Positions 1 through 64,000 of a stretch of 64,000 nucleotides of DNA are shown piece after piece; the first letter of the stretch is position 1, and each line of letters opens with the position of its first letter. The stretch lies in the NCBI GenBank assembly GCA_965223545.1, contig OZ245006.1:3360001-3424000 (forward strand). Reading direction: 5' to 3'. The position numbers and the translations under genes are program-made. This DNA is from Planctomycetota bacterium (GTDB lineage: Bacteria > Planctomycetota > UBA1135 > UBA2386). Below the pieces are notes generated by a model. The model had not been told where the DNA came from and ran no database searches. It saw nothing but the letters and a program-made list of their open reading frames with translations.

Positions 1-640
1 CCCGAAGATCGCCGCAAGCGGCTCGTCGGTCGCCGTGACTTGGTACGGCAGTGGCAACAACGGCCGCGACATCTACTGCAACGACTCCAGCGATGCGGGC
101 TCGAGCTGGCGCAGCGCGCCGCTGAAGGTCGACCGCGCCCCGACCGGAACGAGCTCCTTCTATCCGGACATCGCGGCGTCCGGCGATGGGGTCTTCATCA
201 CTTGGCTCGACTTCCGCAACCAGTACGACCAGGTGTTCTTCAACATCCCATACGGTTTTCAGTCCTACGGCGCGGGGTTGGCCGGCTCGGGCGGCATCGC
301 GCCACAGCTCGACGCGAACGGCGCGGCCAAACGCGGTAGCCGGCCATCTCTCGACGTCAGCCAGGGAGTCGGCGGCGCGCCCGGGGCGCTGCTGGTGGGC
401 AACAAAGCGCAGTCGCCGATCCTGGGCGGTACGGTGCTCGTGTCACCGGTGCTGTCGGTGCCGATCGTGCTCGGTGGGACGCCGGGAGTGCCCGGCACCG
501 GCAACACCTCCATCGTGCTTCCCATCCCCGCCGCCAGTTCGGCGCTCGGGGTCAACGCCAACTTCCAAGCACTGTTCCTCGACGCAGGAGCACCAGCCGC
601 CGTTTCGATGACCGGCGGCATCGAGTTGTGGATCGGCTGA
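1..640 (+). CDS. Secreted BNR/Asp-box repeat protein, 3' part (5'-truncated by window), with conserved C-terminal module
   Basis: Frame open from position 2. Asp-box 'SSDAGSSW'; C-terminal 'YGAGLAGSGG...NFQALFLD...MTGGIELWIG'; TGA at 638-640. Confidence 0.7.
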   Translation, partial: PKIAASGSSVAVTWYGSGNNGRDIYCNDSSDAGSSWRSAPLKVDRAPTGTSSFYPDIAASGDGVFITWLDFRNQYDQVFFNIPYGFQSYGAGLAGSGGIAPQLDANGAAKRGSRPSLDVSQGVGGAPGALLVGNKAQSPILGGTVLVSPVLSVPIVLGGTPGVPGTGNTSIVLPIPAASSALGVNANFQALFLDAGAPAAVSMTGGIELWIG

Positions 641-655
641 CGGGGGCGGCGGCGA

Positions 656-688
656 GGTGATGAGTTGGAGCCTGGCTCCGTACTTTCA
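656..688 (-). repeat. REP-like palindromic repeat, copy 1
   Basis: ggtgatgagttGGAGCCtGGCTCCgtactttca; 30/33 identical to 60690-60722; lies between convergent genes and includes the TGA of the minus-strand gene. Confidence 0.85.
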
Positions 689-2254
689 GATGGATTGGCC
701 GTCGTAGTGCACGCGGTAGAGATCGCGGCGGCGGTCGTTCCAATTCTGCACGGTGCCCCGCAGGCGGTGGCGCCGCAGGAGCTCGATGTCGACCTCGCGG
801 ACGACCAGGGTCTCGATGTTGGGGGTGCACTCGGCGGCGACGCCGTCGCGTGCGAACGGCACGTCGGCGGGCGTGAAGATCCCCGACTGCGCGTAGTGCA
901 CGTCGGCGTTGTCGACGAACGGTAGGTTGCCGGTGCAGCCGGAGACCACGGTGTACACGTGGTTCTCGATGCATCGCGCGTGGGCGCACGTGCGAATGCG
1001 GAGGTAGCCGTCGCGGTCGTTGGTGTTGAACGGCACGAACAGGATTTGCGCCCCGTTGGCGGCGGCGACGCGTGCGAGCTCGGGGAACTCGACGTCGTAG
1101 CAGATCAGGATCGCCACCTTGCCGCGGTCGGTCTCGAACACATCCAGACGATCACCGGGCAGCACACCCCACCACCGGCGTTCGGCGGGCGTGATGTGCA
1201 GCTTGTACTGCCGGTCGATGGTGCCATCGCGGTGGAACAGATAGGCGACGTTGCGCAGGGCGTCGTCTTCGATGGCGAACTGCGAGCCACCGATGATGTT
1301 GACGTTGTGCTTGATCGCCATCTTGGTGAACGTCTCGAGATACTGAGGCGTCAGCTCGGCAAGTGCCCGCGCGGACTCCTGCGGGCGGGCCGAAGCCTGC
1401 ATGTACGACAACAGCTGGGTGGTCAGCAGCTCCGGGAACACGACGAAGTCCGCCTTGTAGTCCGACGCGGCGTCGACGAAGAACGCACACTGCGCGGCGA
1501 AGTCATCGAACGACGCGATGCTGCGCATCTGGTACTGCACGGCGGCGATGCGCACCGCGTGCACGCGCTGATAGCGACGCTTGGCGTCCGGGACGTAGTC
1601 GAGGTTGGGCCATTCCAAGAACGTCGCGTAGCCGCAGGACTCGACGTCACTCGGCAGGTAGTTGGGAATCAGGCGCTTGAGCACGAACCCGTTGGCGACC
1701 TGCATCGTCAGCACGGGGTCGTACAGCCCGCGGTCGGTGACTTTTTCCGCGTACTCCCGCGCACTCAGCTCGTCTTTGTACTTGTGATAACCGGGAATCC
1801 GGCCACCCACGATGATGCGCTCCAGGTTGTAGCGCCGCGCGATCTCCCGGCGTTCGGCGTAGAGTCGCCGCGCGAGCTTCAGGCCGCGGTACTCGGGGTG
1901 CACCATGACCTCGATGCCGTACAGCGTGTCGCCGGCCGGGTCGTGGTTGCGGATGTAGCCAGCGTCGGCGATCTCCTTCCAGGCGTGCCACGCGGAGTAG
2001 TCCTCGTAGTCGACGATCAGACTGGACGCCGAGGCGACGACGCGGTCGTCGATCTCGATCACCACCTGGCCGTCGGGAAACACGTTCAGCTGACTCTCGA
2101 TCTGCGTGCGATCCCAGGTCTGCATCGAGGGGAAGCACTTCGCCTGCATGTCGACGAGCTGGTCGAAGTCGTCGATCTGCATGCGACGCAAAGTGATCTC
2201 CCGCTCGTAGTCCTCGAGCCGGAGCTGATCGCGCTTGGGGTCGGCAGTGGTCAC
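686..2254 (-). CDS. Bifunctional GNAT N-acetyltransferase / carbon-nitrogen hydrolase (nitrilase family)
   Basis: GNAT motif '[11 protein letters not shown]'; nitrilase E-K-C triad in 'FPEL', 'QYKLH', 'ICYDVEFPE'. Start moved to GTG at 2254 because the longer ORF overlaps the divergent kinase. Confidence 0.9.
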
Positions 2255-2344
2255 GGGCGGCAATCTTCGGAGCAAGCGGCCACCCCGCAAGCCTCCTTGT
2301 GGCCGAAGCGGCGTTAGAATCGAGGGGGCCCCGGCCCGCTTCCG

Positions 2345-3805
2345 ATGCCGCCAGACCCTGTCCCCCACCGCGATCTCGCCCAGCTCGAGCTGCTGGCCAG
2401 CGCGGAAGGTGTCGCCGTCTTCGACACGCGATACCGCCTCGCGGCCTGGAACCGCCCGCTCGTCGAGCTCGGGCTGGTGCCAGACCGGGTCCACGCGGGG
2501 CTGCCCATTCTGGACGTCTACCGGCACGCCGCTCGGCGCGGCCTGCTCGGTCCGGGCGATCCGGAGGCCATCGCCAGACGCCGACTCGACGAGGTGCGCG
2601 CCGGACGCTCGCCCACGGCAGAGGATCTGCAGGCGACCGATGGCCGCATCCTGGAGGCGCGTCGCTATTTCATGCCCGGGGTCGGCGTCGTCGCGGTGTT
2701 CGCCGACGTCACCGAGGAGCGGCGGGCCCGCGAGCGCACCCGCCGCGCCGAGACTCTGCGCCAGCTGGGCCGCGTCGCGGGAGGCTTGGCCCACGACTTC
2801 AACAATCTACTGACGGTGATCATCACCAACCTCGAGGTCACGCTGTCGGACAGCGCGGACAGCGACGACTCGATCCGCGTGGCTTTGGCCGCCGCGACGC
2901 GCGGCGCCGGGCTGGCGCACACCGCACTCGACGTCATGCGTCGCCAACCCGAGCAGGTCTCCACTGTCGGCGTCGATGGCCTGCTCGCCGAGGTGGTGCG
3001 GTTCGTCGACCGGCTGCTGCCGGAGAACATCGAGACCTTTGCGCAGCTGCGCGACGGTGGGGCCGCGGTACGGGTCGACCGCAGCCGTTTCGCAACCGCG
3101 ATCCTCAACCTCGCCCTCAACGCGCGCGACGCAATGCCCGCTGGCGGGCGGCTCGAGATCCGCAGCGCGCGCGAGGGCGGTGAGATCCACATCACCGTGG
3201 CCGATTCCGGCCACGGCATGTGTGACGAGACCCTGCGCCGTGCCAGCGAGCCGTTCTTCACCACCAAGGAGAACGAGCAGGGCACCGGACTCGGACTGCA
3301 CGAGGTCAAGCGTTTTGCCGCGGCCGCCGATGGCCGCATCGAGATCACATCGACGCCAGCCATCGGCACCGAGGTCAAACTGCGCCTGCCGGTGTGTTCG
3401 ACCTCCCCGGCGAGCGCCGCCGCGGACGCGCCGGCCGCCGAGGCTGCGCACGTCCTTCTCGTCGACGACGACGACCTTGTGCGGCAGTCGGTCGGTCAGC
3501 TGCTACACACCGCGAGCATCGAGGTCGACACCGCCGCCAGCGCGGGCGAAGCCGAGGCCAAGCTGCGCAAGCACAGCTACGACGCGTTGGTGACCGACAC
3601 TGCGCTGGGCGGCGAGGAGCGGGGGCTGGAGCTCGTGCGGCGCGCGCGTCAGCTTCGCACCGGCTTGCCGGTCCTGCTCTGCAGCAGCGATCCACGCGGT
3701 GAGCACCCGGCGCTGCCATCCGACCAGGGGCCGCCGACCGCCGTGCTGGCCAAACCGTTCTCGGGCACCCAGATCCGCGAAGCCTTGACCGCACTGATGC
3801 ACTGA
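2345..3805 (+). CDS. Cytoplasmic hybrid sensor histidine kinase (PAS-HisKA-HATPase-REC)
   Basis: H-box 'AHDFNNLL', N-box '[10 protein letters not shown]', G1 'DSGHGM', 'EPFFTTK', G2 'GTGLGL'; receiver 'LLVDDD...VTD...KPF'. Confidence 0.92.
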
Positions 3806-3812
3806 CTCCGCG

Positions 3813-6800
3813 TCAACGCAACCACAAGACGGTCTCGCCACCCGCTCCGAGGTCGAGCGCGCCGCTCCGCGCCGCCGGAGCCGCGCGATTGTCGCGCCCC
3901 ACGCTCGGCGCGCGCACACGCCAGTGCCACCGCCCCGCCGGCCGCGGCCAGGTCAGCAACTCCGTCTTGCCCGACACGCCGCCGACGTGCAGCGGCTCGT
4001 CCCATTCGATCCCGTCTCGACTCCACTGCAGCACCACTTCGGGCCATGGCCACGGCACCTCGCTGCGCAACACGACGTGCGCCACCGGCCGCACCACCAA
4101 CCGCAGCGGCTCGGTCATGCCCGGCTGCCAGCGGACCATTCCGGCCCACGCCTCTTCTTCGGCCACGATGTGCAGCGATCGCGTCGGATCGACGTCGCCG
4201 ACTGCGAACGTGGACCCGGCTTCGAGGTCGATCTCCATTCCGCCGTCGATGGCTCGCAACCACGGCGATGTGCTCATCTCGGCCCATCGACCGCGGTGCA
4301 CGCCGGCGAACCGCATGCGCAACCGCGATGGCGCGGGCATGGAACCGGCCTCGACCGTCACCACGCCGCGCAGCTGCGCCGCCGGTCGTTGTCGCAACTG
4401 GAGCTCGACCAGCTCGATGCCGGGCGCAACCGCGAACTCGTGCTCGATCGCGTGGCCGCGCGGCGGCCGACAGCGCAGCACCCAGAGCCCGGCGGACAAG
4501 CCCGAGGCCCGGATCGCGCCAATCGTCCCGGTGGCGGGATGGGCCAGACCGCGCTCGCCGTCGTCGCGCCGCAGCAGCCGAATGCGGCTGCCGGGATCGA
4601 GCGCCACGCCGCGCGCGTCGAGCAGCCTGGCGTGCAGCCGCGCGCGGCCGGGCGGCCGGCGCTGCACTATGAGGGTGATCGAGCTGTCCTCGGGCCGGGC
4701 ATAGTGGTGTTCGGGCCGCTGCCACGCGGGCCCTGGTGGACTCACCGATAGCTCATGCAAGACCCCGGCGCGCAACCCCTCGAGGCGAAAACGCCCGCGC
4801 TCGTCGGTGCGACCGACGATGCTCGCCGCACCGGTGCGCACGCAGGACACGTGGACACCGGAGATCGGCTGGCCATCCTGGTCCTGGACGACACCGGTGA
4901 GCGCTGCCGCAGGTGCCAGCACCAGCTCGACTGGCGCCGGCTCGCCGTCTCCGGACAACTCGCACCGGTGGGTGCCGCGCGTGTAGCCATCCAACGTCGC
5001 CACCACGCGAGCCGTCGCCGCCCCGCGCGGCGTGACGCGCACCGAGAACCCTCCACCGGCGTCGGTCGTCGCCCGGACGACGCCGTCACAATGCACCTCG
5101 ACCGCGACTCCTCGCAAGGGGACCCCGGACGGTGCGCGGACGACACCAGTGATCACGCGCTCGGTGCGCGCCGGCAACTCGACGGTCACGACCTCTGCAG
5201 CTGTCGTTCCCGGCACGACATCGCGGTGCCGCACGACGATGCCACCGAACGCGACGCGCAGACTGTAGCGCGCGGCACCATCCGGCCGCGGCAGGGCGGA
5301 GAAGCGCGCCGTGCCGGCGGCGTCGGTGCGGTGCTCGAACACTGCCGCCCACGCGGGGTGAGGGCCCGGCTGCCAATCCGAAGCCAGATCGGCGCCGAGT
5401 GGCGCGAAGCGCGGCTCACACCGCACCACCGCCCCCGCGGCCGCGGTTCCGTCGGAGCTCCTGACGACGACCTCCAGCTGCCCACGCGGCTGCAAGCGCA
5501 AGTCGAGCTCACGCTCGGCTCGCTCTCGCGTCAACGAAACCGCATGCCAACCGACTCCCTCGGTCGACACCGCGAACACGGTCTCGTCGCGGCGGCGCGG
5601 CACGAACCGCTCTTCGAGCGCGAACGTGCCGTCGTCCGCGCTGCGACCGGCCCAGCCGGCGCGGCGCAGCCGCGGCACGCGCCGTGACAGGCCGTCGCGC
5701 GCCGGCGTGAAGATCCAATGCCGAGCCACGAACAGATCCGCGCCGGCGACCGGCACGCCGTCCGCGCCGAGCACGCGGCCCGCGATACCGGTGCCCGAGG
5801 GCACCGATACGACTCCGGCGTCGAGCTCCCCGGGCACCGCGCCGGGGTCCGCCGGTGCCGATAGCGCGCGCTCGACCCGCGCGCGGCCCGGGGCGCGCAC
5901 GACCAGCTCCAAGTGCTCCCACGCGTTCGCTTGTCGCGAGCGCAGCTCGAAACGCCCGGCGCGGTCCGTCCGCGCGCGCTCCGGCGAAGGCCGCGCGCCA
6001 CCCTCCGGCCAGGTCTCGATCCAGCCCACTTCGACATCGGCCAGAGGGGCTCCATCTTCCTCCGCGACCACGGTGCCGACGACGCGCACTGCCCACGGCT
6101 CGGGCTCCGGCGCCGCCTCGCTCGCGACCTCGGTGCGCGACGCTGCGGGCGGGGCGGCCCCACCGGCGGGCGGGTCGCCGTCGAGTGGAGCGACGGGCGA
6201 CTTCTCCGCCGCTGAGCTGCCAGCGGGCACGCCGTCCGCGGCCGAGCGGTTGGGCCAAAACACGACGGCGGCTGCCGCGACGACGGCGGCGCCGATCCAG
6301 ACTTTGCTCTGCAATGCCATCGCACCCACTCCGATCAGTGATGCCGAGGTCGCCGCCCGCGCGCCGGAAGCGACGGGCACGGCCCACGCCGCGCGGCTGC
6401 CGTGGCGCGCATCGAGCCGCGCGCGCAGCTGCGCGACGCCGCGCTTGATCCGCGTGCGCACGGTCTCGAGCGGAACGCCGAGCCGGCGCGCGACGTCGGT
6501 CAACGGCCGCTCCTCGAGGTAGCGCAGCAGCAGCGCGCTGCGGTACGGCTCCGACAACGCCAACACCTCGTCGACCACTGCACGGTGCACGAGCGCGCGA
6601 TCGACGACCTCGGCGGGATCGGCGTCAGCGCCCGGAACCGCGGAGCGCTGCTCGATCTCTCGCCGCTGCCGCTCGCGGCGTTGGCCGCGGCCGTGGATCC
6701 TGCGGGCCACGGTCGCCAGCCACGCCCGGGGCTGCTGCACCGCGGGGCCGGCGCGCAAGGCTGCCAACATCGTCTCCTGGGCCAGATCCGCCGCCAGGTG

Positions 6801-6881
6801 ACGGTCGTCGGTCAGACAGAGCGCCAACCGCTGGAGCCACGCGGTCTCGGCCAGGAGCAGCTCGGTGGAAGACGAAGCCAC
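3813..6881 (-). CDS. ECF sigma-70 factor fused via a TM helix to repeated carboxypeptidase-regulatory-like domains
   Basis: Region 2 'AADLAQET', region 4 'VARRLGVPLETVRTRIKRG', hydrophobic 'VWIGAAVVAAAAVVFW', then repeated 'G.V....G.P.....V...TD..G.F' units. Confidence 0.85.
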   Translation of the reverse strand: MASSSTELLLAETAWLQRLALCLTDDRHLAADLAQETMLAALRAGPAVQQPRAWLATVARRIHGRGQRRERQRREIEQRSAVPGADADPAEVVDRALVHRAVVDEVLALSEPYRSALLLRYLEERPLTDVARRLGVPLETVRTRIKRGVAQLRARLDARHGSRAAWAVPVASGARAATSASLIGVGAMALQSKVWIGAAVVAAAAVVFWPNRSAADGVPAGSSAAEKSPVAPLDGDPPAGGAAPPAASRTEVASEAAPEPEPWAVRVVGTVVAEEDGAPLADVEVGWIETWPEGGARPSPERARTDRAGRFELRSRQANAWEHLELVVRAPGRARVERALSAPADPGAVPGELDAGVVSVPSGTGIAGRVLGADGVPVAGADLFVARHWIFTPARDGLSRRVPRLRRAGWAGRSADDGTFALEERFVPRRRDETVFAVSTEGVGWHAVSLTRERAERELDLRLQPRGQLEVVVRSSDGTAAAGAVVRCEPRFAPLGADLASDWQPGPHPAWAAVFEHRTDAAGTARFSALPRPDGAARYSLRVAFGGIVVRHRDVVPGTTAAEVVTVELPARTERVITGVVRAPSGVPLRGVAVEVHCDGVVRATTDAGGGFSVRVTPRGAATARVVATLDGYTRGTHRCELSGDGEPAPVELVLAPAAALTGVVQDQDGQPISGVHVSCVRTGAASIVGRTDERGRFRLEGLRAGVLHELSVSPPGPAWQRPEHHYARPEDSSITLIVQRRPPGRARLHARLLDARGVALDPGSRIRLLRRDDGERGLAHPATGTIGAIRASGLSAGLWVLRCRPPRGHAIEHEFAVAPGIELVELQLRQRPAAQLRGVVTVEAGSMPAPSRLRMRFAGVHRGRWAEMSTSPWLRAIDGGMEIDLEAGSTFAVGDVDPTRSLHIVAEEEAWAGMVRWQPGMTEPLRLVVRPVAHVVLRSEVPWPWPEVVLQWSRDGIEWDEPLHVGGVSGKTELLTWPRPAGRWHWRVRAPSVGRDNRAAPAARSGALDLGAGGETVLWLR

Positions 6882-6889
6882 GGGGAGAG

Positions 6890-6917
6890 AGTGCGGTCAG
6901 GCCCGGCGACCGGTTCA
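6890..6917 (-). promoter_or_regulatory. Possible ECF-type promoter upstream of the ECF fusion gene
   Basis: Minus strand has a T-run followed by TGAACC (6917-6912), resembling an ECF -35 'AAC' element about 30 nt upstream of the start. Confidence 0.3.
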
Positions 6918-6931
6918 AAAAAAGCGGCTGC

Positions 6932-7600
6932 CTACGGGGCATCCCACACGACCCCCATGAACCAGGGGAGCCGCGAAAACACCGCCCCCGGGAGGGCTGC
7001 GCCGTAGACCCGTTCGAACGCCGCGGAAGAGAGGTAGCGGTCCGTGGCGACGTGATCGAGCCATGCCTTGGACGTGCGGATGCGCAGCAGCTCGCGCGCC
7101 GTGGTTCTGCCGAGCCTGGCGCGGTCTCGAACGTAGTGCAGTTGAAAGCGGACCCAGTAGACGAAGCGCGGGACCGGCGGCCAGCTCGAGACGTTGTCGA
7201 CGATGATCATGCGCCCGCCCGGCCGGAGCAGCATCTTGAGACGCTCGAGCAGCCCACCGACGTCTTCGACGTGGTGGAACGTCGTATGGCTGGTGATCAG
7301 ATCGAAGCGCTCACCGAGCGAGAGATCACGGGCGTCGAGCTGGCGGTACTCGATGCCATCGCGCGCGCGAAGCCGACGCGCGATGGCGAGCATCGGCGCG
7401 GAACAGTCGACCCCCAGCACGGAGCCGAAGTGCTCGGCGAGCTCCAACGCGAGCATTCCAGTGCCACAACCCACATCGAGCGCTCGATCACGCCGCTCTG
7501 GCAGCTGGCTCAAGAAGAACTCGTGGTTCCTCTCGACCGATGCCATGCGCTCGTAGTCCTCGGCAAAGTGATCGAAAGACTGCGGATCGTAGGACTCCAT
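6932..7600 (-). CDS. Class I SAM-dependent methyltransferase
   Basis: Motif I 'ALDVGCGTG', 'GVDCSAPML', 'LRPGG'; ATG at 7600, 1 nt after the upstream gene's stop. Confidence 0.9.
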   Translation of the reverse strand: MESYDPQSFDHFAEDYERMASVERNHEFFLSQLPERRDRALDVGCGTGMLALELAEHFGSVLGVDCSAPMLAIARRLRARDGIEYRQLDARDLSLGERFDLITSHTTFHHVEDVGGLLERLKMLLRPGGRMIIVDNVSSWPPVPRFVYWVRFQLHYVRDRARLGRTTARELLRIRTSKAWLDHVATDRYLSSAAFERVYGAALPGAVFSRLPWFMGVVWDAP

Positions 7601-7601
7601 C

Positions 7602-10358
7602 TCAGCGCTTCGCGCGCGACTTGGCGCGCTCGAGCACCGAGGCCAAGTCGGCGCGCTGCCCGACGTCCCCGGCACCGGAAGCCCCGCCGGCGTCCGGCGC
7701 GAGGACCCCTGGCTCGAGGGCGGCCGACGTGCCTTCCTTGACCTCCGGACGCCCCGATTCGGCACGGGTCGGGCGCGCGGCGGTGCGCGGGCGCGGCCGC
7801 AAAACGGCGACGCGCGGCAAGCTCAGCTGCAAGCGACGAACCGCGATCTCCGCCAAGAGCAACACCAGCGCCAGCCACGCGCACCAGCGGTCCAACCGCG
7901 TCACTCCCGCACTGCGGCGCGGGCCCGCCATCAGCGCGGCCGCCGGCGGGTCGACCCGCCCCTCGGCGAGGGCGGCGATCTCCGCCAACACGCGCTCGCC
8001 GCGCCGGGGGTCGCGCTGCAGCTCGAACTCGGGCGAGTACGGCAGGGTCACCGGCGGCACGCGCAAGACTTCGCCACCGCCCATCGTCAGCGCCGGCCGG
8101 TAGACCCCCTCACCGCGCAGCGGGATTCGGCCCTCGAGCCGGTGCTCGTCGACGCGTTGCAGCCAGACCGTCTCGGCCTCACCGTCCGGCCCGAGAACCC
8201 GCGCCGAGACCTCGCCGAGCAACGCCGCCCGGCCCTCGTCGACCTCGACGCTCAGCACGGCTTCGTGGCCCTCGCGGCGCAAGGCGGCGAACAGCTCACC
8301 GCGCGCGTCGGTGCCGGCGATCCAACGCACCACGGTGGCAAAGAACCCGGCGAACCCGGGCCAAGTGCCGAGGCTGCCGCTGAGCTCCCCGTCGACTTCA
8401 CCGAGGAAGGCCGCGCTGCGACCGAGGCCGTGCTGCCAGAACGCCAGCAATGGCGCCTGCTGATCGTCGGCGGTGCGCAGCCCGACCTGCGCCGCCGGTC
8501 GCCGGTAGGCGATCGAATAGCCGCCGACGTTGGGAAACTCGCCGCGCGCGAGATCACCGAGCGCGACCAGATCGGGCAGCACCTGCACGGCGGTTGCCTC
8601 CTCGACCATCGACGAGCGCGCGACCTGAATCGTCTCTTGCGCGAAGACGCGCGGCAGGTCGGCGGCGTCGGTGACGAACGAACAGCGCCCGCCACCTCGC
8701 TTGGCGACGTCTTCCAAGAACGCGGCGTCGCTGTCGGTGTCGCTGCCGAGACCGATCACCGACACGGTGACGCCGGCGCGGCGCAGCTGCTCGATGAACG
8801 CGATGTAGTCGCCCGGCTCTTCGGCGTCGGCGGCGTCGGCAAACAGCACGATGTGCTTGTTGGCCTGCGGCGCATCCGCCAGCTGTTCCGCGGCGGCCAC
8901 CAGCGCCGTGTAGGTGTAGATACCGCCGCCGCCGGACTCGATGCCGAGAACATCGTCTTGGATCCGCCCAGCCTGGCGAGCGGACGTGCACGGCACGACG
9001 ACGTGCGGCGACGAGTCGACGGCGATCACCGCGACGTGATCGATCGGCCCCAACAAACCGATCGCCGCCGCGGTCCCTTGGTTGGCCAGATCCATCTTGG
9101 TCTCGCCCGACGGCACGGTCATCCCCATCGACCCCGACCGATCGAGGGCGATCGCCATCGCCAGAGCGAACTTGCGCTGCTCTTGGCGGACCTCCATCGT
9201 CACCGGCAGAGCCTCTTCGATCGGCGATCGGAAATAGCCGCCCGGTCCGAAGCTCGCTCCACCACCGGTCATCAGCAGCCCACCGCCGAGCTCGCGCACC
9301 CAATGCGCCAGCGCGCGCATCCCCCCGGCGGGAAGGTCAGCGGCGGCGACGTTCTCCAACACGACGGCGCGGACTCCGTCCAACGCGTCGAGCGACAGCG
9401 GCGCGGTCCGCGGCGCGGCGACTTGCACGGCGATGCCGGCCTGCGCCAGCGCCCGCGTCAATCGGTCTTGCCGCCCTCGAGGAGTCACGCACAGGACTCG
9501 AAACGCGCCGGCGACGCGCACCACCGCCCGCGCCCGGTTGTTCTGTGGCCGGGGATCGCCCTCGTCGGGCACCACTTCGACTTCGTAGCGGTGCACACGG
9601 GGCTCGCGCAGCGCGTCGCGAAACTGCACGCGGTTGAGTCCCGGTTGCAGCGCCCGCCGCCCCTCGGCGATCGGCACGCCGTCGCGCAGCAGTCGCACGC
9701 GGGCTTCGGCAGCGCGGTCGGCGCGCAACCACGCCGAGAACTGGAACGGCTCACCGGGACCGACTTCTTCCGGCGTCGCGACCTCCTCGACCGCGACGTC
9801 CATCCCGGCGGCTCGGCGGACGCCGACGACGTCGACGCGGATTCCGCGGCGCAGAGCCGCGCGGGCGGCGGCACTCGGATCGCCCCCGGTGTACTCGCCA
9901 TCGGACAGCACCAACAGCGATCCTTGCCGGCCCGGCGGGATCAGCGACAGACCGGCGTCGAGGGCCGACGCGAGATCGGTGGCATCCCGGTCCACGGTGC
10001 GCACCGGGGCGCGATAACGAAACTCCTCGGTAGGAGCGATCTCGACGACGGCTTCGCGGCCAAAGCCGATCATGCCGACACGATCGCCGGCGCGCGCTTG
10101 CTCCAACGCGAGTGCCGCCAACTCCTCGGCCCGCGCCAGCGTCTCGTCGGGCACCGACCGCGAGCGATCGACGAGCAGCACGAGATCTCTGCCGCTGGCC
10201 TCGCCGGTGACGAACGGGCCGGCCAACATGCCCAGGATCGCCAACAGGGCACCGATGCGCAGCAGGCCAACCAACGGTCGCGGCCACAACCGGCCGCGCA
10301 GCCAAAGCACCAGGACCGCGCCGAGCAAGAACACGTCGGGATGCTCGAACCCGATCAC
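7602..10358 (-). CDS. Membrane protein with two vWA domains and a class I glutamine amidotransferase-like domain
   Basis: MIDAS 'DRSRS' and 'DRSGS'; 'GGGLLMTGGGASFGPGG'; N- and C-terminal TM helices; GTGA overlap with the upstream gene. Confidence 0.88.
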   Translation of the reverse strand: MIGFEHPDVFLLGAVLVLWLRGRLWPRPLVGLLRIGALLAILGMLAGPFVTGEASGRDLVLLVDRSRSVPDETLARAEELAALALEQARAGDRVGMIGFGREAVVEIAPTEEFRYRAPVRTVDRDATDLASALDAGLSLIPPGRQGSLLVLSDGEYTGGDPSAAARAALRRGIRVDVVGVRRAAGMDVAVEEVATPEEVGPGEPFQFSAWLRADRAAEARVRLLRDGVPIAEGRRALQPGLNRVQFRDALREPRVHRYEVEVVPDEGDPRPQNNRARAVVRVAGAFRVLCVTPRGRQDRLTRALAQAGIAVQVAAPRTAPLSLDALDGVRAVVLENVAAADLPAGGMRALAHWVRELGGGLLMTGGGASFGPGGYFRSPIEEALPVTMEVRQEQRKFALAMAIALDRSGSMGMTVPSGETKMDLANQGTAAAIGLLGPIDHVAVIAVDSSPHVVVPCTSARQAGRIQDDVLGIESGGGGIYTYTALVAAAEQLADAPQANKHIVLFADAADAEEPGDYIAFIEQLRRAGVTVSVIGLGSDTDSDAAFLEDVAKRGGGRCSFVTDAADLPRVFAQETIQVARSSMVEEATAVQVLPDLVALGDLARGEFPNVGGYSIAYRRPAAQVGLRTADDQQAPLLAFWQHGLGRSAAFLGEVDGELSGSLGTWPGFAGFFATVVRWIAGTDARGELFAALRREGHEAVLSVEVDEGRAALLGEVSARVLGPDGEAETVWLQRVDEHRLEGRIPLRGEGVYRPALTMGGGEVLRVPPVTLPYSPEFELQRDPRRGERVLAEIAALAEGRVDPPAAALMAGPRRSAGVTRLDRWCAWLALVLLLAEIAVRRLQLSLPRVAVLRPRPRTAARPTRAESGRPEVKEGTSAALEPGVLAPDAGGASGAGDVGQRADLASVLERAKSRAKR

Positions 10359-12154
10359 AAAGGCCTCCCCAACACGAGCCAATCGAGAGCCGCGACCGCG
10401 AGCAGCAGAAGTGCCAGGATCCGCGCCGCCCATGGCGAGCGCTGCCGCCCGGCATCGTCGTCCGCACCGAGCGCGCGCTGCACCGAGGCATCGGGCTGCG
10501 TGCGCAGCGAAGCCGCCGCCGAGAGATCCGATTCGGCCGCGTCGACGAAGTGCACGGCGAACCGCGCGACCTGCTCGCCCTCGCGTTCGAGCACGTGCAG
10601 CCCCGGCACCGAAGCCTCCCACTCGAGCACCCGGCGGCCGCGCGCCGGCCGCGGACGGCCGCGCGGGTCGATCAGGCGCAGCTGGCGCGCCTCGTCGGGC
10701 GTGCCGGCGTGGCGAAACTGCAGCAGCTCCCCAACGCGGACGTTGGCGGCGACCACGCCGGGCAGGCGCGCGCGGGTCGCATCGACCACGTTGGCCAACA
10801 GGATCGGCCAGTCCGGCGACGCCGGCAGATTGGTCTGCAGCGGATCGAGGTTGAGCCAGAGGCGGAGCGCGTCGTCGCGCGCCACTTCGGTAAACAGCGG
10901 CTGCGCATCGGCGGAGATCAGTGGTGTGCCCTCCACCGCGCCCTGTCCTGCCGACCACACGACCCCATCGAGGGTGATGCCCTGCAGCACCCGGTGACGG
11001 CGCTCGATCAAGAACGGACCGATCCAGGCATCGCGCTCACCCTCCGCGGCGGCGATCACCAGCTCGGTGTGCCAGTCGCGGAGCACGCTCGGACTACTGC
11101 TCAAGACGAGGTGCGCGTGCTGCGGATCCGCGACGGCGCGCACATCACGCAGCGCCAGCAGGCCGCGCTCCAGCCGCAACGCCGCACTGGCCTCGTCGCT
11201 CAACAGGTTGGCCAGCGCCACCGTCCGCCGCAGCTCGGGCAACAGCAGCGCGCGGTTGTCGATCGCCAGCGGGTCGGCGCCGAGCACGACCTCGACCGGG
11301 CCCGACTGGCGCGGTACCGAAAGGCTCAGCCGGGTGGTCTTGTCGGCGGCGAGCTCGACGGTCTGGTGCACCAGCTCGACCTCCGGCGCGTCGCGGCCGG
11401 CGGACGCGACCACGCGCAGCGCGACCGCGGCCGCCGCTCCGCCGAAGGCGCGCAAGTCCACGTAGAGACGCTCGCGCTCGGGGTCGTCGGCCAGCGCCGT
11501 CCGGCGCGCGCCGACGATCGCGGCGTTGGTGGCAGGCACGCCGACCGCGACCACTTCGTAGCCGCGCACCGGCACGGAGCGCGGCGCGTGGTCGGTGACG
11601 AACACCAGAGGTCCTCCTTCCGCCAGCTGGCGCCCGAGATCGAGCGCCGGCCCCGGATCGTGCCCCGGCTGCCGCGGGTCGTAGCGCTCCAGCGCGCTGT
11701 CCAGCTGCGCGAGGGGGGCCCGGGGGCCGAGCCCGACGGCGGGGCGTGGACCGGTGCGGATCAGGGTCACGCGGGCGCCGGCAGGCTGCTCCGCGACGGC
11801 TTCTCGCACTGCGGCGCGCGCGCGTTCGGCCCAACTTGCACCGCCCGCCTCGGCCGCCATCGACGCGCTGTCGTCCAGCACGACGACACAGTGCACCGGC
11901 TGCGCGGCGCTACCGATGGTGAGCCCGCCGAGCCACAACGCCAACGCCAGCGCTGCGGCGAGCTCGAGCCACAGAGACGCGGTGCGCTGCAGCCGATCCC
12001 GGCGCCTCCCCGCCGCGGCCGCTTGGGCATCGGGCGCGAACAAGAACAAGCCAGCCACGCGGCGAGGGGCGCGCCGCCGGCGAAACAGGTGCAGAGCCAG
12101 CACCGCAGGCAGCGCCAACAAGGCGAGCAAACCCAGCGGTGTCGCGAAGCTCAT
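10355..12154 (-). CDS. BatA-like N-terminal double-TM vWA protein
   Basis: 'MSFATPLGLLALLALPAVLALHL', MIDAS 'DDSASM', C-terminal TM; ATGA overlap. Confidence 0.88.
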   Translation of the reverse strand: MSFATPLGLLALLALPAVLALHLFRRRRAPRRVAGLFLFAPDAQAAAAGRRRDRLQRTASLWLELAAALALALWLGGLTIGSAAQPVHCVVVLDDSASMAAEAGGASWAERARAAVREAVAEQPAGARVTLIRTGPRPAVGLGPRAPLAQLDSALERYDPRQPGHDPGPALDLGRQLAEGGPLVFVTDHAPRSVPVRGYEVVAVGVPATNAAIVGARRTALADDPERERLYVDLRAFGGAAAAVALRVVASAGRDAPEVELVHQTVELAADKTTRLSLSVPRQSGPVEVVLGADPLAIDNRALLLPELRRTVALANLLSDEASAALRLERGLLALRDVRAVADPQHAHLVLSSSPSVLRDWHTELVIAAAEGERDAWIGPFLIERRHRVLQGITLDGVVWSAGQGAVEGTPLISADAQPLFTEVARDDALRLWLNLDPLQTNLPASPDWPILLANVVDATRARLPGVVAANVRVGELLQFRHAGTPDEARQLRLIDPRGRPRPARGRRVLEWEASVPGLHVLEREGEQVARFAVHFVDAAESDLSAAASLRTQPDASVQRALGADDDAGRQRSPWAARILALLLLAVAALDWLVLGRPL

Positions 12155-12978
12155 GCCGGCTCCAGCATCCCCTGCGGCAACAAGTGGTGGCGGAACATCT
12201 CTTCGGGTGCCACCGCGGGCAGCAGAACGTAGCAACCCGCCGCCGCGCGCGTCGCGCTTTCGACCGCGTCGCGTAGACGCTGCAACCGCGCCCGATACCG
12301 GGCGCAGGCGCGCGCGTCGAGGACCAGCTCCAACCGACCGCCGTCCTCGCAGTCGAGCAACGCCGTGGCGCCCTGCTCCGTCGGCTCGAGCTCCCACGGG
12401 TCGAGCAGCTGCACGACGAACAGCTGCGCCGCGCCCGCCGCGAGCACGCGCAGCTCGGGGGCCAAGTCGCGCGGCATCAAGAAGTCCGACAGCACGACGC
12501 GCAGGCCGCGGGGACGCAACCGCTCGCGCGGCCGCAGATCGCGCGCGTCGTCTTCGAAACGAAGCGGCTCGGCCGGCGAAAACGCGCCACCGCCAGCGCT
12601 CAGCCAGCGCAGGCGAGCACCGACGCCCTCGCCCCAGACGTCGAGGGCAGCGAGCAAATCGCGAACGGCACGTTCTTTCGCGGGCGTCACCGCCATCGAC
12701 GGCGACCGATCGACGACCACCTCGAGCAGAGGCGCGACCTCTTCGCGGAACAGCCGCACGTGCAGCTGGTCGGTGCGCGCGTAGCCCCGCCAGTCGATGT
12801 GGCGGACGTCGTCGCCGGGCCGGTACTCGCGGAAGTCGGCGAACTCGAGCGACGCCCCGGTGCCGCGGCCGAGCCGCGCACCGGCGACCCCCGTCAACGC
12901 CGTCGTGCGCAGCGCCAAGCGGTAGCGGCGGGCCGCGCTCTCGGCCACGGCCTGCGGATCGGGTGGGGAGACCGCCAT
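12151..12978 (-). CDS. DUF58 domain protein
   Basis: 'GASLEFADFREYRPGDDVRHIDW', 'DRSPSM', 'LSDF'. Confidence 0.92.
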   Translation of the reverse strand: MAVSPPDPQAVAESAARRYRLALRTTALTGVAGARLGRGTGASLEFADFREYRPGDDVRHIDWRGYARTDQLHVRLFREEVAPLLEVVVDRSPSMAVTPAKERAVRDLLAALDVWGEGVGARLRWLSAGGGAFSPAEPLRFEDDARDLRPRERLRPRGLRVVLSDFLMPRDLAPELRVLAAGAAQLFVVQLLDPWELEPTEQGATALLDCEDGGRLELVLDARACARYRARLQRLRDAVESATRAAAGCYVLLPAVAPEEMFRHHLLPQGMLEPA

Positions 12979-12980
12979 CG

Positions 12981-14456
12981 TCACCGCCGCGCCGCCGTCA
13001 CTTCGCGCAGCCCCCTCCGCGCCGCCGGCAACATGGACAAGAGTACGAGACCGCAGGCAATGCCACCGGTGAGCAGCAACGGCTCGACGGGCGCGCGCGG
13101 CCGTTCGAGCGTCCAGAACGGGTTGGAGACGTGACCCAAGTGCCAGCGGTGCACGGTTCCCGTCAACGCCAACTCGACGAACAATGGCAACATGCAGCCC
13201 AGCGCGAGCAGGGCCAACGCCGCGGCGCGGGCAACCCAGTTCGCCCGCAGGCCCGCGCGCATGCGGCCGCGCACCAGCCGACCGAGCCCACAGTAGAAGA
13301 ACGCGTAGGCCCAGATGGCGAACGCGACGCCCCACATCTCGCCCACCCAGGATCTCGGCGAACCGGTTGCCGTCGCTCGGAGCACGGCAGCCACGCCCCA
13401 CACCAACGCACTGCTGCCGATCACGAACAGCACGCCCCGGCCACCACCGGGCAACAGCGGCGCCGCGGCCACGGCCATCCACCGGTTGCGGGGGAGGTGC
13501 GCGGCGACGCGCGGCGACAATGGCTCCTCCTCGGTGAGAGCGAACCACCAGATCGGAATCAACGAAGCCGCTCCCATGATCACCAAGGCGGGCGCCATGA
13601 CGTGGTAGTCGTTCGTCGACACGGCACTGACGATCCAGATCAGCGCGACCACCAGCAACCCGATCCAAAACACGCGAAACGGCGTCGAACGGTTCTCGTG
13701 GGCGTGCGTCAGCAGACTGCCCGCCATCAGCATCAGCAGCACCAGGCCGCATACCGACGCCGTGACGAAGACCCCCATCCCCAACCAGAAATCTGAGTCG
13801 CGCATCAGCCGGCCGACCTCGTTGACCAGCTCCCAACTGGCGGCCATCAGCGCCCCGGTGATCCCGGCCAGGCCGGCAGACGTCAGACCGAACACGACCG
13901 GCGTGAGCACTCGGATGCGCGACACCGCCCCCATGGTGATCGCGAAGGCCACCGCCAGAACGCTGACCAGCACTGCCATCGCCAAGAAGAACAGAATCGT
14001 CGGCACGTCGGTGCCGCGCAGCAGGAAGGTCATCGCCAGCAGCGGACCGAACACCGACAGGAACAGACCCAGCTGCACCATGGTCGCGACGATCTTGCCG
14101 CGCACGATCCGCCCGGGCGTCAATCGGCTGAGCAAGAGCTGCTCGCTGACACCCGCGCGCAGCTCCTGGCTCATCGACACGAAGGCCTGCAGCGGAATGA
14201 AGAACGTCGCGATCGGCACCAGCATCACCAGAGCGGCGGTGAATGCCTCGCGGCCGATGTGCTGACCGGTCGCACCACGCATGCCGACGTAGAACGCCAC
14301 CGCACAGATCGCGGCCAGCGCGGTGCTCATCAGCACGATGAACGCCTTGCTGCTCAACACCTGCTGCGTCTCGCGCACCAGAAGCGGGTTGAGTCGATCG
14401 GAGAGCCGCTGCGCCCAGCTCACTCGGGTCGGCGCCGGGTCGGCGTGGTCGGTCAC
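12981..14456 (-). CDS. ABC-2 type transporter permease-like membrane protein
   Basis: 'NPLLVRE', multiple TM helices, 'IVRGK'; adjacent to an ABC ATPase. Confidence 0.8.
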   Translation of the reverse strand: MTDHADPAPTRVSWAQRLSDRLNPLLVRETQQVLSSKAFIVLMSTALAAICAVAFYVGMRGATGQHIGREAFTAALVMLVPIATFFIPLQAFVSMSQELRAGVSEQLLLSRLTPGRIVRGKIVATMVQLGLFLSVFGPLLAMTFLLRGTDVPTILFFLAMAVLVSVLAVAFAITMGAVSRIRVLTPVVFGLTSAGLAGITGALMAASWELVNEVGRLMRDSDFWLGMGVFVTASVCGLVLLMLMAGSLLTHAHENRSTPFRVFWIGLLVVALIWIVSAVSTNDYHVMAPALVIMGAASLIPIWWFALTEEEPLSPRVAAHLPRNRWMAVAAAPLLPGGGRGVLFVIGSSALVWGVAAVLRATATGSPRSWVGEMWGVAFAIWAYAFFYCGLGRLVRGRMRAGLRANWVARAAALALLALGCMLPLFVELALTGTVHRWHLGHVSNPFWTLERPRAPVEPLLLTGGIACGLVLLSMLPAARRGLREVTAARR

Positions 14457-15391
14457 TGCAGCCTCCCGGCGGTCGTGCGCATGAAGATGTCCTCGAGATC
14501 TGCATCCTCGACGCGGAACTCGACGACCGGAATCGACTCGGCGACGGCGCGCGCCAACAGCGCCGACAGCTCCTGCTCGTCGCCGGCGAAGTCGAAGCGC
14601 ACTCGACTTCCGTCGACCACGGCCTTGTCGACGTGGGGCTGCAGCAGAAAGAACCGCAGCGCCACCTCCAGGTCACCGAGAGACCGGACGCTGACCGAGT
14701 GGTGCTCCTGCACCGACCGAGCAATGCTGGCGATGTCGCCGGCGATCACCTGTCGGCCGCGCTCGAGCACGATCACCGCATCACAAGTCTCGGACAACTC
14801 CGAGAGGATGTGCGACGAGATCAGGATGCACTTGCCAGCCGACGCCAGCTCGCGCAGCAGCTCGCGGAACTCGATCCGCGCGCGCGGGTCGAGCCCCGAG
14901 GCGGGCTCGTCGAGGATCAAGAGGGCCGGGTCGTGCAGCAGCGTCTTCGCCAGGTGCAAGCGCTGGCCCATCCCCTTGGACAGCCCCTTCGCCGGCCGCT
15001 CGGCAAACTCGAGCAAGCCGCAGAAGCTGGCGACCGAGCGCACGGTGTCGATCCTCGCTTTGCCCCGTAGGCCATAGGCGCGGGCGAAGAAGTCGAGGAA
15101 CTGCATCACATCGAGATTCGGATACGGGACGAACTGATCGGACATGAAGCCGACCCGCATGCGCACCGTGCGGGGCTCGACCAGGACCGACACCCCCTCG
15201 ATCAGCGCATCGCCCTCGTCCGGCAGATCCAGTGTCGCCAGAATCCGCATCGTGGTGGTCTTGCCGGCTCCGTTGGGACCGATGAAGCCGTGCACCCCAC
15301 CGCTCGAAAGCGTGAACGACAAGTCGTCGACGGCGGTGACCTTGCCGTAGCGCCGCGTCAGGTTGCGCACTTCGACGAGCGCGCTACTCAA
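14453..15391 (-). CDS. ABC transporter ATP-binding protein
   Basis: Walker A 'GPNGAGKTT', signature 'LSKGM', Walker B 'LILDEP', H-loop 'SSH'; probable TTG start. Confidence 0.93.
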   Translation of the reverse strand: MSSALVEVRNLTRRYGKVTAVDDLSFTLSSGGVHGFIGPNGAGKTTTMRILATLDLPDEGDALIEGVSVLVEPRTVRMRVGFMSDQFVPYPNLDVMQFLDFFARAYGLRGKARIDTVRSVASFCGLLEFAERPAKGLSKGMGQRLHLAKTLLHDPALLILDEPASGLDPRARIEFRELLRELASAGKCILISSHILSELSETCDAVIVLERGRQVIAGDIASIARSVQEHHSVSVRSLGDLEVALRFFLLQPHVDKAVVDGSRVRFDFAGDEQELSALLARAVAESIPVVEFRVEDADLEDIFMRTTAGRLQ

Positions 15392-17194
15392 CGAAGTCCT
15401 CCTCCGACAGGACCCCCCGCACCAAGTGCAGCGACGCCAGCTCATCGACCGCGAGGTCGAAGTCGACGACCGCGGGCGAGCGCTCGACGATGGCCAGGTA
15501 GGTCCCCGGTTGGGGGGTCACCGCGTCGGCAAACAGATCGGCGAGTTCCTCCAGCCGGTCTCCCCGGGGATCGCCGGACTCCGTGCCCGCCAACCGCGCC
15601 CACTGCAGGAGATCGTTGAGGTGGCTGCGGACTGCGCCTGCGTCGACGGTGGTCATCACGCCATCCGCTTCGCTCAGGTAGAACCTCCCATCGAAGTCGA
15701 TCAGCAACACCGCCCCGGCGCGATCCACCGGCACCAGATCCGGCGCGGAGGCCGGCACGATGCTGCCGTCCGACTGCCGCTGGAAGCGAAGCCGGGCACG
15801 GCATGTGCCCTGGTCTACCGTGGTCAGCGAAGTCGGGGTACGCGACGGCAGCAGCGTGCCCGACACCCGACCCGCGTCGAGGTCGAAGTCGAGCGCATGA
15901 CCTCCGGCCCGGTTTCGCCGGTCGCCGAGCAACTCGAGCGAGTCGACGAACGTGCCCGCGCGAAGTGTCAACCAGGTCGGCGCCAGCCCCGCGTACAGAG
16001 TGCGGTTGGCGACCGCCACCGCGGTGTGCGTGCGCTGGTCGAGGAGCGTGATCGACCGCCCGACGCCCTTGGTGCCCAACCCCTCGGAGAACAAACCGAA
16101 CAGCACCAACAGACCGGTGGCGACGACGCCGATCGCCGGCACCGTGACCAACATCAACATCGGCTGCTTGCGCCGGCGGGCGAACATGTGGTTCAGCGGC
16201 CCGACGAGGATCGCGAACAGCAGGATCACGAAGAAGAACGCGCGGGTCGGCACTTCGCCGAGACCCGGGATGTGCAGTCGCGAAGCGACCGAAGGCGCCA
16301 CTGGCCCGACCCAATCGCGCTTTCCAGCCGTCGAGAATTCCGACTGCATCGCCTGACGCAGGTCGGCCGGGCCATCGTCGTCAATCGCCTCCGCCGCATA
16401 CCAAGTACCGAACCCATGCTGCCCAGTGGTCAATCCCTCGGCCGCGGCCGCGCCAACCAGCTCGCGCACCGCCCCGGGCGGCAACGCCGCCGGGTGCAGC
16501 ACCAGCAGCCGCCCGCCACCCGCCACGTGCTCGACCAAAACCCGCTGCTGCGCGCCGTCGATCCGCGCGCCACCGTCCAGTACCACCAAGTCGAAGCCGC
16601 TCAGCCATTGCCAGCTGTCGGGCATCATCTCGGGCGTCACCGCCGGCATCGCCGCGATGGCGGTCTTCGCCCGGCGATAGCGGCTCAGCGTGTGCAAGAC
16701 GGAGTGTGCCCAACGGTCCATGGGCGCCTGACAAGCCGGCGCGAACCGCACCGGGTCCTCGCTGACGCACAGCACTACCAAGCCGACGCGCCCCACGTCG
16801 AGATCGACGTTGGCGTAGGCGCCGCCACGGACTCCAGCGAGCTCGAGGGTCACGTCGGCGCCGTAGCGGTCACCGGACGGCAACGGGATCAACGTGCGCG
16901 CCCGCTCTCCAGCGGCCAGCGGCACGGTGCGCTCGCACGAGTAGGGCGCCGCCCGCCACCCACGCGTCTCCACCCGCAGCCGCGCCTCGCGGGGTTCCGC
17001 AGTGCGGTTCTCGAGAGCGACCCAGGAGTAGCCGTAGCCTCCGGGCAACGCCGAGCCCGGGAAGCCGTACATCGTCGCGGTGATGTCGTGACCTCCGCCA
17101 ACGCCTCCGCCGAGGGTGATGCCGATGCTCTCGACCCACTGGGCGGGCAGTGCGGCGGCCGTAGCCAGGAGCGCGCAAGCACGCGCGCATCGCT

Positions 17195-17198
<4 letters not shown>
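15384..17198 (-). CDS. Hypothetical exported/membrane protein of the MoxR-vWA operon
   Basis: Signal peptide, GATase-like 'DLVVLDG...VAGGGRL', two central TM helices; overlaps both neighbours. Confidence 0.7.
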
Positions 17199-18235
<1,037 letters not shown>

Positions 18236-18239
18236 GCGT

Positions 18240-19664
18240 TCAGTTGCCCTTCGATTCGCCGGTGAAGAAACGACGCACGACGGCACGATGGTGCGGCGCC
18301 ACGCGCCGCCGCCACGACGCCTCGCCGCCACCGCCGGCCGGGGCCGCGCTGCCCGCGCCGGCGGCGCGCTCCGGATCGGTCTGCGGCGCCACCCGGTTCA
18401 CGCCGGTCACTTGCCACTCCCTGGAGATCGCGCGCCCCCGCGGCAGCCGTGTCGCCTTCGGCGGGGTCAGCAATTCAGTGTCGTTGGTGTAGTTCAGCTG
18501 CGCTGGCCCGGGTCCACGGCTGATGCCATTGCGGCCCGGCACGCTGCCCGGTTGACCGCCGCCGGGCACGCCGGCGCAGTTGCCACCCGCTCAACCGGGC
18601 CCGTGTTGGTGGCCCGGGTCCGCCGCGGCGAGATCGGCCTTGGCGGCGGCGACCGCGCTGGCGAGATCGGCGAGCTCACCGGGATCGACCAGACCGGCCG
18701 CCCCCAGATCGGCGAGCGGCGCGTCGAGCGCGTCCCCCATCGCCGCCGCCAGCGCGGCGAGCTGGTCGGCGCTGTCCGGCAGCTGGCCGACGTCGATCTC
18801 CTGCCCAGCGCTCAGCCCGAGCTCGCCGAGCAAACCCGGGTCCATGGTGTCCAGCAGGCCGGCCTGGCGCGCCTGCTCGAGCGCCTCGGCCATCGACTCG
18901 GCCAGCGCACCGGCGGCACTGTCGGCATCGTCGCGGCGGGCCGCCGCCTCCAGCTGCGCGAGGGCGTGGCGCGCGCGCTGCGCATCGTCCGCCCGCTGGT
19001 GCTCGAACCGCTCCAGCTGCGCCTCGAGACTGTCGACATCGGCCCACTCGACGGGATCGCCGGCGAGCTGCTGCTCGCGCAGCTCCTCGATCTTGGCCAC
19101 CAGCTCCTCGACCTGCTCGTCGGCGAGGATGCCCTCGGTGCGGCGCTCCTCGGCGCGCTCCTCGAGGAGGTCCAAGGCGGCGGCCACCGGGGTGTCGAGC
19201 GAAGGCGCCGGTCGAACCGCGGGCGGCGGCAGCCAGAGAATCAGGCCGATGGTGACGGCGACGGCGAGGACGGCTCGCCCCCAGCGCCGGCGGTCATAGC
19301 CGGGCAGCCACTCGTCAGCCGCGCCGAGCCGCCGCGAGAGCTCCTCTCGCCACGCGGTGTTGTCGCGCTCCACGCCCGCCAACAACAAGCCGCCCAGCCG
19401 CAGGCGGTGGTCGACCTCGACGATGGCACGGCCAGGGCCGAAGCCGCTGGCGTGAACCCGCCACGCGCCGAACCCCATGATCGGAATCACCGCCAGGGTC
19501 CACCAAGGTGACGGCGTCGGCCAAAGCCCGAACAGCCGACCAACCAGCACGACGAACAGCGCCACCCCGCAGCCCCAAAGTGCCGCCCGCGCGGCCCCGT
19601 CGACGAAGACGGCGGAGCGCACTCGACGGAGAAACTGCTTGGTTTCGAGGTGGCCGACGGGCAT
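18240..19664 (-). CDS. Membrane-anchored coiled-coil protein with an in-frame TGA at codon 358 (possible Sec/recoding, or nonsense)
   Basis: ORFs 18591-19676 and 18240-18569 are in the same frame, separated only by TGA 18593-18591 (GGT TGA GCG GGT GGC AAC TGC). Three N-terminal TM segments and an acidic helical middle; the read-through tail ends 4 nt before the moxR ATG. Confidence 0.7.
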
Positions 19665-19782
19665 CGCGAGCCCCACAACGGGCAGCGCGCCAGTCTATTC
19701 CCGAGCAGTCGGCGATCGGGGAGCAGAAGTTCTGCTTTTGCCCTGCGCTTACAGAGGCGTCTCGTGCGGCATGCTGGCTGCC

Positions 19783-20676
19783 TCAGTCGCGGTCGTCGCC
19801 CCGCAGGGCCGGCACGCCGTAGAACTCGCAGATTCGCTGGCGCACGGCTTGGTCGCGCGGGTCGACCCCGCCGGCTTCCAACTGTGGCGCGTCGGCGAAT
19901 GCCCCCGCCGGGCGCGCGGTCGCCAGCCCCGGCGCGCCGTGGTCGTCGTGCTGGACTTCCAGCAGCTGCCACGGAATCAACACGGTGCGCGCGGGCGCCT
20001 CGGCCCCGCGCGCAGCGACGGCGACGAACGCGAGCGCACACGAAGAGTCACCGGCGAACCACAACGAATGCACCAAGCCGAAGTCGGCGTCGGCGGCGCG
20101 CAGAGGACAACCGACCAAATCCGACGCGCGCATCGCCTGCGGCTGCCGCGCATCGCCTTCGGCAGGCCGGGATTCTCCTTCGGAGCCCGCCTCGGCGACA
20201 TCCCGGTCGGTCTGCCCGGCCTCGACGTCGGTCTGTTTCTCGATGGCTGGCAGGGCCGCGATGGCCGCCGGACTCATTGCCGAGCGGAAGCTACCGGCGT
20301 CCGCGTCCCAACCGAGCATGTCCCAAGCGATGCGCACGTGACGCGGCTCGGCCTCGCGCTCTGCGGCGGACTCCGGCGCCTCGCATTCGAGCAACACATC
20401 GCCGATCGCGCCGGTGCGCGGGTCGATCCACACGTCGCGCACTCTGCCCAGCACCTCGCGCTCCGATCCCTCGAGGCCATTGCTGACGACGACGCCCAAC
20501 ACCGCGGTGTGCGGCAAGACCAGCGGGCCGTCCTTCGCCGCCGCATCCTCCACCACCGGCTCGCCCGTCGCGGGCTCCTGGCCGCGCTCCTGCGCGCGGA
20601 TGCCAGCACCGGCCCACGCACCGATCGCCGCGCAGAGCAGCGCCGACTTCAACTTCTTCGAGATGACTGAGTTCAT
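19783..20676 (-). CDS. Exported tandem PRC-barrel protein
   Basis: Signal peptide; two PRC-like units 'LGRVRDVWIDPRTGAI...IAW' and 'RASDLVG...FGLVHSL...LIPW'. Confidence 0.7.
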   Translation of the reverse strand: MNSVISKKLKSALLCAAIGAWAGAGIRAQERGQEPATGEPVVEDAAAKDGPLVLPHTAVLGVVVSNGLEGSEREVLGRVRDVWIDPRTGAIGDVLLECEAPESAAEREAEPRHVRIAWDMLGWDADAGSFRSAMSPAAIAALPAIEKQTDVEAGQTDRDVAEAGSEGESRPAEGDARQPQAMRASDLVGCPLRAADADFGLVHSLWFAGDSSCALAFVAVAARGAEAPARTVLIPWQLLEVQHDDHGAPGLATARPAGAFADAPQLEAGGVDPRDQAVRQRICEFYGVPALRGDDRD

Positions 20677-20902
20677 GATGACCGTCCGTTTCTTGGTTCC
20701 GCGATGGCTCGGGGCCCGATCCTCGCGTCGGGTTGCCAAGACCGGCCGCCGACGACCGCGTTAGCTGCCGCCCGGCGTCGTCGCATCGGGAAGATCGCGG
20801 CGCAGAATCGGGACGGTTCGCGGATCGCATCGACGACATCTCGCCGACAACAGTGCGGCCAACTCGTTAGCCCGGAGCCGGCGCGGGTCGGGAGGCAGGG
20901 CC

Positions 20903-21338
20903 CTACCGATCACGCAACGGGACGCTGACCGAGACCGGAACCACATCGCCAGTGGCGAGATCGATCGCAATCCCGGCAAGTGGCAGCGCGACAGGGTCGA
21001 GTTCGATCCAGGCGTACCCCGTGAACACTGTCCGGCAGGGCTGCGTCACCCGAACCACGGCAGTCGCGTCGACGTAGCCGGGGGCGGTCACCGTCACCGG
21101 AAACTCCCCGGCCTGCATCGCGGGCCCCTCGTACGCGCCGGACCATCGGAGTTCGAGGGCAACCGTCTCGCTCCCGATGAGAACCTCCACGACCGCGGAA
21201 TCGACCACCTCACCGGAAACCGCATCCCGGACGTCGACGCGCAGCCCAGACCAGACCGCAACACAGTCGGGCGGCCCATCGCTGTCGCAGGACATGACCG
21301 CCAGCAGACTGGCCGCGGCGAAGAACGATGACCCTCAT
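20903..21338 (-). CDS. Small putative lipoprotein (PEGA/carboxypeptidase-like fold); 5' end apparently frameshifted
   Basis: In-frame 'SSFFAAASLLAVMSC' looks like a lipobox signal, but the only nearby ATG (21338) is 1 nt out of frame; body has 'VTVTAPGY'. Confidence 0.5.
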
Positions 21339-21392
21339 CCCCCCGGATAGCCACGCAACCCGGTTCGGTCACAACGGTCGCCGCTCGACCAC

Positions 21393-21429
21393 TTGACATT
21401 TTCTGAACCCGAGTTCATCTTCATGTCAA
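21393..21429 (+). promoter_or_regulatory. Sigma70 promoter with overlapping TetR-type operator
   Basis: TTGACA at 21393; inverted repeats TGAAC-ccga-GTTCA (21404-21417) and TTGACAT...ATGTCAA (21393-21429) directly before the TetR ATG. Confidence 0.65.
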
Positions 21430-22065
21430 ATGGGCCCGCATCCCCCAGCCCCTCGCCAAGCCCGCAGCCAGCGCACCCTCGAGCGCATCCTCGCGTCCGC
21501 CGAGGAGCTGCTCGGCCGCGGTCTGTTCGAGGAGCTGACGATGGCCCGGCTCGCCGCGCACGCCGGGGTGGCCGTCGGCACGATCTACACCCGGTTCGCC
21601 GACAAGGCGGCGTTGCTGCCCGCGTTGTTCGACCGCAACCACCGCGCGGCGACCGCGGTGGTCGACGACTTGGTTGGGCGCTTGGAGACGCTGCCGACGC
21701 TGCGGGCGCGGGCCGGCGAAGTCGTGCGGGTCGCGGTCGAGCTACACACCGAGCGCCGTGGGCTGCTGCGCGCCCTGACGATGTACACCCGAGCCCATCC
21801 ACAGGCGATCGGGGGCGGAGTGTTCGCCGAACGAGCCCGACAGTTCCGGCGGGTGGCGCGCGCTTTGCTCGGCGACCGCGGCGAGGTGCGAGACCGTTGC
21901 GCCGAGGGAGCCGCGCTGTTCGCCCTCTCCACCGTCAACGCGGTGTGCCGCGAGCAGATCCTGTTCGCCGACTCCACTGCGGTTCGCGATGACGCCTCCT
22001 CCCTGCGCCGCCGTCTGACCGAGCTCTTGTACCGCTACCTGGCACGTGCCGACCTCGACCCCTGA
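21430..22065 (+). CDS. TetR/AcrR family transcriptional regulator
   Basis: 'QARSQRTLERILASA...LAAHAGVAVGTIYTRFADK'. Confidence 0.93.
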   Translation: MGPHPPAPRQARSQRTLERILASAEELLGRGLFEELTMARLAAHAGVAVGTIYTRFADKAALLPALFDRNHRAATAVVDDLVGRLETLPTLRARAGEVVRVAVELHTERRGLLRALTMYTRAHPQAIGGGVFAERARQFRRVARALLGDRGEVRDRCAEGAALFALSTVNAVCREQILFADSTAVRDDASSLRRRLTELLYRYLARADLDP

Positions 22066-22109
22066 ACGGTCCGCGCCGCTTGCCTTTGTCCCCCACGACC
22101 TGAAGCCCG

Positions 22110-23216
22110 ATGCTCCATCGTTTCGCTCCCCTCGCCATCGCCACCGCTTTTGCCTGTCCAGCGCAGGAGGCGGAAGTCAGCACCGTCGACGCGACCGCGA
22201 TTCGGCGACACCTCGCGCCCGTGCTCGCCGAGCACCGGATCCCCGGCGTCGTCGTCGGCATCGTGCACGGCGACCAGTTGGTGTGCACTCTCGCGCTCGG
22301 CCACCGTGATCTCGAGTCCGAACGGGTGATGGCCGCCGACACGTTGTTCCAGATCGGATCGGTGACCAAGTCGCTGACCGCGACGTTGCTGGGCGTGCTC
22401 GTCGACCGCGGCACGGTGTCGTTCGACGACACTCTGGGTGAACGCTTGCCGGATGCGGCGCTTCCACCACCCGTCGCGGCCATCACCCTGCGCCAGCTGG
22501 CAACGCACACGTCCGGCTTGCCGCGCGACCCTGCCAACCGGCGCAACCTCCCCGACAGTCCGAGCGTCATGCTGCCCTACAGCAACGCGGAGCTGGTCGA
22601 CGCGCTGCGCACGGCAGCGGTCGAGCCGAGCGACGACGCCGCCTACTCCAACTTCGGCTACGGCGTGCTGGGGCACGCGCTCGCGCGCGCTGCCGGCGTG
22701 GACTACCACGAGCTGCTGCGCGAGGCCGTGCTGCAGCCACTGGGAATGACCGACAGCGGGATCACACCTGACGAGGCGCAGGAGTCGCGGCTGGCCACGC
22801 CGTACTGGCCCGAGGACGACCCCCTCGTCCCCCGACCGCGTTGGCAGATCGGCGAGGTGGCGTCGTTCGGCGGCGCGTTCAGCAGTGCTGCCGACCTCGC
22901 GCGGCTGGTCGCCGCCCAGTACGGCCCGGCAAGTCTGCTCGATGACGCAACCCGCACCGCGCTGCAGACGCCACACGAGGACGCCCGCGTCGCGGGGCGC
23001 CGCATCGCCATGGGCTGGTTCGTGGACGAGGTGCCCGGCCTCGGCACGCTGCTGGGTCACGGCGGCGAAGTCGACGGCTACAGCGCTGGAGTCGTCGCCC
23101 TGCCCGGCGCCCACGCCGGCTTTGTCGTTCTCGCCAACACCGGCGGGCGCGCGGCCGAGAGACTGATCATGACGATGATGCAGCACGCCACGGCCTGGCT
23201 GCCCGCGCCGCGGTGA
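22110..23216 (+). CDS. Exported serine hydrolase, beta-lactamase class C-like family
   Basis: SxxK 'IGSVTK', 'LATHTSGL', 'YSN', 'HGG'; signal peptide. Confidence 0.92.
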   Translation: MLHRFAPLAIATAFACPAQEAEVSTVDATAIRRHLAPVLAEHRIPGVVVGIVHGDQLVCTLALGHRDLESERVMAADTLFQIGSVTKSLTATLLGVLVDRGTVSFDDTLGERLPDAALPPPVAAITLRQLATHTSGLPRDPANRRNLPDSPSVMLPYSNAELVDALRTAAVEPSDDAAYSNFGYGVLGHALARAAGVDYHELLREAVLQPLGMTDSGITPDEAQESRLATPYWPEDDPLVPRPRWQIGEVASFGGAFSSAADLARLVAAQYGPASLLDDATRTALQTPHEDARVAGRRIAMGWFVDEVPGLGTLLGHGGEVDGYSAGVVALPGAHAGFVVLANTGGRAAERLIMTMMQHATAWLPAPR

Positions 23217-23240
23217 CGCCGCCACCGATCCGCAAAGCGG

Positions 23241-23846
23241 TCAAGGCGACTCCGGCGACTCCGGCTCCGCGAGACGATCGGCCAACCGCGCCAGGCCACG
23301 GTGCAGCATCATCCGCACCGCGCCCTCGGTCTTGCCGACCTCCTGGGCAACCGCGCGCCGGGACAGACCGACCACGCGCGACAGGATCACGACCTCGCGC
23401 ACCTCGTCGGGCAGGGTCTGGATCGCGTCTTCGACCCGCGCCAACTCCTCGCGCGCCGCGGCGTCCCGGCTGGGGGTGTGCAGGTTGCCATAGCACGCCA
23501 GTGCGGCATTGAGGTCCTCCGCCCCGGCCGGAGCGACTTCGGCCGCGCGCTTCTTGGCCGCATAGAACGCATGCCGGTCGAGGACCTTGCGCTGCGCCGT
23601 CTTGAACAGCCAGCGCCGGAAGCCGTCCTCCCCGTCGTAGCGAAACCGGTCGAGGTTCTCGAGCACGTCGCGGCAGACGGACTGGGCCAGATCGGAGGCC
23701 GACTCCTTGTCGAGCAGCCCCCGCCCGGCGCGCAGCCGCAGGTAGGCCCGGACGCTGGGCAAGAACCGGTGCAACAGTTGGTCGACCGCTGGCGCGTGTC
23801 CGGCGGACGCTTGCTCGACGAGTTCTCTTTGGCGGTCGACCGGCAT
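23241..23846 (-). CDS. ECF sigma-70 factor
   Basis: 'ESASDLAQSV', 'FRRWL', 'VAQEVGKTEGAVRMMLHRG'. Confidence 0.92.
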   Translation of the reverse strand: MPVDRQRELVEQASAGHAPAVDQLLHRFLPSVRAYLRLRAGRGLLDKESASDLAQSVCRDVLENLDRFRYDGEDGFRRWLFKTAQRKVLDRHAFYAAKKRAAEVAPAGAEDLNAALACYGNLHTPSRDAAAREELARVEDAIQTLPDEVREVVILSRVVGLSRRAVAQEVGKTEGAVRMMLHRGLARLADRLAEPESPESP

Positions 23847-23899
23847 GTGGCGCTCAGGCGGAGTGGACGCCCGCGGGGATCAGTGTAGCCTGGGGCATC

Positions 23900-26734
23900 G
23901 TGAGCGGAAACGAGAGGTCCTCCGCCGAGATCGTCCGCCTGCTCGAAGAGTGCCTGGATGCGCGCGAACAGGGCGGCGAAGCCGCAATGGAGACCCTGAT
24001 CGCGAGCCGACCCGAGCACGCGGCCGCGATCCGTGCGCGGCTCGACGCCTTGTCGCGGACCGGCCTGCTCGACGGTGATGGCGAGATGCCGGAGCGGCTC
24101 GGCGATTTCCGCCTCATCGAGCCGATCGGCAGCGGCGGCATGGGTGTGGTCTACCTGGCCGAGCAAGAAAGCGTCGGGCGCCGGGTCGCGGTCAAGCTCG
24201 TGCACCCCGAGCACCTGTTCTTTCCCGGCGCGCGCGAGCGCTTTCGCCGGGAGGTCGAGGCGGTGCGTCGTCTCGACCACCCCGGCATCACCCCGGTCTA
24301 CGCCGTCGGTGAAGCCGATGGCGTGCCCTACTTCGCGATGGAGCACGTCGCCGGGGTGAGCCTGGACAACGTCTTGGCCGCGCTGCGCGGCAAGCCGCCG
24401 GAGACCCTCGACCGCGGCGACTTGTTTCGCACCTCGCCGGATGTGGCACCACGGGAAGAGACCACTCTGCCGGAATCTTGGGTCGACGTCTGCTTCACCC
24501 TCGCTCGGCAGATCGCGGAAGCCCTGGCGCACGCCCACGAGCGCGGCGTGCTGCACCGCGACGTCAAGCCATCCAACATCGTGCTCACGCACGAGGGTCG
24601 CATCCGCCTGCTCGACTTCGGCCTCGCCCGGTCCGAGGGCGACATCCGCATCACCCGCACCGGGTCGGTGCTGGGGTCGCTTCCGTACATGGCTCCGGAG
24701 CAAGTCCGCGGCGATACGCGGCTCATCGGTCCGCGGACGGACGTGTACGGCGTCGGCGTCACCCTCTACGAGCTGCTGACCTTGCGGCCCGCGTATTGGT
24801 CGGAGACCACCGAGCGCACCCGGCGCCGCGTGCTCGACGGCCAACCCGTGTCGATCGAACGACTCAACAGCGCGGTGCCGCGCGATGCCGAGACCATCTG
24901 CCGAAAGGCAATGGACTTCGACCCGGCGCACCGCTACGCGAGCATGGCGGCGTTGGCCGTCGACCTCGGCCGCTTCCTGCGCCGCGAACCGGTCGCCGCG
25001 CGCCGCCCTGGGCACGGCGTTCGGTTGCGACGCTGGGCCCAGCGGCGACCGACGCTGGCGACGGCGCTGACCCTCGGCTCACTGCTGGTCGTCGGTGGAC
25101 CGATCGGATTCGCAGTCCAGTCCGAATCCGCCCGTGCGGAGATCTCCACCGCGTACCAGGCCGAGGCCGAACAACGCCTGCGCGCGGAAACCGAGCTCGA
25201 GTCCGTGATCGCCGCGATCGACGAGATGCTGGCGGCGGCAACCGACGCCGAGTTGATTCGAACCCCCGGCGGCGACGCGGTACGGCGAAGAATGCTGGAG
25301 AGCGCGCGCAGAATGTACGAGGGCTTGCTGGCGCGCGAGCAAGAGCGACCCGGTGTCGCCCGGCGCGTCGCGACCACGCAACAGAAGTTGGCGCAGCTGC
25401 ACCTGCAGCTCGGCTCGGTCGAGCCGGCGCGGGAAGCGGCGCGCGCCGCGGTCGCCGTCGCAGGCCGACTGGGCCCGGGCGTACCGGGCGCGGAAGAGCT
25501 GCCGTTCTCGGTGGCCCTGCGCCTCATCGAGGTGCTGATCGACACGGCCGAGATCGACGAGGCCATCGAGCGCATCGGCGTTCAGCTCGACGAGTTGCAC
25601 GGATTCGAGGACGCCGGGCTGGACGCGCACGCCGAACGGCGCCGCCAGCTGTGGTTGGCGCGCGCCTGGGACGCGCTGAGCGAAGCCCGCTTGCGCCGCC
25701 GCGAGATCGAGGCCTCCCTGGACGCGGCCCGCAAGTCGATTTCCGCCTACGAACTTGCCGGTGCCGCGGATGCCAGCGCGGAGGTTCGGATCTACTACGC
25801 GCGACGACTCGAGTTCAACGCCTACATCGGCGGTTTCCACGGCCTGGAACCCGACTACGCCAATCTGTTCGAACGCGCCAACGCGCTGCGCCGTGGAGTG
25901 ATGCAAGAGGACCCGGGTGAGATCGCCGTGCGCTTCGGGCTCGGCGAATCACAAGCGAAGTGGGCGCACATCGAGCTGAAGCGCAGGCAGTGGGCGCCGG
26001 GGATCGAGCGGTCACAGCAAGCTCACGAGACCCTGGTCGCTCTGGCCGATGATTTCCCCGGTCGACCGCGCTACGTCGAAACCCTGCTCGGCAACGTCGC
26101 CCGCCTGGGCTACGCCCTGGAGAAGGACAACCGGCGAGAGGAGGCGATCGAGGTGCTCAGAGATGGCCTGGACCGCGCGATCGCCGCAACCCAGCGCCAC
26201 ACCATCATCGACTTTCGCTATCACGAGGCCGTCCTGAGCGGATCGCTCGCTGCCCAACTCGGACGTGCGGAGAGGCCCGACGAGGCCGAGCCGTACTGGG
26301 AACAGTCGCGCAAGGCTTGGGAGTGGTTGATGCGCCAGTCACGGCCGAGCTTGGAGCACGTGATGCAGGTCGGAGTCCACTACGACCAACGCGCGCATTT
26401 CGAGTACGCCCACGACCGCCACGAGAAGGCCCTGGCTCTGGCCGCGCTAGCCTGCAAGTACCATCGCCTCGCCCACGAGCGCGCGCGCATGGCCGTGTCG
26501 ATCGACCGGCTCGGGAAGTCGCTCGTACTAATGGCCGCCATCGAGATGGCCCTCGACCACCCCGCGCAAGCGGTCGCGCGGCTCGCAGAGGCCGTGCGCG
26601 AAGCCGGCGTCACCCGCGACCGGATCGAGAGACAAGTGTTCCGGCCGCTGGCCGGGCGCGCGGACTACCGCAGCGTGCTCGATGAAGCTCCGCTGAGCAC
26701 CGAGGCAGGGACGAACACGCGCAAGAGCCGGTAG
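23900..26734 (+). CDS. Hanks-type Ser/Thr protein kinase with TM helix and TPR-like C-terminus
   Basis: 'IGSGGMGVVY', 'VAVK', 'HRDVKPSN', 'DFG', 'YMAPE', 'DVY'. Confidence 0.93.
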   Translation: MSGNERSSAEIVRLLEECLDAREQGGEAAMETLIASRPEHAAAIRARLDALSRTGLLDGDGEMPERLGDFRLIEPIGSGGMGVVYLAEQESVGRRVAVKLVHPEHLFFPGARERFRREVEAVRRLDHPGITPVYAVGEADGVPYFAMEHVAGVSLDNVLAALRGKPPETLDRGDLFRTSPDVAPREETTLPESWVDVCFTLARQIAEALAHAHERGVLHRDVKPSNIVLTHEGRIRLLDFGLARSEGDIRITRTGSVLGSLPYMAPEQVRGDTRLIGPRTDVYGVGVTLYELLTLRPAYWSETTERTRRRVLDGQPVSIERLNSAVPRDAETICRKAMDFDPAHRYASMAALAVDLGRFLRREPVAARRPGHGVRLRRWAQRRPTLATALTLGSLLVVGGPIGFAVQSESARAEISTAYQAEAEQRLRAETELESVIAAIDEMLAAATDAELIRTPGGDAVRRRMLESARRMYEGLLAREQERPGVARRVATTQQKLAQLHLQLGSVEPAREAARAAVAVAGRLGPGVPGAEELPFSVALRLIEVLIDTAEIDEAIERIGVQLDELHGFEDAGLDAHAERRRQLWLARAWDALSEARLRRREIEASLDAARKSISAYELAGAADASAEVRIYYARRLEFNAYIGGFHGLEPDYANLFERANALRRGVMQEDPGEIAVRFGLGESQAKWAHIELKRRQWAPGIERSQQAHETLVALADDFPGRPRYVETLLGNVARLGYALEKDNRREEAIEVLRDGLDRAIAATQRHTIIDFRYHEAVLSGSLAAQLGRAERPDEAEPYWEQSRKAWEWLMRQSRPSLEHVMQVGVHYDQRAHFEYAHDRHEKALALAALACKYHRLAHERARMAVSIDRLGKSLVLMAAIEMALDHPAQAVARLAEAVREAGVTRDRIERQVFRPLAGRADYRSVLDEAPLSTEAGTNTRKSR

Positions 26735-26937
26735 GCGGAAGCGCGGGTGTCAGCGGGCGACCGCCGCGAACTCCGGGGCCAGCGCGTCTCGTGCAGATCG
26801 GCTTCGACTGCTGGGGACCCCGTACTGCGACGAAACAGACGAATCGCGGGGTTCCTGTCCTCCACCGGCGCGCGCTCGCGCTTCTGCCTCTTGCGGCCAA
26901 GTTGGCCGCGAGAGCCCAAATGGACGCGAGGCTACCG

Positions 26938-29199
26938 ATGCAGTTTGTGGACCGAGTCTCTTCGACCGTCGTCGCGGCGATCGCGCTGAGCGCGAGCCTT
27001 GCCGCCCTCCCCCAGCAGCCGCAACTCGATGCGCCTCGCGAAGATGCGCTGGACCGGCCGATTCCGTTGGACGCGTTCTCGGTGCCGATCCACACCGGCG
27101 AAGGAGAACAGGGCGTCGACTACGGCATCTGGGCGTCCGGCCCGGACTACAAGGTGTCGTTCCACGACGGCATGACGTTCTACCCCGTGCTGGGCGCGGA
27201 CGCGCCGCGCAACCTGCCGGTGCGCTGGGTGACGACGTCGGTGCGCGTCGGCGAACGCGAGATGGTGGGCGATGTGCCGCGCACGCACCACACCGACTGG
27301 CGCTTCGAGTACCGGCACGCCGGCTTCACCGAGGCATACGACGTGCGCGTCGACGGCGTCGAGCAGACGTTCGTGCTGCAACGCCGTCCGGATGGCGCAG
27401 GCGACCTCGTGATCCGCGGCCGGCTGGACACCGAACTGCGCACCGACCACTCACCGGCGCAGGTCGGCGAGCTGGTGCTGCGGGATGGCGGCGGTCAGCC
27501 CATCGTGCGCTACGGGCAGGCGCTGGCGTTCGACGCCGCCGGCCGCACGCGCGACGTGACCTCGCAGTTCGACGGCGAGGCCGTCGAGCTGCGTCTGTCG
27601 GCGGACTTCTTGGCGAACGCCACCTATCCACTCACCGTGGACCCGCTGCTGAGCACCGCGCTCGTGGCCGCCGGAGGAGGCCGCATCCTCGACATGTCGA
27701 TCGGGCGCAACGACCGCGAGGACGAGCTCATGGTCGGGTTCATCCGCGAAGTCTCGGCCGGCGACAACGACGTCTACGTGCACCTGATGAAAGACAACTG
27801 GGCGTTTACGACGCCGGTGTTCACGGACATCTCTTCGCAGTGGGCGCACTGGAGTATCGATCTGGCGTACGTCGCCGGCGCCCAAAGCTGGGTCGCGGCG
27901 TACAACCGTGGAGTAGGGGCCAGCCGTCAGATCCGCGTGCACTACCACGACGGCGGAGATTTCTCGATGAGCGCCGTCCTGCAGTTCCTCACCAATGCCG
28001 ACTACGCCAACGACATTTCGGTTGGAGGTAGCTCCGACACGTCGTCGACCGAGGCCCTGATCGCCTATCGCAAGGACGTAGGCATCTCCAACACAACCCG
28101 GTCCCAAGTCCGCGCGTTCGTCCTCGACGCAGCCGCGCGCCGTTCGGTCACCGAATTCCAGGTCAATGACACTAGTTCAATTCGGGATGCCGAGCACTGT
28201 CAAGTCAACGAGCGACGGCAGCTGGGCGGATTCCCCTGGTTCGTGACGTACCAAGAGTTGGACTACTACTACACGATCCCCGATTGGCGCGTCCACATCG
28301 CACGGGTGTGGGACGACGGTCGCACCGAGCGGGCGGAGATCGGTGATCCCGGCACCGCGGTGCACGATGTCGCGCCGCACATCGACGCCAGCCACGACCG
28401 TGCGCTGGTGGCCTTCCACCAGCGGCCCAACACCGGCACGCTTCCCGCGCTCTTCGCCAAGAACGTGTGGACCCAACGCGTCGATTGGCCGTTGGCGTCG
28501 GCGCAGCCCACGATCCGTGCTCCGCAGGAGCTCACTCGGCTCTCGGACGAGGTGCAGCTCGGCGGTGTCGCCTTCGATACGCTCACCAAGAGCCACTGGA
28601 CGATCGTCGCCGGCCAGTTCAGCGGCGTTCCGACGTTGAGGGTCTGGCGCGTGGGTCACGACGGTCTCTCCGCAGAAGCAGAGTTGATCAGCGGAGCAGC
28701 CAGCTACCAATTTGCGGCTGTCACGTTCGACGACGACGCACGGGAGTTCTCGATCGCGTTCCACGGCGGCGACAACGTGCTCGGCACCAAGATGGCCTAT
28801 CACAGGGGCGTCCACGCGACGGTGAGCGGCACCGGATGTGGGAGCGCCACGATGCGCCCGCGCGGAACGTCGCACTCCTATCTGCCCTGGTCGGGGACCT
28901 CGAACTTCGGGGTCACCCTCAACAACGCGCCCAGCGGCACAACCGCGGTGCTGATGTTCTCCGGTGCTCCAGCGACGGTCAGCCTGGCGAGCTTCGGGCT
29001 GCCGAACTGCAACCTGCTCCTCGATCCGGCGCAACTCACTGGCAGCATCAGCGTGCAGCTCTCGAGCGGGTTCTACGACCTGCCAATGCGGATCCCGAGC
29101 GGCGTTGCCGGCAACCTCAGCATGCAGTGGGTGTACTTCGATCCGGCGGCGACCGGCGGGCTGAGCTTGACCGAGCGGTTGAGCATTCTGGTCAAGTAG
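26938..29199 (+). CDS. Secreted hypothetical protein (paralogue A), beta-rich, with conserved C-terminal module
   Basis: Signal peptide; N-domain 'YGIWASGPDYKVSF...EAYDVRVDGVEQTFVL...YPLTVDP' shared with the next gene. Confidence 0.8.
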   Translation: MQFVDRVSSTVVAAIALSASLAALPQQPQLDAPREDALDRPIPLDAFSVPIHTGEGEQGVDYGIWASGPDYKVSFHDGMTFYPVLGADAPRNLPVRWVTTSVRVGEREMVGDVPRTHHTDWRFEYRHAGFTEAYDVRVDGVEQTFVLQRRPDGAGDLVIRGRLDTELRTDHSPAQVGELVLRDGGGQPIVRYGQALAFDAAGRTRDVTSQFDGEAVELRLSADFLANATYPLTVDPLLSTALVAAGGGRILDMSIGRNDREDELMVGFIREVSAGDNDVYVHLMKDNWAFTTPVFTDISSQWAHWSIDLAYVAGAQSWVAAYNRGVGASRQIRVHYHDGGDFSMSAVLQFLTNADYANDISVGGSSDTSSTEALIAYRKDVGISNTTRSQVRAFVLDAAARRSVTEFQVNDTSSIRDAEHCQVNERRQLGGFPWFVTYQELDYYYTIPDWRVHIARVWDDGRTERAEIGDPGTAVHDVAPHIDASHDRALVAFHQRPNTGTLPALFAKNVWTQRVDWPLASAQPTIRAPQELTRLSDEVQLGGVAFDTLTKSHWTIVAGQFSGVPTLRVWRVGHDGLSAEAELISGAASYQFAAVTFDDDAREFSIAFHGGDNVLGTKMAYHRGVHATVSGTGCGSATMRPRGTSHSYLPWSGTSNFGVTLNNAPSGTTAVLMFSGAPATVSLASFGLPNCNLLLDPAQLTGSISVQLSSGFYDLPMRIPSGVAGNLSMQWVYFDPAATGGLSLTERLSILVK

Positions 29200-29208
29200 C
29201 GGCAGATG

Positions 29209-29232
29209 CGGCCCCGGAGACTTCCGGGGCCG
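29209..29232. terminator. GC-rich stem-loop (terminator-like)
   Basis: CGGCCCCGGA-gact-TCCGGGGCCG, a perfect 10-bp stem 9 nt after the stop; no U-tract on the + strand. Confidence 0.55.
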
Positions 29233-29326
29233 AAATCGGAAGGAAGTCCGTGACGCCCGGGGGGGATCGCGGGTGAGGAGGCGTGGCCGCGCTCGGCGGC
29301 CAGAGAACCTCCTACCTGGCGATCCA

Positions 29327-31612
29327 ATGAAACCACTGACTCCCGCCCTGTTCGGCCTGCTGGCCGCGCTGTCCCCCGCTTTCGCCCAGGAGCCCGGCTC
29401 CGCCGCGCCAAGACCGTCACAACCGGCGGTCGACGGCGAGTGGATGCTGCCGCTGCACACCATGGCCGACGACCCCGAAGGAGGTCGCTACGGCACTTGG
29501 GCAGCGGGCCCCGACTACAAGGCAGCCTTCGACGACGGCTTCACCTTCTATCCGGTCCTCGGCGAGACCTATCCGGACAACCTGCCACTGCGTTGGCGGA
29601 CCGACACCATCACGGTGGGTGGCGCGGTGCTCGTCGACGGCAGTGCGCAGGCCCGGCGCAACGTCGACGAGTGGCGCTACGAGCTGCGCTACGGCGCGGT
29701 CACCGAGGCCTACGACATCCGCCGGGACGGCGTCGAGCAGACCTTCGTGCTGCAGCGCGACACGGGCGCCGGCGATGTCGTGGTGAGTGGAGTCATCGAC
29801 ACGCCCCTGCACAGCGCGAACGCGCTGGCCGCGGTACAGAGCCTCTCCTTCGTCGACGGCGAAGGTCGGCCGGTCATCCGCTACGGTGAAGCCCTTGCCT
29901 TCGACGCGCGCGACCGCCGCATCCCAGTGCAGACGAGCTTCGACGGCGAGCGGATCCAGCTGCGCCTCGATGGCGCGTGGCTCGCCGGCGCGACCTACCC
30001 GGTCACCATCGACCCGCTGACATCGTCGACGGTGATCGTCGCGGGTGGCGGATTCGTCAACTACCCCAACCTCGCGCGCGACGGCAGCAACAACCGGATC
30101 ATGGCGGTGTTCTCTCGGCCGAGCTCGGGATCGGACTACGACCTCTACGGCAAGCTGCTCAACGACGACCTGACGTTCGTGGCGTCGGCGTTCAGCGACG
30201 TCACCGCGAGCTGGAGCACGCGTTACGCCTCCGTGGCGTATGCGCAGAGCGCCGACAAGTGGATGATCGCGCTGGGTCGCGAGAACCTCCCCGGTGCCGG
30301 CGTCCGCGTCTACTTCCACTCGGGTGCCAGCACGTCGCTGAACACCGGCAACATCATCGCCACGACGCGCCCCAGCGGCTACCAGGACCAGCACCCGAGC
30401 ATCGGTGGCAACTCGACCGATACCGCGCTCGGGCGCGGCTACCTCGTGTTCCGTCGCGATCAAGGCAGCGGCTCTCCCAACGAGATGCACTCGCGGGTCT
30501 ACGGTGTGGTCGTCCAGCCGCAAACGGAGTCCTTCGGGGTGCAGAACAACCTGCACACCGCGCCGGGGTTCGGCCTCTACGACGCCGAGTGGCCGTGCGT
30601 CACGCGTGACAACGGCGGACTCGGCTCTTGGGCGGTGGCCTGGCAAGAGCAGGACCACACCTTCGGCCCCGGCGAGCCCTGGGTGATCGTCGGCCACCGC
30701 GTGGGTGGCCTCGGCCAGCTCAGCACGTCGACCGTCCTGGTCGACGGTGGCAGGGCGAATTCGCACAAGCTGCACCCGCAGGTTTCTGGAGCGGCCGGCC
30801 GCTACTTGCTCAGCTACGTGGAACGCGACAACGTGCTGCCGTTCAGCCACCTCACTGGTGACGCGTTCTACACCCAGCGCTTCGACTGGCCAAACGCAGC
30901 GGCCGCGCCGACGGTGATGGTGCCGCGTTCGGTCCTCGCGCCGGGCGGGAACGGCCTGCGCACCAATCTCACCAATCGGGCGATCGCGTTCGACTCCGAC
31001 ACCGAGTCGCACTGGGCGGTGACCTACCGCACCGTCGCCAACGACCTCTACATCGCGCGTCTCGGCATGTCCGGGCGCGTCGTCGAGAGCGGCTTGGTCT
31101 ACGCCGATCCGACCCTGGCCGCCGGCTCCGCCAGCGTGTGCTACAACCCCGTCGACCACGAGTTCGCGGTAGTGTTCGGCACCCAGCTGTTCAGCCGCCT
31201 CGAAGGCCGGCACTTCACCTATCAGCCAGCCGCGAACACCGTCTTCGGCACCGCTTGCGGTCCGCTCACCATCGCCGGCCAGAACCGCGGCAAGTTCGAG
31301 CAACCCTTCGCCGGCTCCGAGTTCTTCGAGCTGACGCTGAACGGCCTGCCCAACGCGCCTTCGGCGTTGTTCGTCAGCCTGGCGCAAGCACCCGGCCGCA
31401 TCCCGGTCGGCGGCTGCTCACTGCTGCTCGACCCCAACGCGAGCTTCCAGCACGTGCTGACGACGACCACCAACGTGCTCGGCCGACTCACCGTGCCGGT
31501 GCCGCTGCCCGACACCATCACCAACGCCGACGTATTCTGGCAGTTCTTCCAGTACGACGTCGCCCAAGCGCGGCTCCTCGCCTCCGAAGGCCTGCAAACC
31601 AGCATCAGGTGA
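29327..31612 (+). CDS. Secreted hypothetical protein (paralogue B)
   Basis: Signal peptide 'MKPLTPALFGLLAALSPAFA'; 'YGTWAAGPDYKAAF...EAYDIRRDGVEQTFVL...YPVTIDP'. Confidence 0.8.
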   Translation: MKPLTPALFGLLAALSPAFAQEPGSAAPRPSQPAVDGEWMLPLHTMADDPEGGRYGTWAAGPDYKAAFDDGFTFYPVLGETYPDNLPLRWRTDTITVGGAVLVDGSAQARRNVDEWRYELRYGAVTEAYDIRRDGVEQTFVLQRDTGAGDVVVSGVIDTPLHSANALAAVQSLSFVDGEGRPVIRYGEALAFDARDRRIPVQTSFDGERIQLRLDGAWLAGATYPVTIDPLTSSTVIVAGGGFVNYPNLARDGSNNRIMAVFSRPSSGSDYDLYGKLLNDDLTFVASAFSDVTASWSTRYASVAYAQSADKWMIALGRENLPGAGVRVYFHSGASTSLNTGNIIATTRPSGYQDQHPSIGGNSTDTALGRGYLVFRRDQGSGSPNEMHSRVYGVVVQPQTESFGVQNNLHTAPGFGLYDAEWPCVTRDNGGLGSWAVAWQEQDHTFGPGEPWVIVGHRVGGLGQLSTSTVLVDGGRANSHKLHPQVSGAAGRYLLSYVERDNVLPFSHLTGDAFYTQRFDWPNAAAAPTVMVPRSVLAPGGNGLRTNLTNRAIAFDSDTESHWAVTYRTVANDLYIARLGMSGRVVESGLVYADPTLAAGSASVCYNPVDHEFAVVFGTQLFSRLEGRHFTYQPAANTVFGTACGPLTIAGQNRGKFEQPFAGSEFFELTLNGLPNAPSALFVSLAQAPGRIPVGGCSLLLDPNASFQHVLTTTTNVLGRLTVPVPLPDTITNADVFWQFFQYDVAQARLLASEGLQTSIR

Positions 31613-31626
31613 AGGTACGGAGCCAG
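31610..31626 (+). repeat. REP-like repeat copy 2, left half (IS110 target)
   Basis: tgaagGTACGGAGCCAG matches the reverse complement of copies 1 and 3 up to the hairpin centre. Confidence 0.85.
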
Positions 31627-31870
31627 TCCTGCCCCGACAGATTTTGTCGGCCCTTCAGGGCAGGAAACTAGCCGCTGAGGAAGGGGGCGGGGAACGTGTG
31701 AGGGGCCCGGCAGCTACGCCCCCAATAGCCACTGGAGCACGTTTGCCCCAGAGCCAGTCTGGGTCCGAGTTGGCCATCCTTCACTGGTGAGGGGCACGTC
31801 GCCGTGCCCACTCCCGCAGGTCAGATTCGTTTGATCGCCGCCTCGGGCCGGGCCCACCACAACAAGGAGG
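31627..31870 (+). ncRNA. Putative bridge RNA region of the IS110 element
   Basis: Several stems (31627-34/31658-65, 31744-49/31791-96, 31813-16/31844-47); GAGCCAG 31751-57 equals target-left plus core; CAGGTCAG 31817-24 equals the element's right end plus core. RNA ends unknown. Confidence 0.7.
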
Positions 31871-31877
31871 ATGAAGT

Positions 31878-33260
31878 ATGGCTCGGAAGGGCAGAACGAG
31901 GAAGGGCAAGAAGCCCGCAGCGGAAGTATTACCAGTCGTGAAGCCCAACGCCGCCGGAATCGACATCGGCAGCCGCGAGCACTGGGTGTGCGCAGCAGCA
32001 CCCGACGGCAGTCGTCCGATCAAGCGATTCGGAACGACGACGCCCCAACTAGAGGCGCTCGCGGACTGGCTGGAGGAGCTCGGAGTGCGATCCGTCGCGA
32101 TGGAGAGCACCTATGTCTACTGGATTCCCGTCTACGAGCTACTCGAGTCGAGAGGCTTCGAGGTCATCCTCGCGAATGCCCGCGAGGTGAAGAACGTGCC
32201 GGGCCGCTCCAAGTCCGATGCCAGCGATTGCAGTTGGCTGCAGAAGCTACACACCTATGGCCTCATTCGCGCTTCGTTCCGGCCTCCGAAGGACATCTGT
32301 GCGTTGCGGACCCTGCAACGCCATGCCGCGTCTTTGATCGCGCAGCGCACGCGCCACACGCAGTTGATGCAGCGGTCACTGGATCAGATGAACGTGGCGA
32401 TCCATCGCGCGGTAACGGACATCACCGGCAAGACCGGCCTCGCGATCATCCGCGCGATTCTCGCTGGTGAACGCGACCCTCGAGCGCTCGCCAGACTGCG
32501 TGATCCGCGCTGCAAGATCTCCGAGAAGGAGCTCGCGGATCACTTGCAAGGGACCTGGATCGAGGAGCACATCTTCACTCTCGCTTCGGGCTTGCGGATG
32601 CTCGAGCACACCGACCACGAGATCGAGTCGGTCGAGAAGCGATTGATGGCGATGATCGAGGACCTGCAACCGGAGGAAGCCAAGACGGCCGACGTCCCCG
32701 AGCATCCAGACCCCCGCAAGGAGAGGAGCATCCGAACGAAGGGCGGCCGGGAGCTTCGCGATGCCCTCTGCCGGCTCGTCGGGTGTGATCTCACGCGAAT
32801 CGACGGTATCAGCCCGAGCACGGCCATGATCGTGCTCACCGAGGTCGGCTACGACCTCGATGCTTTCCCGACCGAGAAGCACTTCGTCTCCTGGCTACGC
32901 CTGTGCCCACGTCAAGCCGTCTCGGGTGGAAAGCGCATCAAGAAGCACCGCAACAACATCGCGGTCAGCAGGATCGCCACGGTCCTCCGGATGGCCGCCC
33001 TGTCCCTCCAACGTACTCAGACAGCTCTCGGCGCACACTTCCGCAAGATCGCCCGCGCGAAGGACGGCAACGTCGCCATCTTTGCCATCGCCCGCAAACT
33101 GGCCCTGCTCATCTACCGCATGCTGAAGTTCGGCCAGGACTACGTAGACGAAGGCGCCAAGGCCTACGAGGAGCGCTTCACCCAGCGACGCATCGTCGGA
33201 CTCCGACAGAACGCTAAATCCCTCGGGTACAAGCTCATACCGATCGTCGAGGCTGGGTGA
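31878..33260 (+). CDS. IS110 family DEDD transposase/recombinase
   Basis: RBS AAGGAGG; 'GIDIG', 'AMES', 'KSDASD'; C-terminal domain 'IDGIS...FVSWLRLCP...SGG'; intact 460 aa. Confidence 0.96.
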   Translation: MARKGRTRKGKKPAAEVLPVVKPNAAGIDIGSREHWVCAAAPDGSRPIKRFGTTTPQLEALADWLEELGVRSVAMESTYVYWIPVYELLESRGFEVILANAREVKNVPGRSKSDASDCSWLQKLHTYGLIRASFRPPKDICALRTLQRHAASLIAQRTRHTQLMQRSLDQMNVAIHRAVTDITGKTGLAIIRAILAGERDPRALARLRDPRCKISEKELADHLQGTWIEEHIFTLASGLRMLEHTDHEIESVEKRLMAMIEDLQPEEAKTADVPEHPDPRKERSIRTKGGRELRDALCRLVGCDLTRIDGISPSTAMIVLTEVGYDLDAFPTEKHFVSWLRLCPRQAVSGGKRIKKHRNNIAVSRIATVLRMAALSLQRTQTALGAHFRKIARAKDGNVAIFAIARKLALLIYRMLKFGQDYVDEGAKAYEERFTQRRIVGLRQNAKSLGYKLIPIVEAG

Positions 33261-33272
33261 GTTTCAGGTCAG

Positions 33273-33286
33273 GCTCCGTACTCACC
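33273..33286 (+). repeat. REP-like repeat copy 2, right half
   Basis: GCTCCGTACTCACC completes the hairpin and contains the stop of the convergent gene. Confidence 0.85.
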
Positions 33287-34466
33287 AGGAGCGTGCTGCC
33301 AGCAGCTCGATCAGGCGGCCGATGCGCGTGCGCGTTGCCTCGTCCACGAGGGGGCGCGCCGCGTAGGTCTGCAGCGCGGTGACGTGGCGCCGGTCGCCGT
33401 AGGTGGCGATGCGCTCCAGACACTCTTCGACGATGTGCGGACTGGCGCGCGTCTCGAGCAAGCCGACGAAACCATCGGCCGCGGCGGCATAGGCTTCCTT
33501 GCCGACCCCGTGGCCGAGACCCCAGCGGGCGCGCTCGGAGACGTTGGGATCCGCGGCGGCAAGAGCGTCGACGAGCACACCGACAACTGCCGGCGACTTG
33601 TCTCGCAAGGTGCTCAGACCGAAGTAGATCGCGTCGTGCCGAGTTTCGGGTGCCGCGCTCAAGGCGAGCAGACGCTGCTCGACGCGGGGTCCGACCCGCG
33701 CACCCCAGAGTCCCGACAGTGACCCTTCGCGCACGCTCTCGTCGGCGTCGTCGAGCAGCGAGAACACGACGTCATCGATGGCACCATCCAGCGCACCGTC
33801 GTGGAACATCATCAGGATGTGACTCATCGACTTGCGCACCTCGGCGGCCGGGTCACGGGCGAGCGCCACCAACCGTGCGCCGTCTTCGGGCCGCACTTCG
33901 GTGTTCATCAAGGCATACAGCGCTGCGGCGCGCACCTCCGCGTCGCCGTGCTCCAGCAGTGGCCGCACCAACGGGCGCATGGCAGCCTTGTCGTAGTCGA
34001 GCTTGCGCAGTCCCGCGAGCGCGCGCAGCGCGGCCTGCATCGCCACCGGGTCGTCGCCGCCCAACGCGCGCCGGATCGCCTCGAGGGCCGCTTGCCGTGC
34101 GGCGGGGTCCGCGGTTTGCAGCGCGGCCTCGCGCCACTCCCGGATGAGCTCGGCGCGCCGCCGCATGCGCGCGCACTCCGCCTCGCGCTGCGCTGCGGCA
34201 GCCGAGGACTCCTGCGCGCCGGCAACGGTCTTCGTCCGATCCGGTACTGCCCGGGCCTGCTCCAGCTGCACGCGCAGCTGCGCCACCTCGGCTTGCAGCT
34301 GTTCGAACGCCGCGCGTTCTGCGGGCTCCTGTTGAATCGGGGGCGCACTCACCCGGGACGCGGTGCGCCGCCCGATCTCGAAAGCGGCGACGCTGCACAC
34401 CGCGACTGCGGCGAGCCACGCCCAGCGCGCCGCACCGGACTCTCGCCCTGTTGTCATTACATGCAT
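33282..34466 (-). CDS. Membrane-anchored HEAT-repeat protein
   Basis: N-terminal TM and coiled coil; repeats 'D.D.EVR.AA..AL'; TGATG overlap with the upstream gene. Confidence 0.8.
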   Translation of the reverse strand: MHVMTTGRESGAARWAWLAAVAVCSVAAFEIGRRTASRVSAPPIQQEPAERAAFEQLQAEVAQLRVQLEQARAVPDRTKTVAGAQESSAAAAQREAECARMRRRAELIREWREAALQTADPAARQAALEAIRRALGGDDPVAMQAALRALAGLRKLDYDKAAMRPLVRPLLEHGDAEVRAAALYALMNTEVRPEDGARLVALARDPAAEVRKSMSHILMMFHDGALDGAIDDVVFSLLDDADESVREGSLSGLWGARVGPRVEQRLLALSAAPETRHDAIYFGLSTLRDKSPAVVGVLVDALAAADPNVSERARWGLGHGVGKEAYAAAADGFVGLLETRASPHIVEECLERIATYGDRRHVTALQTYAARPLVDEATRTRIGRLIELLAARSW

Positions 34467-35809
34467 CACGATTTGCGTAAGTGCGACAGCGCGCGCTCCA
34501 GGATCGGATCGCGCTTCTCGAGCTCGGCGGGGTCGACCTCGACCGACACATCGGGCGCGATGCCGACCCCTTCGAAGCAAGTGCCGTCAGGCAACAGCGC
34601 CTGCCAAGACGGCACATTGAGGACGACGTCGTTGGACAACCGGTGCGGCTTGGGGTTGCCGCTGCTGCCGAAGGTCCGTTGGCCGATCACCGTGCAGCCC
34701 TCCACCTGCTTCATCATCAAGACGAACGCCTCGTTGCTGCTCATCACGTAGCGGCTCACCAACAGCGCGACCGGGATCCGGAGACGCCGGGCATCGGTGT
34801 TGCCGCTAATGCTCCGCTCGCGCACCGGGCCGAAGCCGTCCGGCCCCTTGGCGATGCGGTAGCGGTTCTTGGCGTAGACCCGCGCACCCTCGACGAACCA
34901 CGCGGCAACCTGCCGCGCGATCCCCTCGTCGCCGCCGGAGTTGGCACGCACGTCCAACACCAGCGCGCGCGAACCGCTCTCCGCGATCTGCGCCAACAGC
35001 TCGAACAAGAGCTGCTGGTTCAGGGAGCGCGACCAACTGCCGATCATCAGATAGGCGATGTCGTCCTCGGTGCGCCCAACGGCCAAACCGCGCGCCGGCT
35101 CGCGCAACCGCACGAGATAGCGCTGCAATCCCGACGGCCGCACCAGAGGATCGACGGCGCGGCTAGCGGTACCGACCTGGGCTCCACCGACGCTCAGAGT
35201 CAGGTGCAAGTCCTGCGCCTCGGCCAGCAGGGCGGCCACCGCGCGCACCCAGCCCTGATCGGTACGCGCGCCGTGAATCGCCGCGCGGTGCTCGCCAAAC
35301 CGGTCCCCCCAAGCCACGTCGAGGCGGTCGTAGTACGAATACGCTGACTCGAGCACCGCCTGCACTTCGTCCAGGGCCCGTGCGTTGCGCTGTTCTTGCT
35401 CGGCGGGCGGCCGCAGCTCTGCCGGCAGCGTCGCGAACTGCCAAGGTGCCGGACGGAGCGCGACTCCCTTGCCGCTGCGAAAGTTGGTCGCCGCTGGACA
35501 GTTCAAGGACAGGCGATAGCTGCGTCCCGGCTCCAACGTCACCGGTAGAACGCAGGTCTTGGAGTCCTTCCAATACGGGCGCTTGCCGTCGGTCACCGGC
35601 GGGAACGCCGGGCCGCCGCCGCAGAACGAGAAGCCGCCGGTGCTCATCGGCCGGTCGAAGACCACGATCAGCTCGGCCACCCCAGCCGCGTCGACCTCGA
35701 CGTCGCCGTCCGCGGGCGTCCGCTGGACGATGGTCGGTGGTTCTTGGGCCACACCGAGTGCCGTCGTGAGCAGAGCCATTGCCCACGGCCGAAACGGTTT
35801 CCGCGTCAT
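34466..35809 (-). CDS. S41 family peptidase with N-terminal Ig-like domain
   Basis: RBS AGGAGG; 'VVFDRPM'; 'LDVRANSGG', 'SSNEAF', 'IGQRTFG', 'EGVGIAPD'. Confidence 0.9.
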   Translation of the reverse strand: MTRKPFRPWAMALLTTALGVAQEPPTIVQRTPADGDVEVDAAGVAELIVVFDRPMSTGGFSFCGGGPAFPPVTDGKRPYWKDSKTCVLPVTLEPGRSYRLSLNCPAATNFRSGKGVALRPAPWQFATLPAELRPPAEQEQRNARALDEVQAVLESAYSYYDRLDVAWGDRFGEHRAAIHGARTDQGWVRAVAALLAEAQDLHLTLSVGGAQVGTASRAVDPLVRPSGLQRYLVRLREPARGLAVGRTEDDIAYLMIGSWSRSLNQQLLFELLAQIAESGSRALVLDVRANSGGDEGIARQVAAWFVEGARVYAKNRYRIAKGPDGFGPVRERSISGNTDARRLRIPVALLVSRYVMSSNEAFVLMMKQVEGCTVIGQRTFGSSGNPKPHRLSNDVVLNVPSWQALLPDGTCFEGVGIAPDVSVEVDPAELEKRDPILERALSHLRKS

Positions 35810-35855
35810 GCCTGCCTCCTGAGTTGCGGCCATTGTATCGTGCGCGGCCTTCGCC

Positions 35856-37352
35856 ATGCGCAACCCGATCTTCGACCCCGGTCGGTGGCTTCCGCTGCTG
35901 TTCACCCTCGGCCTCGCCGCGTGCGAGCGCGAGGACACGCCCACCGCGGCGACGGACGCCGGCGGCCGGCCACCCAACGTCCTGTTCCTCTTTGCCGACG
36001 ATCAGCGCCCCGACACGATCGCGGCGTTCGGCAACGAGCACATCCGCACGCCGAACCTGGATCAACTCGCCGCACGCGGCCATCGCTTCGCCAACAACTA
36101 CTGCATGGGCTCGATCCACGGCGCGGTCTGCCAGCCGAGCCGCGCGATGATCCTCACCGGTCGCACGCTCTACCGCGTGCCCATGGACTTGGCCGGGATG
36201 ACAACACTTCCTCAGCTGCTGGGCGAGCGGGGCTATGCGACCTTCGGCACCGGCAAGTGGCACAACGGCGCCGACGCGTTCACCAAGAGCTTCCAGCAGG
36301 GGCGCGCCGTGATGCTCGGCGGCATGTCCGACCACACCGCGGTGCCGATCCGCGACATGACCGACGACGGGGGACTGACGCCGGTTCGCACCGGCGACAA
36401 GTTCTCCAGCGAGCTGTTCGCCGACGCCGCCATCCAGTTCTTGCGCGAGCACGACGAAGCGGAGCCGTTCTTCTGCTATGTGGCGTTCACCGCACCACAC
36501 GACCCGCGGCAGCCGCCACAGCCCTACCGCGACGATTACTACGAAGCGCGACCGCCGCTGCCGGCCAACTACATGCCGCAGCACCCGTTCGACAACGGCT
36601 GGATGGTCGGTCGCGACGAGTACCTCGCGGCTTGGCCGCGCACCGAGGAAGTCGTGCGCGACCAGCTGGCGGAGTACTACGGCTTGATCACCCACCTCGA
36701 CGCACAGGTCGGCCGCATCCTGGCGGCGCTCGAGGCGCGCGGGCTGACCGACAACACCATCGTGGTCTACACCGCCGATCACGGCTTGGCCGTGGGCAGC
36801 CACGGACTCATGGGCAAACAGAACGTGTACGAGCACTCGATGGGTTGCCCGCTGCTGATCGCGGGTCCCGACATCCCGGCTGGCGAGAGCGCTGCGCTGA
36901 CCTATCTCTACGACCTCTTTCCGACGCTTTGCGGACTCACCGACACCACGCCGCCGGCGGGGGTCGAGGGACGGGACCTGGCGCCGCTGTGGCGCGGCGA
37001 GCGAGAGAGCGTGCGCGACTCGCTGTTCTTGACCTACGAGAACTCGATGCGCGCTGTGCGCGACGCGCGCTACAAGCTCATCCGCTACCCGCGCGTCGAC
37101 CACCGGCAGCTGTTCGACCTGCAAGAAGACCCCGACGAGCGCCACGACATCGCCGCCGCGCCCGAGCACGCTGAACGCGTCGCCCGCATGACGGAGCTGA
37201 TGCGCGACTGGCAGCGCCGCACCGATGACCCCCACCCACTCGAGGTCGACGAGCCCGAGCCGATGGAAATCGACCTCACCGGCCGCGCGCGCAAACCGGA
37301 CCGCTGGCAACCGCAGTGGATCATCGACAAGTACTTCGGAGAACAGCGATGA
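35856..37352 (+). CDS. Cys-type (formylglycine) sulfatase, probable lipoprotein
   Basis: 'PNVLFLFADDQ', 'CQPSR', 'GKWH', 'ADHG'; lipobox 'LAAC'. Confidence 0.93.
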   Translation: MRNPIFDPGRWLPLLFTLGLAACEREDTPTAATDAGGRPPNVLFLFADDQRPDTIAAFGNEHIRTPNLDQLAARGHRFANNYCMGSIHGAVCQPSRAMILTGRTLYRVPMDLAGMTTLPQLLGERGYATFGTGKWHNGADAFTKSFQQGRAVMLGGMSDHTAVPIRDMTDDGGLTPVRTGDKFSSELFADAAIQFLREHDEAEPFFCYVAFTAPHDPRQPPQPYRDDYYEARPPLPANYMPQHPFDNGWMVGRDEYLAAWPRTEEVVRDQLAEYYGLITHLDAQVGRILAALEARGLTDNTIVVYTADHGLAVGSHGLMGKQNVYEHSMGCPLLIAGPDIPAGESAALTYLYDLFPTLCGLTDTTPPAGVEGRDLAPLWRGERESVRDSLFLTYENSMRAVRDARYKLIRYPRVDHRQLFDLQEDPDERHDIAAAPEHAERVARMTELMRDWQRRTDDPHPLEVDEPEPMEIDLTGRARKPDRWQPQWIIDKYFGEQR

Positions 37353-37885
37353 GCGACGAGAAGAACGCCAGCCCGCTGAAGTGGGTCGGCGGCTTGGTGG
37401 TCGCCGTACTCGCGGCGCTCGGCTACATCAAGCTCGACGAGAGCGAGCCGGCGACACCGGACGCAAGTCCAGCGATCCACGCGCCGGAGGCGAGCACGAC
37501 CCCGACGCCGGACGCCACCGTGCACACTCCGGCACCCGCCGCAGAAACCGCTGCCGAGCCCGCCGCTGACTCCGCTAGCGAACGGCGCACTGCGGTGGTG
37601 ATGGGCCCCAAGGGCCGCACCGACCTCGCACCGACACTCGAGCGCATCGAGAAGGGGATCGAGCACCCCCACCGCAACGACGGCAGCGTGTTCCAGAACC
37701 GCGAGCGGCGCTTGCCGCGCAAGCCGTCGGGCTACTACCGCGAGTACGTGCACCCCACGCCGGGGGAGCGCGGGCCAGGCGCCCAGCGCGTCGTGATCGG
37801 CAAGGACGACGAGGTCTACTACACCGCCGATCACTACAAGACCTTTCGCCGCGTGAAGTGGGACTTCCGCTGGGAGGAGCGATGA
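37349..37885 (+). CDS. Guanyl-specific ribonuclease (barnase/RNase Sa family) with N-terminal membrane anchor
   Basis: 'FQNRERRLP...YYREY', 'GAQRVV', 'YYTADHY'; ATGA overlap with the sulfatase. Confidence 0.9.
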   Translation: MSDEKNASPLKWVGGLVVAVLAALGYIKLDESEPATPDASPAIHAPEASTTPTPDATVHTPAPAAETAAEPAADSASERRTAVVMGPKGRTDLAPTLERIEKGIEHPHRNDGSVFQNRERRLPRKPSGYYREYVHPTPGERGPGAQRVVIGKDDEVYYTADHYKTFRRVKWDFRWEER

Positions 37886-38301
37886 CCGCCGACGACCCCC
37901 TCGCACCGTTTCGATTCGACGACGAAGCCACGCTGCTCGCCGCCGACGACTACGCCCACGTGGCGCGCATTCCCGCAGGCCTGCGCCGCAAGCGCGAGCT
38001 GATGGCGGCGCTGGCGGCCAGCCTCGCCCTGCCGCGCTACTTCGGCAGCAACTGGGATGCGCTGTCCGACTGCCTCCGCGACCTGTCCTGGCTGCCGGCG
38101 GGCAAGGTGCTGCTGCTGCACGGTGACGTGCCCCCCAAGCGCGGCGCGCACCGCGAGACCTACCTCGACATCCTGCGGGAGGCACAGCAGAGCTGGGCCG
38201 AGGACGACGTGGGCAGGCTGGTGGCGGCGTTTCCCGCGGCGGCACGGAGCGAGGTCGAGCGCCGGCTGGGCGACGTCGCCGCCGACGATGCGGACGAATA
38301 A
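37882..38301 (+). CDS. Barstar family RNase inhibitor
   Basis: '[19 protein letters not shown]'; RBS GGAGG and ATGA overlap. Confidence 0.92.
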
Positions 38302-38368
38302 GGGACCCACCGCGAAGGCTGCCCGTAGAACGATCGGTAGCGCACCAACGCCCGTGCGGAGACCAACC

Positions 38369-38917
38369 ATGGCAACGACCCGACTCACGCTCTCCTGCGT
38401 CGTCCTGCTCCTGGCCGGGACCGGCTGCACCGACACCACGGTCGTCGACAGCATCCCCGGCCCGCCGGCCGCCGCGCATCCGACTTCGGCGCCCACCGCG
38501 GCGGCGACCACGCCGCAGGTCGAGAAGGTCGTCAAGACCGAGGCCGAGTGGCGCGCCCAGCTGACCCCGGAGCAGTACCACGTCACTCGCGAGAAGGGCA
38601 CCGAGCGCGCCTTCACCGGCGAGTACTGGAACCACAAGGGAGACGGCGAGTACCGCTGCATCGGCTGCGACCTGCCGCTGTTCGACTCGGAAACCAAGTT
38701 CGACTCGCGCACCGGCTGGCCGAGCTTCTATCAACCTCTGCGCGCCGAAGCCGTCGCGACAGAGCGCGACACGACGTTCGGCATGGTCCGCGTCGAGGTT
38801 CTTTGCGCGCGCTGCGACGCCCACCTCGGCCACGTCTTCGACGACGGGCCGCGGCCCACAGGCATGCGCTACTGCATCAACAGCGCCGCGCTGCGGTTCG
38901 CGCCGGACGTGCAGTAG
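38369..38917 (+). CDS. msrB: Peptide methionine (R)-sulfoxide reductase, exported lipoprotein
   Basis: 'GTERAFTG', two CxxC, 'GWPSF', '[10 protein letters not shown]', 'RYCINS'; lipobox-like 'LAGTGC'. Confidence 0.95.
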
Positions 38918-38942
38918 CGGCGGCGACACGTTGACGGGCGGA

Positions 38943-41900
38943 TCACTCGACGCCAACAGCGAACGGCGCCGCACTCGGCAGCGCCAGCAAGTCCAGAGTC
39001 CCGGCGCGGAACAAGCGAACGTGCCACGCGTAGTCGCCCAACGGCGCGGTCTCCGGTAGGAAGAGGCCGAAGGCAACACCGCGCAGCGCGACGGGTGTCC
39101 AGTTGGCGACGAAGGGCACCGGGGACAGCGACAGGCCCCCGCCCGCCTGCAGGTAAGCCAGAGTGCCGTCCGGCAGCTCGAGCATGACCCACGCGTCGAG
39201 CGGCGGGGGCGCCACACCGGGGGCGACGTCCAACGTCAGCGTGTGTAGCCGACCCGCAGTGAGCGTGGCCGCGTTGACCTCCGCCGCGGCGTGGAGCGCG
39301 TTGGGCCTTGACTGCGCGTTCGCCGGATCGCCACCGGCCACGACCTCGGTGCGGTCACCGTAGCCGTCCTCGTCGCGATCGACGCCGATACGCAGGCCAC
39401 CGCCTCGGGGCACGACCGTGTAGGTGAGCGGCTCGCTGGCTGAAGCCGTCGCCCGCAGAGCGGCTGGGCTCACCGTTTCGCCATCGACGTCACCCACGAA
39501 CACGCCGAACAGGCGGTCGAAGAACCAGCCGCGCGGTACCCCGCCGACGACCCCCTTGACCACGACATCGGTCCGGCCGGGGCGCTGGCCGGCGAGCGCC
39601 AGCATCGCCGCGACGGCGTCCGCTTGGCCGAACGCCGGCACTGCCGCGCCATCGCTGACCGTGACCTGCTTGCCGACCGCCGCGTGCGTGTCCTGACTGG
39701 GCGGCCCCGGCGGATTGGCGGTGTTCTCCGGGTTGGGATTGACGTCCTCACCAAAGCCGGTGAACGCGAGCACCAGGGCGACGAAGTCGGCCACTGCCTG
39801 GTCGGAGCCAAAGTCGAAGATGCGCGCCATCGCCCGGCGGACGACGGTGTCCTCGCGCCCGTCGTTCATGTAGCCGAAGCCGGTCTTGCTTTGCTGGCTG
39901 GTGAAGTCGGTGCCGATCTTCTCGTAGAGATTGCGCCAGCTCTGCCCCTTGTTGCCGCGGTGGATCGTCGTGTCATCCGGCCGCAGCGCGAGGTGTGACT
40001 CGCCGTTGGGCCCCTTGGGAATCGTCACGTAGCGCCGGCCGTTCCAGCGCATGTGCGTGGTCATTCCGGTGGGCAGCGTGTGGCACTGCACGCACCGCGT
40101 CGCTCCGGGCGCGGTCTGGGTGAACAGCCGAAAGCCGCGCTCGGCGTTGCCGTTGGGCAGCGGCGCCCCGGCGGGCAGCGCGTAGCGACCGGTGGAGACG
40201 ATGCCATCGAGCGGCAGGTCCGTCGGCAAACTGTTGTCGAAGCTGCGGAACGGGTTGGGCGGATAGGCGACGGTCGCCAAGAAGTCCTCGAACTCCTGCA
40301 TCTCCGCCGCCTGCAGCGGACCGTCGTCACCCTGCAGACTCTGGTAAGCGCCAGCAAACCCCTCGATGCCGTCCTTGTCGCCGCGGTGATGGAACGGCTC
40401 GAGTCCGATGATGTCCTGCAGCGTCTGCGTCGTCATCGGCCCCTTCATCGGGTGCCAGTCCTGATAGCCGGGCAAGAAGCCGGTGGCGTAGAGGTTGTGT
40501 GCGTTGGGGCCCGGCTTCGGCACGTGCTGCGGCGCGGTGACGTTGGTCCCCAGCACGGCCTGCATGGCCCCCTGCGGGTCGCCGAGGTCCCAGGCCAGCG
40601 CGTCTTCGCGCGCATCGATGTGGCACGACGCACACGATGCTTGCCCCAACCCCGACGTCGCATGCGTGTCGTACAGGTGGCGGCGGCCGACGCGGATCGC
40701 GGCCGGCGTGGGATCGAACATCGGCACGGTCGCCAACAGGGTCTCCGGCGCCGCCAGGCCGACGACCGAGATCGTGGCCGCGAAACGATCGAGCACGTAG
40801 AGCTGCTGCCGTCCCTCGTCGATCGCGACACCCACCGGCCCCTCGCCGACCTCGACGCGGCCGAGCCGATTGCCGGCGGGGTCGACGACGATCACGTTGT
40901 TCGAGCCCATGCCCGTGACGTAGCCGCGCGTGCCGGCTCCGTTCCAGACGATGCCGCGCGGATCGCCGATCGAGCGATCGCGCTCGCTCTGCGCGACGTT
41001 GGGGGTCGAGTAGTCCAGGTGCCCGGCGTTGAGATCGACGACCGTCGCGCCGGCCGGATCGGCTGGATCGAAGACGCCGAGCTGCACGCGCACGAAGGTG
41101 CCGTTGATGTTGGGCTCGAAGCGAATCTCGTTGGTCGCATCCGTGCCGACCACGGTCACCGCGCCACTCGCCGGGTTGACGGCAATGGCCATGACCGCGT
41201 TCATCAGGCCAGTGGCAAAACCGCGCACTGCCAGCGTGCCGGCATCGATCACCGCGACGTCGCGATCGGGCATGTCCCAGCCGACGACGCGCAGGCTCGC
41301 GTTGGCACGCTCGCCGCTGATCCACCGCGTCCAGTCACCGCCGTTGTCGTCGAGCCACTGCCCACTCGCGTTCTTCCGGACGATCAACCCGACGGGCGGC
41401 GCGGGGTTGGCGCCGCCGGGCAAGTACTCGCTCTTGATCGGCGGCACGAATGAGCCGACTGCCGGCGGCGCCAACGTCGGGCCGCCCGTGTTGGGTGGCG
41501 GGTTGGTGCCGCCGTATGGTCCCTCGGTGAACACCGGCGCTCCGGTCAGCGGCCCGGCCGCGTTGCCGCCGGCGACGTTGGGGATGAGGTTGCGCCGATC
41601 ACCACCACCGACCAGCGTGGTCGCGTTGCTGGAGCGAAACACAGCGGCATAGACCTCGCTGCCGTCCGCGCTCACCGCGAGCGCACGCGGCTCTTCGACC
41701 GGCAGATCGACGGTCGCCACCAATGCCCTTGTCGCCGGGTCGAACACCAGCACCTGGTTGGCCTGCGAGCACGCGACGAATGCCCGTTGCGGCGTGCCCG
41801 CGAACACGACGTCGTACGGCTCGTCGGCGGTGTGCAGCGTGGCGACCACGCGCGCGACACCGGTGTCGACGACGCTGATCGAGTCCGAAACGTGGTTGAC

Positions 41901-42167
41901 GACCCACGCCTCGCTGTCCGTGCGAAAGCGAACCGAGACGGGGTCGAGGCCGACCGGTACGGCGCCGCGCGCCACCGGTAGACCCGAGTCGAGCGCGAAC
42001 AGCTCGACGCGATTGTCCGGCAAGTTGACCGCCGCCAGCGTCGCGCCGTCGGGACTGACGTCGATGGCGTGCAGGGGCGGGTTCTCCCAGTTCACGAAGG
42101 GCTGGGCCGCGACGGGAGCGGCCGCGAGGACCGCCAAAAGCAGGCGGAGGACGACGGGGTAGCGCAT
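38943..42167 (-). CDS. Secreted YVTN beta-propeller / di-heme cytochrome c protein
   Basis: Signal peptide; YVTN-type repeats ('VVNHVSDSISVVD'); CxxCH 'CASCH' and 'CVQCH'; 'DRDEDGYGD' Ca-binding-like motif. Confidence 0.85.
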   Translation of the reverse strand: MRYPVVLRLLLAVLAAAPVAAQPFVNWENPPLHAIDVSPDGATLAAVNLPDNRVELFALDSGLPVARGAVPVGLDPVSVRFRTDSEAWVVNHVSDSISVVDTGVARVVATLHTADEPYDVVFAGTPQRAFVACSQANQVLVFDPATRALVATVDLPVEEPRALAVSADGSEVYAAVFRSSNATTLVGGGDRRNLIPNVAGGNAAGPLTGAPVFTEGPYGGTNPPPNTGGPTLAPPAVGSFVPPIKSEYLPGGANPAPPVGLIVRKNASGQWLDDNGGDWTRWISGERANASLRVVGWDMPDRDVAVIDAGTLAVRGFATGLMNAVMAIAVNPASGAVTVVGTDATNEIRFEPNINGTFVRVQLGVFDPADPAGATVVDLNAGHLDYSTPNVAQSERDRSIGDPRGIVWNGAGTRGYVTGMGSNNVIVVDPAGNRLGRVEVGEGPVGVAIDEGRQQLYVLDRFAATISVVGLAAPETLLATVPMFDPTPAAIRVGRRHLYDTHATSGLGQASCASCHIDAREDALAWDLGDPQGAMQAVLGTNVTAPQHVPKPGPNAHNLYATGFLPGYQDWHPMKGPMTTQTLQDIIGLEPFHHRGDKDGIEGFAGAYQSLQGDDGPLQAAEMQEFEDFLATVAYPPNPFRSFDNSLPTDLPLDGIVSTGRYALPAGAPLPNGNAERGFRLFTQTAPGATRCVQCHTLPTGMTTHMRWNGRRYVTIPKGPNGESHLALRPDDTTIHRGNKGQSWRNLYEKIGTDFTSQQSKTGFGYMNDGREDTVVRRAMARIFDFGSDQAVADFVALVLAFTGFGEDVNPNPENTANPPGPPSQDTHAAVGKQVTVSDGAAVPAFGQADAVAAMLALAGQRPGRTDVVVKGVVGGVPRGWFFDRLFGVFVGDVDGETVSPAALRATASASEPLTYTVVPRGGGLRIGVDRDEDGYGDRTEVVAGGDPANAQSRPNALHAAAEVNAATLTAGRLHTLTLDVAPGVAPPPLDAWVMLELPDGTLAYLQAGGGLSLSPVPFVANWTPVALRGVAFGLFLPETAPLGDYAWHVRLFRAGTLDLLALPSAAPFAVGVE

Positions 42168-42243
42168 GGGGCGACTCCGGGGGAGCTGGTCGGACTGCAC
42201 GATAGCGCCCCACGAGTCGCGGGCCGGTTCTCCACGGCCCGGC

Positions 42244-43341
42244 TCAGCCCTCGCCGTTGCCGCCGCGGCCGCGCCGACCCCGACCGCCGCGCCGGCGGCC
42301 GCCGCGCCGGCGGCGCTTCTTCTTGCCGACCTGCTCGGCGCTCGGGCGGTTGGGCGCGCGGCGGCCGGCACCGCCGCGACGTCCGCGGCGCTTGCGCCCG
42401 CCGCGCTTGCGGCGCGACGGCGCCGACTGCTCGTCGGCGCTCGGCAGCGACGGCTTGGCCATGGTCTCGGCCAGCGCCACCAGCTGCTCCTCCGTCTCGG
42501 GCTCGGGCAGCACCGCCGAGGCCGGCACCTCCTCTTCGCCACTCCAGGCGATGTCGAGCGCGACGGCGCTGGCAGCGCGGTAGAGCGGGGCGAACGCGGT
42601 CAGCACTTCCAGCGGCTCGGGCCACGAGCGCGGCGGGCCGACGGCACGGATCGCGCCGACGGCGACGTCCGGCGCCGCGATGTGGAAACCGAGCGAGGCG
42701 AGATCGCCGGCGACGTCGTACTCGTCCGGCTGCGGCGCCTCGATGAACTCCTCTTCGTCCTCTTCGGCCAGCGCGTCGGCACCGGCGCGATCGGTCGATG
42801 CCCGCGCGCTGCGGATCTCGCGCAGCTCGGCCAGCAGCTCCTCTTTGCTGCGGCCGCGCAGCTCGAACAGCAGGAACGGGTCGCGATCGAGCGCTTCGGC
42901 CAGGACGAACTGCGCCGCCGCGACGTGGCTGCACGGAAAGTCCGGCTCGTCACAAGTGCACTCGACCTCGACCTCGTGCCGGCGCTTGGGAAACAGCGAC
43001 GCGCGGCACTGCGCAAAGACGCGCTCGACGTCGCGCGGCATCTCGCCAGACAGTAGCTTGGCGGCGTAGAGCGCCTTGCGCGTCAGCCGGCGCAGCACGC
43101 GCTCCCAAACCACGGCCGACAGCGTGCGCAGCCGAATCTTGAGCTCGTAGACCTCGTCGTCCTCGCCGGGCACCACCGCCTGGATGCGCCCGGGTCCGAT
43201 CTTGAAGTCGCGCACTGCATCCGTCGTGCCCGGCGCCGCCGCGAGCGACCGCGACCAACCGCGACCCAGCCGGCGCAACGCCTGGATCCACCGCGAACCC
43301 CACCAGGTCTCGGTGAACGCCTGTCCCCGCGGACCGCTCAT
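42244..43341 (-). CDS. SWIM zinc-finger protein with Arg/Gly/Lys-rich tail
   Basis: 'CTC...PCSH' SWIM motif, 'TWWG..W', 'DPFLLFELRG'; ATGA overlap with the helicase. Confidence 0.88.
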   Translation of the reverse strand: MSGPRGQAFTETWWGSRWIQALRRLGRGWSRSLAAAPGTTDAVRDFKIGPGRIQAVVPGEDDEVYELKIRLRTLSAVVWERVLRRLTRKALYAAKLLSGEMPRDVERVFAQCRASLFPKRRHEVEVECTCDEPDFPCSHVAAAQFVLAEALDRDPFLLFELRGRSKEELLAELREIRSARASTDRAGADALAEEDEEEFIEAPQPDEYDVAGDLASLGFHIAAPDVAVGAIRAVGPPRSWPEPLEVLTAFAPLYRAASAVALDIAWSGEEEVPASAVLPEPETEEQLVALAETMAKPSLPSADEQSAPSRRKRGGRKRRGRRGGAGRRAPNRPSAEQVGKKKRRRRGGRRRGGRGRRGRGGNGEG

Positions 43342-46300
43342 TCGTCGTCTCCTTCGCCGTCGTCCTCGACCGCGTCACTGGACAGCTCGACCAGGGCGCG
43401 CAGCTCGTCGTCGCGCAGCTCGCTGAGCCACTGCTCGCCATCGCCGTAGGCGATCTCCGCCAACCCCCGCTTCTCGTCCAGCATGTGCGCGATCTTCTCT
43501 TCCAACGTGCCGAGCGCGACCAGCTTGTGCACGTAGACCGTCTCGGTCTGGCCGATGCGGTGCGCGCGGTCGGTGGCCTGCGCCTCGACCGCCGGGTTCC
43601 ACCACTGGTCGTAGTGGAACACGTGCGTGGCGCGAGTCAGGTTGAGGCCGGTGCCGCCCGCCTTGAGCGACAGGATGAACACCGGCGGCGCGTCGGCGGC
43701 CTCCTGGAAGCGCTCCACCATGTCGTCGCGCGCCCGGGCGTTGAGACCGCCGTGCAAGAACGGCACCTCCCAACCGAACGCCGACTCCAGATGCGCGACC
43801 AGCAGCTTGCCCATCTCCACGTACTGAGTGAACACCAGCGCGCGGTCGCCCTGGCCGACGGCCTCCTCGAGCATCTCGGTGAGCCGCGCCAGCTTGCCGG
43901 AATCGGCAGCGCTGACGGTGCCCTTCTTCAGATAGTGCGCGGGGTGGTTGCACACCTGCTTGAGCGCGGTCAACAGCGCCAGCACCTTGCCGCGCCGCTG
44001 CATGCCGCTCTTGCCCTGGATGTCCTTCCAGGTATCCGCCACGGTCTTGCGGTACAGCTTGACCTGCTGCGCCGACAGACTGCACGCCACCGTCGCCTCG
44101 ACCTTGTCCGGCAGGTCCGGCGCGACGTTGGGATCGGTCTTCAACCGGCGCAGGACGAACGGCTCCACCAACCGGCGCAGGCGTTTGGCTGCGCGCGGGT
44201 CGCGGTAGCGCTCGATCGGGCGCGCGACCACGCGGCGGAACTCGGCCAACGGCCCCAGCAGGCCGCGGTTGCCCCAGTCGAGGATCGACCACAGATCGGC
44301 CAACCGGTTCTCCACGGGCGTGCCGGTGAGCGCCAGCTTGCGCTTGGCGTGCAGCCCGCGCAGCGCCTGGGTCTGCGCCGCGCTCGGGTTCTTGATGTTC
44401 TGCGCCTCGTCGATCACGATCCCCGCCCACTCCATCTCGCCGAGCAGCTCGGCGTCGAGCCGCGCGGTCGAGTAGGTGGTCATCACCAGCGCGCCGGCGG
44501 GGCAGTTCTCTTCGAACTCGTCCAGCGAGCGCGCCCGGTCGGGGCCGTGGTGGCGCCGCACCGGCAGCTTGGGCACGAACTTCTCCGCTTCGCGGCCCCA
44601 GTTGCCGAGCACCGACGTCGGGCAGACGAGCAGCGTCGGCCGCCACTCGTCCGGATCGGTCTCACGCAACCGCTGCAGCAGCGCCAGGGTCATCGGCGTC
44701 TTGCCCAAGCCCATCTCGTCGGCGAGCACCGCGCCGACACCCTGCTGTTGCATGTGCACCAACCAGCCGAGACCGACCTTTTGGTAGCCGCGCAACTCAC
44801 CGACGAACCCCTTGGGCTCTTCCATCGGCTGCGCGCGCTCGTGCAGCGCGTCGACCAGCTCTTTGAGCTCATCGACCGCGACCACCGGCACCTCCGGGGC
44901 ATTGGGCGCCACCGGTGCAGTGCCGCGCAAGGCGAAGGTCAGCGCCTCGGCGATCGAGCCGCGACCCTCGGGGATGCCGTGGATCACGCGCGTCAGCGTC
45001 GCCAAGTCACGCGGATCGATGCACACCCAGCGACCCTTCCACCGCTTCAGCGCTCCCTTGGAACGCACCAGCGACTGGAACTGCCGGCCGGAGAGGATCT
45101 CACCGTCGAGCACGATGTTGCAACGGAAGCCCGCCGGTGCATCCCAGGCGATGGCGTGGCCGTTGTCGGCGTCGCGCTGCACCTCGCCCGACACCTCGAG
45201 CTGTGCGTGCAGCCGCCGTTCGCCGCCGCGGTCGAACTCGCGCGGAATGCGCACCCCGTGCCCCATCAAGCCGAGCAACGGCGCCGACGACGACAAGAAC
45301 TGCCACGCTGCGCCGGGCCGTAGATTGACGTGCGTCGGCCGCGGCCGGCCGAGGCTGCGCTCGATCGGCGCGAAGGTGCGCGCCGCCTCGCCCAGCGCCC
45401 GCAGGATGGTGTCGTGCGGATTGCGCACCGTGCGCTGGAACATCCGCGCGTTCTCACTGCCCAGCGTCCACACCGAGGCGAGCGGCAACACCTGCGCCAA
45501 GTCGTCGGTCGACTGCAGCTCGTACTCGAGCCGCCACGGCTCGGTCTCCGGCGCCTCGTCGGCGGGACGGTTGAGCTCGAACAGCACGCGCACGGGCTGA
45601 GCACCGGCGCCGAGCGCGGCGTGCGACCAGCTCCACAGCTCGTCGGGCAAGTGCCGCTCGGGCAAGCCCTGCGGCTCGAACGACGGATCCCCACCGACCA
45701 GCGCCCCGAGCCACCGCTGCGCCCAGTCGGGGGCGTCGGCGGGAGCCCCCACCGCACGCACCCGCGCCATCGCCTGGCGCATCAGGGTGTCGGCACACGA
45801 ATCCAAGAACTCGCGCAGCACCGCCGCCGCCGGCGCGAACTTCGGCCCTTCGTCGACCGCCTCTTCGTCCTCGACCGCACCATTGGTCCGCGCCTTGCCG
45901 TTGGACCGCGCCGAGTTGCGCCCACCGGCGTCTTCTTCTTCGTCGTCGTCGTCGTCGACTTCGACTTCGTCGTCGTCGTCGTCATCGTCGTAGTCGGCGT
46001 CGTAGTCCTCGTCGTCCCAGTCGTCGCCGTCATCGTCTTCTTCTTCGGCCTCGTCCTCGCCCTCATGAGGCCAGGCGTGCGCGCACGCGGGCATCGCTCG
46101 CGACAACAACCGGAACCGCTCGCGGTCCTCGTCTTGCGCAAGCACGACCGCCCACGTCGCGGCGCACGGCTCGCCCTCGTCGCCGCCGTCGATCGTCGGC
46201 AAGAAACGGCCGGCAGCGACCAGCTCGAGCGCGAACTTGGCGGCGTAGCTCCAGGCGGCGATCGCATCGCTCGGACTCGCCGAGCGGTGCGAGCGACCAT

Positions 46301-46601
46301 TGCCCCCCTCGACCCGCGACAGCAGCGACAAGCCGATGGTCAAGGGCATCGCGCAGGCATCGACGGACTGCAGCTGCCACAACGAGACCCCTTCTTCGGG
46401 CTCGTCGACCGGCACCACGACCTCGATGCGCCGCGCCTCGAGCTTGGGCAGCCCGGCACCTACCCAGGCGCGCAACGCCGCTTCGGCGTCGCCCTCCGGG
46501 CTCCAGAACACGAACTCTCCGGCTCCGCGACGCTCGCCGTCGGGGCGGAACAGACAACGCACTGAGCGAATGCTCGGCGGTTTCTTGGTTTTTGCGGCCA
46601 A
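43338..46601 (-). CDS. SNF2-family helicase/ATPase
   Basis: 'LADEMGLGKT', 'DEAQ', 'LTGTPVEN', 'SLKAGGTGLNL', 'QATDRAHRIGQ'; start uncertain (TTG 46601 chosen). Confidence 0.92.
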   Translation of the reverse strand: MAAKTKKPPSIRSVRCLFRPDGERRGAGEFVFWSPEGDAEAALRAWVGAGLPKLEARRIEVVVPVDEPEEGVSLWQLQSVDACAMPLTIGLSLLSRVEGGNGRSHRSASPSDAIAAWSYAAKFALELVAAGRFLPTIDGGDEGEPCAATWAVVLAQDEDRERFRLLSRAMPACAHAWPHEGEDEAEEEDDDGDDWDDEDYDADYDDDDDDDEVEVDDDDDEEEDAGGRNSARSNGKARTNGAVEDEEAVDEGPKFAPAAAVLREFLDSCADTLMRQAMARVRAVGAPADAPDWAQRWLGALVGGDPSFEPQGLPERHLPDELWSWSHAALGAGAQPVRVLFELNRPADEAPETEPWRLEYELQSTDDLAQVLPLASVWTLGSENARMFQRTVRNPHDTILRALGEAARTFAPIERSLGRPRPTHVNLRPGAAWQFLSSSAPLLGLMGHGVRIPREFDRGGERRLHAQLEVSGEVQRDADNGHAIAWDAPAGFRCNIVLDGEILSGRQFQSLVRSKGALKRWKGRWVCIDPRDLATLTRVIHGIPEGRGSIAEALTFALRGTAPVAPNAPEVPVVAVDELKELVDALHERAQPMEEPKGFVGELRGYQKVGLGWLVHMQQQGVGAVLADEMGLGKTPMTLALLQRLRETDPDEWRPTLLVCPTSVLGNWGREAEKFVPKLPVRRHHGPDRARSLDEFEENCPAGALVMTTYSTARLDAELLGEMEWAGIVIDEAQNIKNPSAAQTQALRGLHAKRKLALTGTPVENRLADLWSILDWGNRGLLGPLAEFRRVVARPIERYRDPRAAKRLRRLVEPFVLRRLKTDPNVAPDLPDKVEATVACSLSAQQVKLYRKTVADTWKDIQGKSGMQRRGKVLALLTALKQVCNHPAHYLKKGTVSAADSGKLARLTEMLEEAVGQGDRALVFTQYVEMGKLLVAHLESAFGWEVPFLHGGLNARARDDMVERFQEAADAPPVFILSLKAGGTGLNLTRATHVFHYDQWWNPAVEAQATDRAHRIGQTETVYVHKLVALGTLEEKIAHMLDEKRGLAEIAYGDGEQWLSELRDDELRALVELSSDAVEDDGEGDDE

Positions 46602-46894
46602 GGGATGGACGGACGTCGACTGCGCGACGGGTTTCGCGGTGGCTTCGAGCGACCACGGTGACACGCCCCGGCCGAAGTGGGATGGCTTCCCGTTCCTCCA
46701 GGGTGCCACGGCAATGGCCGCGACGATCGCCGGGCTGGCTGCAGCGGCGTCTCGCGCCGTGCCCGCTGGCGATCCCGGCGAAGGTCGAACCAGCGTCGCC
46801 GCCCACTCTAGCGGCAGTCCGGCGCGGCGCCAATGGCCTTGCAAGGCGATTCTCGCCCGGTCGACCCGCCGGGCCGAACGCCCGCCCGAACGCT

Positions 46895-47455
46895 CTACGA
46901 CGGCTCGGAGAGGTGATCGAGCACGAGCTGCACGCGGCGCTCGATCGCCTGCTCGGGCACGCGGACCGGGGAATAGCCCAGCTCCCGATACACGGCCTCC
47001 AGACAATCCCGCAGCGCGATCGAAGTCGCCGCGTCACTGGTCCTGCCGGTGGCGCGGCGCACGTGCGCGGCGGACAGTGTGTCGAGCACGAACACCCGGT
47101 CGTAGCGCTGCGCGTCGATCGCCGCCGCCAATCCGGCCGGCGCCGGCACGCCGAAGTGCCGGCAGTACGCCAGGCCGTCGACCCGACTGCGATCCAGGAA
47201 CAGGACCGCGGGCGCGCGGCGCAACGCCGCCTCCTCGAGCTCGATCTGACGCCGCAGAACGCGTTCTTGGAACGCCACGCGGTGCCCCTGCCGCCACTGC
47301 CGCTGGCCCTCGACACCGAGCTCGGCGTTGAGCTCCTCGATGACCTGGATGCCGGCCTCGGGCACCGCGTCGTAGCCGCGCGCCACCAGCGCCTCGACCA
47401 GCGTGGTCTTGCCGGAGAACGGTCCGCCGGTGATGACAGCGAGCTGCGTGCGCAC
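46895..47455 (-). CDS. AAA_28 (NadR/Ttd14-like) P-loop protein
   Basis: 'ITGGPFSGKTTL', 'VPEAG', 'FLDRS..D..AY'. Confidence 0.85.
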   Translation of the reverse strand: MRTQLAVITGGPFSGKTTLVEALVARGYDAVPEAGIQVIEELNAELGVEGQRQWRQGHRVAFQERVLRRQIELEEAALRRAPAVLFLDRSRVDGLAYCRHFGVPAPAGLAAAIDAQRYDRVFVLDTLSAAHVRRATGRTSDAATSIALRDCLEAVYRELGYSPVRVPEQAIERRVQLVLDHLSEPS

Positions 47456-47521
47456 GCGGGGATCTTATCGGGTCGCGCGGAAAGGCTTGGCAGCACGCCG
47501 AAAACCGGCTACGCCCGGGAT

Positions 47522-47884
47522 GTGCCCACTTCCAGCTACGACGACACCAACGTCTTCGCCAAGATCCTGCGCGGCGAGATCCCGGCCGACGTGGTCTTCG
47601 AGGACGACGTCTGCCTGGCGTTTCGCGACGTCTCGCCGCAGGCACCCAGTCACGTCCTGGTGATCCCGAAGGCGCCGATCGCCAAGCTGGCGGACGCGAC
47701 TGCCGATGACAAGGCGGTTCTCGGCCACCTGCTCTGGGCCACCGGCGAAGTCGCGCGCCGGCTCGGCATCGATGAGAGCGGCTTTCGCGTCGTGATCAAC
47801 AACGGCGCGGGCGCCAACCAGACCGTGTTCCACCTCCACCTGCACGTTCTGGGCGGGCGTAACTTCCGCTGGCCACCGGGCTAG
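47522..47884 (+). CDS. HIT family nucleotide-binding protein
   Basis: 'FAKILRGEIP', 'PQAPSHVLVIPK', 'QTVFHLHLH', 'WPPG'. Confidence 0.93.
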   Translation: MPTSSYDDTNVFAKILRGEIPADVVFEDDVCLAFRDVSPQAPSHVLVIPKAPIAKLADATADDKAVLGHLLWATGEVARRLGIDESGFRVVINNGAGANQTVFHLHLHVLGGRNFRWPPG

Positions 47885-47941
47885 AACGACAGAGAAGGCG
47901 TATGGTCGTGCATCTGCCGCGCGCGGCAGCGCCTTGTGAAC

Positions 47942-49384
47942 ATGGAAATCGGTCAGCTCCTGATCGGCGGTGAGTGGCGCGACGCCGCGTCGGGCACGAC
48001 CTACTGCACGATCGACCCCGCCGACGAGCAGACCAGCGCGACCTGTGCGGTGGCCGATGCCGCCGACGTCGACGCGGCAGTCGGCGCCGCGCGCGCGGCG
48101 TTCGACGGCTGGGCGTCGACGCCGCCCGAGCGGCGCGCGGCGGCACTCGACGCACTGGCGGCGGCGCTGGAGGCGCGCGCCGACGAAGTCGCCAAACTCG
48201 AGGTGCGCAACACCGGCAAGACGTGGTTCGACGCGCGCCGCGTCGAGGTACCGCTCGCCGCGCGCGTGCTGCGCTACTACGCCGGCTTGGCGACGCAGAT
48301 CACCGGCGACACGATTCCAGTGGCCGGCGAGGCGTTTGCCTTCACCACGCGCGAGCCGGTCGGCGTGGTCGCCGCCATCGTGCCGTGGAACTTCCCGCTG
48401 CTGCTCGCGATCTGGAAGATCGCGCCCGCCCTGGCCGCCGGCTGCACGGTAGTCGCCAAGCCGGCGAGCCTGACGCCACTCAGCCTGCTCGCGCTCGGTC
48501 GGCTGGCGCTCGACACCGGTCTGCCAGCCGGCGTCCTCAACATCGTTACCGGGCCGGGCGACGCGGTCGGCGGCGCGCTGGTGCGCCACGCCGGCGTCGA
48601 CAAGGTGGCGTTCACCGGCTCGACCGCGGTCGGGCGCTCGGTGGCGCGCGATGCAGGTGACACGCTCAAGCACGTGTCGTTGGAGCTCGGCGGCAAGTCG
48701 CCCAACCTGGTGTTCGCCGATGCCGACCGGACGGCCGCGGTCCGCGGCGCGCTCACCGGAATCTTCTACAACAAGGGCGAGGTGTGCGCCGCCGGCTCGC
48801 GACTTCTCGTGCAACGCTCGATCCACGCCGAGTTCGTCGAACAACTGCGCACTGCCGTCGACAAGTTCGTCGTTGGCCACCCGATGCAGCCCGGAGTGCG
48901 CGTCGGACCGGTGATCAGTGCCCAACAACGCGACACCGTGCTCGGCTACATCGCCCGTGGCATCGACGAGGGCGCCCGGCTGGTCACCGGCGGCGCGCGC
49001 GTCCGCGTCGGCGACGGCAAGGGACACTTCATCGCGCCCACGATCTTTGACGACGTCAAGAACGGCATGACCATTGCCCGCGAAGAGATCTTCGGGCCGG
49101 TGTTGAGCGTGATCCCGTTCGACGACGTCGACGACGCCGTCGCGATCGCCAACGACACCGAGTACGGGCTGGCCGCCGGGGTGTGGACCAAAGACCTCGG
49201 CCGCGCGCTGCGCACCGCGCGGCGGTTGCGGGCCGGCACGGTCTGGGTCAACACCTACAATGTCTACGATCCCGCCGTGCCGTTCGGCGGGTTCAAGAGC
49301 AGCGGCATCGGCCGCGAACTGGGGATCGAGGCCATCTCGAGCTACGTGGAGACCAAGTCGACATGGGTGAACCTGGACCGCTGA
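47942..49384 (+). CDS. NAD(P)-dependent aldehyde dehydrogenase
   Basis: 'PWNFP', 'FTGST', 'LELGGK', 'GEVC', 'EEIFGP'. Confidence 0.95.
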   Translation: MEIGQLLIGGEWRDAASGTTYCTIDPADEQTSATCAVADAADVDAAVGAARAAFDGWASTPPERRAAALDALAAALEARADEVAKLEVRNTGKTWFDARRVEVPLAARVLRYYAGLATQITGDTIPVAGEAFAFTTREPVGVVAAIVPWNFPLLLAIWKIAPALAAGCTVVAKPASLTPLSLLALGRLALDTGLPAGVLNIVTGPGDAVGGALVRHAGVDKVAFTGSTAVGRSVARDAGDTLKHVSLELGGKSPNLVFADADRTAAVRGALTGIFYNKGEVCAAGSRLLVQRSIHAEFVEQLRTAVDKFVVGHPMQPGVRVGPVISAQQRDTVLGYIARGIDEGARLVTGGARVRVGDGKGHFIAPTIFDDVKNGMTIAREEIFGPVLSVIPFDDVDDAVAIANDTEYGLAAGVWTKDLGRALRTARRLRAGTVWVNTYNVYDPAVPFGGFKSSGIGRELGIEAISSYVETKSTWVNLDR

Positions 49385-51156
49385 AGCAGCAACTCGACGA
49401 GCCGGACGTGTTCTTCCTGCCGCTGTCGGTGCCCGAGCTCGACGCGTTCGACGACCTCGACGCCGGCGTGCTGTCCCGCCGCTTGCCGCACTTCCTGCAC
49501 CTCCTGCTCAACGAGGGCGACCAGGCGCCGACCGGGCTGCTCGAGGTGCAATCGCCGCCCGACGAGGGCCCGGTGCACTGGGTCACGCTGGAGGAGCCGA
49601 TCGACCCCGACGAGGCGTTGCAGCTGCTGCCCGACGCCGATACGGTGCGCGCGCTGGTCACCGGCGTGCTCGGCCGTGAGGGCGACGCACTCAGCGTGAC
49701 CCTGTGGGTGCACCGCAACGGCGAGGACACCCAGTGCGTCGAGGGCCGGCTGTCGACCGGCGCGCCGATGGCGGGACTGCGGCGGCTGACGGTGCGATTG
49801 GCGCGCGCGCTCGAGCTGACCCCCTTCTGGCCCGAGGCGGGGCTACTGACCGAGCGCGGCGACGCGTTCATGGCGTTCTTGCAGGGGCTAGACGGAGCCG
49901 CCCTGCTCAACGGCCACCTCGACATCGACGAAGTCCTCGATCCGCGCCTCAGCTTGGCGCCGTTCGCCGGCGCGCTCGAGCTGGACCACGGCTTCGGGCT
50001 GGCGCTGCGCACCGCGCACATCAGCATGGCCAACGCGCTGGAGAGCGGGCGCATGACCACCGCGGCATCGGTGGCGACGCTGGACGCGTGCTTCGCCTCG
50101 CTGCCGGCCGATGGGGATGGCTGCGTCGCGGTCGCCGAGCACCTGGCGGTGTTGGGCGACGAGGACCGCGCGCGCGCCTGGCTGGAGCACGCCACGAGCC
50201 TCTCGCCGGTGCCGGTGCGCGCGCTCGAGAGCTTGGGCATCCTGCTCGCCAACCAGGGCGACACCGCCCGGGCGCAAGAGCTGTGGCGGCGCGGGCTGGA
50301 GCTCGACGGGCACCCCGACTTCTTGGCCCATTTGGCGCGGCTGGCGTTCAGCGAAGGCGCGACGCACGATGGCTGGGATCGCGCGCTGCGCGGCCTGCGC
50401 CGCATGTGCGAGCGCGCGATACGCCCCGGCGAGTGGGACGACGACGGCCGCGGCGCCGGTCTGCTGCTGCGCTACCTGGTCGAGCACCTCGACGACGAGA
50501 AGCCGCCGGAGGAGCTGGGTGACCTGCTGCTCGATCTGGTCGACGCGCTGCAGACGCCGTCCGACCGCATCGAGCTCGGCCGCTGTCTGCTGGCGGTCGG
50601 CGCCACCGACGCGGCGCGCAGCGAGCTGCTCGCCGGGCTCGCGCAGACCGACGACCCCCGCCTGCGCGACGTCGTCGCCCGTGCGCTGCTCGCGATCGAC
50701 ATTCCCGACTTCGACCGCCGCTTCGCCGCTGCGGTCGACGTCGCCGCGCACGGCGACGACCCCGGGCTCGCGGTCGAAGAGCTGGCCGCGATGCTCGACT
50801 ACCAGGCCTCGTTCTGGCCGGCGCTGTTCTTCATGGGCGTCGCCGAGCGCCGCCGCGGCAACACCGACCGCGCCCTCGACCTGATGGCCGACGTGCTCGC
50901 GCTGCGCCCCGGCCAACCCGACGCGCTGGGCGAGATGGCCGACCTGTTCGCCGCGCGCGGCAACCCCAAGCGCGCGCTCGAGTGCATCGACGACGCACTG
51001 GCAGCGGATGGCGAGGACGCGCAGATGCTGGGTTCGCGGGCGCGCTACCTGGCGGCGCTCGGGCGGCGGCGGGATGCGCGCGAGGCGGTCGACCGCGCGC
51101 TCGCGGTCGATCCCGACCAGGCGGAGCTGTTGGAGCTGAAGCGGCGGCTGGGGTAG
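49363..51156 (+). CDS. Tetratricopeptide repeat protein
   Basis: Repeated 'LG..L...G....A......AL...P' helices; start uncertain. Confidence 0.75.
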   Translation: MGEPGPLKQQLDEPDVFFLPLSVPELDAFDDLDAGVLSRRLPHFLHLLLNEGDQAPTGLLEVQSPPDEGPVHWVTLEEPIDPDEALQLLPDADTVRALVTGVLGREGDALSVTLWVHRNGEDTQCVEGRLSTGAPMAGLRRLTVRLARALELTPFWPEAGLLTERGDAFMAFLQGLDGAALLNGHLDIDEVLDPRLSLAPFAGALELDHGFGLALRTAHISMANALESGRMTTAASVATLDACFASLPADGDGCVAVAEHLAVLGDEDRARAWLEHATSLSPVPVRALESLGILLANQGDTARAQELWRRGLELDGHPDFLAHLARLAFSEGATHDGWDRALRGLRRMCERAIRPGEWDDDGRGAGLLLRYLVEHLDDEKPPEELGDLLLDLVDALQTPSDRIELGRCLLAVGATDAARSELLAGLAQTDDPRLRDVVARALLAIDIPDFDRRFAAAVDVAAHGDDPGLAVEELAAMLDYQASFWPALFFMGVAERRRGNTDRALDLMADVLALRPGQPDALGEMADLFAARGNPKRALECIDDALAADGEDAQMLGSRARYLAALGRRRDAREAVDRALAVDPDQAELLELKRRLG

Positions 51157-51181
51157 GCCAGGGCCAACGAAACGAGGAGGC

Positions 51182-52906
51182 GTGGTCGTGTCGATCCGGG
51201 CACTGTGCGCAGCTTCGCCACTTCGACGCACCACAGTCCTCCTGACCGTCGCGTTCTCAGCGACGTTGGCCTTGGTCCACGCCGGCGCGGCGGGCAGTGA
51301 CACGACACCTCCGGCGCCAGCAGCGGGCCCGGGACTGATGCCACGAGTGCCGACCTCAGGGCAGAAGACCGCCGAGCCGACGGGCACCGTCGACGGCCGC
51401 ATCGCGGTCCGCGCGGCCAGAGGCCCCGAGGTCGTGGTCGCCGGTCGGTGTGTCGACCGCAGGACGTGGCTCCCACTCGCTGGCTGCCGAGTCGAGCTGG
51501 AGGCCCTCGGCTCCGTCGCCGAAGAGCACCCCCGACCCGGACCACTCCGACGCGAAGGGACGTCGGGCGCCGATGGTCGGTTCCAGATCGCCGCGTCTCG
51601 ACACTTCCTCGAGAAGTTCCAGCTGCGCGTGGCCCGCGACGGGTACGGGGCCGTGCACAGCCCGGGGCGCATCGGAGACGCCAAGGACTCCGTCATTCTC
51701 GCCGGCGATGTGCCGATGAGCCCGGCGAGCACGCTCGAGGGCAGAGTCGTCGACCTGCACGGCGCCCCGGCGGCCGGCGTTCCGCTTTGGATCAGGCTGC
51801 GGCCCGCGCCGGAAGAGTGCGCGCCCGGGTTCCACGTCCGCGATTCAGCTTCGGTGACGACCACCGCCGACGGCTCGTTTCGCATCGAGGGCTTGGCTCC
51901 CGGCCGAGTGGACGCGATGCACACATCCGCCACTCCCTACGAGCTCGCGTTCGGGCCGCAGGGATTGACGCTGCATCGGGGCCAAGGCCGAGCGTACCTG
52001 GAGATCGTCGTCCGCCCGCGCGCAGTGCTCGAGGGAGTCGTGCTCGACGCGCGCGGCACACCGGTCGCCGACGCCACGGTGATCTGGCGCGACGCGCGCG
52101 ACGGCTCGCGGCGCTCGGCGCGTGCGACCGCGACTGGAGCGGACGGCCGCTTTCGACTGTGGCGCGGGCACGATTGGTTCAACGGCGGCTGCGGTCCCCG
52201 CGGCCGACTGCAGGTCGTGCATGCCGGATGCGACCCGATCGTGACCGAGGACAGCTACGAATGGGGACGGCGCGATGTGCTCATCGTCGCGCGGCGGCAA
52301 TCCCTGCTGCGGGTATCCGTGCGCTGCGCCGACCGGGGAACACCGATCGCGGCCTTTCGCGCGGCCGTGGTCCCCTGCGCCCCGGACAGCGCGGGAGAAC
52401 CCGGACGGTGGCACACCAGCGTCGCCGGCGGCGGTGAGATCGATCTGCCCGCACGCCGCGGAGTCAACGAGCTGCAAGTCTTACCCGAGAATCCCGCCTG
52501 GTCGCCCGTCGTGATGCGCGTGGCGATCGATGCGCCGGTCCGTGAGCTCGCCGTCGAGCTGCGCCGCAGGCACGAGTGCGCGCTGCGCGTGACCGTCGAC
52601 GGCAAGCCAGCGGTCGGCGCCTGGATCGAAGTCGCGCTGCCGACCGCGGGGACCGGCGAGGAGTTCATCCACGAGCTCGGCCGATCGCCCGGCCCGACTC
52701 TCGGTGCGGCGGCTCTCCTGCACCGCGCGCGTTGCGACGAAGACGGGATCGCGCGCGTCAGCGGACCGCCCACGACGACGCTGACACTGCAGGTGACAGG
52801 CGGCGGCCTTTCCAGCGGCCGAACGACCCGAGTCCGCCTCGATCCCGGTATCGCGCAGCTCGAGATCGCGCTCACGGCCAGCGGCGGCGACCGCGGCCGC
52901 GACTAG
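51182..52906 (+). CDS. Exported carboxypeptidase-regulatory-like domain protein
   Basis: RBS GAGGAGG; signal/TM segment; repeats 'LEG.V.D..G.P...TADG.F'. Confidence 0.75.
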   Translation: MVVSIRALCAASPLRRTTVLLTVAFSATLALVHAGAAGSDTTPPAPAAGPGLMPRVPTSGQKTAEPTGTVDGRIAVRAARGPEVVVAGRCVDRRTWLPLAGCRVELEALGSVAEEHPRPGPLRREGTSGADGRFQIAASRHFLEKFQLRVARDGYGAVHSPGRIGDAKDSVILAGDVPMSPASTLEGRVVDLHGAPAAGVPLWIRLRPAPEECAPGFHVRDSASVTTTADGSFRIEGLAPGRVDAMHTSATPYELAFGPQGLTLHRGQGRAYLEIVVRPRAVLEGVVLDARGTPVADATVIWRDARDGSRRSARATATGADGRFRLWRGHDWFNGGCGPRGRLQVVHAGCDPIVTEDSYEWGRRDVLIVARRQSLLRVSVRCADRGTPIAAFRAAVVPCAPDSAGEPGRWHTSVAGGGEIDLPARRGVNELQVLPENPAWSPVVMRVAIDAPVRELAVELRRRHECALRVTVDGKPAVGAWIEVALPTAGTGEEFIHELGRSPGPTLGAAALLHRARCDEDGIARVSGPPTTTLTLQVTGGGLSSGRTTRVRLDPGIAQLEIALTASGGDRGRD

Positions 52907-52908
52907 CA

Positions 52909-54135
52909 CTAGCGAAACACGTCGGGCACGAGCTCCTCGATCCAAGCCGCCACTTCGCGCGCCACGATGGCGTTGCCGATTTCACTGTAGTGACCTCGCT
53001 CGGCGAACAACGCCGCGCCGTGCTCCCCATACCCCGCCGCCAAAGCGGCGATCACGTCACGCCCCGCATGCACCGCGGTCAACTGAGCCAGGAACGGCGC
53101 GTACGGGACTTCGTGCCCCCGCGCGACGTCGATGATGTCGGCATCCCCCGGCAGTAACACGAACGCGAAGCGCGCACCCTCGTCCTCCGCCAGCCGCCGC
53201 AGGTCGGCGACGATCCTCAGGGTCAGCTCGGAGGCTTCGCTGCCCGGTCGCAGCGCGGTGCGACGCAGGCTCACGTGCGGCGACCTGACGGCGGCGCTGG
53301 CCGCGAGTAGGCCGAGGACCCGGCTGCGCATCCACCACGCGCGGTCCCACATGCCGGGGGCGAAGAACGACTCGAGCGAGGCGAGCTCCCACGCCGCGAA
53401 GTCGCGCGCCGCGCGCGCCACCTCGGCCGGTCGAGCGGTCGGCACGTTGCGCAGGGCCAGGCCGTCGCCGGCGAGGACGAAACGCGGTTTCGAGAACGTC
53501 ATGTCCCGCATGCCGGGCTCGCGCACCACCGGCACGACGTTGACGTTGCGGACGACGTCGGCGGGGTGCAACCCCAGCAGCACCAGTCCCGGTCGGTAGG
53601 CGCGCCCGCACTCGCGGTAGCGCAGGTAGGCCTGGTCGACTCCGTAGGCGGGCACGCCGAGGTTCAGCACCTGCACGACCCGCTCGCCCGAGCTGAGCGC
53701 GCGCTCGGTGAGCGCCGGCCACGCGTGCTCGGCACCGACTTCGGACCCGTGCGTGAACGAGTCGCCGACGGCGACCACGCGGAGAGCGCTGCCATCGGCG
53801 TCGCGCGAGTACGACCGCGAGGCCTCGGCGACCCGGACTCCGCCGGCATCGTAGAACCCCCCTTCCCTCGGGTTGCGGGCCCCCTCCCGCGGCACCCACC
53901 CACAGACGGGGTGGTAGCGGAGATAGCCCCGCTCCGGATGCGCTTCGACCCGATCGGCGAAGTCCCGCAGGGCCTCGTGCGGCGCGGGGTCCGGCGGCAA
54001 TGCGACGCCCCAAAGGGTCTCCCGCCCAGCGCTGTCGACCTCCACGCAGGCCCACGCCACCCCCTCGGCGACCGCGAACGCGGCCACCCCTCCCCCCAGC
54101 ACGCTGAGGCCGACTCGCCAGAGCAAGCGACGCAT
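52909..54135 (-). CDS. SGNH/GDSL hydrolase-like membrane-anchored protein
   Basis: 'VAVGDSFTHG', 'NLGVPAYG', C-terminal 'GHYSEIGN'. Confidence 0.8.
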   Translation of the reverse strand: MRRLLWRVGLSVLGGGVAAFAVAEGVAWACVEVDSAGRETLWGVALPPDPAPHEALRDFADRVEAHPERGYLRYHPVCGWVPREGARNPREGGFYDAGGVRVAEASRSYSRDADGSALRVVAVGDSFTHGSEVGAEHAWPALTERALSSGERVVQVLNLGVPAYGVDQAYLRYRECGRAYRPGLVLLGLHPADVVRNVNVVPVVREPGMRDMTFSKPRFVLAGDGLALRNVPTARPAEVARAARDFAAWELASLESFFAPGMWDRAWWMRSRVLGLLAASAAVRSPHVSLRRTALRPGSEASELTLRIVADLRRLAEDEGARFAFVLLPGDADIIDVARGHEVPYAPFLAQLTAVHAGRDVIAALAAGYGEHGAALFAERGHYSEIGNAIVAREVAAWIEELVPDVFR

Positions 54136-54158
54136 GGCCGCGAATCTGCCGCAGGTGC

Positions 54159-54194
54159 TTGACGCTTCCCATATGTCACTTTATGGTGACCTAT
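54159..54194 (+). promoter_or_regulatory. Promoter with palindromic operator (likely ArsR site)
   Basis: TTGACG at 54159; ATATGTCAC-tttatg-GTGACCTAT (54171-54194; arms 8/9 complementary). Confidence 0.6.
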
Positions 54195-54218
54195 ACCTTG
54201 AACCAATTGGAGGCACCC

Positions 54219-54698
54219 TTGTCATCTCCCGCCACGCAACTCGACCCTCGCGCCGCGCGCTACGACCTCGAGATCCTCATCGACGCCCCCCGCGACCACG
54301 TCTGGAGCACGCTGATCCAACGCCCCAACGACTGGTGGATCGCCGACATGCGCTGCGTCGCCGCCGACGCCACCATCGCGCTGGATGCCCAGGCCGGCGG
54401 CGCGCTGGTCGAGCGCGCCGCCGACGGCGGCGAGCTGCTGTGGGGCACGGTGCTCGCGATTCAGCCGCGGCAGTCCCTCAACCTCGCCAGCGCGATCGCG
54501 CCGCCGTTCGGCGGACCTTGCCAGACGTATCTGCTGATCGAGCTGCTGGATCAAGGCAGCGCCACCGTGGTCCGCATGACGCACTCGTTGCACGGCCACT
54601 TCGGCGACGAGACGATCCCGCAGATGAAGGACGGCTGGCGCCTGCTGCTCGAGGGCCTCAAGGCCACCGCCGAGGAACGCCCGACCGCCAATGGCTGA
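54219..54698 (+). CDS. SRPBCC/AHSA1 domain protein
   Basis: RBS GGAGG with TTG start; 'IDAPRDHVW', 'GGAL.E', 'DGW..LL..LK'. Confidence 0.85.
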   Translation: MSSPATQLDPRAARYDLEILIDAPRDHVWSTLIQRPNDWWIADMRCVAADATIALDAQAGGALVERAADGGELLWGTVLAIQPRQSLNLASAIAPPFGGPCQTYLLIELLDQGSATVVRMTHSLHGHFGDETIPQMKDGWRLLLEGLKATAEERPTANG

Positions 54699-55707
54699 CG
54701 CCGATCGCATCTGGAAGGCGCTGTCGGACCCCACGCGGCGGGCGATGCTGGATCTGCTCGCCGAGGGGCCGCGGACCACCGGCGATCTGTGCGCTCGTTT
54801 CGAGCGCGCGGGGCGCGACCGTCTCGGCCGCACCGGCGTGCTCAAGCATCTGGACCTGCTGCGCGACACGCGGCTGATCCTGACTCGCCGCGACGGCCGC
54901 GTGCGCTGGAACTCGCTCAACCCCGCGCCGATCCAGCTGGTCTGCGACCGCTGGGTCAGCCGCCACGTGCGCGGTGCCACCAGCGCGCTGCTGCGCCTCA
55001 AGCAGGCCGCCGAGGAGCGCGGTCCGGCCCGCGCGGACGCCGCGCTGCCGGTCGGCTCCGCGGTCGCGGGAGGGCCCGCCGGCAGCTTGCGCGTCAGCAC
55101 TCTGCGCGGCGAGCGCATCGCCCTGCGCCGCGTCGCGCCCGACCGCGACGCCGACGCGCTGTACGAATGCGCCCACGGCACGCCTCGGCGCGAAGCCGTC
55201 TGGACCTACATGGGCTACGGCCCCTTCGCCGACCGGTCCGCGATGCACACCTGGCTCGAGCAATGCGCGGCATCGACCGACCCGCTGTTCTTGACGGTCC
55301 ACGATCGCGGCGCACGCACGCCGATCGGCATGGCGTCGTTCTTGGCCATCGACCGCAGCCAACGCCGCGTCGAGCTCGGCCACATCTGGTACGGCCCCGG
55401 CGCGCAGCGCTCGACCGCCAATACCGAGGCGGTCTACCTCATGCTGCGCGAGGCGTTCGCGCGGCACTACCGCCGGGTCGAATGGAAGTGCGACGCGCTC
55501 AACCAGCGCTCGCGCGCCGCCGCACTGCGGCTGGGGTTCACCTTCGAAGGGCTGTTCCGCCAGCACCTGATCGTCAAGGGGCGCAACCGCGACACCGCCT
55601 GGTTCTCGATGGTCGATTCGGAATGGGAACCGGCGCGGGAAGCGTTGGAAACGTGGTTGCAGTGGAAGGACGACGACCGGCCGCCGCTGGCATCGCTGCG
55701 CGGATGA
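54691..55707 (+). CDS. ArsR-type HTH fused to RimJ/RimL-type GNAT acetyltransferase
   Basis: 'ALSDPTRR...KHL..L' followed in frame by 'ELGHIW', 'RRVEWKCDALNQRSRAAALRLGFTFEG', 'KGRNRDTAWFS'. Confidence 0.85.
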   Translation: MADADRIWKALSDPTRRAMLDLLAEGPRTTGDLCARFERAGRDRLGRTGVLKHLDLLRDTRLILTRRDGRVRWNSLNPAPIQLVCDRWVSRHVRGATSALLRLKQAAEERGPARADAALPVGSAVAGGPAGSLRVSTLRGERIALRRVAPDRDADALYECAHGTPRREAVWTYMGYGPFADRSAMHTWLEQCAASTDPLFLTVHDRGARTPIGMASFLAIDRSQRRVELGHIWYGPGAQRSTANTEAVYLMLREAFARHYRRVEWKCDALNQRSRAAALRLGFTFEGLFRQHLIVKGRNRDTAWFSMVDSEWEPAREALETWLQWKDDDRPPLASLRG

Positions 55708-55786
55708 GGCGCGGCGGGGGAGGCAGTCGGCGCCCAGTCGGCGATCCGAGGTGCCAGCGGGCTCACGAATCGGGACACTGGCGGCC

Positions 55787-56539
55787 ATGGATGAGATCTT
55801 TGGCGCGTTCGAAGTGCACGACCCCGCAGGGATCCGCGCGACGCTGGCGGCGGGCACCGATCCGCGCGCGGTGGTGAGAGGCCGTTCGTTGACGATGGCG
55901 CTCGTCGAGATGTACACGCGGTCGCCGCGTTTCGCGGAGTGCATGGCCGCGATGCTGGACGCTGGCGGAACGCTCGGGGATCCCGTGCTCGAGGCGTGCC
56001 TGCTCGACGACGACGCGGCGCTGGCAGCGCACCTCGCAGAGGACGCGCGCCACGGCGACCGGCGCTTCGACCTCGCCTGTGCCTACACCTCGCTGCGCGG
56101 CGCGAGCGCGTTGCACGTGTGTGCCGAGTACAATTCGGTGCGCTGCCTGCGCGTGCTACTGGACGCCGGCCTCGACGTCGACACACCAGCAGGAGTCGAT
56201 GCGGACGGGATCGGCGGCCACACGGCGATCTTCCACACCGTCAACAGCAACGGTGCTCATTGCCGGCCCGCCCTGGAGCTGCTGGTCGATGCCGGCGCGC
56301 GGCTCGACCTCCTGGTCCCGCGGCTGTCGTGGGGCGGCGGCTTCGAGTGGGAGACGCTGATCTTCGACGTGACCCCGGTGTCCTACGCCCAGTGCGGGCT
56401 CTATCACCAGTTCCACCGGCGCGAGGAACCGCTGTACGACAACATCGAATTCATGCTGGAGCGGCGCGAGGGGCACCGGCCTCCGCGGCGCAACGTGCCC
56501 AACCGCTACGCGCAGGACGGCGGGTATCCGCGGAACTGA
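55787..56539 (+). CDS. Ankyrin repeat protein
   Basis: 'GASALHVCAE...LLDAG', 'GHTAIFH...LLVDAGA'. Confidence 0.8.
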   Translation: MDEIFGAFEVHDPAGIRATLAAGTDPRAVVRGRSLTMALVEMYTRSPRFAECMAAMLDAGGTLGDPVLEACLLDDDAALAAHLAEDARHGDRRFDLACAYTSLRGASALHVCAEYNSVRCLRVLLDAGLDVDTPAGVDADGIGGHTAIFHTVNSNGAHCRPALELLVDAGARLDLLVPRLSWGGGFEWETLIFDVTPVSYAQCGLYHQFHRREEPLYDNIEFMLERREGHRPPRRNVPNRYAQDGGYPRN

Positions 56540-56564
56540 CGGGCGCCGAGACCGCGCGTTCTCG

Positions 56565-57764
56565 TCATCCGCCCGCGGGCAGCGGGATTAGCGGAGTGCT
56601 CGCCCGGAGCTCCGCCAACAGCACGAGCGCGTCGAAGCGAAACACCAAGGCGTGAAGCTCGGCCTGCTCGCGCCGCGCGGTCTTGTTGCTCAACGCCGGA
56701 CGCAGGGCGCGCAGGTCGATCACGCTGTCGGCGCCGTCTTCGGGCAGGGCGGCGAGCAGCCGCGCCGTCGGCGACGCCGGGTCGATGAGGTCGCGCTCCG
56801 CGCCATCGGCGGCCACCGACTTCTTGCCGAAGACGAACACGTGGAACGAGTCGCCGCCGCGGGCGACCGCCGCCTCGGCCGCGTGGTTGCCGATGTCGAG
56901 CTGATCGAACGGGCTGTAGCCGCGGCCGGCGTGGGCCGCACCGAACTTGAGCAGGACCTTGCCGGGCTCGGCGGCGAGGCGGTCGGCGAAGTGGCGCTTC
57001 ATCAGCGCGATCCGGCTGCGGTTGTTCTCGTAGTAGCGGCCACCGTGATAGTGCCCGTAGATCTCCTGGGACGCCCGCAGCTCGGCGAGCATGCGGCGGA
57101 GGGCAGCGTCTTCGTCGGCGAACGCGGCATCCAGCGCGCGCCAGGCTTCGGCGTCGGCGCGCGCCATGAAGCCCTTGGACGGGTCGCGGGTGGCCATGAA
57201 GTGCGCCAGCGCATCTTGTTCGCGGGCGCTCCAGTCACTCGCGAGCGCGCGCGCGTCTTCCGAAGCGGCGTTCGCGGCGAGATGCGAAAGGAGGAAGCCG
57301 GGCGAGCCAGTGAACTCCTGGTCCAGCCCCCACACTCCATAGTCCCCGGCAACTGCGTCGGCGAACAGCTGCGCTTCCTCCTGCCAGAACAAGAACGCGA
57401 CGGCGAACGGGTAGCTGCGGACAAAACCGACCACGCCCGCGGCACCGTCCGCGCGCGCCACGCCGACCAAGTGGTCGGTCGTGCACGGGCCGGTCTCGGT
57501 GGCAAACGAGCGGTAGCCATGCGCGCGCAGCTCGTCCAACAGCCAGCCCGTCAGCGTGCAGGTCTCGACGTTGCCGTGGCTCTCGCCGATCACGGTGAAC
57601 TCGGCCCGCGCGGCTTCTCGCAGCAGGAACTCGGCGCCCGCCGCGGACGGCGTGGACTCCCGCCACTCGAAGGGCAGCCGGCTGGCCGCGATCCGCTCGT
57701 CGAGGCTCTGCGCGGGGATGAGGGTCGTCAAACAGAGAAGGGCAAGCGAATGGCGTAGCATCAC
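56565..57764 (-). CDS. Exported hypothetical protein, EreA/ChaN-like fold suspected
   Basis: Signal peptide; 'IGESHG', 'KFGAAH', 'FDALV'; GTGA overlap with the TetR gene. Confidence 0.6.
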   Translation of the reverse strand: MMLRHSLALLCLTTLIPAQSLDERIAASRLPFEWRESTPSAAGAEFLLREAARAEFTVIGESHGNVETCTLTGWLLDELRAHGYRSFATETGPCTTDHLVGVARADGAAGVVGFVRSYPFAVAFLFWQEEAQLFADAVAGDYGVWGLDQEFTGSPGFLLSHLAANAASEDARALASDWSAREQDALAHFMATRDPSKGFMARADAEAWRALDAAFADEDAALRRMLAELRASQEIYGHYHGGRYYENNRSRIALMKRHFADRLAAEPGKVLLKFGAAHAGRGYSPFDQLDIGNHAAEAAVARGGDSFHVFVFGKKSVAADGAERDLIDPASPTARLLAALPEDGADSVIDLRALRPALSNKTARREQAELHALVFRFDALVLLAELRASTPLIPLPAGG

Positions 57765-58477
57765 GGGGTCGACTCAGGATGAGGAAGGAAGACGCGGCGG
57801 GCCACGTGCAGCACGGTCTCGCGCGCGACTGCGTCGTCGGCAAAGCGATCGTTGCGCGAGCTGTACTTGCGGCCTCGGGTGAACTCGCCGCACAGCTCGA
57901 TGACGAAGTGCGCGGCGACGCGCGCGTCGGGCGTCGCGACCAGCGCTCCCGTTTCGCATCGCGAAGCCAAATATCGCGCGAGCAACTCCACCGTCAGCCG
58001 CCGCACCCCGGCGTGATAGACGCCGGCGAGCTCCGGCCACTCGCGCGCCGACACGTCGAGCATGCAGATGGCGAGCGCGTAGTGATCCATGACGTCGTAG
58101 AGCTCGCCGATCACGGCGTCGAGCTCGGCGGCCACGGCGCCCGGAGACGCAGCGGTGGTGGCGCTGGCGCGCAGGCGCGGGGTGAAGTCGCGCCCTTCGA
58201 CGAAGTCGCGCACGTACGCGGCGAGCGCCGCCCGCGTCGGCGGCGGTCCGGCGAGCAGCTCCGCGACCGCCGCCGGCTTCTCGTGGAAGGCGTGGCGCAG
58301 CGCCGCGGCGAACAGCGCTTCCTTGCTCTTGGAGTAGCGATACAGGGTGCCCAGCGCGACGCCGGATGCCGCGGCGATGTCGAGCATCTGCGCGCGCTTG
58401 AAGCCGAACCGAGCGAACGTCGCGGCGGCGCCGGCGACGATCGAGGCAGTGCGGGTGGCTTGGCGGGTGGCGGGCAT
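57761..58477 (-). CDS. TetR/AcrR family transcriptional regulator
   Basis: 'FARFGF...DIAAASGVALGTLYRYSKSKEALF'. Confidence 0.92.
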   Translation of the reverse strand: MPATRQATRTASIVAGAAATFARFGFKRAQMLDIAAASGVALGTLYRYSKSKEALFAAALRHAFHEKPAAVAELLAGPPPTRAALAAYVRDFVEGRDFTPRLRASATTAASPGAVAAELDAVIGELYDVMDHYALAICMLDVSAREWPELAGVYHAGVRRLTVELLARYLASRCETGALVATPDARVAAHFVIELCGEFTRGRKYSSRNDRFADDAVARETVLHVARRVFLPHPESTP

Positions 58478-58486
58478 CGGCCTACT

Positions 58487-58505
58487 AGAATGAAGCGTTC
58501 ATTCT
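58487..58505. promoter_or_regulatory. TetR-type operator palindrome
   Basis: AGAATGAA-gcg-TTCATTCT perfect 8-bp arms, 9 nt upstream of the TetR ATG; TTGCCA on the minus strand at 58515-58510. Confidence 0.7.
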
Positions 58506-58624
58506 TATTTGGCAAGCCCGGTTTCTTCGAGTAGTGCTCGGGCTGCCTGTCACGGACCGCACCCGGCCTCCCATCTCCCGAGGGTCCGGCGCGCAGCGCG
58601 CCAACCAACACCGGAGACCAACCC

Positions 58625-59524
58625 GTGAAGACCCTCGTCACCGCCGTCCGCCTCTGCCTCGTCGCCGCCGTCCTGAGCGTGGCGGCACCCGCCCAGTTCT
58701 TCTACATCACCACGCCGCTGCTGTTCTCGTGGGAGATCTCAGCGCCCGCCGCGATCGTCGTGGACGCCAGCGATGGCCGGATCCTGTGGGGCAAGGCCGC
58801 GCACCAGCGCCGCGCCAACGCCAGCACGACGAAGATGGTCACCGCCCTGGTGGCGCGCGACTTCTCGCGGCTGCCGCTCGGCCATCCGGCGCGCCGGTCG
58901 TTGGGCAGCACGGTCTCGGTCGGCTGGAAGCCGCCGCTGCTCAACGTCGGCGGCGGCGGCAGCGCCAACCTCCAGTACGGCGAGCGCCTGACGCTGCACG
59001 ACGCGTTGCGCTTCTTGATGCTGCCGTCGGCGAACGACGCCGCCGTCGCGATCGCGGAGCACTGCGCGTTCACCGAGTTGCAGTTCGTCTCCCTGATGAA
59101 CCAGAAGGTGGCGCAGCTCGGGCTGACCGACACGTTCTTCGTCACGGCACACGGCGCGGAGATCTGGCCGATCACGAACGCGCACTATTCGAGTGCCTAC
59201 GACCTGGCGCAGATCGGCCGGCGCGTGCTCGCCGACCCCGTGCTGGCGGCGATCGTCGGCGCGGGATCGCTGTCGGTGAAGACGTCGCGGCAGGGCAACG
59301 TCACCATCTACGACACGAACAAGTTCGTGCTCTACCAGAGCTACAGCGGCATCGTCGGCATCAAGACCGGCACGACGCCGTCGGCGGGGCGCTGCCTGGT
59401 GTCGGCGGCGACGCGGTCGGGCCGCACCGTGATCAGCGTGGTGCTCGGCGCGAGCTCCGATGCGGCGCGCTACGCCGACGCCCGGCGGCTGATGGACCAC
59501 GGCTTCGCTTGTCTGGGGCTGTAG
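58625..59524 (+). CDS. D-alanyl-D-alanine carboxypeptidase (peptidase S11)
   Basis: SxxK 'ASTTK', SxN 'PSAND', 'IKTG'; signal peptide. Confidence 0.92.
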   Translation: MKTLVTAVRLCLVAAVLSVAAPAQFFYITTPLLFSWEISAPAAIVVDASDGRILWGKAAHQRRANASTTKMVTALVARDFSRLPLGHPARRSLGSTVSVGWKPPLLNVGGGGSANLQYGERLTLHDALRFLMLPSANDAAVAIAEHCAFTELQFVSLMNQKVAQLGLTDTFFVTAHGAEIWPITNAHYSSAYDLAQIGRRVLADPVLAAIVGAGSLSVKTSRQGNVTIYDTNKFVLYQSYSGIVGIKTGTTPSAGRCLVSAATRSGRTVISVVLGASSDAARYADARRLMDHGFACLGL

Positions 59525-59544
59525 CGCAGCGGCGGTGCGCGCGC

Positions 59545-60186
59545 TCAGGTGCGCGCCGGCTCGACGGCGTCGATTTCCATGACGCGCGCGATCCAGGCCC
59601 TGGTCGCGGCGAACTCCGGCGCCAGATCGCAGCGCTCGGCGGCGAACCGCGCGGGGCTGCCTTCGGACAAAGTCGTGGGGTCGGTCACCGCGAAGCGGAA
59701 GAACGGCGCCACGGTGAGGTCGGCGGCGTTGGGGCGGTCGCCGCCGAGATACGGTGCCTCGGAGAGAGCGCTTTCGACCCGCTGGGGCAGCTCGTTGAAG
59801 CGCGCCTGGACCCGGGCGTTGACGGCGGGATCGTCGGTGCCGGCGAGGAAGCCCTGCAGCAGCATCGCCAGCGTGGAGCCCACCTCGTCGACGGCGAACC
59901 GCTCCCAGGTCTGGATCGCGCGCTGCCCGTCGCGGGTCGCGGCAAACAGGCGCGGCTCGGGCCAGTTGGCGTCGAGGTAGCGCACGATGCCGAACGAGTC
60001 GTAGACGACGCGGTCTCCGTCGAGGAGCACCGGCGTCAGCGGCTGGCCGCTGCGGGCGATGACCTCGTCGCGATCGGCGAACCCGACTTCGATGGTGTCG
60101 AAGGCGAGGCCCTTCAGCTTCAGGGCGAGGCGCACCTTGGTGTTGTGCGGAGAGGGCGGAAGGGTCAGGAGAGTGAGCTTGGACAT
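59545..60186 (-). CDS. Glutathione S-transferase family protein
   Basis: RBS GAGGA; 'SPHNTKVRLAL', 'TPVL.DG...DS..I..YL', 'YLGGDRPNAADL'. Confidence 0.9.
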   Translation of the reverse strand: MSKLTLLTLPPSPHNTKVRLALKLKGLAFDTIEVGFADRDEVIARSGQPLTPVLLDGDRVVYDSFGIVRYLDANWPEPRLFAATRDGQRAIQTWERFAVDEVGSTLAMLLQGFLAGTDDPAVNARVQARFNELPQRVESALSEAPYLGGDRPNAADLTVAPFFRFAVTDPTTLSEGSPARFAAERCDLAPEFAATRAWIARVMEIDAVEPART

Positions 60187-60211
60187 GGTTCCTCGCGGCT
60201 TCTGCTTGTCA

Positions 60212-60254
60212 CTTGTGTTTTGCAAGCTACATGGACGGCTTGCAAAATGCAAGC
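60212..60254. promoter_or_regulatory. Two HxlR-type operator palindromes in the divergent GST/HxlR spacer
   Basis: GCTTGCA-aaa-TGCAAGC (60238-54, perfect) and CTTGtg-ttt-TGCAAG (60212-26). Confidence 0.65.
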
Positions 60255-60273
60255 GACCATCGACAATCGCCTC

Positions 60274-60690
60274 ATGTCTGCCGACCGCCGATGCCACGCG
60301 TCGGGCTGCCCGATCGCGCTGTCGCTGGACGTCTTCGGCGACCGTTGGACGCTGCTCGTGCTGCGCGACCTGTTGTTCCGCGGCAAACGGCGCTTCTCGG
60401 AGTTCGCGGCCGCCCCGGAGGCCATCGCCACCAACGTGCTCGCCGACCGCCTGCGCCGCCTCGAGCAGGACGGCGTGGTCGCGCGGCACCACGACCCCGC
60501 CGACGGCCGCCGCTGGCTCTACCGCGCCACCGAGAAGGGCGCTGACCTGATCCCGGTGCTGCTCGAGATCGTGCATTGGGGCACGGTGCACGGCGGCGGG
60601 GCGCGCGCGCCGGCGGAGTTCGCGCGGCGGCTGCGCGCCGACCGCGAGGGGTTCATCGCGGAGCTGCGCGCGCGTTGTCTGGGGGAGTAG
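60274..60690 (+). CDS. HxlR family winged-helix regulator
   Basis: 'CPIALSLDVFGDRWTLLVLRDL', 'IATNVLADRLRRL', 'Y..TEKG'. Confidence 0.92.
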   Translation: MSADRRCHASGCPIALSLDVFGDRWTLLVLRDLLFRGKRRFSEFAAAPEAIATNVLADRLRRLEQDGVVARHHDPADGRRWLYRATEKGADLIPVLLEIVHWGTVHGGGARAPAEFARRLRADREGFIAELRARCLGE

Positions 60691-60722
60691 GTGATGAATC
60701 GGAGCCTGGCTCCGTACGTTCA
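60690..60722 (-). repeat. REP-like palindromic repeat, copy 3
   Basis: ggtgatgaatcGGAGCCtGGCTCCgtacgttca fills the entire gap between two convergent stops. Confidence 0.85.
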
Positions 60723-62804
60723 GAAGTCGATGCGGGTTGCGCTGGCCGCGGACGGGTCGAGTCCAGGACCGGGAGTGAGCCCGACCGCCGCCACCGACAG
60801 GATCCAGCCGACGGCGCTGAGGGGGATCTGACCGGCGGACAAGGTCAGCTGCGATTGCGCGGAGCCGGCCGCGTCCAGCACGCCGACGAACCCCGTGGTC
60901 AGCCCCCCGCCGGCGAGGCCGGCGGCGGTCAGCGGGTCCCAGTTGATCGGCACTTGCGCGCCGAAGAGCTGGACGCCCGGTAGCGTGCCCGACACGCTCA
61001 GCAGGGTCGCGTAGGGCATCCCGGCGCGGGCCGCGGTGCCCCGCAGGCGCACCGTGAACCCACCCCCGGCGACCGCCGACAGCCGAGCGGCGTCGGGCCG
61101 CGCACTCAGCGCCGGAGCGCGCACCGGCAGTGACAGCCGCGAGGGCCGCGCCGCGGTGTGGACCACGTCGATGCGATAGCTGTCGAAGTAGGGCACGGTG
61201 TGCATGTCCGTGCGACCCGGCGGCCGCCGGTAGGTGTGGTTCTCCAGCACCAGCACCCAGCGGTGCCCCGCCGGCAGGACGTAGTGGATGCCGGTCAGGG
61301 GGACCGCCAAACGCTCGCTGGTCGCCACCCGCCCGCGCAGGGCGCGAAACCCGTCCGCCACCCAGCGGCGGGCGCCGGCCGGACTCTGATCGAACAGCAC
61401 CGCGTGCAGCTGCAGGTTGGCCGCGGTGGAGTCGATCTCCACTTCGAGCGCGGGACGGCCGGTGAGCTCGACGGCGGCCGACGCCGGCGGGCCGACGAAC
61501 TCGACTTGGTCCAGGGGGATGTCGGCGAGCACCCTGGTGGCTCGGTTGCGCGTCGCCAGCCAGTTGGACGGACCGTAGCCCGCGGGCACGTTGTGGTGGA
61601 TCGGGTCGGCCGGTTCGGCGGACGAAGGCGGTGTCGGGTCCAAGGACTGCGTCTGCCGCAGGTAGAGAACGTCGTTCCGCGTCACGCCGGTCGCCGGATA
61701 CGAGCCGAAGTGGCGCAGCTGCCAAACGCTGTCGATGTCGAGGTAGACCGACGGGTCGGCGGGCATGGTCGACAACTGAAAGCGCGGCTGTTGCGCCACC
61801 TCTTCTGGGCGGCCTTTCATGATGTGTGCGAACCAGCGCCGCTCGATCTCCTCCCACGTGGCGAGCTCCAGATGGTTCAACGGCGACCCGTGCTCGCCGG
61901 TCGAGACGTGCACCTGGCGCGGGGTCGACGCGGGCATCGAGTTGATCGCGTCGACCATCGCGTCGGTGGTCGCCCACCAGTCGTACCATGAGTTGTGCGC
62001 GAACACCGCGGTGGTCGAGTTGCGGATCAGGGTCGGGTCGGCGCGCCAGGGCGTCGCGATGAGCGCGCGCCACGCATCGAAATCCTGGGCCAGAAACGCC
62101 TGCTGCCCGGCCTGCAAGAACGCGGGCTCGAACACGATCGGCCCGGGCACGAACCACTTGAGGATCATCCGCCCCGAAAACGTCTGCAGCTGTGGCGCGA
62201 TCAGATCGGCGAAGTCCGGGTTGGCCGCGCCGGGCGAGACCAGGCGGATGGACGGAAAGTGCGTGTGCGGGCCCCGCGGTGTCACCAGCGGGTTGCCGCT
62301 CCACGCCGCGGCGGCCCACGCATGGCCCGCTCCCTGCGACGTGCCGCGCACGGCGAGCCTGCCGAAGTCGAAGATCGGCCCAAGCAGCGCCGCCGCGCGG
62401 TGCAGGATCTCGACCATGTCGCCTTTCTCGAGCCCGCCAACCATGGTGCCGCCGTCACCGGGATTGAGGGCGATGGTCTCCCCCTGGCCGCGGACGTCGT
62501 AGGCGATCGCGACGTAGCCGCGCCGCGCGAAGTCCGTCGCCGGCCGCGCCTTGCCCTTGCGGCTGTCGCCGCCGGCGGGCACGAACAGCACCGCCGGCCA
62601 TCCCCCGGGCGGCGCGGCAACTGCCGCGGGATCCGGGTATCGCAGGTCGATGCGGGTGCGGTAGCCGTCGGTGTAGGTGAAGTCGAGGTCGAGCTGTTCA
62701 ACGAGCCCGAATCCCCCGATCGGCGGCGGCGGATCCTGCGCCCTGGCCCCCCCCGGGGCGGGACCGAGAACAGCGAGGAGGGTCAGAATGAGCACGGTGC
62801 GCAT
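60720..62804 (-). CDS. Secreted CocE/NonD (peptidase S15) alpha/beta hydrolase with C-terminal module
   Basis: Signal peptide; 'YDVRGQG', nucleophile 'GTSQG', PepX_C-like 'ELTGRP...PSRLSLPV'. Confidence 0.85.
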   Translation of the reverse strand: MRTVLILTLLAVLGPAPGGARAQDPPPPIGGFGLVEQLDLDFTYTDGYRTRIDLRYPDPAAVAAPPGGWPAVLFVPAGGDSRKGKARPATDFARRGYVAIAYDVRGQGETIALNPGDGGTMVGGLEKGDMVEILHRAAALLGPIFDFGRLAVRGTSQGAGHAWAAAAWSGNPLVTPRGPHTHFPSIRLVSPGAANPDFADLIAPQLQTFSGRMILKWFVPGPIVFEPAFLQAGQQAFLAQDFDAWRALIATPWRADPTLIRNSTTAVFAHNSWYDWWATTDAMVDAINSMPASTPRQVHVSTGEHGSPLNHLELATWEEIERRWFAHIMKGRPEEVAQQPRFQLSTMPADPSVYLDIDSVWQLRHFGSYPATGVTRNDVLYLRQTQSLDPTPPSSAEPADPIHHNVPAGYGPSNWLATRNRATRVLADIPLDQVEFVGPPASAAVELTGRPALEVEIDSTAANLQLHAVLFDQSPAGARRWVADGFRALRGRVATSERLAVPLTGIHYVLPAGHRWVLVLENHTYRRPPGRTDMHTVPYFDSYRIDVVHTAARPSRLSLPVRAPALSARPDAARLSAVAGGGFTVRLRGTAARAGMPYATLLSVSGTLPGVQLFGAQVPINWDPLTAAGLAGGGLTTGFVGVLDAAGSAQSQLTLSAGQIPLSAVGWILSVAAVGLTPGPGLDPSAASATRIDF

Positions 62805-62961
62805 GCTCGTGGTTTGCCGCAGGCTCGATCGGTGTCCCATGAACTCTTCGCGGCTCGAACCGCAGGGACAAATCGCGCAGCGACGTCGTGGTTCAAGGCA
62901 AGGTGACCGACGTGGCGGGATCGGCGGTTCGAAGCGTCGATTGCCGACCGCGAAGCGAGAA

Positions 62962-62984
62962 AATCGAGCCTGACACCGTACGTT
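62962..62984 (-). repeat. Degenerate REP-like repeat, copy 4
   Basis: aatc-GAGCCTGaCaCCGTACGTT versus aatcgGAGCCTGGCTCCGTACGTT in copy 3. Confidence 0.55.
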
Positions 62985-62991
62985 TCGGGGA

Positions 62992-63690
62992 ATGATTCGC
63001 TTGCGTCCTTCTGCGGCGCGGGGGCAGGCCGACCACGGCTGGCTGCTTGCGCGCCACACGTTCTCGTTTGCCGACTACGTCGACCCGGAGCACATGGGCT
63101 TCGGCAGCCTGCGGGTGATCAACGAGGATCGCGTGCAGCCGGGCCGGGGGTTCCAGACGCATGGGCACCGGGACATGGAGATCCTGACCTACGTGCTCGA
63201 CGGCGTGCTCGAGCACAAGGACAACACCGGCAACGGCACCGCGATCCGGCCCGGTGAGCTGCAGCGGATGAGCGCCGGCACCGGCATCCTGCACAGCGAG
63301 ATGAACGGCTCGGACCGCGAAATCGTGCACTTGCTGCAGATCTGGATCACACCCGAGCGCGAGGGACTGGCGCCGGGCTACGAGCAGCGCGCGTTCGACG
63401 TGCACACGCCCGGCGCACGGCTGACCCTGGTGGCGGCGCGCGACGGCCGCGATGGCGCCCTCACCGTGCACCAAGACGTCGAGGTCCACGCCGGCACTCT
63501 GGCGGCGGGAACGCGCTACCAGCACGCGCTGGCCACCGGCCGCTGCGGGTGGATTCAGATCGCCCGCGGCAACGGCGTCGTGGCCGGCCACCGCGTCGCT
63601 GCGGGTGATGGGGTCGCGATCGCCGACGAGGCCAGCGTGACGATCGAGGCCGAAGCCGATACCGAGCTGTTGCTGTTCGACATGGCGTGA
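62992..63690 (+). CDS. Pirin family protein (YhhW-like)
   Basis: 'HTFSFADY', 'LRVINED', 'HGHRDMEI', 'MSAGTGILHSE', 'LQIWI'. Confidence 0.94.
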   Translation: MIRLRPSAARGQADHGWLLARHTFSFADYVDPEHMGFGSLRVINEDRVQPGRGFQTHGHRDMEILTYVLDGVLEHKDNTGNGTAIRPGELQRMSAGTGILHSEMNGSDREIVHLLQIWITPEREGLAPGYEQRAFDVHTPGARLTLVAARDGRDGALTVHQDVEVHAGTLAAGTRYQHALATGRCGWIQIARGNGVVAGHRVAAGDGVAIADEASVTIEAEADTELLLFDMA

Positions 63691-63709
63691 GTGGCCGGCG
63701 CCGTCGGCG

Positions 63710-64000
63710 TCACCGCAGGTCGAGCGCGGCGCCCGTCGTCACGTGCAGGGATTCCCGCTGCTCGTCACCGTCGCCGCGCTTGATGTGCGCGGAGTAGTGC
63801 CCCGGCGCCAGCCGCAGATCGAACGGGCGACTGGCGGTGATCCACCGGTCGTAGTGGAGCCGGCCCGCAGAGTCGAACAGCTGCAGACGCACGGGCGACG
63901 CTGCTGCCGGCGGCGTCACGCGCAACACGACTGCCTCGGTCAGCTCTGCCCGGACGACCCCGTCGACCAAGGCCGCGGTGTCGAACACCGCTTCTCCGAT
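63710..64000 (-). CDS. Hypothetical protein, C-terminal fragment (truncated by window)
   Basis: Frame open to the window end; beta-rich tail 'LRLAPGHY' like the other carboxypeptidase-regulatory proteins here. Confidence 0.5.
   Translation of the reverse strand: MGEAVFDTAALVDGVVRAELTEAVVLRVTPPAAASPVRLQLFDSAGRLHYDRWITASRPFDLRLAPGHYSAHIKRGDGDEQRESLHVTTGAALDLR

Follow-up and report, generated by a model that had tools for sequence, protein, structure and literature searches.

Our analysis identifies the lead gene of a MoxR/vWA operon in a Planctomycetota genome as, very probably, a real gene of an uncatalogued selenoprotein family. An in-frame TGA at codon 358 is, with high probability judging from the sequence, decoded by SelB as selenocysteine (Sec). 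In-frame TGAs in the same His/Cys linker motif occur at 82 loci (81 genomes and one metagenome contig). Our study adds a selenoprotein family that is widespread in the sample, is truncated by annotation, and has been missed by Cys/Sec searches; the probable cause is that its Sec falls within low-complexity linker sequence of a protein without a name. Positions refer to the window, i.e., the whole 64,000-nucleotide stretch of DNA analysed (Table 1).

Table 1. Positions in the window of the gene, its elements, and its operon partners
Feature	Position	Strand	Remarks
Full gene	18240..19664	minus	474 aa with codon 358 as Sec; operon lead gene
Three predicted membrane helices	19227..19601	minus	about residues 22-46, 55-73, and 127-146; AF2 helices
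His352-x-His354-x3-Sec358-x4-Cys363 motif (Sec predicted)	18576..18611	minus	flexible linker; low to moderate pLDDT
In-frame TGA (predicted Sec358)	18591..18593	minus	aligns with Cys in P0004, P0028, and P0018 and with TGA in L284
Likely bSECIS	18560..18576	minus	6-bp all-GC stem CGCCGG/CCGGCG, loop CGTGC from +20 nt, -9.8 kcal/mol
Hairpin of the initial annotation, TGCCCGG/CCGGGCA	18545..18568	minus	-12.9 kcal/mol
C-terminal tail G-x3-W-RRR-x-APHHR-x-VVRRFF	18261..18326	minus	conserved; made only with TGA read-through
MoxR AAA+ ATPase (AAA_3)	17195..18235	minus	PF07726, E=1e-60; 4 nt after the stop
604-aa accessory protein	15384..17198	minus	apparent signal peptide and membrane hairpin; no family; position conserved
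ABC ATPase	14453..15391	minus	DrrA/GldA-like, below curated cut-offs
Probable ABC permease, multi-pass membrane	12981..14456	minus	inferred from position and hydrophobicity; no family match
DUF58 protein	12151..12984	minus	PF01882
BatA_N and vWA membrane protein	10355..12157	minus	PF07584, PF13519
Large membrane protein, two vWA-like DxSxS motifs	7602..10361 (start approximate)	minus	read from translation

The in-frame TGA and its continuation

The frame around codon 358 reads CAC CAA CAC GGG CCC GGT TGA GCG GGT GGC AAC TGC (HQHGPG*AGGNC) and stays open for 116 further codons, up to a terminal TGA placed 4 nt before the moxR ATG. GC3 is 0.887 upstream of TGA358 and 0.845 downstream of it. The initial annotation, made from the letters alone, had described just such an open continuation with normal codon usage and an end 4 nt 5′ of moxR, and the sequence confirms both. 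It had also advised a check for an assembly error at the TGA. Logan contigs of runs X1 (18025-19800) and X4 (18025-18798, depth 284) run across the site and show 0 differences from the window. Both samples come from a single study, which may be the source study, and the inspected pieces of X5 and X6 fail to bridge TGA358. Short-read contigs of two samples thus read TGA, and the codon is real.

Gene callers end the protein at this codon, and its database form (P0027) is cut at residue 357. This would suit a TGA that is a true stop, splitting the gene or marking a pseudogene, or one that is otherwise read as Cys, Trp, or Gly. The part downstream of the TGA had been thought to lack a start of its own. 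No ATG is indeed present, yet an ORF of 109 aa can be read from a GTG at 18569, which may be its start. This is again in keeping with a true stop, as is the weakness of the hairpin in this single gene. The family-wide evidence given below speaks against both ideas, and we regard them as very improbable and already largely refuted.

Distribution of the TGA among homologues

With the read-through protein as query, 20 of 60 relatives gave matches, mostly over both halves. A profile of 18 sequences extended the search to 133 of 301 genomes of the order, 76 of 401 genomes of the phylum, and 3063 cluster representatives. An in-frame TGA in the linker was present in 73 order genomes, including the host genome G000 (130 of the 133 profile-matching genomes were examined), and in 8 of the 34 genomes examined outside the order. 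A metagenome contig with an in-frame TGA (L284) completes the count. Duplicates (L041, L233, L235, and L238), a frameshifted locus (L158), and a partial second copy (L042) were dropped before counting; the fragments G184, G190, G214, and L167 (of G225), as well as nine of 43 phylum genomes, stand outside the count. The possibility, raised earlier, that the TGA is unique to this assembly is thus removed by 81 other loci. Within the family to which the window belongs, the TGA is found in only 2 of 45 matching genomes. L284 was the one true homologue among 63 matches of a motif-pattern scan of metagenomes. In the genome-contig collection, all 49 matches of the motif-pattern scan were due to chance, and a single-protein scan gave no match.

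A true stop is hard to reconcile with a TGA kept in 82 loci at 22 to 35% protein identity, aligned with Cys and then followed by a hairpin; the stop at the motif was never TAA or TAG in the loci examined. Nor is there a conserved restart codon: within 20 codons past the TGA, an ATG is found at 20 of the 82 sites and a GTG at 36. Where homologues lack the TGA, they consist of one uninterrupted ORF with Cys at the corresponding position and not, as had been considered, of two separately initiated genes. Many database proteins end abruptly at ...C-x-GGT, and the motif usually takes the form H-x-C-D-E-x-C-x2-4-GGT-U-[SKR]-G-x-G. Seven loci have two TGAs in one gene.

Neither Cys nor Sec is present in the linker of 40 of 123 classified homologues, and the motif is, judging from these sequences, dispensable in many lineages. 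Some members deviate in other ways. In one lineage (L084, L127, L129, L135, L136, L137, and L160), extra ligands follow the Sec (GG[TS]-U-x5-CxxC), and the SECIS stem overlaps the Cys codons. Long variants of about 630 to 780 aa have Gly/Gln-rich linker inserts (L162, L166, L172, L163-L165, and L170); three of them keep a Sec (P-U-[CM]-G) and the others have none.

Exchange of predicted Sec and Cys in the linker motif

All four states of H-x-H-x3-[C/U]-x4-[C/U] were observed. Cys occupies both positions in P0004 (HVHGPEC-VGGN-C), which is 41% identical to the read-through protein over 467 aa, and in P0028 and P0018. The C..U state is found in L058 (HVHGPEC-AGGT-U), L063, and L086, the U..U state in L284 (HKHGPGU-AGGG-U), and the rarer U..C state in the present gene. 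The initial annotation had proposed to look for TGA at codon 358 in some lineages and Cys in others. The sequences bear this out in part: three homologues have Cys and L284 has UGA at the same position, but the 80 further loci have it at the partner position or nearby, most Secs being at the position of Cys363. The linker of P0028, which is labelled Planctomycetota, is identical to that of L237, from a genome of the same phylum.

In a FastTree tree of 132 sequences, built on the 327 columns before the motif, the gene groups by topology alone with P0004, L086, L284, P0034, P0066, and P0077. The last three are proteins cut at the first motif position, which is only suggestive of a Sec at the position used here. 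Sec, Cys, and motif-free states are interleaved on the tree, with 19 parsimony changes. Two or more extra Cys residues occur in 47 of 60 classified Sec members, and a Gly follows the last Sec at +2 in 78 and at +4 in 67 of the 82 loci. The pattern CxxC...(C)xxU-x-G-x-G of L228-L232, together with these common glycines, resembles CxxCxGxG, the repeat of the DnaJ-type zinc finger. The likeness is one of pattern only, and the present gene has His-x-His instead of the first CxxC.

Selenocysteine machinery of the host

The host genome (8.1 Mb, 2 contigs, 91% complete) has selA, selB, selD, and tRNA-Sec, all above curated cut-offs, as the initial annotation had asked to be checked, and selD contains an in-frame TGA of its own, in GGG*AAK. 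Only tRNA-Sec has a UCA anticodon among 64 predicted tRNAs. A genetic code with TGA as a sense codon is excluded because TGA also ends this gene normally. Read-through as Cys, which the initial annotation had kept as an alternative, is disfavoured since the sole UCA tRNA is tRNA-Sec and the SECIS signal tracks the TGA.

In the order sample, selA is present in 59 of 60 relatives, so its co-occurrence with the TGA carries little information there. It was also found in 61 of 65 further TGA carriers, the four without a match being genomes of 83 to 89% completeness. Among genomes from outside the order, 8 of the 16 with selA carry the TGA (one partial, at a contig edge), versus 0 of the 18 without selA; we attach no p-value to this association because kin are not independent. 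An apparent internal TGA in the selA-less genome G304 was its terminal stop, and in G403 no in-frame TGA lies within the model span. In four genomes, three of them from one genus, selA is only about 13 to 17 kb from the family gene (G156:C1, G163:C200, G273:C4, and G217:C25); in G087, the distance is about 40 kb.

The candidate SECIS hairpins

UGA is decoded as Sec when SelB-GTP-Sec-tRNA acts together with a hairpin. The initial annotation had pointed to the stem TGCCCGG/CCGGGCA as this element. The stem does begin 22 nt past the TGA, but its folding is not above that of shuffled sequences (z of +0.92, -0.65, and +0.89; not significant), and another hairpin, at 18560-18576, fits the family pattern better. 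The two overlap and are mutually exclusive. The latter reaches a pair probability of up to 0.97 in short windows and 0.03 in long ones, where the former is favoured. On sequence grounds, the hairpin at 18560-18576 is the likelier SECIS.

A loose bSECIS model, derived from the consensus in Fig. 2 of PMC13188914, was passed by 69 of 82 sites, but half (50%) of the synonymous controls passed too, as did 31 of 112 true stops and, for the present gene, 9 of 12 synonymous recodings. At this GC content, the model discriminates poorly. A strict test, run with our own script and not with bSECISearch, demands a perfect stem of at least 6 bp and a 3- to 5-nt loop with G[G/U], 17 to 26 nt from the UGA. 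It was passed by 59 of 82 last-TGA sites, versus a synonymous mean of 8.4 (maximum 17, 200 rounds), an enrichment that is somewhat optimistic because the distance window and loop pattern were chosen after seeing the hairpins. True TGA stops passed in 1 of 112 cases, linker Cys codons of Sec-free homologues in 2 of 101, and neither of the Sec-to-Cys revertants L079 and L099 passed.

The hairpin at 18560-18576 passes the strict test, but so do 12% of 5000 synonymous recodings, so the SECIS of this gene taken alone is not significant. The Rfam SECIS_2 model gave no match at the locus. In L284, the first Sec is followed by a hairpin at +22, nearly the place seen here, and the second by a weaker 5-bp hairpin at +23, which suggests that the hairpin follows the position of the Sec. 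The family-type hairpin at +20 also led us to abandon an earlier idea, in which the hairpin was just a relic serving the Cys363 position. Taking the evidence together, the four observations named at the outset as contrary to Sec (reads without the TGA, a TGA unique to this assembly, missing Sec machinery, and separately initiated halves) all came out negative, which supports the reading of TGA358 as Sec.

Operon context

The order gene-moxR-accessory-ABC-permease-DUF58 is conserved. Where at least 1.5 kb of downstream sequence was available (98 loci), MoxR was present in 94, followed in frequency by the ABC ATPase (87), the accessory protein (81), the permease (75), and DUF58 (67), the later genes often lying beyond the fetched DNA. 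The host has eight further MoxR paralogues (G000:C1 177280, 4132368, 4621532, 4813654, 5774121, 6010389, 7205331, and 7406071), and a homologue of the Sec protein occurs only beside the present moxR. Upstream, a secreted PRC-barrel protein is encoded at 19783-20739 (minus strand); it is near none of the homologues and is therefore placed outside the operon. Elsewhere in the window, translations suggest an apparent GNAT acetyltransferase fused to a carbon-nitrogen hydrolase domain (686-2400, minus), an ECF sigma factor fused to a long membrane-anchored domain (3813-6881, minus), and an ECF sigma gene adjoining a Ser/Thr kinase gene (23241-26734).

Protein architecture

The predicted helices and the neighbouring MoxR agree with the earlier description of a MoxR-associated membrane protein. 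By hydropathy, 71 of 125 homologues have three transmembrane segments and 47 have two; this protein has two at the threshold used. Lys/Arg counts (N-terminal 5.1, loop 1 1.0, and loop 2 9.5) suggest an N-in topology, from which we infer that the C-terminal domain is periplasmic. An AF2 model with 91 sequences (mean pLDDT 82, pTM 0.57; a model with 18 sequences was weaker) predicts three N-terminal hydrophobic helices, a helical domain up to residue 347, a poorly defined motif linker, and a last helix at 457-468. Modelled without metal, residues 351-360 have a pLDDT of about 57 and residues 365-401 fall below 50. In the tail, G447, P457, H459, R460, V463, and F467 are near-invariant among 91 sequences.

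Database comparisons gave no name to the protein. NCBIfam 20.0 contained 0 families at E<=1, Pfam 0 families for P0001, and a profile scan of 52 homologues none over cut-off. Foldseek gave no match with E<=0.001; VIA-align, which covered mainly residues 154-324, returned generic helical bundles (best Z 9.4), and a PDB sequence search only coiled-coil noise (best E 0.0019). An Atlas search with the homologue P0004 led to unnamed clusters only, from Planctomycetota and Verrucomicrobiota. A link to DUF4175 (PF13779) was unsupported, as the genome search matched only another locus, below cut-off. Two adjacent genes at G000:C1:4103259-4105803 (L334 and L335) are weakly DUF4175-like, and L335, with CxxxC and CxxC in Gly-rich linkers, may be a distant Sec-less analogue.

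A proposed model for the probable selenoprotein and its machine

In the explanation that we favour, SelB-GTP-Sec-tRNA would bind the short hairpin about 20 nt past UGA358 and insert Sec, yielding one 474-aa selenoprotein. Three membrane helices would anchor it, and a helical bundle (residues ~155-347) would reach into the periplasm, followed by the flexible His-x-His-x3-Sec-x4-Cys linker and the conserved basic tail. The protein would most likely be a scaffold subunit of an envelope machine in which MoxR/DUF58 would act as the cytoplasmic remodelling ATPase, the accessory protein would accompany an ABC exporter, and vWA proteins would face the periplasm. The part of PMC5700661 on a Borrelia member places its vWA domain in the periplasm. 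Taken as a whole, a Sec protein with a metal/redox knuckle in a MoxR/vWA/ABC envelope scaffold is moderately probable.

For the motif itself, chances are roughly balanced that it forms a four-ligand metal-binding knuckle whose Se/S ligands can also be switched by redox. The swapping of ligands among H, C, and U, the pattern of L228-L232, and the extra Cys residues of most Sec members support a metal site. The oxidising periplasm counts against it, since Se-S or S-S bonds are favoured there over metal thiolates. Since the motif has been lost in many relatives, its role would be one of fine-tuning on which the machine does not depend.

A purely redox function is an appreciable though less likely alternative. 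Here, a U-x4-C selenenylsulfide centre would shuttle or sense periplasmic electrons, and the His residues would only lower the pKa. A Sec/Cys pair that swaps through four states at a fixed 4-residue spacing fits such a centre, as does the predicted periplasmic location. Sections of PMC11834572 and PMC5700661 tie Bat/MoxR clusters to survival of oxidative stress, and the part of PMC13188914 that catalogues selenoproteins has mostly redox-type ones. However, no thioredoxin-like or other catalytic fold was found, and a flexible linker with three to four or more ligands at variable spacing is more than a dithiol needs. The idea that Bat proteins supply reducing power is itself called unproven in a passage of PMC5700661.

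The Sec could instead be mainly regulatory: at low selenium, translation would stop at 358, giving a tail-less protein and uncoupling moxR translation. The conserved tail does lie 3′ of the TGA, the distance from the stop to the moxR start is a few nt in this operon and short at most loci, and several members have two stacked TGAs. Yet Cys versions keep the ligand motif in both selA-bearing (L237) and selA-lacking genomes. Therefore, chemistry at the residue is favoured, and a mainly regulatory role seems quite improbable.

Beyond the metal/redox knuckle, a more far-reaching proposal is tentative: a selenium-ligated metal/redox switch on a periplasmic tether may control the MoxR/vWA/ABC machine of Planctomycetota, Sec and SECIS may move together, and read-through may couple selenium to translation of the whole operon. 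If true, this switch would give, for the first time, chemical access to the signals that MoxR/DUF58/vWA clusters detect. The MoxR/DUF58/vWA envelope machine is poorly understood, and a very probable Sec family is now tied to such a machine; with Sec in the lead gene, the unproven periplasmic redox or metal role of these clusters becomes testable. Furthermore, the C/U pair comes in four natural states that each have a hairpin position of their own, a natural experiment on the origin and movement of a Sec codon and its SECIS.

Comparison with known systems

The initial annotation knew of no described selenoprotein of this type, and our comparison agrees: the family is absent from the 119 prokaryotic selenoprotein families in Table 1 of PMC13188914 and from NCBIfam 20.0. 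The main texts of deep-Sep (PMC12013277) and BSepDB (PMC13326102) mention neither MoxR nor Planctomycet, the family table of BSepDB being outside this scope. Passages of these two works and of the SAO preprint do not describe the family, nor did a literature search find it described; 'selenoprotein' with 'MoxR' led to one unrelated review, candidates from groundwater MAGs being outside the search.

With SelB/bSECIS selenoproteins, of which E. coli fdhF is the prototype, the family shares the in-frame UGA, selA/B/C/D, Cys homologues, and a hairpin within the ORF, with a G in the apical loop, 16 to 37 nt downstream. In contrast to them, the Sec here would belong to no enzyme fold: it would lie in the flexible linker of a helical protein anchored in the membrane, and it changes position within the motif. 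The double selenoproteins TsoB (UxxxxU), MbdU, and NF041115 likewise have paired Sec/Cys as proposed metal ligands, and the U-x4-U spacing of TsoB is that of L284; the NCBIfam models of TsoB, MbdU, NF041115, and SAO gave no sequence match. The SAO system (SaoP/SaoB), in the sections of bioRxiv 10.1101/2022.07.06.499078 that describe it, likewise associates Sec with an ABC transporter. That system, however, serves import in anaerobes and has its Sec residues in the permease and binding protein, whereas the ABC system here is exporter-like and the Sec would be in a separate scaffold beside MoxR/vWA.

The closest operon likeness is to the Bat (Bacteroides aerotolerance) and MoxR-proper operons, which combine MoxR, DUF58, and BatA-type vWA with TPR proteins; MoxR (AAA_3), DUF58, and a BatA_N-vWA gene occur together here as well. 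Oxidative-stress phenotypes of Bat-type MoxR/DUF58/vWA operons are reported in parts of PMC5700661 and PMC11834572. No TPR (BatC/BatE) or BatD gene was found among the six downstream genes scanned. Beyond the Bat set, the present cluster contains an ABC ATPase and a permease, the 604-aa accessory protein, and, encoded by its lead gene, a very probable selenoprotein.

What the first reader, a model, noticed from the sequence alone, without database searches (positions are those of the whole stretch)
31610..33286. IS110 inserted exactly at the apex of a REP-like hairpin; the empty site can be rebuilt from this window
Seen: joining 31626 to 33273 gives TGAAG-GTACGGAGCC-A-GGCTCCGTAC-TCACC. Its 17-nt core GTACGGAGCCAGGCTCC is identical to the unoccupied copies at 667-683 and 60701-60717 (minus strand). 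Both flanking genes stay intact. Established: IS621 targets E. coli REPs. Inference: an independent case of repeat targeting as a safe harbour, with two vacant targets nearby.
Basis: partly seen in the sequence, partly recalled or inferred. Interest (0 to 1): 0.75.

Follow-up and report, generated by a model that had tools for sequence, protein, structure and literature searches.

The report
RNA-guided transposon targets a hairpin repeat
A jumping gene that probably steers itself with a small RNA has landed 23 times in this bacterium, almost always in the loop of one short hairpin repeat between genes; that habit is known, but its family seems to fold its own left end in an undescribed way that may let a single DNA strand serve as the donor.

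Summary
Observation confirmed. Window 31627-33272 is a 1646-bp IS110 element with an intact 460-aa recombinase and an AG core. The genome holds 23 copies with the same ends; 22 split one hairpin repeat at its CAG loop, and 88 empty copies exist. The repeat is not a canonical GT[AG]G REP: it brackets a TIRYT-like Y1 transposase gene. The left non-coding end encodes a two-loop bridge-like RNA whose 7-nt guide follows the left flank in 49 of 62 relatives (permuted 3.6). A genome of the same family carries a sister repeat, and its element has the matching guide change. Repeat targeting by IS110 is known (IS621, ISPpu9, ISPpu10). Not found in print: across this ~450-aa clade the left end reads core, 8 nt, hairpin, 7-8 nt identical to one side of the RNA donor loop, then an inverted repeat of the right end. 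These parts covary. This suggests that a folded single strand serves as donor (inferred, about 0.45). No empty allele, circle or transcript was seen.

The parts
31627..33272 (+). IS110 element, 1646 bp counting one AG core (33271-33272); the other AG is 31625-31626
   Evidence: 23 full copies with the same ends in 6 sequence variants
31878..33260 (+). 460-aa IS110 recombinase; D29, E76, D114, D117 and S349 motifs present
   Evidence: PF01548 + PF02371; NF033542 248 bits, cut-off 140; motifs; aligned to IS621
31610..31626 (+). left half of the target repeat: TGA stop of the left gene, GTAC tag (31615-31618), guide-matched 7-mer with AG core (31620-31626)
33273..33284 (+). right half of the target repeat; ends in the stop codon of the right gene (minus strand)
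31634..31650 (.). subterminal hairpin at +8/+9 from the core; kept in structure, not in sequence or length
   Evidence: stem of at least 4 bp in 51 of 52 relatives, 21% in shuffles
31650..31657 (+). segment identical to the 5' side of the RNA donor loop (6 of 8 here); its antisense strand could pair with the RNA
   Evidence: 283 of 357 identities at one fixed offset against 229 +/- 5.7; 19 same-site co-changes in 21 disjoint pairs against 6.8; hold-out 59 of 128 against 36.5
31664..31669 (+). left subterminal inverted repeat, 38 nt inside the left end
   Evidence: reverse complement of 33260-33265; compensatory changes in relatives
33260..33265 (+). right subterminal inverted repeat, 7 nt from the right end
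31702..31856 (+). predicted bridge-like RNA with two internal loops; ends approximate, expression not shown
   Evidence: consensus fold of 53 sequences, 18 of 33 pairs with compensatory changes; no relevant Rfam match
31751..31757 (+). target guide (5 variable nt + AG), identical to the left flank
   Evidence: 49 of 62 against 3.6 permuted, maximum 10
31724..31735 (+). 5' side of the target loop; 31727-31729 may pair with the first 3 nt of the right flank (tentative)
   Evidence: 75 of 212 against 50.7 +/- 6.1 in the best of 18 registers tried; changes in step in G303
31776..31787 (+). 5' side of the donor loop
   Evidence: unpaired in the consensus fold; no complementary RNA partner found
31817..31824 (+). 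donor guide, identical to the element's last 8 nt (33265-33272)
   Evidence: changes with the right end in L056, L064, L204
657..688 (-). empty copy of the repeat between convergent genes
60691..60722 (-). empty copy of the repeat between convergent genes
29327..31612 (+). left neighbour, intact, no Pfam family; look-alikes mostly from Planctomycetota
33282..34544 (-). right neighbour, HEAT-repeat protein, open frame; start uncertain

Best explanation
A recently spreading IS110 element inserts by RNA-guided recombination at an AG core into the loop of a GTAC-tagged hairpin repeat. SHOWN from sequence: ends, core, copy number, target, intact catalytic motifs, and the link between the repeat and a Y1 transposase gene. 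STRONGLY INFERRED (about 0.9): a two-loop RNA from the left end reads the target; a 7-nt guide matches the left flank, and probably 3 more nt read the right flank, which together nearly define the repeat in this genome. The guide is retargetable and has followed the repeat variant of the host lineage. Genes are spared because the repeats lie between genes, mostly at 3' ends. INFERRED (about 0.7): the loop geometry is that of IS621 turned round, with the CT core on the strand opposite the transposase gene, the long guides on the 3' sides of the loops and a handshake base after the target guide. INFERRED, UNTESTED (about 0.45): the element is copied out as that antisense single strand; its junction folds back, closed by the subterminal inverted repeats and the hairpin, into a bubble whose two sides both pair with the donor loop, so no second strand is needed for donor recognition.
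For: 23 copies, same ends, 22 in the repeat. Guide against left flank: 49 of 62, permuted mean 3.6, maximum 10, 42 distinct guides. Reciprocal pattern: this genome 82 A-variant and 0 T-variant repeats; G303 (same family, other genus) 0 and 62; its 78% identical element has the matching change in both sides of the target loop and T-variant right flanks at 3 of 4 right ends. The sister repeat in this genome, one base off the guide, is empty at 60 of 60 sites against 22 of 110 occupied (Fisher p 5e-5). The base after the guide equals donor +1 in 39 of 51 against 24 expected. Left-end architecture. Single-strand copy-out is reported for IS621 and CazIS110-1.
Against: No transcript, circle junction or empty allele was seen. 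The right-flank guide is weak across the family (best of 18 registers, related sequences). In this genome guide pairing and hairpin symmetry cannot be separated: 0 of 16 non-repeat 10-mer sites are used, but p is 0.07 (0.58 for the 5 intergenic ones). The guide-tracks-repeat result rests on one contrast of two lineages. For the fold-back step: the window's own match is 6 of 8 and one base off the usual spacing; mismatches show no clear wobble bias (9 compatible against 7 incompatible transitions); predicted folds close the inverted-repeat stem in all 9 junctions folded but in the window element take an alternative stem inside the left end; CazIS110-1 prefers a double-stranded donor at one junction.
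Confidence: 0.8

Rival explanations
1. The target hairpin (or the Y1 protein bound to it) is the main determinant, and the RNA guide only checks it, as the stem-loop gate proposed for ISPpu10.
For: The 7-nt guide alone is too common: 1809 other sites, 251 of them intergenic by a rough gene call, none carrying a full copy. All 22 regular insertions are in hairpins. ISPpu10 uses a target stem-loop as an added gate.
Against: Only 2 of 39 relatives with both flanks have a palindromic target (the window element and L133; sum 52 against 48 permuted). Others hit tRNA-like 3' ends and unrelated sites. The sister hairpin repeat is never used (0 of 60).
Confidence: 0.12
2. The element inserts at any 7-mer match, and selection has removed all copies except those in harmless repeats.
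For: All 23 copies are intergenic by the rough gene call.
Against: 251 intergenic 7-mer sites outside the repeat are unused against 22 of 110 repeats; the copies are 99.2-100% alike, so there was little time for purging.
Confidence: 0.04
3. The repeat halves are the element's own ends (31610-33286), and the empty repeats are its footprints.
For: Similarity between copies often runs about 17 nt beyond the left core and up to 14 nt beyond the right.
Against: Those flanks vary between copies as the empty repeats do, while the element is fixed; relatives have the same end architecture with unrelated flanks; related repeats bracket Y1 genes in relatives without this element.
Confidence: 0.02
4. For the left-end feature only: the RNA pairs with the segment in double-stranded DNA (a second R-loop, perhaps with the hairpin extruded), or the identity serves regulation at RNA or promoter level, not donor recognition.
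For: Subterminal inverted repeats of IS1111 elements need not pair with each other; no wobble bias; no transcript start is known (one search found no sigma-70-like site).
Against: The 8-against-8 register on the two sides of a hairpin of variable length (stem starts at +8 to +10 in 49 of 51; segment starts at +21 to +34) fits fold-back; no complementary partner inside the RNA explains the shared changes.
Confidence: 0.45

Closest known systems
IS621 of E. coli with bridge RNA (Durrant 2024, PMC11208160; passages and supplement searches)
   Same: DEDD + Tnp domains, long left and short right end, two-loop RNA in the left end, 2-nt core, REP-like target, handshake-like base
   Different: 460 against 328 aa; core reads AG on the coding strand; long guides lie on the 3' sides of the loops; the donor bases next to the core at the left end show no guide; 6-bp inverted repeats placed 7 and 38 nt from the ends around a hairpin
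ISPpu9, ISPpu10, ISPa11, ISRm19 inserted in REPs (Tobes and Pareja 2006, PMC1525189, passages; Na et al. 2026, 10.64898/2026.03.19.712850, parts 1-2 of 8)
   Same: nearly all copies at one position of a dispersed intergenic palindrome, 2-bp repeat at the insertion point
   Different: here the cut is in the loop at the symmetry axis, whereas the ISPpu10 stem-loop lies in a 5' extension of the target; other host group; hairpin targets are not general in this clade (2 of 39)
IS1111-type seekRNAs (Siddiquee 2024, PMC11187229, passages)
   Same: top-strand match 5' of bottom-strand match (tentative here); subterminal inverted repeats
   Different: non-coding RNA is upstream of the transposase, the IS110-type position
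TIRtrons and TIR repeats with TIRYT (Di Nocera 2013, PMC3733652); TnpA-Y1 subclass 2.1 (Quentin 2018, PMC6006769); RAYT group 1 (Bertels 2017, PMC5581495); passages of each
   Same: Y1 transposase with C-terminal helix-turn-helix bracketed by inverted, partly self-complementary repeats that are dispersed singly and as dimers
   Different: GTAC tag and a 5-6 bp hairpin in place of the GGGGWSAS motif; 'GTAC' has no occurrence in either main text; no IS110 targeting of such repeats found
ISAzo22 / ISCARN20 (row of Durrant Supplementary Table 1)
   Same: share the clade's sequence motifs by eye
   Different: not aligned here; a lead only
Half-match recombination and LD-only tandem duplication (10.64898/2026.08.31.748434, part 1 of 6; 10.64898/2026.08.14.744561, passages)
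   Same: the one irregular copy is a tandem duplication of 173 bp plus the element, joined at the right end and an AG
   Different: single case; an assembly error is not excluded

Membership tests
IS110 family | [quoted passage not shown] | tested here: met
IS110 family | no terminal inverted repeats; short core at both junctions; specific target | tested here: met
IS110 family | circular intermediate with end-to-end junction | tested here: inconclusive
   not in the assembly nor in contigs of 4 runs; contigs drop rare forms
IS110 group (against IS1111 group) | long non-coding end upstream of the transposase | tested here: met
   251 nt left, 12 nt right
IS110 group (against IS1111 group) | bottom-strand match 5' of top-strand match; no long subterminal inverted repeats | tested here: not met
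   order appears reversed (tentative) and 6-bp covarying inverted repeats are present
bridge RNA system | structured RNA with two internal loops in the non-coding end | tested here: met
   consensus fold with compensatory changes; predicted only
bridge RNA system | guides covary with left target and left donor | tested here: met
   the donor end varies little, so the donor test rests on a few elements
bridge RNA system | guides complementary to right target and right donor next to the core | tested here: inconclusive
   right target weak; no guide for right donor +2 to +8; the loop side matches a segment further in
bridge RNA system | RNA is expressed, bound by the recombinase and required | not testable with these tools
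   no RNA holder listed
canonical REP / RAYT (GT[AG]G) | GTAG or GTGG 0-2 nt 5' of the hairpin | tested here: not met
   conserved tag is GTAC (87-95% per position)
canonical REP / RAYT (GT[AG]G) | short, intergenic, high-copy palindrome, often in inverted doublets | tested here: met
   82 of 88 empty copies outside predicted genes; 23 pairs within 150 bp, 17 inverted
canonical REP / RAYT (GT[AG]G) | linked gene passes the REP-associated tyrosine transposase model | tested here: not met
   NF047646 63.5 and 57.2 bits, cut-off 80
TIRtron / TIRYT (TnpA-Y1 subclass 2.1) | Y1 core with C-terminal helix-turn-helix, bracketed by inverted repeats | tested here: met
TIRtron / TIRYT (TnpA-Y1 subclass 2.1) | placement in the published subclass tree; GGGGWSAS motif | tested here: inconclusive
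   no tree with reference sequences was built; the motif appears in 1 of 22 loci examined (L258), the others show a TAC[GC]G-type motif or none
TIRtron / TIRYT (TnpA-Y1 subclass 2.1) | the Y1 enzyme spreads the repeats | not testable with these tools
   association only

The most novel reading that the evidence does not exclude
A widespread ~450-aa clade of IS110 recombinases recognises a donor built from one folded DNA strand: the element's subterminal inverted repeats and a left-end hairpin close a bubble, and both sides of the RNA donor loop pair with that single antisense strand, so a copied-out single-stranded circle is ready for insertion without second-strand synthesis. One branch has programmed its target guide against the repeats of a host TIRYT system and follows their change.
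Probability: 0.45. Interest if true: 0.82.

Novelty: new variant of a known kind. Interest (0 to 1): 0.6.

Why it matters
The finding as stated adds one more clean case of a known habit. The extra value is twofold. First, whether IS110 intermediates are single- or double-stranded is open in 2025-2026 papers; a conserved fold-back donor makes a sharp, cheap prediction, and cultured carriers exist (Nostoc sp. C052 and Paraburkholderia sabiae plasmids). It also means that surveys and editors built on short duplex donors (25-nt windows in 10.64898/2026.10.21.760802) could misread or fail with this clade. Second, it shows a parasite of a parasite: a guide that follows the repeat family of a TIRYT-like gene and here occupies both repeats that bracket that gene.

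Tried and rejected
Empty allele and circle: contigs of 4 of 23 listed runs (X4-X7) showed no joint skipping the element and no end-to-end joint; contigs drop rare forms, and X5-X7 carry junctions of other copies of this genome, so they look like the same strain; no RNA holder listed. In X4 the pieces over the two junctions reach only 13 and 21 letters across, under the tool's bridging limit; summed depth (841 on the element, about 40-60 beside; two variants 641:223 against 17:6 in the assembly) fits many copies but is no copy number. No genome of the same genus appeared among the 60 relatives returned; the 17-mer occurs once each in 2 of these 60. A standard right-donor guide was sought and not found. 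A match of the target loop's 5' side further upstream of the target: none. Hairpin targets as a family trait: rejected. Double occupancy of doublets is not raised (1 of 23 pairs; 9 of 46 paired against 13 of 64 single sites). Rfam: one chance hit. Sigma-70 scan: none. Viral scan with the RNA motif: 1 chance match. Replichore bias (11 of 23 against 55 of 82) not pursued. No structure or complex prediction was run. ISAzo22 and ISCARN20 were not aligned, so the catalogue name of the clade stays open.
Full report
1. The observation. The window lies in G000 contig C1 (8.07 Mb, 70% G+C); look-alikes of the left neighbour gene are mostly from Planctomycetota, a hint only. The ORF 31878-33260 is a 460-aa IS110 recombinase with D29, E76, D114, D117 and S349 motifs. 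BLAST finds 23 full copies at 99.2-100% and one 114-nt fragment. All 23 start at the equivalent of 31627 and end at 33272, in 6 variants (17 of 1645 bp, 6 of 1646 bp). Rebuilding each empty site gives the repeat in 22 of 23. The exact 17-mer stands 79 times empty against 0.0002 expected. The predicted fold of the two empty window copies has a 5-6 bp stem and a CAG loop: the element sits in the loop.

2. The repeat. Of 104 empty sites of the central 10-mer, 88 are repeat copies; by my rough gene finder (5898 genes, 88% coding) 56 lie between convergent genes, 25 between tandem, 1 between divergent, 6 inside predicted genes, and 55 of 88 have a gene end within 22 nt. The conserved tag 5' of the hairpin is GTAC. 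A Y1 transposase gene of 333 aa at C1:3914532-3915530 is bracketed by two inverted copies, both occupied by the element; a second Y1 gene at C1:1729868 is bracketed by a sister repeat. Both proteins miss the cut-off of the REP-associated model; the first has a weak C-terminal helix-turn-helix hit and resembles Y1 + DnaA_C clusters. Homologous genes in relatives are mostly bracketed by their own inverted repeats with a related motif (22 loci examined). This fits the TIRtrons of Di Nocera 2013 (passages) and subclass 2.1 of Quentin 2018 (passages), not canonical REPs. No reference tree was built.

3. The guide RNA. Of 157 loci examined 95 held the motif, 82 with a transposase behind it; 84 passed the anchors, 75 were distinct, 62 had enough upstream DNA. 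The consensus fold of 53 of them has two internal loops. The 3' side of loop 1 matches the left flank: 49 of 62 have at least 5 of 6 bases plus AG upstream, against 3.6 with exchanged guides (maximum 10 in 1000), mostly 124-136 nt away. The 3' side of loop 2 equals the last bases of the element. The 5' side of loop 1 is weakly complementary to the right flank (75 of 212 against 50.7 +/- 6.1, best of 18 registers; z 3.5 in a second form). The base after the target guide equals the first base of the element in 39 of 51 (24 expected), as a handshake base would (mechanism from passages). Read on the opposite strand this is the IS621 layout with a CT core, and the order of matches is the one Siddiquee 2024 gives for IS1111 elements. 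Related sequences inflate all these z values.

4. Specificity. The 7-mer alone has 1809 other sites, 251 intergenic, none with a full copy; the 10-mer is 88 of 104 repeat. The sister repeat, one base off the guide, is empty at all 60 sites. In 338 other genomes of the order, 10 hold a relative at E below 1e-60. The closest (G303, 78%, same family, other genus) has 62 copies of a T-variant repeat and none of the A-variant; this genome has 82 and none; a third genome has neither. G303's Y1 genes are flanked by the T-variant or a close form, its guide carries the same change, the 5' side of the loop changes in step, and 3 of its 4 right ends border the T-variant. This is one contrast; its direction is unknown. 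Palindromic targets are not a family trait (2 of 39). Whether the hairpin adds a gate here, as for ISPpu10, cannot be told (p 0.07). Safe harbour: 23 of 23 copies are intergenic, 13 convergent against a background of 17% (p 3e-5), but no different from the empty repeats (p 0.63).

5. The left end. No guide for donor positions +2 to +8 was found. Instead, 52 elements with a located left junction (L167 and L140 dropped as ambiguous, L174 and L193 as too close) show core, about 8 nt, a G+C-rich hairpin (at least 4 bp in 51 of 52; 21% in shuffles), a 7-8 nt segment, about 6 nt, and a 6-bp inverted copy of the right end's subterminal bases with compensatory changes. The segment is identical to the 5' side of loop 2: 283 of 357 at offset 6 from the inverted repeat against 229 +/- 5.7, with no excess at six other offsets (51 elements). 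In 21 disjoint nearest pairs RNA and DNA change at the same site 19 times against 6.8 (maximum 15 in 10000). In a more distant set (33-47% identity; 18 usable of 66 tried, 16 with a stem; several seen by eye before the test, some related) identity is 59 of 128 against 36.5 +/- 5.6. No column of the RNA pairs with these positions. Both sides of loop 2 are thus complementary to the antisense strand, at places that face each other if that strand folds back. That strand carries the CT core and would be the one copied out if the single-strand excision reported for IS621 and CazIS110-1 holds. Against: the window's own match is 6 of 8; no wobble bias; an alternative stem in the window's fold; a duplex R-loop or a regulatory role is not excluded.

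6. Irregular sites. One copy (C1:4826231) is part of an exact tandem duplication of 173 bp plus element whose breakpoint lies behind an AG, like the LD-only duplications. Three repeats carry a 5-bp insert equal to the element's last five bases, as an off-register excision at the inner AG would leave; G303 has a 14-bp case.

7. What is known. IS110 elements in REPs are established (passages). Three earlier notes of this scan report similar arrangements. Paper searches found no description of a fold-back left end, of this guide layout, or of IS110 in TIR repeats; the library lacks most subscription journals, bioRxiv supplements were closed, and one supplement file of PMC11208160 could not be read and another was cut. 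Papers were seen as passages or parts, as named under Closest known systems; none was read whole.

8. Verdict. Observation confirmed; interpretation supported with refinements; a new variant of a known kind. Interest 0.6: ordinary as a repeat-targeting element, raised by a conserved, testable left-end architecture.

Noticed in passing
G000:C1:3912823-3917190: Two inverted copies of the element occupy both repeats that bracket the Y1 gene, right ends inward; this may disable or invert the unit. About 4% by chance at 20% occupancy, seen after the fact.
   Followed up: partly
G000:C1:4826231-4829693: Tandem duplication of 173 bp of host DNA plus the element, breakpoint behind an AG; half-match type.
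   Followed up: partly
G000:C1:6469830, 6715175, 7558360: Three repeats with a 5-bp insert equal to the element's last five bases: likely footprints of off-register excision; all between convergent genes.
   Followed up: partly
L305 (G303:C66:997-1009): A repeat with a 14-bp remnant of the element's right end only.
   Followed up: no
G000:C1:4330705-4332401, 1015110, 4241087-4241223, 5177897-5177912: Repeats nested at or next to the apex of another repeat (left half doubled, sometimes right half too), with and without the element; mechanism unknown.
   Followed up: no
G000:C1:988112-988240: Internally deleted copy: 114 nt of the transposase start joined to the right end, at a non-repeat site.
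   Followed up: no
G000:C1:1714943-1718279: Both repeats of one doublet are occupied; one is a variant whose loop is flipped, so the GTAC tag on the left is not required.
   Followed up: partly
L005 (G000:C1:1353510-1356680) and 11 similar loci: A second, multi-copy Y1 family (12 weaker matches); in L005 it lies beside a reverse-transcriptase frame of group II intron type.
   Followed up: no
L148, L167, L176, L197, L130: Relatives of the element insert at a tRNA-like 3' end and carry bases that restore it (recognised by eye).
   Followed up: no
L138, L143, L146, L161, L162, L190, L202: Many relatives share one guide and a longer conserved left flank, perhaps the end of another mobile element.
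   Followed up: no
window 26914-29199 and 29327-31612: Two tandem ~760-aa secreted-looking paralogues without Pfam family; at least 11 paralogues in the genome.
   Followed up: partly

What the first reader, a model, noticed from the sequence alone, without database searches (positions are those of the whole stretch)
31627..31870. Bridge-RNA-like 5' end of the IS110 with readable target and donor guides
Seen: GAGCCAG (31751-57) is identical to the left target flank plus core (31620-26), and the match continues 2 nt into the element. It lies inside the TGCCCC/GGGGCA stem. CAGGTCAG (31817-24) is identical to the element's last 8 nt (33265-72) and lies inside the CCCG/CGGG stem next to a small GAT/ATC hairpin. 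The order is target loop then donor loop, upstream of the transposase. GAGTT (31767-71) could pair with target-right GGCTC using two G:U pairs; I could not place a right donor guide confidently. Established: IS110 elements such as IS621 use a bispecific bridge RNA in the left non-coding end. Inference: a programmable recombinase with an (C)AG core rather than the CT core of IS621.
Basis: partly seen in the sequence, partly recalled or inferred. Interest (0 to 1): 0.85.

Follow-up and report, generated by a model that had tools for sequence, protein, structure and literature searches.

The report
Bridge RNA with fold-back donor site
This jumping gene carries a guide RNA that spells out its landing site, as known relatives do, but one of the guides for its own ends matches a spot inside its left end, which suggests that it travels as a single DNA strand folded into a hairpin; no experiment has tested that yet.

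Summary
The element (31627-33272) is an intact IS110 with 23 near-identical copies in its genome, 22 of them in one site of a REP hairpin. Each loop reads 5' guide, inner hairpin, 3' guide; GAGCCAG and AGGTCAG are the 3' guides. The core is AG, which is CT on the minus strand, and the extra TC behaves as a handshake guide. GAGTT is not a guide; the second target guide is at 31727-30. Instead it matches an internal left-end site (31650-57): 6.46/8 vs 4.23 permuted in 61 guide sets, and 13 vs 1 in independent pairs. That site lies between a fixed-position hairpin and an inverted repeat of the right end. Best reading: the donor is one strand folded back. Against it: the match is weak in a distant subclade, there are no RNA data, and ISPpu9 circles survive mutation of the equivalent hairpin. 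I did not find this in ten paper searches.

The parts
31610..31626 (+). Left arm of the REP-like target hairpin plus loop. GAGCC 31620-24 and core AG 31625-26 are matched by the 3' target guide.
31627..31633 (+). First 7 nt of the element. Not matched by the donor loop; its first base is matched by the handshake position after the 3' target guide.
   Evidence: handshake position 1: 0.88 vs 0.54 permuted, n=57
31634..31650 (.). Left-end hairpin (CCGACA/TGTCGG, 5-nt loop), at a fixed distance from the core and from the internal site
   Evidence: geometry met in 40 of 57 vs 4.7 shuffled
31650..31657 (+). Internal site identical at 6 of 8 positions to the 5' donor guide; ends in a pseudo-core CA (31656-57)
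31664..31669 (+). GAAACT, inverted repeat of the right-end AGTTTC
31710..31850 (+). Conserved two-loop bridge-RNA core (predicted; transcript and its ends not shown)
31724..31731 (+). 5' strand of the target loop. AGC-C (31727-30) is complementary to G-GCT of the + strand right of the insertion point.
   Evidence: 2.65/6 vs 1.50, only at offset 0, n=54
31734..31748 (+). Inner hairpin of the target loop; the outer stem is 31718-21 with 31761-64
31751..31759 (+).
31776..31783 (+). 5' strand of the donor loop, ATCCTT-CA; matches the internal left-end site, not the terminus
31786..31815 (+). Inner hairpin of the donor loop; the basal stem is 31765-69 with 31842-46
31818..31824 (+).
31878..33260 (+). 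IS110 recombinase, 460 aa; D29/E76/D114/D117 and S349 intact
33260..33272 (+). Right end: AGTTTC, AGGTC, core AG
33273..33281 (+). Right arm of the REP-like target (GCTCCGTAC)

Best explanation
An IS110 bridge recombinase whose donor is a folded single strand. SHOWN by sequence comparison: two pseudo-symmetric RNA loops; a target loop that matches both strands of the 10-bp site GAGCC-AG-GCT; a donor loop whose 3' guide equals the right end and whose 5' guide equals an internal left-end site. Both donor guides can therefore pair only with the minus strand. INFERRED: (1) the enzyme cuts the minus strand 3' of CT at both ends and releases it as a circle, leaving the original copy in place. (2) At the circle junction the minus strand folds back: the inverted repeat closes one side, the left-end hairpin closes the other, and the unpaired bubble between them presents two antiparallel segments that mimic the two strands of a duplex donor. 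(3) Only the CT-bearing segment is exchanged with the minus strand of the duplex target, which gives exactly the two junctions observed; the partner segment has no true core and is not exchanged. (4) Replication or repair fills in the second strand. A cruciform extruded from a double-stranded circle would be the same geometry. Odds: bridge RNA real about 0.95; the internal site is a true partner of the 5' donor guide about 0.85; the fold-back geometry about 0.55.
For: Guide vs internal site 6.46/8 vs 4.23+-0.15 permuted, 0/2000, n=61; canonical terminus model 2.04 vs 2.06, 1295/2000, n=57; the target 5' guide as control 3.56 vs 3.47. It holds within groups: 7.22 vs 5.74 (n=32, >=50% protein identity) and 5.62 vs 3.95 (n=29), with one clear peak in a fixed-offset scan, at 4-5 nt before the repeat. 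In 28 independent tree pairs own beats swapped 13 to 1 with 14 ties (p 0.002); 25 of 33 double changes are matched. Hairpin geometry is met in 40 of 57 vs 4.7 shuffled (max 8), modal spacing 8 and 6 nt; the outer pair of the inverted repeat is complementary in 52 of 57 vs 29 permuted; the 5-bp repeat is complementary in 55 of 57, 7 of them with changed letters. No complement of the guide elsewhere in the RNA or early gene: 5.70 vs 5.71. Right end joined to left start at AG in L142, L143, L159 (3 of 98). Literature: IS621 excises a single-stranded circle (10.64898/2026.08.31.748434, passages). CazIS110-1 excises and integrates via one strand, with plain single-stranded donor about 20-fold weaker at one junction (10.1101/2025.10.25.684509, section 7). 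ISPpu9 circles join at the correct AG without the left flank but need the A box (PMC12288879, section 17).
Against: In ISPpu9, mutating the A-box palindrome did not stop correct circle formation (PCR detection). Held-out loci match weakly: 9 of 15 parsed, mean 4.0/8 vs 3.1 for foreign guides, nearly all from one distant subclade and one misparsed; by eye 4-5 of 8 in the unparsed ones I scored. 11 of 44 guide changes in independent pairs have no site change, and 28 site changes have no guide change. No strand preference for the hairpin: mean energies equal, + strand better in 35 of 57 and minus in 17; wobble counts 4 vs 1. In this element the first 8 nt can also pair with 31658-65, which changes the predicted fold. 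The donor-loop handshake is not significant (105/2000 and 262/2000). No transcript, circle or activity data for this element.
Confidence: 0.55

Rival explanations
1. The internal site is a half-matched binding site in ordinary duplex DNA. The recombinase-RNA complex binds it through the 5' donor guide and reads GAAAC by protein contact. It serves as a non-cleavable anchor or as an RNA-guided operator next to the element's promoter, and the circle junction is used with the 3' donor guide alone.
For: GAAAC lies about 5 nt beyond the core at the right end and beyond the pseudo-core at the internal site, in inverted orientation. Half-match recognition is reported for IS621. In ISPpu9 the transcription start is about 84 nt inside the left end, just downstream of the 43-nt A box (PMC8450116 passages). 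The ISPpu9 palindrome was dispensable for circles.
Against: It does not explain the hairpin at a fixed spacing between the core and the site (40 of 57), the letter-by-letter complementarity of the repeat, or how ISPpu9 picks the left AG without its left flank.
Confidence: 0.25
2. An ordinary duplex donor recognised by the 3' donor guide and the handshake only. The 5' guide and the internal site are relics of a local duplication, or two copies of a protein-bound RNA motif.
For: The match decays to 4-5 of 8 in a distant subclade. Many single-sided changes occur. IS621 RNA has a 5' stem-loop of its own.
Against: Matched double changes in independent pairs, across proteins 39-78% identical to this one, need ongoing selection for identity at variable positions. 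The ISPpu9 A box lies upstream of its transcription start.
Confidence: 0.12
3. The internal site is a true recombination site. Inversion between it and an end builds a canonical duplex donor as an intermediate.
For: The site and the right end are inverted half-sites.
Against: All 23 copies keep one arrangement. None of six predicted rearranged or joined junction motifs occurs in contig C1. Natural end-to-end joins are at AG. The pseudo-core is CA in 25 of 57 and CT in 1.
Confidence: 0.05
4. The matches are chance and no guide RNA is made.
For: No transcript data exist for this element.
Against: Covariation of guides with flanks, compensatory structure, and 0 of 43 one-base REP variants occupied against 22 filled and 82 empty matching REPs (Fisher p 3e-4).
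Confidence: 0.02

Closest known systems
ISPpu9 / MITEPpu9 of Pseudomonas putida (IS110 group; PMC12288879, PMC8450116)
   Same: AG core at both ends, REP target, circles joined at AG, and a 43-nt left 'A box' with a palindrome plus a short right 'B box'. Read by eye from supplementary Table S2, the A box ends in CAAACA and the B box holds TGTTTG + 5 nt + AG: the same anatomy and the same kind of inverted repeat as here.
   Different: In what I read, the authors describe the group as lacking end repeats, assign no guides and leave the palindrome unexplained. No blastn hit to a gene-less miniature copy of this element in this genome.
IS621 and ISCro4/IS622 bridge recombinases (PMC11208160, PMC11208158; PDB 8wt6, 8wt9, 9t56)
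   Same: Fold (Foldseek E 2e-13, 20% identity), DEDD plus Ser, RNA in the left end, target loop before donor loop, guide-hairpin-guide loops, handshake position, CT core when read on the minus strand.
   Different: 460 vs 328 aa; the element lies inverted relative to the core. In IS621 the two donor guides pair with opposite strands of one contiguous duplex junction; here both match the same strand about 30 nt apart.
IS1111-group seekRNA elements (PMC11187229)
   Same: Guide order relative to the gene (top-strand complement first); an inverted repeat near the ends.
   Different: The RNA is upstream of the gene, not downstream. The repeat is 6-7 bp and its left copy lies 32-43 nt from the core, not 11-13 bp at 7 and 3 nt from the ends.
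CazIS110-1 (10.1101/2025.10.25.684509) and single-stranded IS621 excision (10.64898/2026.08.31.748434)
   Same: One-strand excision and integration, as the model here requires.
   Different: In the sections and passages read, both donor guides match the terminal junction; no fold-back donor is described.
ISPpu10 (10.64898/2026.03.19.712850)
   Same: REP target in which a DNA stem-loop may matter.
   Different: There the stem-loop is in the target, beside a CT core; here the proposed structure is in the donor.

Membership tests
IS110 bridge recombinases | DEDD RuvC domain plus Tnp domain with catalytic serine | tested here: met
   PF01548 and PF02371; NF033542 248 bits vs cut-off 140; D29, D114, D117 in 52 of 52, E76 in 51 of 52, position 349 S in 42 and T in 10
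IS110 bridge recombinases | Conserved two-loop structure in a non-coding end | tested here: met
   92.4% of cells paired, 15 of 28 pairs with a change on both sides, 31 sequences (structure drawn from these sequences)
IS110 bridge recombinases | The RNA is expressed and binds the recombinase | not testable with these tools
   no RNA holder listed
IS110 bridge recombinases | [quoted passage not shown] | tested here: met
   6.66/7 vs 4.34 (left flank); 2.65/6 vs 1.50 (right flank, positions 1-4 each significant)
IS110 bridge recombinases | Shared core dinucleotide at both ends | tested here: met
   AG at both ends in 23 of 23 copies; left AG 49 and AA 8, right AG 48 and AA 7 of 57 homologues
IS621-type bridge RNA | Both donor guides pair with opposite strands of the contiguous duplex end junction | tested here: not met
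   5' donor guide vs terminus 2.04 vs 2.06 permuted; no signal in either identity group
IS621-type bridge RNA | Handshake guides in both loops | tested here: inconclusive
   target loop position 1 significant (0/2000), position 2 borderline (97/2000); donor loop not significant
IS1111 group | RNA downstream of the gene; 11-13-bp subterminal repeats 7 and 3 nt from the ends | tested here: not met
   RNA upstream; 6-7-bp repeat, left copy 32-43 nt from the core
ISPpu9-like elements | AG core, about 43-nt left box with palindrome, short right box, REP target | tested here: met
   31625-31669 spans 45 nt; compared by eye with Table S2; REP target
ISPpu9-like elements | Transposase clusters with that of ISPpu9 | not testable with these tools
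   no ISPpu9-labelled record among the 100 rows listed; the chromosome is not in those collections
ISPpu10-type structure-gated targeting | A target stem-loop adds specificity beyond the guides | tested here: inconclusive
   94 of 104 empty 10-bp matches carry the extended GGAGC arm, so the guides alone nearly explain the REP preference

The most novel reading that the evidence does not exclude
A widespread clade of IS110 elements, probably including ISPpu9, has a bridge RNA built for a single-stranded donor: both donor guides read the same strand, which folds into a hairpin-bounded bubble. The RNA-guided recombinase would then insert single-stranded DNA by one-strand exchange with full two-guide recognition, and surveys that look only near the junction would miss the fourth guide.
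Probability: 0.5. Interest if true: 0.85.

Novelty: new variant of a known kind. Interest (0 to 1): 0.72.

Why it matters
Whether IS110 elements move as single- or double-stranded circles is disputed in 2025-26 papers. Here the sequence itself appears to encode a single-strand solution, with base-level predictions. It would explain the conserved A box and palindrome of ISPpu9, which its authors left open. It would also explain why a large survey using 25-nt donor windows and keeping only models with four clear covariation sites (10.64898/2026.10.21.760802) could miss such elements: the site lies beyond that window. For engineering, a donor made of one folded strand would be a different cargo format from that of IS621. 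The bridge RNA by itself is one more member of a known class.

Tried and rejected
Rfam: nothing relevant, one hit at E 0.82. The single-sequence fold was not informative, z -1.62. Sigma-70 scan: 0 sites. Sequencing runs: no RNA holder listed. Contigs of 4 runs showed no joint, so no circle or inversion junction was seen; contigs drop rare forms, and loose ends at 31827 and others fall at GATC/GANTC-like sites and were ignored as likely library artefacts (inference). Relatives: no close homologue in 40 related genomes (best E 1e-43) and 5 of 400 phylum genomes at E<=1e-60, so covariation rests. Hairpin strand bias was inconclusive. Two ISPpu9-associated primers contain CTGTC/CTGT, as does the A-box site, but their context could not be placed, so they are not used. 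Look-ups in earlier scan notes by sequence, place and words gave nothing on a fold-back donor.

Full report
ELEMENT. Window 31627-33272 encodes a 460-aa IS110 recombinase (31878-33260; PF01548 and PF02371; NF033542). The AlphaFold model (pLDDT 88.9) is closest to IS621, and the catalytic positions are conserved. The genome G000 (8.1 Mb, 70% GC) holds 23 full copies and one 114-nt fragment. Six copies are identical to this one and 17 belong to a second allele group differing at 9-11 positions, none of them in a guide. Boundaries come from where the flanks diverge, independently of the RNA.

TARGET. All 23 copies have GAGCCAG on the left and 22 have GCTCC on the right. Rejoined, the site is the loop of a palindromic repeat; 94 empty GAGCCAGGCTC sites exist, most with the same arms. 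A Y1-transposase gene (PF01797) at C1:3914571 is flanked by two inverted copies of the repeat, each invaded by this element; that is the layout of a REP-associated tyrosine transposase locus (family knowledge, recalled). Both target guides are needed to explain the choice: GAGCCAG is followed by something other than GCT at 1855 places (46 of them the element's own) and by GCT at 104. A natural control agrees: 22 filled and 82 empty REPs with the matching sequence, against 0 filled of 43 with one base changed (Fisher p 3e-4; insertions are not fully independent).

HOMOLOGUES AND ROWS DROPPED. Loci came (75; 30; 30; 80). I removed 29 loci (own-genome copies and weak hits) and 9 duplicates or partial loci, and added the window. 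163 had an upstream region and 129 matched the RNA profile; 126 were gap-free at the anchors. Of these, 102 had a right end and 98 also a left repeat. After excluding by name 11 loci I judged misparsed (some already lacked a right end) and those with under 40 nt upstream, 91 remained, giving 61 distinct guide sets, 57 with a left junction and 54 with a right flank. Right ends and left junctions were located by best match to the 3' guides, so their high identity is partly by construction. For the left junction the permutation null uses the same search. For the right end I ran no permutation; it rests on multi-copy boundaries and on the GTTTC-type motif directly before the match.

RNA LAYOUT. 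The consensus fold of 31 close homologues gives two look-alike loops, each closed by an outer stem, with a 5' strand, an inner hairpin and a 3' strand ending in AG. This structure is 92.4% paired, with 15 of 28 pairs changed on both sides (derived from these sequences). The 3' strand of the first loop equals the left flank plus core (6.66/7 vs 4.34), and the next base equals the element's first base (0.88 vs 0.54). The 5' strand of that loop is complementary to the right flank (2.65/6 vs 1.50, at offset 0 only). In IS621 each loop runs guide, stem-loop, guide, handshake around a CT core (PMC11208158 passages; PMC11208160 section 6). Read on the minus strand, this target loop is the same, and AG is CT (inference).

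THE FOURTH GUIDE. By symmetry the 5' strand of the donor loop (31776-83) should complement the element's first bases. It does not (2.04 vs 2.06). It is instead identical to a site inside the left end, ending 3-6 nt before a GAAAC motif: 6.46/8 vs 4.23 permuted (0/2000), with 32 of 61 at 7 or 8 of 8. The left motif was located from the right end, not from the guide. The signal holds within both identity groups, and a fixed-offset scan has its one clear peak at 4-5 nt; a smaller reverse-strand bump appears at offset 8 (2.56 vs 2.02). In 28 non-overlapping tree pairs, own beats swapped 13 to 1 with 14 ties. Between core and site lies a hairpin of varying sequence at conserved spacing (40 of 57 vs 4.7 in shuffles). 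The GAAAC motif is the inverted repeat of the right-end GTTTC and changes with it (GTAAC, GGAAC, ATAAC, GCAAC). Natural joins of right end to left start occur at AG (L142, L143, L159), so the junction carries, in order: repeat, five guide-matched bases, core, about 8 unmatched bases, hairpin, guide-matched site, pseudo-core, about 5 bases, repeat.

MECHANISM. Both donor guides are identical to the + strand, so they can pair only with the minus strand. Folding that strand pairs the repeats at one side and the hairpin at the other and leaves the two guide-matched segments antiparallel in a bubble, the arrangement a duplex donor offers in IS621. One-strand exchange 3' of CT then yields the two observed junctions. 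This is inference. It fits single-stranded excision of IS621, one-strand integration by CazIS110-1 with a handicap for unstructured single strands, and ISPpu9 circle formation without the left flank.

RESULTS AGAINST. ISPpu9 still formed correct circles with its palindrome mutated; the authors suggest a role in efficiency or in integration. In held-out loci the match was weak: 4.0 vs 3.1 in 9 of 15 parsed, mostly one distant subclade with an AA core, one misparsed. Single-sided changes are common. The hairpin shows no minus-strand preference. In this element the terminus can pair with 31658-65, which competes with the open bubble. The donor-loop handshake is not significant. A duplex half-site or operator role remains a serious rival.

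KNOWN OR NOT. ISPpu9 shows the same end anatomy by eye, and one of its published primers reads as donor-loop stem plus B-box end, which suggests its Ssr9 RNA is a bridge-RNA copy (inference). Ten searches found no description of a donor guide matching an internal left-end site or of a fold-back donor. The library lacks most subscription papers; figures and bioRxiv supplements were not visible, including Fig. S12 of 10.64898/2026.10.21.760802, which shows deviant bridge RNAs and may bear on novelty.

WHAT I SAW OF EACH PAPER. PMC11208160: abstract, sections 6 and 12, passages. PMC11208158, PMC13626964, PMC11187229, 10.64898/2026.08.31.748434, 10.64898/2026.08.14.744561, 10.1101/2025.05.14.653916, 10.1101/2024.06.21.599552: passages. 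10.64898/2026.03.19.712850: abstract, part 2 of 3 of the results. 10.1101/2025.10.25.684509: abstract, part 1 of 3 of the results, section 7. PMC12288879: passages, sections 14 and 17, part 1 of 2 of section 18, part 1 of 3 of the supplement. PMC8450116: passages and three supplement rows. 10.64898/2026.10.21.760802: section 8 and passages.

VERDICT. A real bridge-RNA IS110 targeting a REP. The donor-guide match to an internal site is well supported in the close clade; its fold-back reading is about even odds. New variant of a known kind; interest 0.72.

Noticed in passing
G000:C1:3912823-3917190 (L225 1340-2540): A 333-aa Y1 transposase gene (PF01797) flanked by two inverted REPs, both invaded by this IS110.
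   Followed up: partly
G000:C1:4826231-4829693: Two copies around a 173-bp direct duplication of the left flank. The first copy's right end is joined to a bare AG with no target match, which suggests a one-ended or half-match transfer.
   Followed up: partly
G000:C1:4330732 and 1013438; empty sites near 4241119, 4241192, 4022551: REP arms are duplicated in tandem, as if one REP were nested in another just before the AG; this also occurs without the element.
   Followed up: no
G000:C1:2860778 and 10 other places: A second multi-copy element with weak IS110 similarity (515-aa open frame, about 1.97 kb, 11 copies), usually next to an abundant 176-bp tandem repeat family.
   Followed up: no
L107, L111, L131, L133, L165, L171, L172: These relatives have left flanks resembling right ends of sibling elements, and target guides close to sibling donor ends: elements aimed at each other's ends.
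   Followed up: partly
L018, L047, L216, L221-L223, L231-L235, L237-L239: A subclade with an AA core and an A-run target guide, inserted at the end of what look like IS3-type orfA frames (annotated IS3-like in L235); its internal-site match is weak.
   Followed up: partly
alignment A2, position 349 of the window protein: The catalytic serine position is threonine in 10 of 52 homologues.
   Followed up: no
window 26791-29199 and 29273-31612: Two tandem secreted-looking paralogues of about 790 aa with no Pfam match; the stop codon of the second lies inside the REP arm.
   Followed up: no
ISPpu9 supplement, Tables S1 and S2: [quoted passage not shown]
   Followed up: partly
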